NCBI GenBank assembly: GCA_963704755.1
Contig: OY969938.1
Location: 3,750,001 to 3,782,000, forward strand
Length of the DNA stretch: 32,000 nt
DNA from: an uncultured Chloroflexia bacterium
GTDB taxonomy: Bacteria > Chloroflexota > Anaerolineae > Anaerolineales > Anaerolineaceae
Direction of reading: 5' to 3'
In this document: one piece after another, positions 1-32,000 of the stretch
How positions within the stretch are numbered: the first letter of the stretch is position 1
Layout of the letters: each line of letters starts with the position of its first letter
The notes under the pieces: model-generated
Told to the model about the DNA's origin: nothing
Database searches by the model: none
Seen by the model: only the letters and a program-made list of their open reading frames with translations
Made by a program: the position numbers and the translations under genes

Positions 1-48
1 CTCGAAACGCTTGTGACAATCCTGGCAGCGATATTCATAAGATGGCAT
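1..48 (-). CDS. FmdB-family zinc-ribbon protein, first 16 codons only (gene runs off the left edge)
   Basis: Reverse complement of 1-48 translates to MPSYEYRCQDCHKRFE, the typical MP-x-YEYRC-xx-C start of FmdB/CxxC zinc-ribbon proteins. GGAG lies 8 nt upstream of the ATG (rc of 49-62 = ttggagtagttcgt). It is not in the ORF track because it is truncated. Confidence 0.55.
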   Translation of the reverse strand, partial: MPSYEYRCQDCHKRFE

Positions 49-397
49 ACGAACTACTCCAAAAAATGGGGGTAACGCAAGGTTCTGCTTGCGGGGAAAA
101 TCAAGATCGCTTTACCCGGCTAACCGGGTAGGTTTGATCGGCGGTCGGTTGCAATGGCCACAGACCGCAAGGAACGCAGCTTTCGCCAGGACATTCCTTT
201 TCTTTAGAATGCTCTTGGAACTTCTTGGACAGGCCTAAGGAGTTCCTATTTATCTATTATAATCAGGGTACCATAAGAATCCTGTAAGTTCACGCGAGAG
301 AACCAACGCCTTTACAGCCGCACCATTGATCGATGGGCTCTCCAGGTAGCGGAAATCAATCAGCGAGGGTAACCGGCCCAGACAGGATTCAGGCCTC

Positions 398-1054
398 ATG
401 AAAATTATGGACAGCAGGTTCAATGCCTTCATGGAAGATTCCATATCCTTCGATTTCAGCAACCCTTATCCTCTTTTAATTGTGGTTTCTGGTCCTTCCG
501 GGGTGGGGAAAAACTCTGTCATTCAAGCTTTAAAGAAGCGGAAATTACCGCTGCATGTGGTGGTCACCACCACCAACCGCAAACCCCGCCCGAATGAAGT
601 CAATGGTGTGGATTATTATTTCGTCAGCACCGAACGGTTCGAAGAAATGATCCGCACGGATGAACTGATCGAGCACGCTGTGGTGTACGGCGACTATAAA
701 GGGATCCCCAAGGCGCAGATCCGTGAAGCCTTTGCCACCGGCCGGGATGTGATTTTACGGGTGGACGTGCAAGGCGCAGCCCGCCTGCGCGATCTCTACC
801 CTGAATCGGTTTTGATTTTCCTGATGCCGGCCAATATGGAAGAATGGATCCAGCGTTTACAGGATCGCAAGAGCGAAACCTCCAAATCTTTGCACCGCCG
901 GGTAGAAACCGCCCGCCGGGAGATGGAACACTTGCAGGAATTCGACTATGTCGTGGTCAACGCCAACTGCCTGTTGGAAGAGGCCGTGGACAATATTGTT
1001 TCGATTATCGATGTGGAACATCTGCGGGTTAAGCCGCGAAAAATAAATATATGA
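398..1054 (+). CDS. gmk: guanylate kinase
   Basis: 218-aa ORF with P-loop VVSGPSGVGKNS, followed by TTR-x-PR-x-E-x-GVDY-FV and YG-type motifs typical of Gmk. The true start may be an internal Met. The stop overlaps the next gene (ATGA). Confidence 0.93.
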   Translation: MKIMDSRFNAFMEDSISFDFSNPYPLLIVVSGPSGVGKNSVIQALKKRKLPLHVVVTTTNRKPRPNEVNGVDYYFVSTERFEEMIRTDELIEHAVVYGDYKGIPKAQIREAFATGRDVILRVDVQGAARLRDLYPESVLIFLMPANMEEWIQRLQDRKSETSKSLHRRVETARREMEHLQEFDYVVVNANCLLEEAVDNIVSIIDVEHLRVKPRKINI

Positions 1055-1827
1055 CAATTTCTCATTACACCCAGGGCCCGTCTTCGTATAACCCAACGCC
1101 CCCACCTCCCCCGCGACGGAGCGTCCAACGACCGCCATCTTACCAGCCTTACGTGACCTACATTATGATCGCGTCCTGCGTGCTGGTCTATATCGGCCAG
1201 ATGCTCACGCCGGTAGCGGGCACCGGTGGCCTGGACTTGTTTTCTTTATTTGGCGCGAAGATCAATTCGCTGATCATCCAGGGACAATACTGGCGCTTGC
1301 TGACCCCCATGTGGCTGCACGGCTCCATTTTGCACATTGCATTCAACATGTACGCGCTGTATATTTTCGGGGTCAACCTGGAACGCTATTACGGTCATTG
1401 GCGCTTTTTGTGGCTGTATCTGCTCAGCGGTTACGCGGGCAACGTAGTCTCTTTCTTGATGTCTCCCTCGGTTTCGCTGGGCTCTTCGACGGCTATCTTT
1501 GGCCTGATCGCGGCCCAGGGCGTCTTTCTTTATAAAAACCGCCAGTTGATCCGCAACGCACGCGGGATGCTGCTCAATACCGTTGCCATCGCGGCCATCA
1601 ACCTGGTACTGGGGCTGTCGCCGGGTATCGATAACTGGGGGCACCTGGGAGGCTTGCTGGGCGGGTTGGCCTATGCCTGGTCGGCCGGTCCGGTCTGGCT
1701 GCTGCAGAACGACGCCAGCGGCGTCCGGCTGATTAATCAGCGCAGCCGCCAGCGGGTCATCCTGGTTGCCGTTGGTGTGTTTGTGTTGTTCACGATCATC
1801 GCCGCGTTCAAGATTTTCACTGCCTGA
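1051..1827 (+). CDS. rhomboid-family intramembrane serine protease
   Basis: 258-aa multi-TM ORF with WRLLTPMWLHGSILHIAFNM, the catalytic-Ser motif GSSTAIFGL and the catalytic-His motif WGHLGGLLGG. It has a Pro-rich N-terminal tail and is translationally coupled to gmk. Confidence 0.9.
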   Translation: MTISHYTQGPSSYNPTPPPPPRRSVQRPPSYQPYVTYIMIASCVLVYIGQMLTPVAGTGGLDLFSLFGAKINSLIIQGQYWRLLTPMWLHGSILHIAFNMYALYIFGVNLERYYGHWRFLWLYLLSGYAGNVVSFLMSPSVSLGSSTAIFGLIAAQGVFLYKNRQLIRNARGMLLNTVAIAAINLVLGLSPGIDNWGHLGGLLGGLAYAWSAGPVWLLQNDASGVRLINQRSRQRVILVAVGVFVLFTIIAAFKIFTA

Positions 1828-1842
1828 TTTAAAAAATATATA

Positions 1843-1891
1843 AAAGGGTATTGTTTTTTGGGTGCGAAGCACCAAAAAAACAATACCCTTT
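1843..1891. terminator. bidirectional hairpin between convergent rhomboid and MFS genes
   Basis: aaagggtattgttttttgggtgc-gaa-gcaccaaaaaaacaataccctt forms a stem of about 22 bp with one mismatch. The arms contain T/A runs and the hairpin lies between two stop codons (1827 and 1940). Confidence 0.6.
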
Positions 1892-1939
1892 ATGTTATTT
1901 ATGGCCCAAGCCCGTAAGGGGTTTTCTGAGAGGTTTGAT

Positions 1940-3250
1940 TCAGTCCGCAACCAGCGGTGGGGCAATGGGCTCGACGGACACTGCGCTGCCGCCCGGCTGC
2001 TGCTGATCCAGGGTGGCAATATTCTTGTTGACCAGACCGTAAACGGCCATCACCACACAGGCGGCAGCGGCAATCAGGTACCAGGACTGCAAACCGAGCC
2101 AGTCGGCCAGAGGTGTGGCGATGATCATGCTGATCGGCATCATGATCTGGGCGCCGCTATTCAAAAGGGTAAATACACGGCCCTGCATCTCGGGCTCGAC
2201 TTTATCCTGCAGCAAGGCGAACAGAGGGCCATTGGTCAGGGAGTTCATCGTCCCCATGAACAGCATGCCGCCCAGGGCGAGGATGTATCCGGAAGAAGGC
2301 GCTAACCCAATCGCGCTGATGCCCACGCCCATCCCGATCAGCCCGCTCATGGCGGTGTAGACCTTGCGGCGGAAGCCACCCCACAGGCTGAGCAACAGCC
2401 CGCCGGCGACGATACCAAAACCAAAGGCCGAGTCCATCCAGCCGTATTGGGCTGCGTTACCGTTGAAGTGGCGGGTGACCAGCAGGGGGATGAAGGATGA
2501 AGCCGGTGAGAAGAAGAAATTTACCAGAGCTGCCATGACAATGACACCCATCAGGCCCGGCCAGGCGGCGACGTAGCGCAGTCCCACCCGCACGTCCTTG
2601 ACCATGGTGGTCATGGTCACCGACTTGACCTCGTCATTGTGGACCGGCTGCGGGATCGTAATGAAGAACAGGATCCCTACCGCGATAAAGGCGGTGACAA
2701 TGTCGATAGCCAGGACACTGAACATGGGCAGGAAGGAGATCAGCAAAGCTCCCAGCGGTGGTGCGCCAATAGTTATCAAGCCCTGCAGAGCCTGGTTAGC
2801 CCCGGCCAGGCGTGAGAGGTGCTTCTTGGGTACCATCAGGGTGGTAGAAGCCTGCATGGCCGGCCACTGGAAGGCCCCGCCCAGTGAACGTACGAACATG
2901 GCAGCGTAAATGTGCCAGATCTGGGCCTTGCCGAACATGAACAGGACCACCAACGCCAGCGTGGCCAGGGCAGTCACGGAATCCGACACCATCATCACGA
3001 TCTTGCGGTTCCAGCGATCCACCAACGCTCCGGCGAATGGTCCCAGCAGAACCTGCGGCAGCAGGGCGGCAATCGTGGCGGTGGCCAACACCGCGGTCGA
3101 GCCGGTCTGGGCGGTCAGGTACCAGACCAGGGCGAACTGGACCAGGCCGGATCCCAGCATCGAAAAGGCCTGACCAATCCATAAGGGAGCGAACCGCCGG
3201 AGCCAGCCGGGCGATTCGATTTCAACAGTTGTCGTAGACGTATTTTCCAT
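1940..3250 (-). CDS. MFS transporter
   Basis: 436-aa ORF, about 12 hydrophobic segments, with the MFS-type loop motif GALVDRWNRK after TM2. AGGTGA RBS upstream of the ATG at 3250. Confidence 0.85.
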   Translation of the reverse strand: MENTSTTTVEIESPGWLRRFAPLWIGQAFSMLGSGLVQFALVWYLTAQTGSTAVLATATIAALLPQVLLGPFAGALVDRWNRKIVMMVSDSVTALATLALVVLFMFGKAQIWHIYAAMFVRSLGGAFQWPAMQASTTLMVPKKHLSRLAGANQALQGLITIGAPPLGALLISFLPMFSVLAIDIVTAFIAVGILFFITIPQPVHNDEVKSVTMTTMVKDVRVGLRYVAAWPGLMGVIVMAALVNFFFSPASSFIPLLVTRHFNGNAAQYGWMDSAFGFGIVAGGLLLSLWGGFRRKVYTAMSGLIGMGVGISAIGLAPSSGYILALGGMLFMGTMNSLTNGPLFALLQDKVEPEMQGRVFTLLNSGAQIMMPISMIIATPLADWLGLQSWYLIAAAACVVMAVYGLVNKNIATLDQQQPGGSAVSVEPIAPPLVAD

Positions 3251-3545
3251 TTTTTCACCTGTGTATTTTTATTCCGGAGCGCAGGCGCGCGCCGGCCTAT
3301 GCATGGCAATAACCCTTCCTCATTGCCTGCCTCATATCGTTTCAGGTTGTATGCTGCTCAAACCGCAGCATGAATACCAGCCCGGCCTGTCGCGAGGTCG
3401 AGATTATCTACTGTGTAAATTGTGTCTGTTCGGGATGATCGTTTTTATATGCACGGCGGCTACTCCACCATGCATATAAAACATTTATGCCGTATCCCAT
3501 CCCTACGTTAAATACGTATCCGGGGTAGGCAGGTTGCGCCGGGGG

Positions 3546-3956
3546 CTATTCGATATAGACCTCCACGTGTTCGCCGTCTTCTTCATCGACGACGTCCACA
3601 ACCTGGCCCATTTCACCCGACTGGATCAGGGCCATCAACTCTTCCACGTCCAGGCCTTCCACCTCGGGGGCGAACTTCATGCCCATGCGGATCCCGGAGC
3701 TGACCAGGCTAAGCGGCAGGCGGACGTTCACACGGGTTTTACCGGTATCGGTGTCGGTTACCCGCACCCGCAGCCAGCGCCCGGCCGTATTCGCATTGGA
3801 AAGCGAGCCGGCCGCCGGGAATGTACCTGGTTTGGGCGAAGTGTTCCTGGCGGCGGAGGTTTCCAGGGCTTCTAAAAGTTGAGCGGCCTGGTCGGCGTTG
3901 ATCCGCCCTTCTTGGAGCAGTTGTAAAATTTTCATGCGTTCTTCAGCGTTTGGCAT
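3546..3956 (-). CDS. SHOCT-like/LiaX-N-like domain protein (hypothetical)
   Basis: 136-aa ORF. The N-terminal EERMKILQLLQEGRINADQAAQLLEAL is the SHOCT-like helix pair. It lies immediately downstream of a DUF2089 gene whose C-terminus carries the same motif. Confidence 0.6.
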   Translation of the reverse strand: MPNAEERMKILQLLQEGRINADQAAQLLEALETSAARNTSPKPGTFPAAGSLSNANTAGRWLRVRVTDTDTGKTRVNVRLPLSLVSSGIRMGMKFAPEVEGLDVEELMALIQSGEMGQVVDVVDEEDGEHVEVYIE

Positions 3957-4053
3957 GATCGTATCCTTTCTTTAGCAAAACAACTCAGGTCGCCGTGTTC
4001 CAGGGCAGAAGGCCTCGAATTCACTTGCCGAGACTGAGGGGTTGTCTTTTTCC

Positions 4054-4458
4054 TTAATTACTCGCCTCGTCTTTTTTGCCGAGCAGCCGGGACTGCGCTT
4101 CTTCGGGGCTGATCTGGCCCTGGGCCAACAGGTCGAGAATGCGCATGCGGTCGTCTGACGACAGGCGGGCGGGAGTCTCTTCGCGGCCAGGCTCGTAACC
4201 CAGCACGTGCAAAATATCGTTGAAGCGGTTGCGCAGGGTGGGGTAAGACAAACTCATTTCCTCTTCCATGCGGTTGAACCGCCCTTCGCAGCGGATGAAG
4301 GTGAGCAGGAATTGCATTTGCTCGACGTTAAGGGCCGCGAAGGGATTGGTCTCGGGTTGAAAATGCCCCTCGATGGTTGTGTCGCAGTGGGGACAATAGA
4401 TACGGGTAACGAGCAAGTCGCCCTGGCAAACCGGGCACTTTTCGAGCATCGGGTTCAT
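4054..4458 (-). CDS. DUF2089-family zinc-ribbon/HTH protein
   Basis: 134-aa ORF starting with CPVCQGDL...YCPHCDT (a four-Cys zinc ribbon), then FIRCEGRFNRMEEEMSLSYPTLRNR (HTH-like). The C-terminal DDRMRILDLLAQGQISPEEAQ is SHOCT-like. Confidence 0.75.
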   Translation of the reverse strand: MNPMLEKCPVCQGDLLVTRIYCPHCDTTIEGHFQPETNPFAALNVEQMQFLLTFIRCEGRFNRMEEEMSLSYPTLRNRFNDILHVLGYEPGREETPARLSSDDRMRILDLLAQGQISPEEAQSRLLGKKDEASN

Positions 4459-4555
4459 GATATCTCCATTCGACTGGCGGGTTCGCTGCTCATGCAGGCG
4501 GAGCCAGGTGTTTGATTACTTTATTGAACTGATTTTAGCACGCTTCTAAAAAAAG

Positions 4556-4619
4556 TCAATATGTATATTGAATAAATTTAAAATTTAACTGAAATATATT
4601 GATATATTTAATAATTGCA
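4556..4619. promoter_or_regulatory. AT-rich promoter region with two operator-like palindromes upstream of the DUF2089 operon
   Basis: TCAATAT-gt-ATATTGA at 4556-4571 and AAATATA-ttga-TATATTT at 4602-4619, in a very AT-rich spacer about 100-160 nt upstream of the DUF2089 start (4458, minus strand). Confidence 0.35.
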
Positions 4620-4623
4620 TTGA

Positions 4624-5016
4624 TTATTCTGTTTTGGCGGGCGCCTGGGGGCTCTCCCTTTCGCAGTACAACACCCAGAAACCCTTGCGGGAGTCTACAT
4701 CCAGGGGAGAGCGGTCGTAATAGAGGTCGAATACCCGGTTCTCATTCGTTCTTACGCGAAAATAAAAACGGCCCACCCCCCAGGAGCCGGTTTGGGATGC
4801 CCGGGAAGCGTGCTCAGGGATCATATTCTTTTCCATGCGTCCGCGCCGGCGATAATCTTTCCATTCGGCCAGCAACTCCTGGATGACAAAAGTCTTTCCA
4901 TCCCAGGTAAAAGTATCCGGGCAGGTGGGCTTCTTCTCCAGAACAGGCGTCTGGATAAATTGCACCTGGATGGTTTCGTCGATGAAATGGATCGATTTGG
5001 AGTCCTGGCTGGCCAT
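4624..5016 (-). CDS. hypothetical protein (130 aa)
   Basis: Clean ORF with a GAGGT RBS 6 nt upstream of the ATG at 5016. Protein-like composition. I recognise no family motif. Confidence 0.6.
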   Translation of the reverse strand: MASQDSKSIHFIDETIQVQFIQTPVLEKKPTCPDTFTWDGKTFVIQELLAEWKDYRRRGRMEKNMIPEHASRASQTGSWGVGRFYFRVRTNENRVFDLYYDRSPLDVDSRKGFWVLYCERESPQAPAKTE

Positions 5017-5203
5017 TCGTACCTCGATTTCAGCAGCTTCGCGATCTATTCTGAGGAGCTGCTAAGGCTATTATTAATGATTTGTAAATAATTTTAACGG
5101 CTAACTTCGCCCAATAACATTGTGTTATACTGAATTGGCTTAACCTGGCCTGTTGTCTTTCTCGATAAACTATACAACATCTGGCTCTCAATCTGGAGGT
5201 CAA

Positions 5204-5614
5204 ATGAAAACATTGTTGCTAATGCGCCATGGAAAGTCGTTGTTTAAAGACAGCGATGTACCTGACTTTGAACGGCCGTTGAGTAAACGCGGTGAAAAAG
5301 ATACTGCCCGGATGGGCAAACAACTCAAAGATAAAGATTTGACGCCTGACTTGATCCTTTCCTCCACGGCCGTGCGAGCGGCCCGGACGGCGGAAGCGGT
5401 CGCCGAAAAAAGCGGCTACAAAGGCGAAATCATTTATATCAACGACCTGTACCTGGGCGAACCGGAAACCTATCTGGCGGCGATCAACAGCGTGGACGAT
5501 GAAAAAGGCGATACCATGCTGGTCATTGGCCATAACCCGGGCATGGAAAGTCTGCTGCAGGTGCTGACCGATAAGGTCGAAATCGCTTCCGACCGGCGGA
5601 TTGGCCCAGCTTAA
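5204..5614 (+). CDS. SixA-like histidine phosphatase; apparent frameshift near 5580, with the conserved C-terminus continuing in the +1 frame to 5699
   Basis: LLLMRHGKS (catalytic RHG) and VIGHNPGM motifs. The ATG at 5204 is preceded by GGAGG; the track start at 5153 is an upstream TTG. The +1 frame from about 5582 reads KSLPTGGLAQLKVPVRSWKALNGEIISRLEALYRPRELK*, which is the expected family C-terminus. Confidence 0.85.
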   Translation: MKTLLLMRHGKSLFKDSDVPDFERPLSKRGEKDTARMGKQLKDKDLTPDLILSSTAVRAARTAEAVAEKSGYKGEIIYINDLYLGEPETYLAAINSVDDEKGDTMLVIGHNPGMESLLQVLTDKVEIASDRRIGPA

Positions 5615-5733
5615 AGTGCCGGTCCGTTCCTGGAAGGCTCTCAACGGGGAAATTATTTCACGCCTGGAGGCGCTTTACCGGCCTCGTGAGTTGAAATAGG
5701 GTTGGGTTAGGGAATTTCGGTTAAAAGGTTTTG

Positions 5734-5757
5734 CCTCCATTTGGAGGTATTTTTATT
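5734..5757 (+). terminator. intrinsic terminator after the SixA-like gene
   Basis: cctcca-tt-tggagg hairpin followed by tatttttatt. It lies 35 nt after the TAG at 5697-5699 that ends the frameshift-corrected reading frame. Confidence 0.5.
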
Positions 5758-5765
5758 GAACCGAT

Positions 5766-5788
5766 CTGGCAGCCAGGCTGGCTGCCAG
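5766..5788. repeat. short perfect palindrome CTGGCAGCCAG-g-CTGGCTGCCAG
   Basis: 11-bp arms. The CTGGCAGC...GCTGCCAG tip is shared with the long hairpin at 12236-12284. Confidence 0.5.
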
Positions 5789-5892
5789 TGGCCAAAACGG
5801 GCAGAGGGGGTATTGGGCCTGCTTTGAGGATATTTATGATTTCAAGGGTGGTTATTTTTTGTGCCGGATAAATTAGAGTATTGTTACAAATA

Positions 5893-5921
5893 TTGTATTA
5901 ATACCTACCGGTCGGTATAAT
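5893..5921 (+). promoter_or_regulatory. candidate sigma70-type promoter with overlapping 18-bp operator palindrome upstream of the P450 gene
   Basis: TTGTAT (5893-5898), 17-nt spacer, TATAAT (5916-5921). ATACCTACCGGTCGGTAT (5901-5918) is palindromic at 16 of 18 positions and overlaps the -10. Confidence 0.4.
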
Positions 5922-6024
5922 TAAAATAAAAAACGCAGGCAAGGTCTTTGAGCAGGGTATGGGTGGACCCGCCTCTGCCTCATTATGACGACATTCCCTG
6001 CGAGTCTGTTCGCTGAAAGGACCT

Positions 6025-7392
6025 TTGATGAATGAACTAACCCTTGGCCAATCGGCCGTTAACTTGCCGCCATCGCCGAAAGGGGCACCGCTGGTAGGTG
6101 TCTTACCCCAATTCAGCCGGGACCCATTGGGCTACCTGGTGAACCTGGCCCACACCCTGGGCCCGGTAGTACGGATGAACCTGGTCAACCGCCAGATTTA
6201 CCTGGTGTCTCAACCGGATGTGGTTTACCAGGTGCTGGTTGGCAACCAAAAGAATTATCGCAAGGGCTATGAGATGGCCAAACCGCTGATGGGCAACGGG
6301 CTGGTGACCAACGAAGGCAAGTCCTGGCGCAAACAGCGCCGCTTGATCCAACCGACCTTCAGCCGGCCCCAGATCGCTACGTACACGGAGTACATGCTGG
6401 CTGCGGCCGCCGAGTTCAGCCGCCATTGGGATATGCTCGCCGATTCGGGCGAGGTCTTTGACATCGCCGAGGAGATGATGCGCCTGACCCAGACGATCAT
6501 CGTGCGCACCATGTTCTCTTCGGACGTGGGTGGCCAGGCGGATGCGCTTGGCAAGGCCTTCGATCAGACCCTGGAATTTCTCAACCGGGTGCTCATGTCC
6601 CCCAGCCATCTCCTGCAGGAGTTGCCCACCCCGGCGAACCTGCGCCATAAGCGGGCCTTGAAGTTCCTGGACGATTTCGTTTACCGCCTGATCGCCGAAC
6701 GGCGTGCCTCCGGGCGCGATGAAGGCGATTTGCTTGGCCGCCTGCTGGCCGCAGCGGACCCCGACACGGGTGAAAAGATGCCGGATAAACAGGTGCGGGA
6801 TGAATTGATGACCATTTTCCTGGCCGGCCACGAGACGACGGCCAATGGCCTGGCCTGGACCTGGTATTTGCTGGGGCACGACCCGAGTGTGGAAGAAAAG
6901 CTCGTGGCTGAGGTCGACACGGCCCTGGAGGGCCGCGACCCGGTCATGGATGACCTGGCTAATATGCCGTACACCAATATGGTCTTTTCCGAGGCGCTGC
7001 GGCTATATCCACCGGCCTGGATGTTTGCCCGCAAAGCCATTGAGGCGGATGTATTGGCCGGTTTCCGCGTACCAGCCGGGGCGATGCTGTTCGTCAGCCC
7101 GTATGTGACCCAACATTTGCCCGAGTATTGGGACGAGCCGGAAAAATTCGACCCCGAGCGGTTCACCGAGAGCGCCATCAAGAGCCGCCCGCAATATGCC
7201 TATTATCCCTTTGGCGGCGGTCCACGCCTGTGTATTGGGAATTATTTCTCCACAGTGGAGGCGCGCCTGATTATGTCTTTCATGCTGCGCCGCTACCGCA
7301 TCCGGTTGCAGGCAGAGATGCCGGTCAAACCCACCCCCATCGCCACCTTACAGCCCCGTCCCGGTGTATTCGTGAGGTTGGAACACCGGTAA
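6025..7392 (+). CDS. cytochrome P450
   Basis: 455-aa ORF with the haem-binding loop FGGGPRLCIGNYF, I-helix FLAGHETT and the EALR (ExxR) motif. The likely start is the ATG at 6028 after GAAAGGA. Confidence 0.95.
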   Translation: MMNELTLGQSAVNLPPSPKGAPLVGVLPQFSRDPLGYLVNLAHTLGPVVRMNLVNRQIYLVSQPDVVYQVLVGNQKNYRKGYEMAKPLMGNGLVTNEGKSWRKQRRLIQPTFSRPQIATYTEYMLAAAAEFSRHWDMLADSGEVFDIAEEMMRLTQTIIVRTMFSSDVGGQADALGKAFDQTLEFLNRVLMSPSHLLQELPTPANLRHKRALKFLDDFVYRLIAERRASGRDEGDLLGRLLAAADPDTGEKMPDKQVRDELMTIFLAGHETTANGLAWTWYLLGHDPSVEEKLVAEVDTALEGRDPVMDDLANMPYTNMVFSEALRLYPPAWMFARKAIEADVLAGFRVPAGAMLFVSPYVTQHLPEYWDEPEKFDPERFTESAIKSRPQYAYYPFGGGPRLCIGNYFSTVEARLIMSFMLRRYRIRLQAEMPVKPTPIATLQPRPGVFVRLEHR

Positions 7393-7427
7393 AGGTAGAG
7401 TATAGGGAGTTTTTCCTGTATTCTTCC

Positions 7428-7645
7428 GTAGGGGCGAAGCCGCCGGCAGGTAGGCTTGGGAAGCAAAGGATATTGGCTCCGGCCGCTTCGCCCGCTACGC
7501 TGGCAGGCATAAAAAATGGGAGTTGCAACAGGCATTCGGCTCTTCCTGCCAAATTCTGGAAAAGTCTTTTGTTATAGCGGGCGAAGCGGCCGGAGCGAAT
7601 ACATATCCGCTTTCCAAGCTCGCCCGCCGGCTGCTTCGCCCCTAC
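7428..7645. repeat. REPIN-like nested inverted repeat (two REP pairs) 3' of the RAYT gene
   Basis: The outer arms are GTAGGGGCGAAGCCGCCGGCAGGTAGGCTTGGGAAGC (7428-7464) and its imperfect complement GCTTTCCAAGCTCGCCCGCCGGCTGCTTCGCCCCTAC (7609-7645). The inner arms are GGATATTGGCTCCGGCCGCTTCGCCCGCTA (7468-7497) and TATAGCGGGCGAAGCGGCCGGAGCGAATACATATCC (7574-7608). A central TGGCAGG/CCTGCCA stem is also present. The 5' GTAG is typical of REPs. Confidence 0.7.
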
Positions 7646-7662
7646 GCCAGATAGGGCAGCCA

Positions 7663-8256
7663 TCACCTGCGCCATTGGGACGGGTTATTCTCGATGTACG
7701 CGGCGATCTTTACCCATTCGGCCTCGTTGCGGATGACGTGTTCGTAATAATTCCGCTGCCAGACGGGCTTGCCAGGTGACTGTCCTAAAACGTTGATCCG
7801 CCGGGTGGTTACCGATTTGAAATACTGGATGATCGCGTTCAACGCCCCGGGTTCCGTTCCGTGGGGGTGGACGTCCTGGTCAACGGTCACGGCTTTCTTT
7901 GCGTTGCCCAGGCTCGTTTCCCGTATCGCCAAGACGCCATGGAAATGATCCGGCATGATTGCCCAGGTCTCCAGGGTGACGGGGAAATGAACGGCCAGGT
8001 TGCGCCAGGTTTGATCCACGCATTGGCCATACTGGTTCAAATGCATTGTTTCCCCAATTATTTCGCCAAATAAATGCCTGCGCTGATCACAGGCCAGGGT
8101 GACAAAATACCAGCCGGCCTGGGAATAATCAAAATCCCGCAGGCGGTTGGATTGGCGATCCAGGGCGATTGCAGCCTGCCTGTATTTCGAGGGCAATTCC
8201 CCAAAGAATGGGTTTTTGAGTGTTATTGTGGGGCGTAGCCCCACAATAACACTCAA
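7663..8256 (-). CDS. REP-associated tyrosine transposase (RAYT; IS200/IS605-like HUH Y1 transposase family)
   Basis: YDYS-type start DFDYSQAGWYFVTL, HUH motif MPDHFHGVLAI and catalytic-Tyr region WQRNYYEHVIRNE. The first ~20 codons of the track ORF run through a perfect palindrome, so the true start is probably the in-frame TTG at 8196 or nearby. Confidence 0.85.
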   Translation of the reverse strand: MSVIVGLRPTITLKNPFFGELPSKYRQAAIALDRQSNRLRDFDYSQAGWYFVTLACDQRRHLFGEIIGETMHLNQYGQCVDQTWRNLAVHFPVTLETWAIMPDHFHGVLAIRETSLGNAKKAVTVDQDVHPHGTEPGALNAIIQYFKSVTTRRINVLGQSPGKPVWQRNYYEHVIRNEAEWVKIAAYIENNPSQWRR

Positions 8257-8294
8257 AATTATCTCTCTGTTGGGACTAAATTGGCATGATGCGA
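8160..8294 (-). repeat. 135-bp hairpin-bearing repeat, copy A (inverted partner at 17214-17348)
   Basis: Contains the perfect 21-bp-stem palindrome TTTTGAGTGTTATTGTGGGGC-GTA-GCCCCACAATAACACTCAAAA (8214-8258). The reverse complement aligns with 17214-17348 with about 8 mismatches by hand alignment. Confidence 0.8.
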
Positions 8295-8364
8295 CTGCCT
8301 TGTTGGCGATCCGGTAGCGATTTCATCGGTTTTGCTCCCCCTGGAATTCGTAGATTTTGCCAAC

Positions 8365-9693
8365 CTATTTTTGGGCTACTATTTTTTGTAAGTTGGGATA
8401 GGATGTAACCCAGGCGATGGTGTTGAGGAAGGCGCTCAGGCTGGGACTGTCGGCGCGCAAGGTGCGTACCGAACCCCCCACCGGATCTTCGCCGGCGGCG
8501 CCGCCGGGCACGTCGGCATAGGCGCCGTAAAAGGCGAAATAAGCCTGGTTCAGCCGGCGGATGTGATAGCCATTGTTCCAGAAAAATACCCGGCGGGTTT
8601 CCATATAGGATTCGGCCTGGTCGATCTTGCCATCCGCCAGCAGCGCATCCACGGTCACGCGGGTGGTGTGCATTTCGGCTTGAAAGTTAAAGGGCGGCGG
8701 CTGGTTGGAGGGCGTTTGGGTGCTGCTCTGCCCGCTGGAGGTGGTGGGCTGGGGGACCAGTTCGGGATAATAGCGCGCGATGACCTCCGAACCGATTTCG
8801 GTGCCGGAAATGTTGGCGGTGGTTTCGTTGATGGTGCGCATAGCCGGTGACGCATCGTACAGGGCACCCAGGGGGTGCCAGGTCAGAAAGTTGTGGGTCC
8901 ATTCGTGGGCCACAGTCTGGGTCAGCCAGTTGAGGTCGGTGGTGCTTTCCACCATGGTGGGGTACACGCCCACCCCGCCGACCGGGACGACCAGGGCCGA
9001 GACGTTCAAGCCCTGCTCGACCGACTGCTCCAGTTTGGTGATCTGGTCGAGGGTCAGGTCCGGCAGCAAGGAGATATCGGCTTCCTGGCGGATTGCGTCG
9101 CGGGGCGAGACGATCAAGGCCAGGGGCAGGGGGGTAATGTGATAGAGGGTCGGTGGCACCGGCTGCCCGCCCAGGCCGACGCCCATGTCGGCGATCACGC
9201 CGGCTACCTGGGATTGGATGACCAATTCGGCCAGGGGGGCCAGTTTGTTGACCTGCCGTTCCAGGTCGGCCTGGGTTGTGAGCAGGCTGGCTGCTTTTTC
9301 TTGCGGATTGGTCACGCTGGGATCGGAATAAATCGTGGTGATCTGGCTTTGGACCTGGTCGAGCTGGTTGAGGCGGTCGAGATAGCTGGCGACGATCGTC
9401 CGCTGCTGGTCCACGGTCAGAAAGCGGGGCAATCCCAAGGCGGCCTGCTCAATTTTTATGCCCAGGGCGTTCAACGTCCAGGCCACGTAATCGAATTCTT
9501 CCCAGCGAGTGTAGCGGCGCACCTGTTCGGTGGGGTCGCTGGAAAAATAATCACTGCGGATCATCAATAAGATCAGCAGGAGCATAATGATCGTGTTGCG
9601 GGTGATGTTGCGCATCTTGGCAGGCATCAGATTATCCTCAAAGGCGCGGGCTGCGAACCTGTCCATCATTTTACGACGAAATTCTAAAAGCAA
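8365..9693 (-). CDS. membrane-anchored hypothetical protein with HExxH motif (putative zinc metalloprotease)
   Basis: 442-aa ORF with an N-terminal TM segment (TIIMLLLILLMI), TVAHEWTHNF (HExxH) and a Thr/Ser/Pro/Gln-rich linker. I recognise no closer family. Confidence 0.7.
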   Translation of the reverse strand: MLLEFRRKMMDRFAARAFEDNLMPAKMRNITRNTIIMLLLILLMIRSDYFSSDPTEQVRRYTRWEEFDYVAWTLNALGIKIEQAALGLPRFLTVDQQRTIVASYLDRLNQLDQVQSQITTIYSDPSVTNPQEKAASLLTTQADLERQVNKLAPLAELVIQSQVAGVIADMGVGLGGQPVPPTLYHITPLPLALIVSPRDAIRQEADISLLPDLTLDQITKLEQSVEQGLNVSALVVPVGGVGVYPTMVESTTDLNWLTQTVAHEWTHNFLTWHPLGALYDASPAMRTINETTANISGTEIGSEVIARYYPELVPQPTTSSGQSSTQTPSNQPPPFNFQAEMHTTRVTVDALLADGKIDQAESYMETRRVFFWNNGYHIRRLNQAYFAFYGAYADVPGGAAGEDPVGGSVRTLRADSPSLSAFLNTIAWVTSYPNLQKIVAQK

Positions 9694-10026
9694 CCTTTGA
9701 AATTATCCGAAGAAATAATTTTTGGGGGATTGGTGAGGCTTTGGCTCACCAATCCCCAGCCTCTATATCCAAAGCTCAAAAAAAGCAAGGTTTTTTCTAC
9801 CTCTTCTAACGTAATCCTTATTTATTTAATGTATAGTATAGGTAATGGAAACATGGGACGGTCCTTATGTGGCTCCGGTGTTCTCCATGCCGTATAAACT
9901 ACTCAGACAGATGAATTACAGTTGCATAACCCGAGCCTGAGTAGTTTTCGGGCTTAATAATTGATAACCAGGCAGCGGGAGGCGTGCCCGCCCGGAATAT
10001 TGTCTCGCGCCAGAAGAGAGGTGGGG

Positions 10027-10731
10027 ATGGTAGATCAATTGGTTATCGAAGCAGTGGATCTGAAAAAGATCTACAGGATGGGGGATGTAGAAGTACAGGC
10101 CTTGCGTGGCGCTTCGCTCAATATTTTGCGTGGCGAAGTTGTTGCCATCATGGGGCCCTCCGGCTCGGGAAAATCGACCCTGATGAATATCCTCGGTTGC
10201 CTGGACCGGCCGACCAGTGGCAAATATGTACTGGATGGCAGCCTGGTCTCGAACCTGCGCGACGACCAACTGGCGATTATCCGCAACCAGAAGGTCGGGT
10301 TCGTATTCCAGAGCTTCAATCTGCTCCCGCGGGCATCGGCCCTGGCCAACGTCGAGCTGCCTTTACGCTACGCCGGCCAGAGCAGCAGCGCCAGAAAGCG
10401 GGCGAAAGCGGTGCTGGAAATCGTCGGCCTGGGTGACCGGCTCCACCACAAACCAGCCGAGCTCTCGGGCGGCCAGCAGCAGCGGGTGGCGATCGCCCGT
10501 GCGCTGATCAACGACCCGGCCATCGTGATGGCTGACGAGCCAACCGGTAACCTGGATTCGAAGTCCGGGGCGGAGATCATGGAGCTGATCTTGACCCTCA
10601 ACAAGGAGCAGGGCACAACCGTAATCGTCGTCACCCACGACCCGCGCATTGCCGAACAAACTCAGCGGATCATTCACCTGTACGATGGTGTGGTCGTCGA
10701 AAACGAGCCGGAGTTCGACGTGGTTGGGTAG
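10027..10731 (+). CDS. ABC transporter ATP-binding protein (MacB/LolD/FtsE-like)
   Basis: Walker A GPSGSGKST, signature LSGGQQQRVAIARAL, Walker B IVMADEPTGNLD and H-loop VVTHD. ATG at 10027 after GAGGTGGGG; the track ORF begins further upstream at 9961. No adjacent FtsX-type permease. Confidence 0.93.
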   Translation: MVDQLVIEAVDLKKIYRMGDVEVQALRGASLNILRGEVVAIMGPSGSGKSTLMNILGCLDRPTSGKYVLDGSLVSNLRDDQLAIIRNQKVGFVFQSFNLLPRASALANVELPLRYAGQSSSARKRAKAVLEIVGLGDRLHHKPAELSGGQQQRVAIARALINDPAIVMADEPTGNLDSKSGAEIMELILTLNKEQGTTVIVVTHDPRIAEQTQRIIHLYDGVVVENEPEFDVVG

Positions 10732-10800
10732 CTCGGGTTTCAAACCCGAGGGAAGGCCAGCGCGGGTAAATTCTGGCTTTGAAAGCCGGGCTGAACTCGA
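10724..10800 (+). repeat. solo partial copy of the 153-bp tandem-repeat unit
   Basis: GGTAGCTCGGGTTTCAAACCCGAGGGAA ... CTGGCTTTGAAAGCCGGGCT matches the first ~75 nt of the units at 12495/12648/12801. It overlaps the ABC ATPase stop codon (TAG 10729-10731). Confidence 0.6.
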
Positions 10801-10818
10801 TGAGGCCTTTAGTTTTGG

Positions 10819-11769
10819 TTACAGCAAAACAGGTTTCAGGAATTCGGATATCTGCGTGCCGATCTGGCGGGCGTAGAACGCCACGCTGGCATGGCCGCAG
10901 GGATACCAGAGCATTGGCGGCTCATTCCAGGCGCGGAACAGGCGGGTGGCGTTGCGCGGAGTGATGATCGGGTCGTGTTCGCCTGCCACCAGCAGAATCC
11001 GCTCGCGATCGATGCGCGGTTTCCAGTTGCCCGGGGCCATCACCCGCCACCAGTCTTCCAGGTCGGCCTGGGTGATGCCTTTGGCTTTCAATTCGCTGCG
11101 GATCAGACGAAACGAGAAGCCTGCCCAAATCACGTCGGCCAGGCTGTAGCCGCCCAGTAACGATATCAGCGCATCCGGGCGCTCATCCACCGTGGCGGCC
11201 ATGCAGGAAGTAAACGCCCCCAGGGATAGCCCGGCGATGGCCACTTTTTGGCCCTTGACCACTTTGAGGTAGGTGATCATCGAGCGCAGGTCCAGCACAC
11301 CCTGGCGAAAGGACTGGATGGTGCGCTCCAGATCGGCGCTCATGGCGTACATGCCCGACCAGGTACCGTGCGGACGGCGGCGCATGTGGTAGGGCAGGGT
11401 CAGGTAATAGATATCCACCCCGGCGCGGGCAATCTCTTCGGCGAACCACTTGAGCGGCTCGAAGCTGTGCATCTCATAGCCATGCAGCAGGATCAACGCT
11501 GCCGGAGCGTCACCCTTTTGCTGCAAATCGGCCAATCCGTGGACGATGTTATTGCGCGGGTGGGGTGATTGATAGCGGCTGGGAAAACGAAAGTGGACGT
11601 GCGTGCGGCCGTCCAGCCATTTGTAGATCTCGTCCATCTCGATCTCAGGCGGAGCGGGTGGAATGGTAAAGAGTTCGCCGGGATTACCGATAAACCCGTC
11701 CGAAAGTTCACGGGAAACGTGTTGGTACTGGGGCGGGGAAATAATGAGCCGGCCCGATCCCACGGTCAA
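10819..11769 (-). CDS. alpha/beta-fold hydrolase
   Basis: 316-aa ORF with nucleophile elbow GLSLGA (GxSxG), an oxyanion-region HG in LILLHGY, and late D/H candidates (GEHDPI, CGHAS). Start uncertain. Confidence 0.85.
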   Translation of the reverse strand: MTVGSGRLIISPPQYQHVSRELSDGFIGNPGELFTIPPAPPEIEMDEIYKWLDGRTHVHFRFPSRYQSPHPRNNIVHGLADLQQKGDAPAALILLHGYEMHSFEPLKWFAEEIARAGVDIYYLTLPYHMRRRPHGTWSGMYAMSADLERTIQSFRQGVLDLRSMITYLKVVKGQKVAIAGLSLGAFTSCMAATVDERPDALISLLGGYSLADVIWAGFSFRLIRSELKAKGITQADLEDWWRVMAPGNWKPRIDRERILLVAGEHDPIITPRNATRLFRAWNEPPMLWYPCGHASVAFYARQIGTQISEFLKPVLL

Positions 11770-11812
11770 TTCGATGACATTATCGATCAGGTGTGCAATC
11801 GTACGAATTCAT

Positions 11813-12211
11813 TTAAAGGGTTTGCTTTTTCTGGTCCAGGCGCTCATTGAACTGCTTTTGGTTGATGATGAACCGTTCGTGCTCGCCCTCACCGATCTTG
11901 TCCACCGCATCCCAGGCCTCGACTTTGAAGCGCAGCCGGCGGCGGTCCACTTCCAGCAGCTCAGCGCGGAAGCGTACCTGCATCCCCACCGGTGTGGCGG
12001 CCAGGTGACGGATGGTGACCGACATGCCCACGCTGCCCTGGCCTTCTTCCAGATAGGGTTCGATGGCCTGGTGTGCGGCGCGTTCCATGAATCCGATCAG
12101 GCGCGGTGTGCTGAACACTTCCGGGAAGGACTCGCCGCCGGAATAGCGGGCCGTATCCTCAGGCTGGACGGTGATGGTTAGTTCTTTGGTTAAACCGGGT
12201 TCGAGTGGCAT
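11813..12211 (-). CDS. hotdog-fold thioesterase (FlK/thioesterase-superfamily-like)
   Basis: 132-aa ORF. The pattern TITV..EDTA...G....VFSTP.LIGFME.AA is typical of small hotdog thioesterases. GAGGAAG RBS. It sits 44 nt upstream of the hydrolase on the same strand. Confidence 0.8.
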   Translation of the reverse strand: MPLEPGLTKELTITVQPEDTARYSGGESFPEVFSTPRLIGFMERAAHQAIEPYLEEGQGSVGMSVTIRHLAATPVGMQVRFRAELLEVDRRRLRFKVEAWDAVDKIGEGEHERFIINQKQFNERLDQKKQTL

Positions 12212-12235
12212 AGCTGCATCTTCCTCTGGTTATGT

Positions 12236-12284
12236 TTTCATGTTTCCATTCTGGCAGCTTTGCTGCCAGAATGGAAACATGAAA
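12236..12284. other. long perfect hairpin (23-bp stem, 3-nt loop)
   Basis: TTTCATGTTTCCATTCTGGCAGC-ttt-GCTGCCAGAATGGAAACATGAAA, between the thioesterase start and the tandem array. TTTTT follows 4 nt later on the + strand. Confidence 0.7.
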
Positions 12285-12349
12285 CGACTTTTTGTATTTA
12301 AAAACGAACGATGGTTGATTTTACCAGAAGCGGGGTGAAACCTCACTTT

Positions 12350-12985
12350 TTTAGGGCTCCGGGCTTTCGCTCGACGACCCTGGTAGCCCGGCATTCAAAG
12401 CCGGGTTCTTTGTCGATGTCGAAGAGCGGGCTCGGTCTGGAGACCGGCCCGAACGCCGGCGGGAAACCGTCTTGGAGGGCAAGCGCCGGGGCGTGGTAGC
12501 TCGGGTTTCAAACCCGAGGGAACCTATGCCTGGGCGCATTCCGGTTTTCAAAGCCGGGTTCTTTGCCAAAATGGAAGAGCGGGCTCGGTCTGGAGACCGG
12601 CCCGAACGCCGGCGGGAAACCGTCTTGGAAGGCAAGCGCCTGGGTGTGGTAGCTCGGGATTCAAACCCGAGGGAACCTCCGCCTGGGCGCATTCCGGTTT
12701 TCAAAGCCGGGTTCTTTGTCGATGTCGCAGAGCGGGCTCGGTCTGGAGACCGGCCCGAACACCGGCGGGAAGCCGTCTTGGAAGGCAAGCGCCAGGGTAG
12801 GGTAGCTCGGGTTTCAAACCCGAGGGAACCTCGGCCTGGGCGCATTCCGGCTTTCAAAGCCGGGTTCTTTGCCAAAATGGAAGAACGGGCTCGGTCTGGA
12901 GACCGGCCCGAACGCCGGCGGGAAGCCGTCTTGGAAGGCAAGCGCCGGGGATTGGTAGCTCGGGTTTCAAACCCGGGGGAACGCT
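12350..12985. repeat. 153-bp tandem repeat array, about 4.2 copies with A/B alternation (306-bp higher-order period)
   Basis: GGTAGCTCGGG recurs at 12495, 12648, 12801 and 12954, an exact 153-nt spacing. A degenerate unit precedes 12495. Each unit has three hairpins: CTCGGGTTTCAAACCCGAG, CCGG(T/C)TTTCAAAGCCGG and CGGGCTCGGTCTGGAGACCGGCCCG. One segment alternates between TCGATGTCG(A/C)AGAG and CCAAAATGGAAGA(G/A). Confidence 0.9.
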
Positions 12986-13060
12986 TGACTGGTTTTGGAC
13001 AAGGGTAGCATTTATGGAGCCGGTTTTGCCCGGATTGACAGGCGCTCGCCCTCACCCCAA

Positions 13061-13086
13061 CCCCTCTCCCAGAAGCGGGAGAGGGG
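13061..13086 (-). terminator. GC-rich hairpin downstream of the large membrane-protein gene
   Basis: CCCCTCTCCC-agaagc-GGGAGAGGGG, a 10-bp stem, 100 nt past the stop at 13187. No clear U-tract, so terminator function is uncertain. Confidence 0.35.
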
Positions 13087-13186
13087 CTAAGAATCCCCCT
13101 GGCCCCGGCAGGCGCAAGTTAACGCCTTCTCTGTATAGAACAGGTCCTAAAAGTGAATATGCTTCTATGGCCTAAAATATGGCCTT

Positions 13187-15016
13187 CTAGCGTGTAAAAA
13201 AGGCAGCGATCTGGGCATACAACCGGGGATTATTGGCCATGAAGCGCTGGTCGGGGGCCTGGAAGGCGGCCAGCAGGCTGATGCTGATCGAAACGACGAT
13301 CAACATCACAGCGGCCAGGTGGAGCAGTACCCGCCAGTACGGGTGGGACGGGCTGGCGCGGAGCTGGTGGGCCGTCCAATACCAGCCGATCGCCGCGACC
13401 ACCACCAACAGCGGGGTCGCGTCGGCCAGGTAACGCATGGTGCTAAAGATAAAGATCAGGATGGTGAAAAACGCCAGCAAAGCCCCGCCGCCGGCCAGGA
13501 GAACCAGCCAGGAAAGGACCCGAGAGGCGACCAGCCCGGCCGGGGCCGGCCGCTCGTGGAGCCAGGCGGTGAATCGCCGCAGAGATCCGCTCAATGGCGC
13601 CAGGCCGATGAGAACCGCCGGGGTGCTCAAGAGGAGGCCGCTAACCGGTTCGGCATAGACGTAATTCGGGGGCGGTTGAATGAAGAAAGGCCAGCTCGTT
13701 TGCTTCAGGAAGGGGGTAAACAGGAAGGGAAATTCATGCCAGTGAATCAGGAGCGGCCGGAAGGCGTAGTTGTATAGATTGGGAACCAGGTAAGCCAGGG
13801 AGGTGGTCAGGCTGTAATCTGCCGGCAAGGACAGGCCGGTAAGCTGGTAGCGGTGTCCGGTCTCGAGAATCGAGCCGAAACGGGCAAAGTTATACCAGGC
13901 CATCCCGGCCGCGAAGATGCCCAGCGGGACAAGCAGGCTGGCCAATAAGGCTATCTTTTTCCTCAGGCTGGACTGCTTGTCGATCCAGGCCAGCCAGGCC
14001 ACAGCCAGCAGCACGAACAAGATGATCTCGATGGCCAGGTCCACCCGGCTGTTGGCGGCCAGTCCCCAGGAGATGCCGGCCAGGACCAGGAAAACCGGCC
14101 GGGCCGGTGGCTGCGCCAGCCCGCGCAAGAAGAGCGCCAGCCCGAGAATCAAAAAGCACTGTCCGGAGGCAATGGCGGTTTCGTATACGTCCGGCCGGTT
14201 GATCAGCCAGAGCATGGGCAGGGCCAGCCCGCCCAACAGGGCCAACGGAAAGAGCGGCCAGGCGGGTGAGCGGCTGAAAAAGAGTTTGCGGATCAGCCAG
14301 AGCAGCCAGGTAAAGGCCAGGGCGAACCCGGCCATGAAACCCAAAAGAAGATATTGGTCCTCGACCACGACCGGGACGATCGCTTTGACCAGCGCCGCGA
14401 ATAGAGCCGGGACCGGCCCGAAATAGAGGTAGTAATTGCCATTGTAAAGCGATGCGTCCCAAAGGACCGGGATGCCCTCGCGGTTGTGATAATCGTAGGG
14501 CTGGGCCAGGGCGAGCAGCTCGGCCGAAGGCTTTTCGATCAAAGAGAGCTGCCCATGCAGAAAACCGTCGGCCAGTTGGTCGTAATAATGCGAGTAAGGC
14601 GTCCAGGTGCCCCAGGTGCCGGCGGTGATATACCAAAAATAACTTATCAGAACGATGGCCGCGCCGGCGTAACTATAGGACAACCCGCGGCGGTTCAAGC
14701 GGCTTTCATCCGCAAGCCGAACGGAGCCGCGACCGTCTATGGAAACGCCCAGGCGATCCAGGCGGGCAGCGATCGCCAGCCAGCCGGCAGTTGTTTTGAT
14801 TTTGGCCATAAGCCGGCCGAGCTGGCGATGAAGGGTCAATAGCAAAAACAGCACCAGGGCCAGGCTGCCCAGGATAAAGGTGATAATCCGCCCGCGGCCC
14901 CAGCCCGGGTCATTGTCAATGCCCAATTGAACAGCAAAGATACTTCCGAGGGTGAATGAAATTCCGAAGAGAAGCGAGAGGCCTTGCAAGATGAGACGGG
15001 CGATTTTTACTCGCAA
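13187..15016 (-). CDS. large polytopic membrane protein, possibly a GT-C/ArnT-PMT-like glycosyltransferase
   Basis: More than 12 hydrophobic segments. The track ORF (to 15292) overlaps the upstream SBP gene in another frame and has an Arg/Pro-rich non-protein-like head. The in-frame TTG at 15016 (MRVKIARLILQGL...) lies 20 nt after the SBP stop. Confidence 0.65.
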   Translation of the reverse strand: MRVKIARLILQGLSLLFGISFTLGSIFAVQLGIDNDPGWGRGRIITFILGSLALVLFLLLTLHRQLGRLMAKIKTTAGWLAIAARLDRLGVSIDGRGSVRLADESRLNRRGLSYSYAGAAIVLISYFWYITAGTWGTWTPYSHYYDQLADGFLHGQLSLIEKPSAELLALAQPYDYHNREGIPVLWDASLYNGNYYLYFGPVPALFAALVKAIVPVVVEDQYLLLGFMAGFALAFTWLLWLIRKLFFSRSPAWPLFPLALLGGLALPMLWLINRPDVYETAIASGQCFLILGLALFLRGLAQPPARPVFLVLAGISWGLAANSRVDLAIEIILFVLLAVAWLAWIDKQSSLRKKIALLASLLVPLGIFAAGMAWYNFARFGSILETGHRYQLTGLSLPADYSLTTSLAYLVPNLYNYAFRPLLIHWHEFPFLFTPFLKQTSWPFFIQPPPNYVYAEPVSGLLLSTPAVLIGLAPLSGSLRRFTAWLHERPAPAGLVASRVLSWLVLLAGGGALLAFFTILIFIFSTMRYLADATPLLVVVAAIGWYWTAHQLRASPSHPYWRVLLHLAAVMLIVVSISISLLAAFQAPDQRFMANNPRLYAQIAAFFTR

Positions 15017-15035
15017 CAGGCTGCCTTTTGCGGAA

Positions 15036-16505
15036 TTACTTTTGGGCTTGAGCGACCTCGTCGATGGTGGCGTCCAACTGGCTGAGGATGGTCGGAATCT
15101 GACTGGCCGGCAGATAGCTTTGCAGCGACTGCCAGGCGGCGTCTCCCAGCACCAGGCGGGCCACCCGCCAGTCGCTGACGGTCGGTGCAGCCTGGGCCAG
15201 GGGGATCCATTCGATGGTCTTTGACCATTGCGGGTAGGTCTGTCCGTAGGAGCCGGCCAGTTGGGCAGCCCCGCTGCTGACCGGCAGGCCACCGCCGGCT
15301 TCGAGCAGTTGCAGTTCTTTCTGGGGGTCGGTCATCCAACGAATGAACAGCCAGGCGGCCAGCTCCTGGGCAGGTGTCGATTTCAGCACCCCGTAAGACA
15401 GGCCGCTGACTACCACGGTGGGTTTTTCGGTCCCGGGGTAAGGCAGCACGGTCCATTTATCCTGGTTCTTCTGTTGGGCCATGGCTTCGGTTTGGGAGGG
15501 AATGTCCAGCAGGCTGCCGGTGTAGAACAGGGTCTCACGATCGGCAAAGTAGCCGGCTGCATCGCCGGTACGGGCCGACCAGGCGCAGCCTGCATCCACC
15601 AGGCCGCGCAGGTATTCGAACGCCTGGCGGGTGGCGGGCTGTTCCAGGGTAATCGTGGGCGGGTCGCCTTTCAAGGCGCTATCCAATCCAAAGGCTTTGA
15701 TCCAGGCGTAGATGTCCAGCCCGTCGGTGTCCACAATCCAACCGCCGGTGCCGTCGTTGTCGCGGCCGGAATCGCTGTTGTTGGCCTGGGCCGCGGCGCA
15801 GGCCTGGGTTTCCAGGTCGGCCGTGCTGGCCGGCGGCTGGCTGAAGCCTAACTCGGCCGCCCAGGTGAGGTTGTAGTAGATAACCGGGGCGCTGCGCTGG
15901 AAGGGGATACCGAGCTGGTAGCCGTCGGTCTGGTCCTGCTGCCAGAAAACTAACGGGAAATCGGCCCGCTGTTGTTCGTCCAGGCCCCAGGTAGGGTCGT
16001 TGATGTAATCGTTGAGCACCACCACCCGGTTGCCCTGATCGTACCAGTTCTGTAAATCTTCCGAGGGAGCGATGACCAGTTGAGGGTAAATATCGGTGCC
16101 GGCGGCGGTTACGAGCTGCTGCTCCAGCACGCTGCTGGAACCGGGCTGTTTGACCTGGACGTGGATGCCCCATTCATTGGCCTGGTTGAACGAATCCACG
16201 AACTGGTTGATCCGGTCGCCCAGTGCGCCGGTCCAGGGATGCCAGAAGATGACCTGGGCGCCTTGAAGGTCCGCCAGCGGCACCAGGAAGGCCGGGGTGG
16301 GGGTAAGGGTACTGGTCGAGATGGGCCGGGGCGTGCGGGTAGGGACGGGCGTATCGCTGGGTTGAACTTCTCCCCCCTTATCCGCCGGAAATAAAGGCAG
16401 GCAGCCGGAAAGGATCAGGCTGGCCAGAACCAGGCTGGTGAGGAGCGCGGCTGTTCGAGCGGGTAAGGTGTGTTTGGACATAACATCAGGCCGGGTGCGG
16501 TTCAA
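15036..16505 (-). CDS. ABC transporter substrate-binding lipoprotein (family-1 extracellular solute-binding protein)
   Basis: Lipobox LILSGC followed by a Thr/Pro linker and a typical sugar-type SBP body. The likely start is the ATG at 16481 (MSKHTL...); the track start at 16505 is a TTG overlapping the NUDIX stop. No permease or ATPase adjacent. Confidence 0.88.
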   Translation of the reverse strand: MNRTRPDVMSKHTLPARTAALLTSLVLASLILSGCLPLFPADKGGEVQPSDTPVPTRTPRPISTSTLTPTPAFLVPLADLQGAQVIFWHPWTGALGDRINQFVDSFNQANEWGIHVQVKQPGSSSVLEQQLVTAAGTDIYPQLVIAPSEDLQNWYDQGNRVVVLNDYINDPTWGLDEQQRADFPLVFWQQDQTDGYQLGIPFQRSAPVIYYNLTWAAELGFSQPPASTADLETQACAAAQANNSDSGRDNDGTGGWIVDTDGLDIYAWIKAFGLDSALKGDPPTITLEQPATRQAFEYLRGLVDAGCAWSARTGDAAGYFADRETLFYTGSLLDIPSQTEAMAQQKNQDKWTVLPYPGTEKPTVVVSGLSYGVLKSTPAQELAAWLFIRWMTDPQKELQLLEAGGGLPVSSGAAQLAGSYGQTYPQWSKTIEWIPLAQAAPTVSDWRVARLVLGDAAWQSLQSYLPASQIPTILSQLDATIDEVAQAQK

Positions 16506-17128
16506 TCAAAATCGGTAGGCAAGTCGGGGTCGTGCAGGTGCTCGAAAAAGCGCTCGATTTCTTCCTGGCTCACCCGCGCGATCGAGAGCGGCGGGATTTC
16601 ATCCGGGCCGTAAAACTCGGCTCCGCCGGTTTCGATGCTGGTAGTAGCTTCACCGCCGATCAGATCGCACAGCACGAATATTTTGTAGATATGGAAGATG
16701 TAGGGGGTATGGTGATGCCTGGGGTCGTTGCGGTCGTACACCGCCAGGACTTTGCGCGCCTTGACCAGGTAGCCCGATTCCTCGCGGACTTCGCGTTCGA
16801 CCGCATGGCTGAGCGGCTCACCCACGTCCACCCAACCGCCAGGCAGGGTCCAGCCGCCATCGATCAATTCCTTGACCATCAAAATTTTGCCGTCTTTGAA
16901 GACCACCCCACGGCCATCCAGTTTGGGGGTGGCGTAGCCGGCTTCGTTCCTGAAAGAAGCCAGGATAGGTTCGAATTCGGATTGTCCATATTCCGCAGCG
17001 ACCTGTGCGGATATTTCCTGCAGGGTGCGAAAGCGTTCGATGTCAAATGGGTTTTGGGTGTACGCCAGCCCATCCTGGGCGATGGCCTGCACCTGCTGGA
17101 CCCAATCCAGCCATTTTGGTGTCGTCAT
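16502..17128 (-). CDS. NUDIX hydrolase with N-terminal NUDIX-associated domain
   Basis: Nudix box GGWVDVGEPLSHAVEREVREESG. The N-terminal WLDWVQQVQAIAQDGLAYTQNPFDIERF is typical of the Nudix_N domain. Confidence 0.92.
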   Translation of the reverse strand: MTTPKWLDWVQQVQAIAQDGLAYTQNPFDIERFRTLQEISAQVAAEYGQSEFEPILASFRNEAGYATPKLDGRGVVFKDGKILMVKELIDGGWTLPGGWVDVGEPLSHAVEREVREESGYLVKARKVLAVYDRNDPRHHHTPYIFHIYKIFVLCDLIGGEATTSIETGGAEFYGPDEIPPLSIARVSQEEIERFFEHLHDPDLPTDFD

Positions 17129-17213
17129 GGCCTGCTCGATTGATTTAGGATGGGATAATTGTAACTGGAAATGGGAAAGAAGTCGATCAAGCGATGGGCG
17201 GTGAGCAGGGCAA

Positions 17214-17348
17214 TCGCATTATGCCAATTTAGTCCCAACGGAGAGATAATTTTGAGTGTTATTGTGGGACGTAGCCCCACAATAACACTCAAAAACCCAT
17301 TCTTTGGGGAATTGCCCTCGAAAAGCAGGCAGGCTGCAATCGCCCTGG
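17214..17348 (+). repeat. 135-bp hairpin-bearing repeat, copy B (inverted partner of 8160-8294)
   Basis: Contains TTTTGAGTGTTATTGTGGGAC-GTA-GCCCCACAATAACACTCAAAA (17250-17294). No RAYT gene is attached. The 61-aa track ORF 17171-17356 is just this repeat read through. Confidence 0.8.
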
Positions 17349-17408
17349 GGTGGTGAGATTAAGTCCTGGCGATATTTGACGGGGGTCTCGATTTTATGCC
17401 AATTGGTT

Positions 17409-17426
17409 TTGGACTTTTTGGTCCAA
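17409..17426. promoter_or_regulatory. TTGGAC-N6-GTCCAA operator-like palindrome upstream of tetR
   Basis: TTGGACtttttgGTCCAA, immediately upstream of a TATACT -10-like hexamer and 34 nt before the tetR ATG. Confidence 0.5.
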
Positions 17427-17459
17427 ATCGGGTATACTGCAAACTAAGGTAATGAATAG

Positions 17460-18041
17460 ATGGCCAGGCCACAAGAATTCGAAACAAGCGAAGTGCTGCG
17501 AAACGCCATGCAAATCTTTTGGAGTAAGGGCTATGAAGCCACTTCACTCAATGATATTCTGGATGCCACTGGCCTGAGTAAAAGCAGTTTGTACGCTTCT
17601 TTTGGCGATAAACGGGCGCTGTTTCTGGCAACCTTCAATGCTTACCGGAAAGAACGAATGTTTCATCTCCATCAAATTCTGAATGACGGCCGGCCAGCTC
17701 GTTTGTCCATCGAAAACTTTTTCCGCCAGGCCCTGGCTCGTTCATTGGATGAGACCTGTGCGAAAGGTTGTATGACGGCTAATGAGGCGGTAGAGCTTGC
17801 TCCTCACGATAATGAAATTCAGCAGATCGTGGCCGAAGATTTTAAAGCCATTGAGGATGCGTTCGCTCAAACGATTGAGCGCGGTCAGTCCGAGGGTTCC
17901 ATTGCCAGCCGGGAGGCGTCCCAAACACTGGCACGCTTTCTCGTCGTCGGGTTGCAAGGACTCGAAGTGATGGCACGTGCTAAAACGGACTATACCCAAC
18001 TCGACGATACCGTGACGGTTATGATGACCGTGTTGGATTGA
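17460..18041 (+). CDS. TetR/AcrR-family transcriptional regulator
   Basis: 193-aa ORF with an N-terminal HTH (FWSKGYEATSLNDILDATGLSKSSLYASFGDK) and a helical C-terminal ligand domain. Confidence 0.93.
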   Translation: MARPQEFETSEVLRNAMQIFWSKGYEATSLNDILDATGLSKSSLYASFGDKRALFLATFNAYRKERMFHLHQILNDGRPARLSIENFFRQALARSLDETCAKGCMTANEAVELAPHDNEIQQIVAEDFKAIEDAFAQTIERGQSEGSIASREASQTLARFLVVGLQGLEVMARAKTDYTQLDDTVTVMMTVLD

Positions 18042-18065
18042 CCGTCCTCTTTTTTTAAGGTAATT

Positions 18066-18083
18066 TTGGACTGCATGGTCCAA
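18066..18083. promoter_or_regulatory. second TTGGAC-N6-GTCCAA palindrome between tetR and the oxidoreductase gene
   Basis: TTGGACtgcatgGTCCAA, with the same half-sites and spacing as 17409-17426. Confidence 0.5.
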
Positions 18084-18176
18084 TACAAGACATCCAGAAA
18101 TAGGATGACGTCCATCGCAAACTGAATTTTAGTTTACTGGGTGGATCACATTTTGAACTTCAAATGAGGAAAAAAC

Positions 18177-18593
18177 ATGAATAATCCGAACAATTGGAAC
18201 CAGGCAATCATTGAAGAATTTCGAGCCAACTCCGGAAAAGTTGGCGGAGGATTCGCCGGGAGAACCCTGCTTCTCCTGCATACGATTGGAGCCAAGAGTG
18301 GCCAGGAACGCATCAATCCGGTCGCCTATGTTGCCGATGGTGATCGTCTCGTGATCATTGCATCCAAAGGTGGGGCGCCGACCAATCCCAGTTGGTACTA
18401 CAACCTGCTCGCGCATCCGCTTGTTACTGTCGAAGTCGGGGAAGAACGATTTAACGTTCAGGCAGCGGTCACGTCCGAACCCGAACGGAGTCGGTTGTAT
18501 AGCAAAATGGTTGAGATGATGCCAGGCTTTGCGGAGTACGAGCAGAAAACCAGCCGGATTATCCCGGTGATCATTTTAACGCGCGTTCCTTAA
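18177..18593 (+). CDS. deazaflavin (F420)-dependent nitroreductase-family oxidoreductase (DUF385)
   Basis: 138-aa ORF with the pattern WN..IIEEFRAN.GKVGG.F.G..LLLLHT.GAKSG..R.NPV and the hallmark NPSWYYNLLAHP. Confidence 0.88.
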   Translation: MNNPNNWNQAIIEEFRANSGKVGGGFAGRTLLLLHTIGAKSGQERINPVAYVADGDRLVIIASKGGAPTNPSWYYNLLAHPLVTVEVGEERFNVQAAVTSEPERSRLYSKMVEMMPGFAEYEQKTSRIIPVIILTRVP

Positions 18594-18668
18594 GAAACCG
18601 GTGAGTTTCACTTTGCTGTAGGGGATTAGGCTAAGTAACGTGAATTCGGGTTAAAAAAAGAGAGGCAA

Positions 18669-18725
18669 TTTAAGTGTGTTTTTATTCGTGGCGGCGTAGC
18701 CGCCACGAATAAAAACACACTTAAA
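18669..18725. terminator. 57-nt perfect palindrome (27-bp stem, GTA loop) between convergent genes
   Basis: TTTAAGTGTGTTTTTATTCGTGGCGGC-GTA-GCCGCCACGAATAAAAACACACTTAAA. It shares the GC-rich tip, GTA loop and AT-rich base with the 8214-8258 hairpin. Confidence 0.65.
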
Positions 18726-18792
18726 ACTCTTATCCCAAACTGACGTTAAGTAAGAACCTGCGTTACCAACCTTGTAAAGGTTACATTATATT

Positions 18793-18866
18793 GTTGGGTT
18801 GAGGAAATGCCTGAGTTAACAGGCATTGTTTCCTCCTGATTGCAAAGATACGGTCCTCAACCCAAC
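18793..18866. other. nested/alternative hairpins 3' of sdhB
   Basis: GTTGGGTTGAGGA (18793-18805) pairs with TCCTCAACCCAAC (18854-18866). Alternatively, GAGGAAATGCCTG-agttaa-CAGGCATTgTTTCCTC (18801-18836) forms an inner hairpin. Both structures compete for the same GAGGA. Confidence 0.4.
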
Positions 18867-18910
18867 CTACATCTAAATCACTGAAAAACTAAATCACAGT
18901 AAAACTGTCG

Positions 18911-19621
18911 TTATTCCAACTTTCCCGAATTGATCGCCCGTTTCACCTCGGCGATGGCCTGGGTGATATGAATGTCGCGCGGGCAGGCCTCGGTGCAGTT
19001 GAAGGCGGTGCGGCAGCGCCACACACCGAACTGCTCATTGAGGATCTCCAGGCGCTGAGCGGCCCCGGTATCGCGGCTATCGAAAATAAAGCGGTGGGCA
19101 TTGACGATGGCAGCCGGGCCGACGTACTCCTCATTGGACCAGAAAGATGGGCAGGAGGTGGTACAGGCAGCGCACAGGATGCACTTGGTGGTGTCATCGA
19201 AACGCTCTCGTTGGGCTTGCGACTGGATGCGCTCTTTTCCGTCCGCCGGCAAAGGCTCGTCGCTGATAAAGTAAGGCAGCACCGACTTATAATGATTGAA
19301 GAAGGGCTCCATGTCCACGATCAGGTCCCGCTTGACCTTGAGGCCCAGCAGGGGCTCGATGGTGATCTCGTTGGTACCCAGGTCGCGCACCAAAATCTTG
19401 CAGGCCAGGCGGTTGCGGCCGTTGATGCGCATGGCATCCGATCCGCACACGCCGTGGGCGCACGAGCGCCGGAAGGCCAGGGTGGTGTCCTGATCCCCGC
19501 GGATCATTTCGAGGATGTCCAGCACCCGATCGGTCGGGTCTGCCTCCACGCTGAAGATGTCGTAGCGTGGGCGCTGGTCAGTTTCGGGATTGAAACGAAA
19601 TACCTTTACACGGATATCCAT
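18911..19621 (-). CDS. sdhB: succinate dehydrogenase/fumarate reductase iron-sulfur subunit
   Basis: 236 aa with 2Fe-2S Cys motifs (CAHGVCGSDAMRINGRNRLAC), a 4Fe-4S motif (CILCAACTTSCP) and a 3Fe-4S motif (CTEACP). Confidence 0.95.
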   Translation of the reverse strand: MDIRVKVFRFNPETDQRPRYDIFSVEADPTDRVLDILEMIRGDQDTTLAFRRSCAHGVCGSDAMRINGRNRLACKILVRDLGTNEITIEPLLGLKVKRDLIVDMEPFFNHYKSVLPYFISDEPLPADGKERIQSQAQRERFDDTTKCILCAACTTSCPSFWSNEEYVGPAAIVNAHRFIFDSRDTGAAQRLEILNEQFGVWRCRTAFNCTEACPRDIHITQAIAEVKRAINSGKLE

Positions 19622-19634
19622 GTCTGCCTCCTCG

Positions 19635-21434
<1,800 letters not shown>

Positions 21435-21453
21435 GATGCGGATCTCCCTGAGA

Positions 21454-21852
21454 TTATTTGAGCGGCATAGGTTGGTTGACTCCGGCGATCAGGGCAATGG
21501 CGCCGATCCCAAATATGATCAACCAGAAGGCAAACAAGGCCCAATTGAGGATCTTCCGGCCGGTATCGCCGTGAATGAAATCGTTCAATACCTGGCGCAG
21601 TCCTAAAACGCCGTGGGCAAAGGTAAAGCCCAGCAGCAGGGAATCATACGTGCGCCAAAAAACACTGGCCCACCTTTCGGCCACATAGCCCAGGTCCATG
21701 TTGTGGACACCCACCACCACATCCTGGATCAGGACGTGGCCCCACACCAGCGGGATGAGCAGCAGGGCGGAATAGCGTATGAATATATAGGCAAATCCTT
21801 CGAAATTGCCCTTCACCTTGACTTTGCGAATCGTTTGGGTTGTGGTTGCCAT
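21454..21852 (-). CDS. sdhD: succinate dehydrogenase hydrophobic membrane anchor subunit
   Basis: 132-aa, 3-TM protein between sdhC and sdhA. Assignment is by position and size. Confidence 0.7.
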
Positions 21853-21861
21853 GGTCGCCTC

Positions 21862-22287
21862 CTAACCCCCGAATAAACCGAAGTTGTTGATAAGCAAGCT
21901 GCGCAGCATCCAGGCCGCAGCCGGCAGCCAGATCACAATCGAGGCCACCAGGGCAACCATAGTGGATTTGCGCTGGCTGTCCGGCACCCACAGGTTGGGC
22001 TTGAAGATATCGAAATAAGCCACGCGTAAGCCGTTCAACCCGTGATAAATCACGCAGTACACCAGGATGATTTCGCCGATGCCAAATAAGGTGGTCTGGT
22101 ACACCTTGACGGCGCTCATGAACAGGCTGGGATCGAAATAGACGAACGCAATATCCAGGATATGAATGGTCAGGAATAATATGGTTCCCAGGCCGGTGAT
22201 GCGATGGAGCAGGAAAGACCAGTGACCCTCCCGGCCGCGATAAGTCGCGTAGCCAGTCAGGGTCGTCTTGAGTGTTGACATGTTCAC
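21862..22287 (-). CDS. sdhC: succinate dehydrogenase cytochrome b subunit
   Basis: 141 aa, 3 TM, with the SdhC-type WSFLLHRITGLG motif. First gene of the sdhCDAB operon. Confidence 0.8.
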   Translation of the reverse strand: MNMSTLKTTLTGYATYRGREGHWSFLLHRITGLGTILFLTIHILDIAFVYFDPSLFMSAVKVYQTTLFGIGEIILVYCVIYHGLNGLRVAYFDIFKPNLWVPDSQRKSTMVALVASIVIWLPAAAWMLRSLLINNFGLFGG

Positions 22288-22340
22288 CTCCGTAAGACCA
22301 AAGATTCGCGTTTTTTAGATGGATGAAATTTTTTCGATGA

Positions 22341-22355
22341 ACTTGCCGGGCAAGT
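22341..22355. promoter_or_regulatory. palindrome ACTTGCC-g-GGCAAGT in the sdh leader/promoter region
   Basis: 7-bp arms, 54 nt upstream of the sdhC start. A TATACT-like hexamer (rc of about 22400-22410) lies further upstream. Confidence 0.3.
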
Positions 22356-22475
22356 CACAAAAAATGGGACAGAACAAATAATAAACTTATTTTATGCTTA
22401 AGTATAGTAAAACGATAGAATTTTTCCAGTAAGTTAAGGATGATATTTGGATTAACCCGTTGCGGGGGAGGAATG

Positions 22476-22520
22476 AACCACGGAGGCACGGAGAAAAGAA
22501 AGAGAAGAAGAGAAAAAATA
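22476..22520 (+). repeat. island-boundary motif, copy 1 (AACCACGGAGGCACGGAG + purine tract)
   Basis: AACCACGGAGGCACGGAGAAAAGAAAGAGAAGAAGAG... matches the reverse complement of 26906-26948, except for one missing AGCACGGAG unit. Confidence 0.75.
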
Positions 22521-22535
22521 TAGAAAGAGCATTGT

Positions 22536-22625
22536 CGTAGGGTGCGTTTGAGGGCTGACTTCCCCGGCGCCGGCGGATCACCAGGCCATTTGTCCGCACT
22601 GGCGTGCCCGGAACGCACCCTTACG
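22536..22625. repeat. GC-rich REP-like inverted repeat embedded in AT-rich DNA
   Basis: CGTAGGGTGCGTT (22536-22548) pairs with AACGCACCCTTACG (22612-22625) around a GC-rich spacer of about 60 nt. It starts with GTAGGG, like the REP at 7428. Confidence 0.55.
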
Positions 22626-22644
22626 GCACAGACTTTATAAATAA

Positions 22645-22681
22645 AACCACGGAGGCACGGAGAGCACGGAGGAGAAAAAAG
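22645..22681 (+). repeat. island-boundary motif, copy 2
   Basis: AACCACGGAGGCACGGAGAGCACGGAGGAGAAAAAAG. The first 27 nt are identical to the reverse complement of 26922-26948. Confidence 0.75.
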
Positions 22682-22730
22682 ATTTTAAGGAGTTTAGGAC
22701 GAAAAAAAAAGTTTGGTTGAAAGCGGATCA

Positions 22731-23261
22731 CTACGACCTCATCTTATTTGACCAAACTTTCAACTGCCTTTTTTCCCGCTTTACTAAAACAGCTCTCCAA
22801 ACCAGATCAAAGGCTAAAATCGCCATTTCGAAATTAAACCGTAGACGTGGATCGTTCTTTTCTTCGTCTGTACAGTAATCCGGTCCCAACCACGGCAGCT
22901 GCATACATAAGTCATGGATCTTTTGATTCTTGAAGTCTATCCCTTTCCACTTATGGCCAAACTCATTCCTGATTTTACGGACAATATTTATTTCCCGGTA
23001 TTCGTTTTCCTGGATCAGTCCTAAACTATAGGCGGCGGACAACCGTGAGGAGAATGTACCCAGCGGTGCATTCATCCCTTCCAACAATTCTTTTGAAGTC
23101 GGGACATCGGCAAAAAAGGCAAATAAAACATCATGCAACTGCTCATCTAAAAGCGATGCAGCGACTAAAGCCGCCCCTCGGTCGCTCTCATTATTAAACT
23201 CATTGAGGAAATTACTCAATTCCTTATATTCTGGGATCAGCTCAGGCTGCTTTTCTTCCAT
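22731..23261 (-). CDS. HEPN-domain protein, MtlR/DUF4145-like
   Basis: 176 aa. The N-terminal ESDRGAALVAASLLDEQLHDVL is an MtlR-like helix. RKIRNEFGH contains RNEFGH, an Rx4H HEPN motif. Confidence 0.65.
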   Translation of the reverse strand: MEEKQPELIPEYKELSNFLNEFNNESDRGAALVAASLLDEQLHDVLFAFFADVPTSKELLEGMNAPLGTFSSRLSAAYSLGLIQENEYREINIVRKIRNEFGHKWKGIDFKNQKIHDLCMQLPWLGPDYCTDEEKNDPRLRFNFEMAILAFDLVWRAVLVKREKRQLKVWSNKMRS

Positions 23262-23372
23262 TTGTCACCACCCGTTTTGGATGACTCTATTGTACTCAGA
23301 ATTAAAAACAGACTACAATTTATAGAACCAAACTGATTTTTTCCGTTTTTTAAACTAAAGCTTGGAGGAACT

Positions 23373-24215
23373 GTGGACTTCATTGAAGTTTCAAGAGATG
23401 GCACTATATCCATTGATGATTCAGACCACGAAATATTACCAATCCTTGAGGCGTTCGGAACCTTGATTGAGAAAAATGGCTTTGACCACTTAAGCATTGC
23501 TTGTGGTGTTAGTCCTAGTCCTGATTTTGGATACTTTGAGCTGGCTGACCGTTTTTGGCGTGCTTCTCTTTGTATTTATGCGCTTGGAGCAACCAAATGT
23601 TTTTGGGAAAGTGGTGCAGGTTATTCCGAGCCATGGTTGTTCAATGCCCGTCATGCGGTGGAGTTATACATTAAAGGCTTTTTGGTAAATACAATTTGGC
23701 TGGAAGAACTACAAAGCAGTGCTCATTTAACAATCCGCAAAGTGGAGTTTTCTAATCTCAAGAAGGAGTTCGGAAAACCTCATAAATTAATTGAGATTTA
23801 CGACCTTTATACTACTCGTCTTTCACAGGTTCTTAGCAATTGGAACCTCGATGCTATGCCAGAAGTGCCAGATATGAATAGTCTGATTTTAGGAACAGAC
23901 GAAAAGGAAATGTTGGAGGAGCTTGATAAATCAGACGAGACCAGTTTTCGGTTTCGGTATCCCAGTCTCAAGCAAGGTAATACCGAGGCACTTCAACAGA
24001 TCGATTGGCATCACGACTCAACCAAAATACTTCCAAAGACAGGATTGCCTTCAGAGGCAGGTTATTTCTTCAACCATATTTCAGTGATTAACAACCTCTA
24101 CAAGATGGTTAGTGAACTAAAAAAAATAAAAGAGTACTTTGAGGGAATAACCCTTTATCAGGATGTTATGAACGACTACTGGAACGAGTCGTTAGGTGAT
24201 TTATACGGTTTGTAA
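23373..24215 (+). CDS. hypothetical protein with a classic HEPN-like helical pattern
   Basis: 280 aa, GTG start after GGAGG. NARHAVELYIKGFL ... FGKPHKLIEIYDLY ... SFRFRYPS resembles the QAvEkaLKa / tHdL..L / RYP pattern of PF05168-type HEPN domains. No clean Rx4-6H was seen. Confidence 0.5.
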   Translation: MDFIEVSRDGTISIDDSDHEILPILEAFGTLIEKNGFDHLSIACGVSPSPDFGYFELADRFWRASLCIYALGATKCFWESGAGYSEPWLFNARHAVELYIKGFLVNTIWLEELQSSAHLTIRKVEFSNLKKEFGKPHKLIEIYDLYTTRLSQVLSNWNLDAMPEVPDMNSLILGTDEKEMLEELDKSDETSFRFRYPSLKQGNTEALQQIDWHHDSTKILPKTGLPSEAGYFFNHISVINNLYKMVSELKKIKEYFEGITLYQDVMNDYWNESLGDLYGL

Positions 24216-24274
24216 ACATAATGCGTCTTAAATTTCATTTCGGCAATTTTCTGTTTTCTAAAAAGGAAGTAACC

Positions 24275-24856
24275 ATGGAAAGGCCTGCCCAGACTGATTT
24301 CAATGCCTTTATGCAAAATGCAGTAGAAACATTGCGTAAGAATATGGACGCATATCCGGCTTTTGATCCTTTAAGACCTTATGAAGAGAAAAATCAATAT
24401 TTTTTGGAATTAGCCAGCATGGGTGAGACGATTTTAAAACGGACGAGGAATTATCCTGCTGGGGAGATATTTTTCAGCGTGCTAAAGAAAGAAATTTTGG
24501 ATTACGAGCGAGCAAATAACAAGGTTTTTAATAAAGGAATGGTCTACGCCGATCTAGGAATTGCCCTGATAGCAAATGGGAAACTAGATGCTGGTGTAGC
24601 TCACCTATTAGCTGCTGATGAAGAAGATCGCCCATTTGTTCACGATGCACATGGCATTTTAAATTCACCCCTTTGGCGACAGTTTGAGAGACCTGTCATT
24701 TTTGATTATCTTACTGGTTTCAATACCGATCCGAATGCAGGTTTAAATTTTCAAGTAGATGAAGCATTTTTAGAGAAATTCTTAACCATTTGGACTTGCA
24801 GGACGGCCTATTCCTCGAAGCAACCATTTGGGCTTTACGTGACAATATGGCTTTAA
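24275..24856 (+). CDS. hypothetical protein (N-terminal part of a possibly frameshifted ~340-aa protein)
   Basis: ATG at 24275 after AGGAAG; the track ORF starts at 24221. There is a TPR-like stretch GMVYADLGIALIANGKLDAGVAHLLAA. The last ~23 aa (TIWTCRTAYSSKQPFGLYVTIWL) look out of frame. Confidence 0.6.
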   Translation: MERPAQTDFNAFMQNAVETLRKNMDAYPAFDPLRPYEEKNQYFLELASMGETILKRTRNYPAGEIFFSVLKKEILDYERANNKVFNKGMVYADLGIALIANGKLDAGVAHLLAADEEDRPFVHDAHGILNSPLWRQFERPVIFDYLTGFNTDPNAGLNFQVDEAFLEKFLTIWTCRTAYSSKQPFGLYVTIWL

Positions 24857-25299
24857 ATACGCTGAATCCGAACACATATACCAGAGGAAGGCTTTACTCA
24901 GGAATAAAAGATTTATGCCTTTTAACAGAATCGCTTTTACGAAAGCACCAGATTGCACATGGTTTGGTAAATGCTAATCAACAAATCATGCTAGCAAACT
25001 TACTCATATCAGCTTTGAGAAATGCAAATATAAACTATCCCCAACAGAACTTAGCAACAGGAGCCAATAACCTCCAAGAATTTGTAAACGGTCTAGAAGA
25101 CAATTTGAATAACGCCATTAGCCCCGAAATCCGAAGAATTTATTGTTTACGCTTAATCCGGAACTTTACAGGACACCACTTTGATTTGACTGATACTGTT
25201 GTTTCGCCTTCTGGAAGAACATTTTTTGATATGTATCAATCATCATTAGTGAACGTACTTTCAGCCATTCTATATCTTTATCACATTGGCGAAATATAG
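24790..25299 (+). CDS. HEPN-motif protein (RNFTGH); either the C-terminal part of the previous ORF or a separate gene starting at ATG 24848
   Basis: CLRLIRNFTGHH contains RNFTGH, an Rx4H motif. This frame is open from 24763 and reads ...NHLDLQDGLFLEATIWALRDN, which continues naturally from ...EAFLEKFL of the upstream ORF. Confidence 0.6.
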   Translation: MDLQDGLFLEATIWALRDNMALNTLNPNTYTRGRLYSGIKDLCLLTESLLRKHQIAHGLVNANQQIMLANLLISALRNANINYPQQNLATGANNLQEFVNGLEDNLNNAISPEIRRIYCLRLIRNFTGHHFDLTDTVVSPSGRTFFDMYQSSLVNVLSAILYLYHIGEI

Positions 25300-25313
25300 A
25301 GAACCATTTCAAA

Positions 25314-26216
25314 TTACGGCTGACGCCAAAAACGTACATTACTTCTAAAACCGATTTCATCAAAAACCCGTTCTAATAACCCTTCGACCTCCTGCATATC
25401 CCAGCCGTAGTATTTCCCGATGGTCCAGAAAATCCTAGCAAAAGTTGGTATTGCCAGGTTTATTCCAAAGAGCATCATTTCCGGGTGGAGATGTTTTTCC
25501 ACTGCTTTTATTTTCTGACCATTGACATCGGTTGTCTCGACAAGCTTAAAACCAACTTGCCTTGTTGCCCAAAGGTAACTGTGAGCGACGCTCGATAACA
25601 ACCGATATTCTGACTCCATGTTTAAAACTATTTTTACAAGCCCGACTGTTTCTGGCATGTGGGTGGCGATCCCGGTTAACTTTCCGTTCTTGGATAACTG
25701 TGGATAACCCAGGGCAATAGCTTTGTTTTCGACTACGGCCATTCTTTTATTCATCTTATCTATTTCGATCTTGGCGGCAGGCTCATTGACTCTATCCGCT
25801 TCAAAAAACTTGATCTGTTCTTTAAATTCTTTATAGCGAAACCCAAAACACCTTCCTACTCGTTCCCTTGCATCAATATTTAAGTCCAGAAGCCACAGTA
25901 CGAGCGCCGATGATTCTAAGAGACTGCGGAGGCAGGTATAGGGTGACAATGTTTTAGCCGGCTCCTGAAGAGTACAACTAAAGGCCATAAGGTGGTCAGC
26001 TGCGTTTTCAAAGCAAAGGGATGCTCGTGCATACACATCTATGACCAATTCTCTATCTGCAAAGCTATTCATCTCTTTAAATGCTATCGAGTTGGCGACT
26101 GGTTGATTTTCGTATTTGTTGATTATTTCTGCTGACCCATCGATAAATCTGTTCATGGCCGCAATCATTTTTACGAGAACTTCGGCTGGTGACATTGAAG
26201 GTTGGGAATTAGGCAT
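25314..26216 (-). CDS. hypothetical helical protein (300 aa) with a possible Rx6H motif
   Basis: Clean ORF, convergent with the previous gene (14-nt gap). EYRLLSSVAHSYLW contains R-x6-H. I recognise no family. Confidence 0.55.
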   Translation of the reverse strand: MPNSQPSMSPAEVLVKMIAAMNRFIDGSAEIINKYENQPVANSIAFKEMNSFADRELVIDVYARASLCFENAADHLMAFSCTLQEPAKTLSPYTCLRSLLESSALVLWLLDLNIDARERVGRCFGFRYKEFKEQIKFFEADRVNEPAAKIEIDKMNKRMAVVENKAIALGYPQLSKNGKLTGIATHMPETVGLVKIVLNMESEYRLLSSVAHSYLWATRQVGFKLVETTDVNGQKIKAVEKHLHPEMMLFGINLAIPTFARIFWTIGKYYGWDMQEVEGLLERVFDEIGFRSNVRFWRQP

Positions 26217-26333
26217 ATTGGAAACCCTCCGGATATGTAAAAAAAATTATATCCCCAATAACTGTTGAGGCAGGCATTGAAGGTATCAAAAATTACAATA
26301 TGCTATACTCTTTTAGTTTTTAAAAACATATAT

Positions 26334-26771
26334 ATGGGTGAAAGACTAAGAACATATATAAGAGAAGGGCAACCACCAGAAATACCAGGTGGAGTTCTGA
26401 TTACCAATCCCAAAGATCAAAGCAAAGTACAACCTGTTATTACTGAATACGCTGAAGGGGCTAAGGATTGGGAATACTCGGAACAAGTGAAGTTTTTAAA
26501 TCGTTGGGCTGGAATTTTCAAAGAACGACTATTAGACCCAGTAGCAGTACCAGGCAAGCCGGCTCTTCCTGATCCTGTTATTGGCTTTGAGAAGATGAGG
26601 GTTGAAACCTTGGCAGCCTATACCCTCAATCGAAACAACCACGGGCTTCTTTACGAGATCAACTTTAACACCGTTCACATGTTGGACGATCGCTGCTGGC
26701 GGCATATAATCTTGGACGTTGGGTTTCTTGTTGGTTTCGTTGTTGGCGGTCATGGATTGCCTCTGTATTAA
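26334..26771 (+). CDS. hypothetical protein; the N-terminus resembles the pre-HExxH part of SprT-like zincins and is probably truncated
   Basis: FLNRWAGIFKERLL....LPDPVIGFEKMRVETLAAYTL.....GLLYEINFN resembles the SprT-like N-terminal pattern. No HExxH follows, and the tail LDVGFLVGFVVGGHGLPLY looks like read-through into unrelated DNA. Confidence 0.35.
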   Translation: MGERLRTYIREGQPPEIPGGVLITNPKDQSKVQPVITEYAEGAKDWEYSEQVKFLNRWAGIFKERLLDPVAVPGKPALPDPVIGFEKMRVETLAAYTLNRNNHGLLYEINFNTVHMLDDRCWRHIILDVGFLVGFVVGGHGLPLY

Positions 26772-26905
26772 GAACTCCTTGATTGTTTCGCCGTTCCATT
26801 TACACAAAGCATCTTACACCCTCGTTGAAAACGGATCGGCCCGGTCTCTCCCTCCATTCTGTCGGCTGAGGCCGCTTTATGTCATTGTTCTTTTTAACCG
26901 TAATT

Positions 26906-26948
26906 CCTCTTCTTTTCTTTTCTCCGTGCTCTCCGTGCCTCCGTGGTT
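26906..26948 (-). repeat. island-boundary motif, copy 3 (inverted)
   Basis: CCTCTTCTTTTCTTTTCTCCGTGCTCTCCGTGCCTCCGTGGTT is the reverse complement of AACCACGGAGGCACGGAGAGCACGGAGAAAAGAAAAGAAGAGG. Confidence 0.75.
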
Positions 26949-27078
26949 AATATCTCTTAACTATTCTTTGAAATTAAACTCAATATTAATTTTCGGTTAC
27001 AATATGGGTTGAAATTACCGGGCGGCAGGGATTCGTCCCTCAACCCACAACAACCTCTACGAATACAGGCATTCGCTA

Positions 27079-27663
27079 ATGAAACTTAAGTTAGCCCGGG
27101 CCATCAATGTGCTGGGGTTTTCTCCGATCCTGGCGCTGATCTCGATTTCGATAATTTATGGGTTGAAGCCGGATGTTTACGGTGGGCAGGCATTCTGGTA
27201 TATCTACACGATTGCATTTTTAGCCATCATCCCCATCACGGCCATCCTGCTCGAATTTCTTTGGATTTATCGAATCAAGAGGGAAGAGAACCGCACACCT
27301 TTTGTTTCGTTCTGGGTCAGTCTGTTTTCCTTTGCCATTGGCAGCCTGGGCTGCCTGATCTATGATTCACCCCACGCGGTGCTGGCCATATTCGCGGCAT
27401 ACCTGGCGACCGGGGTTGTGGTGGCGCTGCTCAAGCGCTCGCCCGAATCACCGGTCTCGATCTATGCCGCCGGGGTTGGCGGGGCCATTATGCTGCTGGT
27501 CTATTTCCTTAACTGGTGGTGGGCATTGGGTTTCTTGCTGATTATCCTGGTGGGGTGGTCACGGATGGTGACGGCGCACCTGTCCTTTACCCAGGTATTA
27601 GCCGGGGGGCTGGCTGGCGCGGCAATGACCGCGGTCAGCCTGTTTGTTTTTTACGCAATGTAA
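27079..27663 (+). CDS. integral membrane protein (weakly PAP2-like)
   Basis: 194 aa, about 6 TM segments. WSRMVTAHLSFTQVLAG loosely resembles the PAP2 SR-x5-H-x3-D motif. Confidence 0.6.
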   Translation: MKLKLARAINVLGFSPILALISISIIYGLKPDVYGGQAFWYIYTIAFLAIIPITAILLEFLWIYRIKREENRTPFVSFWVSLFSFAIGSLGCLIYDSPHAVLAIFAAYLATGVVVALLKRSPESPVSIYAAGVGGAIMLLVYFLNWWWALGFLLIILVGWSRMVTAHLSFTQVLAGGLAGAAMTAVSLFVFYAM

Positions 27664-27722
27664 GCGGAAAACCGGCCGTTTGCAAAAGCTCTCGTCTTTG
27701 GGTGGGCTATTCTTTATATTAA

Positions 27723-28694
27723 ATGGATGGATTCATGCGCAAAAAATATATTGCTCGGATTCTTTTTAGTGCTCTGGTCGTCCTTGGCCTGATTTCGGGC
27801 TGTTCTGCAGCCAAACCTACCGAAGTGGTGACCGTAAAAGTCGCCTTACTGCCCGTGCTGGACACCTTGCCGATCGTCGTCGCCCAGCAGGAAAACCTGT
27901 TCCAAAAATACGGGGTCAACGTCGAAATTGTTCCGGTGGGCTCGGCCCCGGAGCGCGACCAGTTGATCTCCTCCGGCCAGGCGGATGCCATGGTTAACGA
28001 GCTGATCTCGGTGATGCTGCTCAACCAGGACAGCCTGCAGGTGCAGGCGGTGCGCTACGCGCGCACCGCGACCGACACGCAACCCCTGTTCCGCATCCTG
28101 GCCTCGGGCACTTCCGGAATTCAAGACGCCAGTGGGTTGAGCGGCGTGCCGGTAGGCGTCTCCCAGGCCACCATCATCGAATACCTGACCGAGCGCCTGT
28201 TGGAGAAAGAGGGCCTGAGCGCGGACCAGATCCAGGTGCTGGCCGTGCCGAAGATCCCCGACCGGATGAATTTGCTGGCCAGCGGCGACATGAAGGCCGC
28301 CATGCTGCCCGAGCCCTTCTCGACCCTGGCGGTCCAGCAGGGTGCGTCGGTAGTGCTGGATGACACCATCCAGCCGGACCTGTCCTTCTCGGTGATCTCC
28401 TTCCGCAAGGCGGTCATCGATCAGCACCCCGAAGCGGTCAAGGGCTTCCTGGCCGGGGTGGAGGACGCAGTCAACTTGATCAATGCCAACCCGCAAAATT
28501 ACGCCGGCCTGATGGTGGACCAGCAACTGGTGCCCGCCCCAATAGCCGACAGTTTCAAAGTGCCGACCTACCCCGCCGCCGGTGTGCCGACCGAGGCCCA
28601 GTTCAAGGACGAAATGGCCTGGGCGCGCGATAAAGGCTACCTGTCCAAAGACATGAATTACGCGGATAACGTCAACGGGTCGTTCTTGCCGTAA
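27723..28694 (+). CDS. ABC transporter substrate-binding lipoprotein (NMT1/THI5-like, NitT/TauT family)
   Basis: Lipobox LISGCS, then a periplasmic-binding-protein body. First gene of an SBP-ATPase-permease operon. The start may be the ATG at 27735. Confidence 0.85.
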   Translation: MDGFMRKKYIARILFSALVVLGLISGCSAAKPTEVVTVKVALLPVLDTLPIVVAQQENLFQKYGVNVEIVPVGSAPERDQLISSGQADAMVNELISVMLLNQDSLQVQAVRYARTATDTQPLFRILASGTSGIQDASGLSGVPVGVSQATIIEYLTERLLEKEGLSADQIQVLAVPKIPDRMNLLASGDMKAAMLPEPFSTLAVQQGASVVLDDTIQPDLSFSVISFRKAVIDQHPEAVKGFLAGVEDAVNLINANPQNYAGLMVDQQLVPAPIADSFKVPTYPAAGVPTEAQFKDEMAWARDKGYLSKDMNYADNVNGSFLP

Positions 28695-28696
28695 CC

Positions 28697-29458
28697 ATGA
28701 TCGAAATTAGCGACCTGGGTTTTGGCTACGACCGGCAGATTCCGATCTTCGAGCATTTCTCCTGGCGGGTCAACCGGGGAGAAACCTGGGCGGTCCTGGG
28801 GCCCTCCGGGTGTGGCAAAAGCACCCTGCTGTCGCTGCTCAGCGGACTGGTCCAGCCGCAGTCCGGGTCGATCCGCGTGGACGGTGCGCCGCTGGCGCGG
28901 CCCCGTCCGCAGACCGGCCTGATCATCCAGGATTATGGCCTGCTGCCCTGGGCGACCTTGCGGGAAAATGCCCGCCTGGGGCTGCGCATCCGCAATTTTT
29001 ACGGTCCGGATGGGGTCCACGCTCCGCGCGATTATAAGCGCGGCCTGGAAGTAGATGCCTGGTTAGACAGGCTGGGGTTGGCACCTTTCGCGGAACAGTA
29101 TCCCGGTCAGGTCTCCGGCGGCCAACGCCAGCGCACGGCGATCGCCCGTACCCTGGCTCTGGATCCGGACCTGCTGCTGATGGACGAACCTTTTTCCTCG
29201 CTGGACGCGCCTACCCGCGAGGGGCTGCAAGAGCTGGTGCTGGAATTGTGGTCCGAGACCCGCCTGACCTTTGTGCTGGTCACCCACGCCATCGAAGAAG
29301 CCGCCGTGGTGGGGCAAAAGATTCTGCTGCTCAACCGCCCGCCGAACCGCGACGCGCTGGTGATCGATAACCCCGCGGCGGGAAACAGGGGTTTCCGCGA
29401 GAGCGCCGAATACCTGGCAGTCTGCCACGAGCTGCGGGCCAGATTGGAGCCGGCATGA
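28697..29458 (+). CDS. ABC transporter ATP-binding protein (NitT/TauT family)
   Basis: Walker A GPSGCGKST, Q-loop region IIQDYGLLPW, signature VSGGQRQRTAIARTL, Walker B LLLMDEPFSSLD and H-loop VTHA. Confidence 0.93.
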   Translation: MIEISDLGFGYDRQIPIFEHFSWRVNRGETWAVLGPSGCGKSTLLSLLSGLVQPQSGSIRVDGAPLARPRPQTGLIIQDYGLLPWATLRENARLGLRIRNFYGPDGVHAPRDYKRGLEVDAWLDRLGLAPFAEQYPGQVSGGQRQRTAIARTLALDPDLLLMDEPFSSLDAPTREGLQELVLELWSETRLTFVLVTHAIEEAAVVGQKILLLNRPPNRDALVIDNPAAGNRGFRESAEYLAVCHELRARLEPA

Positions 29459-30198
29459 AGCGCGGCAGCCTTTTGTGGGCAACCCTGGCTTTGCTGATGT
29501 TCTGGCAGATCCTGGCCATGCTGGTCCGGCAGCCGATCCTGCCCACCCCGGTGAAGGTGCTGATTACCTTTTGGGCGCAGTTGGTGCATGGGCCGCTCCT
29601 GGGGCATTTTCTGGCCAGTCTCTGGCGGGTGGTGGCCAGTACCCTGCTGGCGGTGGTCACCGCGGCGCCGGCCGGCTTGATCCTGGGCCAGTCCAAGAAA
29701 CTGGATGCATTTTTCGCCCCGTTGGTGTACATTTTGTACCCCATCCCCAAGATCGTTTTCCTGCCGGTTGTGCTGCTTTTTCTGGGGATCGGCAACCTGT
29801 CCAAAATATTCGTGATTTTCCTGATCCTGTTTTTCCAGGTATTGGTGCTGGTGCGCGACCAGGCGGCCGGGCTGCATCCTGAGCTGCTGCGCAGTGTACG
29901 CAGCCTGGGTGCGGGACGGCTGGCCTTGTTTCGCTACGTATATCTGCCGGCCAGCCTGCCGGGTATTTTGACCGCCCTGCGCCAGTCGGTGGGCACCGCG
30001 GTGGCGGTGCTGTACGTGGCCGAGCTGTTCGCCACCCAAAAAGGGTTGGGCTATTATATTTACCTCAACGGCAGCACCTTGTTCAATTACCCGGCCATGT
30101 ACGCCGGGGTAATCGCGATGAGCCTGCTGGGCCTGGGGTTGTATTTCGGCGTGGACGGGTTGGAACGCTGGTTGTGTCCCTGGCAAAAACGCGGATAA
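29455..30198 (+). CDS. ABC transporter permease (NitT/TauT family)
   Basis: 247 aa, about 6 TM segments, with an EAA-like loop (LRSVRSLGAGRLALFRYVYLPASLPGI). ATGA overlap with the ATPase gene. Confidence 0.9.
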   Translation: MKRGSLLWATLALLMFWQILAMLVRQPILPTPVKVLITFWAQLVHGPLLGHFLASLWRVVASTLLAVVTAAPAGLILGQSKKLDAFFAPLVYILYPIPKIVFLPVVLLFLGIGNLSKIFVIFLILFFQVLVLVRDQAAGLHPELLRSVRSLGAGRLALFRYVYLPASLPGILTALRQSVGTAVAVLYVAELFATQKGLGYYIYLNGSTLFNYPAMYAGVIAMSLLGLGLYFGVDGLERWLCPWQKRG

Positions 30199-30206
30199 AA
30201 TTGAAT

Positions 30207-30237
30207 AGATGGCCCGGCTTTCAAAGCCGGGCCATCT
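30207..30237 (+). terminator. hairpin after the ABC operon (carries the CCGGCTTTCAAAGCCGG motif)
   Basis: AGATGGCCCGGCTTT-c-AAAGCCGGGCCATCT, a 15-bp stem, 9 nt after the permease stop. No U-tract. The core is identical to hairpin 2 of the tandem-repeat unit. Confidence 0.5.
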
Positions 30238-30264
30238 GTCAATATGGCCTTCCACTGGTATAAT
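30237..30264 (+). promoter_or_regulatory. candidate extended -10 promoter for glyQS
   Basis: TGTCAA (30237-30242), 16-nt spacer, then TGgTATAAT (30256-30264), about 150 nt upstream of the glyQS ATG. Confidence 0.5.
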
Positions 30265-30305
30265 CTGATTGCAGTAGCTGCCTGGGTTCTGTTAAAAAGC
30301 AGCAT

Positions 30306-30352
30306 GTTTTTGAGGTTTTTCGCGTGTGTTGCACGCGAAAAACCTCAAAAAC
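30306..30352. other. perfect 21-bp-stem hairpin in the glyQS leader
   Basis: GTTTTTGAGGTTTTTCGCGTG-tgttg-CACGCGAAAAACCTCAAAAAC. Confidence 0.7.
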
Positions 30353-30413
30353 ACGCCTAATCTCCAGAATACCAGGGGGGAGACTGCTGGTATTTTCGTT
30401 CATTGGAGCAGGT

Positions 30414-32000
30414 ATGACTGAACCACTCGATTTCCAGACCATCATTATGAACTTGCAACAGTTCTGGGCGAACCAGGGCTGCCTGATCTGGCAGCCTTAT
30501 TACACCCAGGTCGGCGCCGGGACGTATAACCCGGCTACCTATCTGCGGGTGTTGGGGCCGGAACCCTGGCACGTGGCTTACGTTGAGCCTTCGGTGCGCC
30601 CGGATGACGGGCGTTACGGGGAGAACCCCAACCGGCTGCAGATGCACACCCAGTTCCAGGTGATCCTCAAGCCGGATCCGGGTAACCCGCAAGAAGTCTA
30701 TCTTAAATCGCTGGAAGCCCTGGGTATCGACCCGCGCCAGCACGATATCCGCTTTGTCGAAGATAACTGGGAATCGCCGGCCCTGGGCGCCTGGGGCCTG
30801 GGTTGGGAAGTCTGGCTGGATGGCCAGGAGATCACCCAGTTCACCTATTTCCAGCAGGCCGGTGGGATTGTGCTCGAGCCGGTTTCGGTAGAGATCACTT
30901 ACGGTCTGGAACGAATTGCCATGGCCCTGCAAAAGGTCCGCAACTTCCGCGATATCCGCTGGTCGCCGGAGCGCTTGTACGGAGATGTACACCTGCAAGG
31001 CGAGCAGGAGCACAGCAAATACTACTTCGAGGTCGCCAATGTCGAGCGGACCCGCAAGATGTACGAGCTGTTCGAGGCGGAGGCGATCTCGGCCCTGGAC
31101 GAGGACCTGGTGCTGCCGGCTCACGATTACGTCTTGAAATGCTCGCACACCTTTAATATTCTGGATACCCGCGGCGCGGTCGGCGTGACCGAGCGGGCCG
31201 CTTTATTCTCACGCATGCGCGACCTTTCGGCGCGGGTCGCCCGCGCTTACCTGGATCAGCGCGAGCGCCTGGAATTTCCCTGGCTCGCGGATGGCGGTTC
31301 GGCGGGCGCTGCAGCGACTGGTCCGGCTGGCGCCGAAATCCAGTCCACGACAGCCGCCGGCAGCCTTGCCGCCGCGGATTTCCTGTTCGAGATTGGCACG
31401 GAAGAACTTCCGGCCGGCGACCTGGATATGGCTCTCGATCAACTGGGCCAGCGCATGCCGGCCTTGCTGGATGAGCTGCGTCTGGCCTACGGCGGAGTGA
31501 CCGTGCAAGGCACACCTCGCCGGCTTGTCGTGACCGTAACAGGCCTTTCCGGCCGCCAGAGCGATAAAGAATCACTTGTCAAGGGCCCCCCGGCCAGCCG
31601 GGCTTTCGATGCCCAGGGCCAGCCGACCAAGGCCGGCGAGGGCTTTGCCCGCAGCCGCGGCCTCTCGGTCGAGGATTTGCAGGTGGTCGAGATCGACGGG
31701 GGCAGCTACGTGGCGGTGCGGGTCTTCGAGGCCGGCCGTTCAGCCGTCGAGGTTCTGGCCGAGGTGCTGCCCGGCTTGATCGCGTCGATCCGCTTCGACA
31801 AGTCCATGCGCTGGAATTCATCCGGGGTCAGCTTCTCGCGGCCGGTCCGCTGGCTGTTGGCCCTGTTTGGCAATACCGTGGTGCCCTTCCATTACGCCGG
31901 GCTGGCCTCGGGAAATGCGACCCGCGGTTTACGCTTCCGCGACCCGGAATCGGAGACTGTGGATGGGGTCGGCGCTTACGCTGACTTCCTGAAGAGCCAG
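30414..32000 (+). CDS. glyQS: glycine--tRNA ligase, fused alpha-beta (GlyQ-GlyS) polypeptide, 3'-truncated by the window edge
   Basis: My own translation from the ATG at 30414 (GGAG RBS) starts [52 protein letters not shown]...TYFQQAGG...YGLERIAM...[14 protein letters not shown] (GlyQ). It continues without a stop through the linker [28 protein letters not shown] into [14 protein letters not shown]...GTPRRL...RWNS...F.RPVRWL (GlyS N-terminus). The frame is open to 32000. It is absent from the ORF track because no stop lies inside the window. Confidence 0.95.

Follow-up and report, generated by a model that had tools for sequence, protein, structure and literature searches.

Organization of the locus

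The analysed window, that is, the whole 32-kb stretch of DNA, contains a tandem array located between two minus-strand genes, one for a membrane glycosyltransferase-like protein (609 aa in the source genome annotation; some of its homologues carry PF02366) and the other for a FlK-type thioesterase (Table 1). The array is located in the spacer that follows the glycosyltransferase gene on its 3' side, with a conserved promoter-like box downstream of it. It is built of a 153-bp unit repeated head-to-tail in 3.9 copies (window 12388–12982; whole array 12385–12992); Tandem Repeats Finder (TRF) places it at 12394–12982 (period 153, 3.8 copies, 91% matches, 0% indels, score 975). The sequence GGTAGCTCGGG begins at 12495, 12648, 12801 and 12954, and both TRF and the unit alignment recover the 153-nt spacing, preceded by a degenerate unit, that was described in the original prediction. 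Between units 1 and 3 there are 8 differences in 153 positions (94.8% identity), in agreement with the earlier estimate of ~95% identity and ~8 differences, while identity is 90.8% between units 1 and 2 and 90.2% between units 2 and 3. The three hairpins proposed for each unit are likewise real: every full unit matches all three patterns, against a chance expectation of 0–0.05 matches per pattern. The 153-bp block consists of two GTAG-type hairpins, one bulged hairpin (REP-B) and short linker DNA, with all modules in the same orientation. The complete 153-nt unit was not found outside the source genome in the collections scanned, where the REP-B part alone recurs.

Table 1. Features of the array and its surroundings (positions in the window)
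Feature	Position	Strand	Evidence
225-nt imperfect palindrome directly 3' of RAYT-like gene	7427..7651	.	inverted-repeat and pattern search, fold
RAYT-like Y1 (HUH) transposase gene	7663..8256	-	motif scan, Pfam, NCBIfam
Solo copy, unit columns 1-66	10727..10792	+	repeat search, nhmmer E 5e-12, sequence
FlK-type thioesterase gene, downstream neighbour of array	11813..12211	-	Pfam FlK E 3.6e-41
Perfect 23-bp hairpin, 3-nt loop	12236..12284	.	inverted-repeat search
Promoter-like box CTTCTGGTAAAATCAA, extended -10 TGGTAAAAT	12315..12330	-	alignment with syntenic relative L002
Whole array	12385..12992	+	TRF, in-register unit alignment, nhmmer unit profile (E 1e-54 to 3e-06)
Unit 0, partial	12385-12494	+	in-register alignment, start ~12385
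Units 1-3, full	12495-12647, 12648-12800, 12801-12953	+	in-register alignment
Unit 4, truncated (hairpin 1 only)	12954-12992	+	in-register alignment
Hairpin 1 (REP-A)	12495..12518; also 12648-12671, 12801-12824, 12954-12977	+	sequence, pattern, fold
Hairpin 2	12541..12557; also 12388-12404, 12694-12710, 12847-12863	+	pattern search, alignment
A/B patch, unit columns 71-80	12566..12575	+	unit alignment
Hairpin 3 (REP-B)	12580..12607; also 12427-12454, 12733-12760, 12886-12913	+	pattern search, covariance model R1
10-bp hairpin CCCCTCTCCC/GGGAGAGGGG	13061..13086	.	read from sequence
Membrane glycosyltransferase-like gene, upstream neighbour of array	13187..15016	-	100% identical 609-aa database protein
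Hairpin-2-like element	30208..30247	+	repeat and pattern search, sequence, nhmmer E 4e-4

Two long open reading frames cross the array simultaneously, one on the minus strand (12351..13055, 234 aa) and one on the plus strand (12472..13008, 178 aa). That either encodes a genuine repeat protein is extremely unlikely, even though the unit equals 51 codons, the frames remain open and the public genome annotates the minus-strand frame as a gene. Among 5.8 billion proteins, the only match to the 234-aa product is its own source-genome entry, and Pfam yields no match for either product, both of which are rich in Arg/Ser/Pro. Codon differences between units are 4 synonymous versus 22 non-synonymous in one frame and 3 versus 24 in the other, and the variable columns are spread evenly among codon positions, with no third-position bias; neither frame therefore displays purifying selection on codons or homologues elsewhere. 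Together with the openness of both strands at once, these results identify both frames as non-coding artefacts, as the original prediction had held, and free a complete Anaerolineae genome of a spurious 234-aa 'gene'.

Hairpins 1 and 2

In the rules published for GTAG-type REPs (PMC6006769, methods; PMC3733652), a GTAG or GTGG tetranucleotide lies 0–2 nt 5' of a hairpin that has a fully paired basal stem of 7–20 nt, a loop of 2–5 nt and a G+C-rich foot; an alternative architecture has two stems linked via a 1–3-nt bulge. Hairpin 1 reads GGTAG-CTCGGGTT-TCA-AACCCGAG, where CTCGGGTT and AACCCGAG form a fully paired 8-bp stem with the 3-nt loop TCA and the foot CTCG. The GTAG tag is placed 0 nt from the stem in 5 of 5 array copies and in the solo copy, and one hairpin 1 copy contains an A·A mismatch. 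In both tag and stem-loop, hairpin 1 is a canonical GTAG-tagged REP by structural definition. Hairpin 2 consists of CCGGYTTTCAAAGCCGG followed by GTTCTTTG, varies between C and T opposite a G at unit column 50, and scanned as terminator-like on the plus strand. The only hairpin 2 copy with a tag is that at the left edge of the array, which is preceded by GGTAGC at 12382.

Related sequences occur at two further places in the window. The solo copy lies ~1.7 kb from the array in another intergenic spacer, between convergent genes, and begins at the stop codon of an ABC ATPase gene. It contains the exact 28-nt hairpin 1 with GGTAGC, followed by a hairpin-2-like stem with an inverted loop. The hairpin-2-like element, positioned 10 nt past a plus-strand ORF, has an exact CCGGCTTTCAAAGCCGGG within an 11-bp terminator-like stem, followed by GTCAATATGG. 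REP-A is thus found at two loci in the window. In a scan of GTDB genomes, hairpin 1 gave one match, on a Saprospiraceae contig, which is probably unrelated; there was none in the metagenomes or viral contigs scanned and none in plasmids by blastn. REP-A and its variant, hairpin 2, appear to be GTAG-type hairpins specific to the source genome. Their location agrees with the known preference of REPs for spacers between unidirectional or convergent genes, the array being flanked by same-strand genes and the solo copy by convergent ones.

Hairpin 3 belongs to a dispersed family

Hairpin 3 (CG-GGC-T-CGGTC-TGGA-GACCG-GCC-CG, then the tail AAC) is of a different kind. Its 28-mer including AAC is identical in all four array copies, and covariance model R1 recognizes only these four sites within the window (49–50 bits, E ~4e-10). 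The architecture, a 5-bp stem, a 1-nt bulge, a second 5-bp stem and a 4-nt loop, corresponds to the stem-bulge-stem type of REP, with a basal stem shorter than 7 bp; the copies in the window have CG/CG closing pairs (CGGG…CCCG feet) and carry no GTAG/GTGG tag. The 21-mer core was found at 91 metagenome loci, and R1 detected 200 copies in 589 kb of such loci, with the consensus NN-GGC-N-CGGTC-loop-GACCG-GCC-N'N'-ARC. The commonest form of the family is GTGG…CCAC (67 of 159 copies), and the loop occurs as TGGA, GGA, AGGA, GGGA or AGA. The two outer pairs, which are unconstrained, covary strongly (GT/AC, CG/CG, CT/AG, GC/GC, GG/CC): 71 double-change cells were counted where shuffles gave 25.9±3.5, and pairing holds in 97.5% of cells, compared with no more than 44% for slid versions of the structure. 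Family members are laid out as singletons, as inverted dimers with tails outward, or as tandem arrays with a period of 36–46 bp, including two-unit periods of 78–79 bp. The carriers that could be named belong to Anaerolineae/Chloroflexota, and the source genome is also from Anaerolineae.

REP-B is therefore a member of a large dispersed family in which compensatory changes preserve the stem without preference for either strand: G·U pairs are symmetric between the strands (12 versus 17). By rough gene calls, in which array ORFs were mis-scored as genes, 8 contexts are convergent and 2 divergent, and the copies show no clear preference for one orientation with respect to genes. The core sequence was not found in the literature searched. 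ORF clustering across the 91 loci returned only generic families next to REP-B, such as ABC ATPases. The ORF between inverted REP-B arrays at one locus (L093) looks in sequence like a hexapeptide-repeat acetyltransferase and not like a transposase. The core is kept exact in contigs ranging from 44 to 69% G+C, the family also conserves its 3' tail, and 3'-half hairpins are found repeatedly in tandem. One could imagine that REP-B, instead of being a passive palindrome, is the recognition element of an uncharacterised Anaerolineae-wide protein and that tandem arrays, the 153-bp composite among them, are selected as multi-site binding platforms or insulators, a proposal that we regard as rather doubtful. 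The binder could then be a transposase like those of RAYT subclass 2.4, or another hairpin-binding enzyme or regulator, and the core, tail, covarying pairs and tandem 3'-half hairpins would reflect an active mechanism. In practical terms, the REP-B covariance model can be used for masking these elements in metagenome annotation and for studying how REP clusters expand.

A RAYT-like transposase gene in the same window

About 4 kb from the array, the window contains a gene for a RAYT-like transposase, the true start of which is probably downstream of 8256. The protein has the HUH motif (DHFH), WQ and the catalytic tyrosine motif YIxxNP (as YIENNP), and it matches Pfam Y1_Tnp (PF01797) with 27.2 bits (cut-off 23). 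Its best NCBIfam match is NF047646 (REP-associated tyrosine transposase; E 4e-19), at 68.9 bits, below the curated cut-off of 80. The only PDB match, E. coli TnpA-REP (4ER8), is weak (E 0.26) but aligns both motifs. The palindrome directly 3' of the gene is bounded by CGTAGGGGCGAAGC...GCTTCGCCCCTACG (GTAG...CTAC, a 'double foot'), has an inner GTAGCGGGCGAAGCGGCCGG pair and folds as DNA with -84 kcal/mol (z -10). On the 5' side of the gene, GGTAGCGATTTCATCGG at 8312–8328 bears a weak resemblance to REP-A.

Comparison with RAYT subclass 2.4 (Quentin et al. 2018, PMC6006769) reveals both similarities and differences. The transposase shares WQ, YIxNNP and an HUH motif with this subclass and is of similar length (197 aa versus a mean of 194), but its HUH motif reads DHFH instead of NH[IFV]H. 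Like the double-foot REPs of subclass 2.4, the 3' palindrome has a 5' GTAG, three G-C foot pairs and a 3' CTAC, although at 225 nt it is far longer than a REP. The commonest metagenome form of REP-B, GTGG…CCAC with stem-bulge-stem structure, is similar to the 'long'/'double-foot' REPs, whereas REP-B of the window departs from them in its CGGG…CCCG feet and in a basal stem of 5 bp instead of at least 7. Since the GTAG…CTAC palindromes flanking the RAYT-like gene have stems different from those of REP-A and REP-B, the pairing of this transposase with the hairpins of the array is circumstantial.

Leader and RNA interpretations

The original prediction offered two readings in which the array acts as RNA. 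In one, the minus-strand thioesterase-hydrolase operon has the array as its long, structured 5' leader, transcribed from a promoter near 13045. Both neighbours are indeed on the minus strand, the array is upstream of the thioesterase gene, and a TGTCAA-N18-CATAAA site had been proposed as the leftward promoter; however, this site agrees with the -35 hexamer at 2 of 6 positions and was not reported by the consensus promoter scan. A different promoter-like box of 15–16 nt, with an extended -10, is located between the array and the gene, ~100–125 nt upstream of the thioesterase start. It shows 15 identical columns with the nearest syntenic relative (L002) amid otherwise unalignable intergenic DNA. 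L002 has the same neighbourhood genes plus an extra gene with a CBM96 domain between the glycosyltransferase and the thioesterase, and neither the array nor REP-B was found in it. As the relative lacks the array and the conserved box is downstream of it, the array is not the thioesterase leader, and we give this reading very little credence. The two flanking hairpins described earlier are both present. The 23-bp hairpin is situated between the box and the thioesterase ribosome-binding site, and the 10-bp hairpin in the interval separating the array from the end of the glycosyltransferase gene, with no T-run after it on either strand.

The other reading is a tandem structured-RNA locus. In the form examined here, the array would specify tandem structured small RNAs or one long structured RNA on the plus strand, antisense to its neighbours, with a two-domain fold for each unit and hairpin 2 as a terminator. 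Plus-strand units fold better (-78 to -80 kcal/mol, z -3.9 to -5.1) than minus-strand units (-61 to -67), as does the whole array (-347 versus -292 kcal/mol). Three units have hairpin 2 plus TTCTTTG scored as a terminator-like element of the plus strand. Columns 50 and 150 of the unit show a few one-sided changes from C to T, after which pairing persists only as G·U in the plus-strand RNA, and GGA occurs 20 times on the plus strand versus 4 on the minus strand. Yet no plus-strand promoter-like site was found to the left of or inside the array, the full unit was not found in other genomes, and the GGA excess is inside 1.7 sd of the composition-matched expectation. In an extended stem around hairpin 1, as many pairs are broken as are compensated among units, and REP-B is devoid of both orientation bias (by the rough count) and a strand-specific G·U excess. 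At the gathering score, Rfam matched neither the window nor any of 11 REP-B-rich loci, which leaves REP-B with no Rfam family in that scan; sub-threshold matches over the array reach at most ~20 bits against cut-offs of 36–100. The structured-RNA reading is accordingly unsupported by the Rfam scans, by conservation of the unit outside the genome or by any REP-B strand signal, and we consider it improbable. Two specific RNA types were also assessed. A tRNA-like element was discarded (none by ARAGORN; Rfam tRNA-Sec at 17–20 bits against a cut-off of 47), as was a CsrA/Rsm sponge of the CsrB/RsmZ type (20 GGA against 14.7±3.2 expected, with a variable REP-B loop).

Origin of the array

Taken together, the data suggest that the array is probably a non-coding, extragenic cluster of REP-type palindromes, BIME-like in organization, in which a 153-bp block was tandemly amplified to 3.9 copies. 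The BIME-like REP mosaic of the original prediction draws support from the GTAG hairpins, the solo copy, the covarying REP-B family and the RAYT-like gene in the window. A REP family is also marked by many dispersed extragenic copies within one genome and by a cognate RAYT (TnpA-REP) gene that has the same REPs at its flanks. Several observations count against a REP cluster: REP-A is present at only two loci in 32 kb and absent from the public collections scanned, the RAYT score is under the curated NCBIfam cut-off, the palindromes next to the transposase gene have neither REP-A nor REP-B sequence, and REP-B in the window combines CG/CG closing pairs with the lack of a tag. In addition, the hairpins are head-to-tail, whereas inverted pairs dominate classical REP families, and the better folding of the plus-strand RNA, with its one-sided G·U pairs, also has to be set against it. 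An alternative reading is a plain local minisatellite, in which intergenic terminator-like hairpins were duplicated by slippage and the resemblance to REP/RAYT systems is incidental. The restricted distribution of REP-A and the dissimilar transposase flanks speak for such an origin, as does the ordinary terminator-like appearance of hairpin 2 with TTCTTTG and of the stem at 30208–30236. It is nevertheless unlikely, given that the exact 28-nt GGTAGC-hairpin is repeated 1.7 kb away in a different spacer, that the leftmost hairpin 2 of the array likewise has GGTAGC in front of it, that hairpin 3 is one member of a large, dispersed family which itself forms tandem clusters, and that a RAYT-like gene is located within the same window.

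If the array is a REP cluster, a RAYT-type single-strand DNA transposase may have seeded its hairpins, or they may be copies of other REP sites. Unequal recombination between adjacent hairpins, or slippage during replication, could then have multiplied the 153-bp block, an expansion comparable, by analogy, to that of other REP clusters. Any effect of the array would presumably be passive: read-through transcripts of the glycosyltransferase gene would end in a stable stack of hairpins, which might stabilise the 3' end or block transcription and would set this gene apart from the downstream promoter.

Relationship to known repeat systems

E. coli BIMEs consist of palindromic units and linker motifs arranged as a tandem mosaic in the intergenic spacer that follows a gene, with likely effects on mRNA 3' ends and transcription read-through. 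In BIMEs, REPs of Y and Z types alternate in inverted orientation, are separated by defined linkers, and have IHF, gyrase and Pol I as partners. The array is likewise a tandem mosaic of palindromes and linkers that follows a gene in an intergenic spacer, but its orientation is uniform, its sequence is unrelated to E. coli REPs, and it does not have the alternating inverted Y/Z REPs with defined linkers of the E. coli type. By analogy, it is thus an element that would work like a BIME while being outside the BIME family.

Further counterparts are the GTAG-tagged REP families and clusters described by Di Nocera et al. (2013, PMC3733652), among them the clustered GTAG-23 elements of a Chloroflexi species, Thermomicrobium roseum. 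Common to these families and the array are short, GC-rich stem-loops whose 5' foot carries an unpaired GTAG and an extragenic position between unidirectional or convergent genes; the clusters also share with it the spurious ORFs and a Chloroflexi genome as host. Unlike the clusters, the array has a long unit (153 bp) in which two unrelated hairpin types are mixed, with all hairpins head-to-tail, and its sequence is unrelated to those families whose consensus was compared. Neisseria NIMEs (PMC3733652) are similar to the array in being intergenic mosaics of different interleaved repeat families, but their sequences and host phylum are unrelated and they are not regular tandem arrays. The array hence represents a bacterial repeat of an ordinary kind, and not a new RNA, protein or type of system, and it indicates that REP/RAYT biology, mostly known from Proteobacteria and Cyanobacteria, also shapes intergenic DNA of Anaerolineae.

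An alternating patch within the unit

Unit columns 71–78 read either TCGATGTC or CCAAAATG, in the strict order B-A-B-A. Patch A (CCAAAATGGA) is at 12566 and 12872, patch B (TCGATGTCGA/C) at 12413 and 12719, and the two differ at five positions inside 8 nt. The alternation noted in the original prediction therefore stands, whereas the 306-bp higher-order repeat deduced from it does not, the periodicity coming only from the 8-nt patch. With the patch excluded, identity is 94.4% at lag 153 and 92.9% at lag 306. Because identity at lag 153 is not below that at lag 306, and two A and two B copies alternate by chance in one case out of three, there is no evidence for a two-unit amplification block, and duplication of a 306-bp block is unsupported beyond this patch in four units. 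Each version of the patch, A (CCA-AAA-TGG) or B (TCGA-TG-TCGA), is a perfect mini-palindrome, and the sequence after the stem of the hairpin-2-like element, at 30238–30247, is intermediate between them. Given these mini-palindromes and the intermediate, the patch may, speculatively, have arisen by hairpin-templated correction.

Anatomy and coding status of the array

The spacer between the glycosyltransferase-like and FlK thioesterase genes contains a non-coding tandem array of hairpins: REP-A (hairpin 1), its variant hairpin 2, and REP-B (hairpin 3). It is the sole strong array in the window, with a period of 153 bp, 3.8 copies, 91% matches and no indels as determined by Tandem Repeats Finder (12394-12982). 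The register of the units was set at GGTAGC (12495). Pairwise identity between units is 90-95%, with units 1 and 3 differing at 8 positions, and each of the three hairpin patterns matches once per unit, versus 0-0.05 matches expected by chance. The array, its three hairpins per unit and the hairpins on both of its borders are real, as originally described. The alternation between two versions of an internal segment (A and B patches) is also genuine but narrow, consisting of five differences in eight nucleotides (unit columns 71-78). By contrast, the 306-bp higher-order repeat deduced from it cannot be regarded as established, since two A and two B copies have a 1/3 chance of alternating; outside the patch, identity does not rise from lag 153 (94.4%) to lag 306 (92.9%). 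The A and B patches (12566-12575 and 12413-12422, respectively) are each a perfect mini-palindrome, and GTCAATATGG at 30238-30247 is related to both and intermediate between them.

Two open reading frames (ORFs) cross the array, and the 234-aa one has been annotated as a gene (P0001) in the public record of the source genome. Codon differences between units comprise 4 synonymous versus 22 non-synonymous changes in one frame and 3 versus 24 in the other, and the 19 variable columns are spread evenly over codon positions. Neither product has a match in Pfam, and the minus-strand ORF matches only itself among 5.8 billion proteins. The ORFs are artefacts, as had been supposed, and the public gene call is almost certainly false.

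Positions of the array, neighbouring genes and associated repeats (window coordinates unless stated otherwise)
Feature	Position	Strand	Remarks
Left partial array unit	from ~12385		alignment start
Full array units (n=3)	starts 12495, 12648, 12801		in-register cut
Right array stump	12954-12992		hairpin 1 only
Flanking hairpin	12236-12284		23 bp, perfect
Flanking hairpin	13061-13086
ORF, 234 aa	12351-13055	-	crosses array
ORF, 178 aa		+	crosses array
Membrane glycosyltransferase-like gene	13187-15016	-	upstream of array
FlK-type thioesterase gene	11813-12211	-	downstream of array; alpha/beta hydrolase gene next
TTCTGGTAAAATCAA block	12315-12330	-	between array and FlK gene
TTCTGGTAAAATCAA block in L002	14050-14066
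RAYT-like Y1 transposase gene	7663-8256	-	DHFH…WQ…YIENNP
225-nt palindrome	7427-7651		ends CGTAGGGG…CCCCTACG (GTAG…CTAC); directly 3' of RAYT-like gene
CACGGAGG repeat	22468-22514	+
CACGGAGG repeat	22645-22682	+
CACGGAGG repeat	26910-26956	-

Hairpin families

Hairpin 3 is a member of a large family, its 21-mer core (GGCTCGGTCTGGAGACCGGCC) being present at 91 metagenome loci, where no other part of the 153-bp unit recurs. The covariance model, built on 102 distinct copies, yields 200 matches in 589 kb of core-bearing loci and, in the window, exactly the four array copies (49-50 bits). Two base pairs outside the core, left unconstrained by the search, covary (GT/AC, CG/CG, CT/AG, GC/GC, GG/CC, AT/AT), with 71 double-change cells versus 25.9±3.5 in shuffles and 97.5% of cells paired versus <=44% when the structure is slid. 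One inner pair displays a compensated T-A to A-T change, and the 3' tail (A-R-C) is conserved, the loop and the bulged base being variable. REP-B copies occur as singletons, inverted dimers with outward tails, and tandem arrays (period 36-46 bp; two-unit period 78-79 bp). By a rough count, relying on a crude gene caller which also scored array ORFs as genes, they are rare between divergent genes and have no clear orientation bias relative to their neighbours. Mispairs giving one-strand G·U show no strand preference (12 versus 17). REP-B behaves as a DNA palindrome family, not as a strand-specific RNA. No recurrent neighbour was found among proteins encoded near REP-B; the G+C content of carrier loci is 44-69%, and three carrier contigs encode proteins named Anaerolineae or Chloroflexota by NCBI. 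REP-type repeats have already been reported in Chloroflexi, namely, in Thermomicrobium roseum (PMC3733652). Neither REP-B nor the composite 153-bp cluster was found in the literature searched, and Rfam contains no family matching them or the window.

In six REP-B loci (L012, L016, L037, L057, L060 and L071), the 3' half and tail (GGAGACCGGCC-NN-AGC…) are often repeated in tandem, once or twice, immediately behind a complete hairpin (period about 17-20 nt), a possible sign of a slippage or cleavage site within the loop. Two other loci (L003, 9100-9970; L088, 420-2100) carry very large complex arrays of full REP-B and the variant GGCTCGGTCTGGAGACACGGCCGCAGCGGAGG, extending over hundreds of bases and creating long spurious ORFs.

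Hairpin 1, GGTAG|CTCGGGTT-TCA-AACCCGAG, has an 8-bp stem, a 3-nt loop and GTAG directly abutting the stem, and in structure conforms to the definition of a GTAG REP. An exact 28-nt solo copy, followed by a hairpin-2-like stem (E 5e-12), is located in a convergent-gene spacer (10727-10754). Hairpin 2 varies the design of hairpin 1; its copy on the left margin of the array likewise comes after GGTAGC, and a related copy lies inside a terminator-like stem at 30208-30247. Hairpin 1 has no match in the metagenome or viral contigs scanned and one, probably by chance, among 185,579 species genomes, and appears specific to the source genome. A Saprospiraceae MAG contig (L001, 4546-4605) has adjacent hairpins ACTCGGATTTCAAATCCGAGT and GCTCGGGTTTCAAACCCGAGT, both with the TTTCAAA loop found in hairpin 1 and distinguished from each other by a compensated A-T/G-C pair; this likeness may be due to chance.

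Origin of the array and rival readings

The array works like BIME/REP clusters, and to this extent the initial suggestion of a BIME-like REP mosaic holds; however, orientation and sequence differ from those of the E. coli BIME family, to which the array does not belong. REP-type hairpins would have been deposited in or copied into the spacer 3' of the glycosyltransferase gene, and unequal recombination or replication slippage, both described for the expansion of REP clusters (PMC3733652), may then have multiplied a block with three hairpins. If the array has any effect, it is likely due to stable hairpins stacked where the upstream transcript ends, before the next promoter.

That the array is a structured RNA is very unlikely. 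Of its two strands, the plus strand gives the more stable fold, and the few one-sided changes leave pairs that survive only as plus-strand G·U, but the plus strand is G-rich, which alone favours G·U pairing. Hairpin 2 with its T-rich tail has a terminator-like score on the same strand, whereas the scan detected no promoter-like site 5' of the array. Furthermore, in the extended stem around hairpin 1, broken pairs are as many as compensated ones among units, the GGA excess is not significant, and the 153-bp unit is conserved nowhere else.

The array was also suggested to be a leader of the thioesterase-hydrolase operon. In the nearest syntenic contig among those retrieved (L002), the genes run Sdh-Nudix-SBP-GT…FlK-hydrolase, and the glycosyltransferase (56% identical to that of the window) is separated from FlK by an additional CBM96-domain gene; neither a tandem array nor a REP-B copy was found there. 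The spacers 5' of FlK share 15 identical columns, TTCTGGTAAAATCAA, the remainder being unalignable. This extended -10-like element, about 100-125 nt upstream of the FlK start codon, is kept in two genomes with proteins only about 56% identical and is likely a promoter (extended -10) or operator of the thioesterase gene. As it separates the array from the gene, the array lies upstream of the likely thioesterase promoter and does not form the leader of that gene. The TGTCAA-N18-CATAAA promoter proposed earlier is weak and was unreported by the promoter scan. The best homologues of the window SdhA are ~82% identical, with the named ones coming from Bellilinea, Longilinea, Thermanaerothrix and Anaerolineaceae, which places the source in the Anaerolineae.

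Long perfect or near-perfect intergenic palindromes with 23-32-bp arms and 3-5-nt loops, each of different sequence, are found in the window (1834-1900, 12236-12284, 18669-18725, 30302-30356) and in L002 (13700-13760, 13895-13935). They look like a lineage habit and are possibly terminators.

A RAYT-like transposase and other repeats in the window

Scanning all window ORFs for HUH and YIxxNP motifs revealed one match, a gene resembling REP-associated tyrosine transposases (RAYTs). Its product scores 27.2 bits against Pfam Y1_Tnp (cut-off 23) and only 20.5 bits against the IS200 model. In NCBIfam it fits 'REP-associated tyrosine transposase' best (E 4e-19), at 68.9 bits, under the curated 80; in PDB it matches only E. 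coli TnpA-REP (4ER8), weakly but with both motifs aligned. RAYT subclass 2.4 is characterized by its length, WQ and YIxNNP motifs, a GTAG…CTAC 'double foot' and three G-C foot pairs (Quentin et al., PMC6006769). The gene shares the length and both motifs, its flank palindrome has the double foot with three G-C foot pairs, and the commonest REP-B form, GTGG…CCAC, is a double foot too; these resemblances may serve as leads. In sequence, the palindromes flanking the gene differ from REP-A and REP-B.

A 143-nt element is present in two inverted copies (8160-8302 and 17206-17348; 93% complementary), each with a central perfect 21-bp palindrome (TTTTGAGTGTTATTGTGGGGC…). One of these copies extends into the 5' part of the RAYT ORF, and the pair brackets 8.9 kb, including the array. 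The Sdh genes of L002 also adjoin a Nudix gene, which argues against the bracketed region being a mobile island. There is also a third repeat family, in which CACGGAGG octamers precede an A/G-rich tail; it has three copies, one of them inverted.

Follow-up and report, generated by a model that had tools for sequence, protein, structure and literature searches.

A phage-derived, low-G+C gene block beside sdhC in a Chloroflexota-like genome, a plausible mini defence island containing a distant relative of HEPN Solo

Introduction

HepS ("HEPN Solo") of the Salmonella prophage Gifsy-1 is a partner-less HEPN anticodon nuclease whose gene belongs to the accessory part of that prophage (PMC13043305; PDB 9oij). 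Solo, prophage-borne HEPN defence is thus already described. AbiF and AbiD (Abi_2) are phage-encoded HEPN toxins whose antitoxin is an RNA (PMC12373285), ApeA and HEC-08 are stand-alone HEPN effectors, and PF05168 is the classic HEPN domain of the type II/VII HEPN-MNT toxin-antitoxin pairs. Genes embedded in BREX loci are enriched for defence functions, and this setting ("guilt by embedding") has yielded the HEC/PDC candidates (10.1101/2024.01.29.577857).

The window analyzed here is a 32,000 nt stretch of DNA from an uncultured Chloroflexia bacterium (contig OY969938.1). An initial annotation proposed that an AT-rich island in this window encodes one HEPN toxin/defence module with an architecture not assignable to any named system. 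The latter can no longer be maintained, since a partner-less prophage HEPN Abi protein is a described kind (HepS) and the profile of one island protein matches HepS.

The island and its phage origin

The G+C content is 0.405 at positions 22732–26705 and 0.414 at positions 22440–27078, compared with 0.572 in the remaining window. The island is therefore AT-rich as first described (0.41 against 0.57 outside). An ORF listing places all five open reading frames where the initial annotation had them, and every motif string quoted for A, B, C and D is present (Table 1). The intergenic gaps are 111, 59, 14 and 117 nt, which leaves no room for an antitoxin ORF, and genes for an MNT, cas/RM, an integrase or a tRNA were not found; the partners are missing, as had been claimed. 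PADLOC models, among them ApeA and the 2023 HEC/PDC sets, match none of the island proteins, in agreement with their proposed absence from known systems. The membrane protein gene at the right side had been called core. It is PAP2-like, a neighbour outside of the phage block, and is missing at this junction in six relatives, thus it is not a core gene.

Table 1. Positions of genes and repeats in and beside the island
Feature	Position	Strand	Description
CACGGAG-repeat arm, copy 1	22468–22514	+	Edge of inserted DNA, outside the phage-derived block
Spacer between direct arm copies	22515–22644		G+C-rich, long hairpin
CACGGAG-repeat arm, copy 2	22645–22682	+	Left arm of 38-nt inverted repeat bracketing the gene block
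Gene A	22731–23261	−	176 aa, stand-alone MtlR/HepS-like HEPN protein, RNEFGH at residues 98–103
Gene B	23373–24215	+	280 aa, uncharacterised family, probable PF05168-like core at about residues 86–200
Gene C	24275–25299	+	Split ORF, 341 aa once repaired; N-terminal part TPR-like, helical; C-terminal domain with RNFTGH
Gene D	25314–26216	−	300 aa, small uncharacterised family, weakly DUF5677-like
Gene E′	26334–26705	+	5′ remnant (~124 codons) of a phage gene for an SprT-like zinc metalloprotease
CACGGAG-repeat arm, copy 3	26911–26948	−	Right, inverted arm bracketing the block
PAP2-like membrane protein gene	27079–27663	+	Pfam PAP2, E = 0.0038; G+C 0.54

Sequence comparison identifies the island DNA as phage-derived. 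In the phage contigs L014–L017, homologues of C (85% identity), B (82%) and full-length E (84%) form a contiguous run in one direction, followed downstream by genes for HNH_3, both terminase subunits (small and large), the portal and a P22-type coat protein. The G+C content of these contigs is 0.40–0.41, the same as that of the island. The gene order differs, i.e. C-B-E in the phage and B-C-D-E in the island, and the phage has neither A nor D. No B or C homologue was found in IMG/VR.

The E open reading frame as read spans 26334–26771 (+). The gene E′ sequence is cut upstream of the HExxH motif and the reading frame then continues through unrelated sequence to its end. Residues 1–124 display 84% identity to a 271 aa phage protein. 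Full-length homologues are 246–301 aa and have both HExxH and a zinc ribbon; the rest of the gene is absent in every frame of the island. One E homologue (74% identity) is carried by an integrase-encoding phage or prophage. The earlier reading, that there is no mobile-element signature, is contradicted by this truncated phage gene and by the contiguity of B, C and E in a tailed phage.

The block was inserted at the sdhC junction and is mobile. In all six relatives the NMT1-ABC-permease genes are directly divergent from sdhC and the junction is empty. The A-B-C-D-E′ block is also present between pstS and gyrA in GCA_034420235.1 (Chloroflexota-like), where it is 3.7 kb with 83% nucleotide identity. 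The foreign origin that had been claimed is supported by the low G+C, by the lack of the block at this junction in relatives and by its presence at another locus elsewhere.

The island genes are under purifying selection. Between the two block copies dN/dS is 0.03–0.13 (A, 0.034; B, 0.13; C, 0.12 in the repaired frame; D, 0.11). The dS values range from 0.36 to 2.07, and this approximately six-fold spread among genes points to a mosaic history of the block. In two genomes the other phage genes have all been lost; A, B and D are intact in both and C is intact in one.

The island also resembles moron regions and cryptic prophage remnants. It has a low G+C, is absent from relatives, and contains a truncated phage gene and no integrase, together with intact, selected accessory genes whose homologues are near phage terminase genes. 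It differs in that only 4.4 kb survives, with the same sub-block at two chromosomal sites, for which simple decay does not readily account.

The sequence AACCACGGAGGCACGGAGA is present in three copies in the window where none is expected. Copies 2 and 3 are 92% complementary. The spacer between the direct copies displays a stable hairpin (−52.1 kcal/mol, z = −4.26) and has no Rfam match.

The proteins of the island

Gene A carries ESDRGAALVAASLLD together with RNEFGH. The protein scores 25.2 bits against Pfam MtlR, which is exactly the gathering cut-off, and matches NCBIfam MltR (E = 2.4e-7) and phrog_22031 (E = 4.6e-43). The family profile matches the MtlR structure 6kcr (E = 1.4e-9) and the HepS structure 9oij (E = 1.8e-4); in the latter match RNxxxH falls on the catalytic R100 and H105 of HepS. 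By these profile matches A is homologous to MtlR and to HepS, and its assignment as an HEPN protein of the MtlR type is retained. R98, N99 and H103 are kept across phage relatives of only 24%–31% identity. An A-like gene, gp48 of phage KS9, has the same position, upstream of HNH and terminase genes.

The best sequence match of A is to the MtlR/MltR proteins (PF05068; PDB 6kcr, 3brj). However A is in phage-derived DNA, no mannitol/PTS genes were found nearby, and A and its phage relatives keep RNxxxH, whereas 3brj has KLKNHL opposite RNEFGH. A and HepS are alike in being small, single HEPN proteins that carry RNxxxH and lack a partner gene, and HepS too is encoded in a temperate phage accessory region. 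The aligned region, however, spans only about 55 residues, MtlR is the closer of the two to A, B, C and D have no link to HepS, and the hosts differ (enterobacterial versus Chloroflexota-like). HepS is a tetramer with a tail-tip trigger and anticodon nuclease activity, features that A may share.

Gene B displays the strings AVELYIK, HKLIEIY and FRFRYP, and its family has invariant EPWLF..RHxxEL..K, H137 and FRFRYP. The protein matches PF05168 with E = 0.016, and 15 of 40 family members match this domain (best E = 0.0018), all below threshold. The likely identity of B is a divergent classic HEPN protein. Its original reading as a classic HEPN thus keeps the consistent PF05168 likeness and is weakened by the sub-threshold matches and by the lack of any Rx4–6H. 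B resembles the HEPN domain of HEPN-MNT pairs, but a nucleotidyltransferase gene is absent and has no room here, and the ~280 aa chain has extra N- and C-terminal regions. In a few contexts that are not a statistical sample, one B homologue adjoins genes that encode a helicase with DUF4011, a TIR protein and SocA.

In gene C a single nucleotide is missing from a CCC run near position 24788, as judged against two homologues, and the reading frame is thereby split. The deletion is either a recent mutation or a sequencing error; the repaired frame is open. The RNFTGH motif is invariant, with R296, N297 and H301 kept down to 37% identity. The predicted model is all-alpha (pLDDT 91.8). Among the few contexts seen, again a non-statistical sample, one C homologue lies co-directionally within a BREX locus, the "guilt by embedding" setting, and another has a DpnII-MboI-domain gene next to it and a PIN-domain gene nearby.

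Gene D contains RLLSSVAH, and R205 and H212 are invariant in its family down to 45% identity. Four of 19 family members match DUF5677 (PF18928; best E = 0.0044, below threshold), but the D protein of the window does not. DUF5677 is the family nearest to D, and in the single screen that tested a DUF5677 gene, it was not among the five candidates reported as protective (PMC12632615). The predicted model has a pLDDT of 87.8.

In ordinary genes of the window a bare Rx4–6H is found about 0.9 times per 300 aa; as a pattern the D string thus does not exceed chance. R[NHQD]xxxH is found only 0.06 times per 300 aa, and the A and C motifs are therefore specific. Foldseek searches (PDB, BFVD) and profile searches (PDB) gave no significant match for C or D, the best being Csm6 (TM 0.30, E = 2.6), and so do not bear out the HEPN fold proposed for them; family alignments do confirm the invariant Arg/His residues. 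Both C and D are helical, uncharacterised proteins in which an Arg/His pair is invariant, and they may have an HEPN fold.

AbiF and AbiD are, like the island proteins, prophage-borne single-protein HEPN Abi candidates (PMC12373285), but the island has no Abi_2 match, and a search for Rfam RNA motifs found none in it, abiF included, even at E ≤ 1. ApeA and HEC-08 are similar in standing alone; the PADLOC models for ApeA and HEC/PDC do not match A–D, as noted above.

Discussion

The best explanation, with a probability of about 0.5, is that a temperate tailed phage left the island behind as a decayed piece of its accessory region, and that the four independent, selected single-gene modules in it have a defensive role. 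In the phage this region has the replication genes on one side and the HNH/terminase genes on the other, and the fragment lies in a former spacer of ~250 nt between sdhC and the NMT1/ABC operon. Its surviving load is the four modules under purifying selection and the 5′ stump of the SprT-like gene. The proteins would be RNases that serve in defence. Each would work singly, as HepS does, be produced constitutively and be kept as an inactive oligomer until an infecting phage supplies a protein that activates it; the activated protein would then cleave tRNA or mRNA and the infection would be aborted. The defence genes beside homologues of B and C, the BREX locus included, and the match of A to HepS favour this explanation. 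Against it stand the lack of PADLOC matches, the missing Rx4–6H in B, the non-significant fold and profile searches for C and D, the frameshift in C, the DUF5677 screen and the absence of B and C homologues from IMG/VR.

The co-direction of C-B-E with the phage operon fits lytic-cycle genes as well as morons. B and C, perhaps together with A and D, may thus have served the phage (e.g. in host/phage RNA processing, host shut-off or counter-defence), the island being an inert hitch-hiker that gives no host immunity. Short gaps in the operon leading into HNH/terminase, the similar placement of KS9 gp48, and the chance that much of the measured purifying selection dates from phage residence favour this reading. 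It is nevertheless doubtful, as intact solo B, C and D persist between core genes or in a BREX locus without nearby phage genes, the two genomes that lost the other phage genes keep most of the modules, and HepS, the nearest characterised relative of A, is a host-protective Abi protein. That the proteins are not nucleases at all, A being an MtlR-like regulator and B–D helical scaffolds or other non-catalytic proteins with incidental motifs, is unlikely. The mannitol operon repressors are the best sequence matches of A, B is without Rx4–6H, the D motif is at chance frequency and C and D have no fold match; against this stand the conservation of the A triad aligned to HepS, the absence of mannitol/PTS genes and the invariant C and D residues.

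It is improbable that the block arrived as cargo of a non-autonomous element with CACGGAG arms and not in a decayed integrated prophage. The arms do bracket the block and are absent from the sdhC spacers of relatives; the arm 19-mer is found exactly in more than 120 stretches across many phyla, and 69 of 127 arm copies have an inverted partner 11–222 nt away with variable sequence enclosed. However such "cargo" elsewhere is at most 222 nt, the second block copy (L002) has no arms, the arms here are 50 and ~460 nt beyond the DNA common to both copies, and a transposase was not found. The proposal of the initial annotation, one integrated multi-component HEPN system, is very improbable. The A-B-C-D-E′ order is kept at different loci in two genomes, and B and C are adjacent in both island and phage and probably on other short contigs. 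The genes are nevertheless independent of each other: B, C and D each occur alone elsewhere as low-G+C single-gene inserts, which together with the C homologue in the BREX locus indicates separate modules, and hhalign found no kinship among the four families. In addition, the phage has B and C in reversed order, the island genes are on both strands (A and D minus; B, C and E′ plus), E is an unrelated, truncated metalloprotease gene and the dS values indicate a mosaic.

A phage leftover with four independent genes kept by selection, one a distant relative of the stand-alone anti-phage RNase HepS, makes it plausible that the 4.4-kb island is a mini defence island and not a new multi-gene system. 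As the proteins would act singly, such a stack would broaden the range of phages sensed.

Composition and open reading frames of the island

The G+C content of the window falls from about 0.57 to 0.37–0.45 at roughly 22.3–27.0 kb, and the gene block at positions 22732–26705 has a G+C content of 0.405. This island lies between sdhC and a PAP2-like gene and carries five open reading frames, termed A to E, whose coordinates agree with those of the initial annotation. The latter had described a cluster of orphan HEPN proteins, i.e. a candidate undescribed toxin or defence module, and every motif string quoted there is found. The reported split of C is also confirmed; comparison with two homologues shows a 1-base deletion in a CCC run at about position 24788. 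When the base is restored C displays an open frame of 341 codons with a dN/dS ratio of 0.12. Given this ratio and the complete openness of the repaired frame, the deletion either arose very recently or reflects a homopolymer error in sequencing.

Features of the island (positions in the window)
Feature	Positions	Strand	Description
A	22731–23261	-	176 aa
B	23373–24215	+	280 aa
C	24275–25299	+	two frames (split)
D	25314–26216	-	300 aa
E	26334–26771	+	145 aa
CACGGAG arm	22468–22514	+	core AACCACGGAGGCACGGAGA, then purine-rich tail
CACGGAG arm	22645–22682	+	core AACCACGGAGGCACGGAGA, then purine-rich tail
CACGGAG arm	26911–26948	-	core AACCACGGAGGCACGGAGA, then purine-rich tail

Ordinary genes of the window contain the bare motif Rx4–6H at a rate of about 0.9 per 300 residues, thus the RLLSSVAH sequence of D is unremarkable by itself. 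The motif R[NHQD]xxxH has a frequency of 0.06 per 300 residues in the background genes of the window and therefore RNEFGH of A and RNFTGH of C are specific.

The absence of partner genes is borne out, as no MNT, cas, restriction-modification or integrase gene was found. NTP_transf does not match any island open reading frame, i.e. there is no adjacent MNT gene of the kind that defines HEPN-MNT pairs. Neither of the two AbiF characters was seen, as there is no match to the Abi_2 domain and no abiF RNA motif (Rfam, E ≤ 1, positions 22250–27100) upstream, and no PADLOC-DB v2 family matches any of six open reading frame translations at E ≤ 1. Intergenic gaps are 14–117 nt in length and contain no open reading frame, thus there is no room for an antitoxin open reading frame. 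No tRNA or tmRNA gene was found, nor any Rfam RNA family in the same interval (E ≤ 1). These results reject both integration at a tRNA gene and an RNA antitoxin belonging to a known family. A scan for promoters and terminators gave 9 promoter-like sites compared with 10 expected and is uninformative.

Phage origin

Phage contigs L014–L017 carry, on a single strand, homologues of C (85% identical), B (82%) and a full-length E of 271 aa (84%), followed by an HNH_3/AP2 endonuclease gene and then by genes for the small and large terminase, portal and P22-type coat protein. The G+C content of these contigs is 0.40–0.41, compared with 0.405 in the island. The E family consists of SprT-like zinc metalloproteases of 246–301 aa with an HExxH motif and a C-terminal zinc ribbon. 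Only the first ~124 codons of E are kept in the window and the rest is absent in every frame. Another homologue of E (74% identical) is found in a phage or prophage together with integrase, Rep_O, methylase and terminase genes. A matches phrog_22031 (E-value = 4.6e-43) and has distant relatives in Klebsiella, Mesorhizobium and Burkholderia phages. One of these relatives, gp48 of phage KS9, sits between replication genes and HNH/terminase genes, which is the same phage region that harbors C-B-E in L014. The phage homologues of C, B, E and A and the positions of these homologues thus identify the island as a piece of a tailed-phage accessory region.

A lack of any mobile-element signature is not supported, as the C, B and E homologues are contiguous in a tailed phage and E is a truncated phage SprT-like gene. 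The island displays the characters of a prophage remnant, i.e. contiguous phage homologues of matching G+C content, absence from the comparable site in relatives, a truncated phage gene, and no integrase or structural genes left. No other gene of L014–L017-type phages is found anywhere in the window. With respect to att sites, there is neither a flanking direct repeat nor a tRNA gene, only the inverted CACGGAG arms, which are not phage-specific.

IMG/VR scans gave no relative of A, B or C and three distant relatives of D. The 74-kb viral contig L143 (IMG/VR UViG_3300028830_000319) has a tandem pair of D-like paralogues at positions 7129–8873 with 26%–28% identity. Other low G+C patches of the window, at 4.5–6 kb and 17–19 kb (genes at 4624–5644 and 17460–18593), contain ordinary genes and no phage DNA. 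Genes in these patches encode a TetR regulator and an F420H2-dependent quinone reductase, a DUF6504 protein and a histidine phosphatase fragment.

Insertion site and second copy

The six nearest relatives recovered have SdhA proteins 76%–82% identical to that of the window. In these an NMT1-ABC-permease operon and sdhC are immediate, divergent neighbours separated by a spacer of 220–270 nt, and the island is absent from this site in all six. As the relatives are not close, the comparison called for by the initial annotation demonstrates that synteny is conserved, not that the site is empty in the strict sense. Relatives and neighbours point to Chloroflexota/Anaerolineae. The PAP2-like gene (positions 27079–27663, G+C content 0.54), which had been regarded as a core membrane-protein gene, is also absent from the sdhC/NMT1 junction of all six and thus is a lineage-specific addition beside the island.

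A second copy of the block is present in GCA_034420235.1 and in three metagenome contigs (these four stretches are L001–L004), where it is located between phosphate ABC transporter genes and gyrA and forms a 0.40 G+C patch within 0.57 DNA. The gene order is A, B, an intact C, D and then a shorter stump of E with ~40 homologous codons. The shared DNA extends from window position 22732, the base after the A stop codon, to position 26452 and corresponds to L002 positions 9764–13487 with 83% identity. The same sub-block is thus kept at both chromosomal sites although E is cut at different points.

Between the two copies the dN/dS ratios are 0.034 (A), 0.13 (B), 0.12 (C) and 0.11 (D), and the dS values are 2.07, 0.36, 0.97 and 0.81, in the same order. 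The approximately six-fold spread in dS between genes speaks for a mosaic, phage-like history and not a single recent copy, and points to a derivation of the two islands from mosaic, recombining phage lineages instead of one recent transfer.

Protein A

A matches the Pfam MtlR family PF05068 at 25.2 bits, which equals the gathering cut-off, the NCBIfam MltR family (E-value = 2.4e-7) and the MtlR structure PDB 6kcr (1.4e-4). A five-sequence A profile that includes the phage relatives matches the MtlR structures at 1.4e-9 and 3e-6. The same profile matches HepS (PDB 9oij), a stand-alone HEPN anti-phage RNase of the Salmonella prophage Gifsy-1, with an E-value of 1.8e-4. [quoted passage not shown] A thus combines a HEPN profile match with a conserved Rx4–6H motif, and its earlier reading as a HEPN protein of the MtlR type holds. 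Within the MtlR/HepS lineage it is a new and distant member.

A is the only island protein that resembles HepS in having a chain length of less than 250 aa, a motif of this kind (RNEFGH) and no conserved partner gene; the genes beside A in the island are not those beside its relatives in KS9 and in the Klebsiella and Mesorhizobium phages, which also differ from one another. It also shares a location in phage or prophage accessory regions, as seen from phrog_22031, the phage relatives, KS9 gp48 and the phage-derived island itself. The MtlR similarity would also allow A to be a regulator only. This is unlikely since the catalytic pair is conserved and mannitol genes are absent nearby; no mtl or PTS gene, and hence no mannitol PTS linkage, is found in the window.

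Proteins B, C and D

The B family has 106 members and no annotation. B itself matches PF05168, the classic HEPN domain, with an E-value of 0.016 and 15.8 bits where the cut-off is 22. Fifteen of 40 family members match PF05168 (best E-value 0.0018), all below threshold, and no other family recurs among them. A PDB sequence search with B gave no match. B has no R-x(4–6)-H sequence; its invariant residues include R93/H94, H137 and R193/R195, and the strings EPWLF..RHxxEL..K and FRFRYP are invariant. HEPN membership of B is probable on these profile comparisons.

The C family has 44 members of ~341 aa. Residues R296, N297 and H301 do not vary among 36 sequences with identities as low as 37%, thus C has a conserved R[NHQD]xxxH motif. 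The structural model (pLDDT 91.8) is all-alpha with a TPR-like N-terminal half. A Foldseek search with this model against PDB and BFVD gave nothing at E < 0.1 (Csm6 5fsh_B, TM 0.30, E-value 2.6), and the family profile and the C-terminal domain alone gave nothing relevant in PDB. No structure or profile search thus linked C significantly to HEPN.

The D family has 22 members, and R205 and H212 do not vary across 19 sequences; however the bare Rx6H motif is at chance frequency. There is no match of D to the Pfam HEPN clan, and the sole link found is to DUF5677, which 4 of 19 members weakly resemble. Foldseek with the D model (pLDDT 87.8) gave no PDB match (best E-value 0.064), and the B and D family profiles gave nothing relevant in PDB. 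C and D are unproven candidate HEPN families.

Independent gene units

C is found as a solo gene in three settings. It adjoins a DpnII-MboI-domain gene with a PIN-domain gene near (L006), is co-directional within a BREX locus, flanked by CHAT/Pepco genes and pglX (L007, L008), or is between core genes (L009, L010). B is solo beside REase-ARP genes (L011) and, in a Chlorobiaceae genome (L012), beside SocA_Panacea, DUF4011 helicase and TIR protein genes. D is solo in L005, L226 and L227. Each of these solo genes is 7 to 20 G+C points below at least one flank. The phage contigs have the order C-B-E without A or D, and the order of B and C is reversed relative to the island. By hhalign the A, B, C and D families display no mutual similarity; the alignment between C and A is limited to the motif helix of C (E-value = 0.032). 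The solo occurrence, the different phage order and the mutual unrelatedness show that the island genes are independent single-gene units that happen to lie in a stack and not one operon-like system. The proposal of a new multi-gene HEPN system or architecture is thus not supported.

The BREX locus of L007 (positions 1–17056) and L008 contains brxA, brxB, brxC and a pglX-like gene, with embedded same-strand genes for an S1-domain protein, a CHAT protease, a Pepco-domain peptide, the C homologue and a NERD-kinase. Embedded candidate defence genes are densely stacked in this locus. In L224, positions 3735–6366 form a 2.6-kb patch of 0.52 G+C (compared with 0.61–0.63) between core metabolic genes. 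This has a C homologue (57%–74% identical) followed by co-directional open reading frames of 176 aa and 325 aa which show no homology to A–E, thus the patch may be another small stack.

CACGGAG arms

Two inverted arms of 38 nt, 4.2 kb apart, bracket the whole island, and a third copy is present on the left in direct orientation. The 131 nt segment between the direct copies (positions 22515–22645) is G+C-rich and folds into a long hairpin (-52.1 kcal/mol, z = -4.26 relative to shuffles) that has no Rfam match. The arm 19-mer occurs exactly in more than 120 stretches from species-representative genomes of many phyla, e.g. Planctomycetota, Verrucomicrobiota, Bacteroidota, Spirochaetota, Acidobacteriota, Chloroflexota and Cyanobacteria, where by our own estimate about 4 are expected by chance. 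An inverted partner is found at 11–222 nt in 69 of 127 arm copies, thus the element usually takes the form of a short MITE-like palindrome whose loop varies. Neither the second copy of the block nor the spacers of the relatives contain the arms, and neither an Rfam family nor a literature match was found. The phage DNA may have landed inside an arm element or may have been carried by one.

Possible function

HepS consists of one HEPN protein, lacks a partner gene and is encoded in the accessory region of prophage Gifsy-1 (PMC13043305). It is constitutive, forms an inactive tetramer and is activated by a siphovirus tail-tip protein, after which tRNA anticodon loops are cut (PMC13043305). A resembles HepS in being a solo HEPN protein without a partner and in its phage accessory-region location. 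HEC-08 and similar single-protein HEPN defences need the Rx4–6H histidine, and genes embedded in BREX loci are enriched in defence functions (10.1101/2024.01.29.577857). From the homology of A and the context of B and C we infer that the island genes may be stand-alone, trigger-activated abortive-infection effectors, which a temperate phage would have brought in and which would have been retained once the prophage decayed. Evidence for a role in defence is weakest for D. The main rival explanation is that these genes benefit the phage in its lytic cycle, and their co-directional placement in the phage operon allows this.

HEPN effectors that lack a partner and are encoded in accessory regions of prophages are already known, as are cryptic prophage fragments in which accessory genes persist. 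B, C and D are unannotated families. Extending the abortive-infection reading, B, C and D may represent three new, mutually unrelated families of stand-alone phage-borne effectors, whether HEPN-like or not, that respond to separate triggers. With the HepS-like A added, the result would be a portable “sensor stack”, which selection would have preserved twice as a domesticated mini defence island once the remainder of the prophage had been lost. We give this proposal about one chance in four. Still more speculative is the suggestion that the CACGGAG arms are ends of an unrecognised non-autonomous mobile element that carries kilobase-sized cargo.

The B, C and D families are without a Pfam, NCBIfam or PADLOC model and are found in Chloroflexota, Nitrospirota, Chlorobiota and Planctomycetota. 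To our knowledge, defence has hardly been studied by experiment in these four phyla. Should A–D protect against phages, three unannotated families would join the list of single-gene defences and the recently described HepS type would be extended to a distant lineage. If they do not, the locus would simply be a cryptic prophage fragment, and with either outcome the multi-gene HEPN system first proposed fails. The invariant Arg/His pairs are ready-made mutant controls, and the locus provides good candidates for defence-gene discovery in little-studied phyla.
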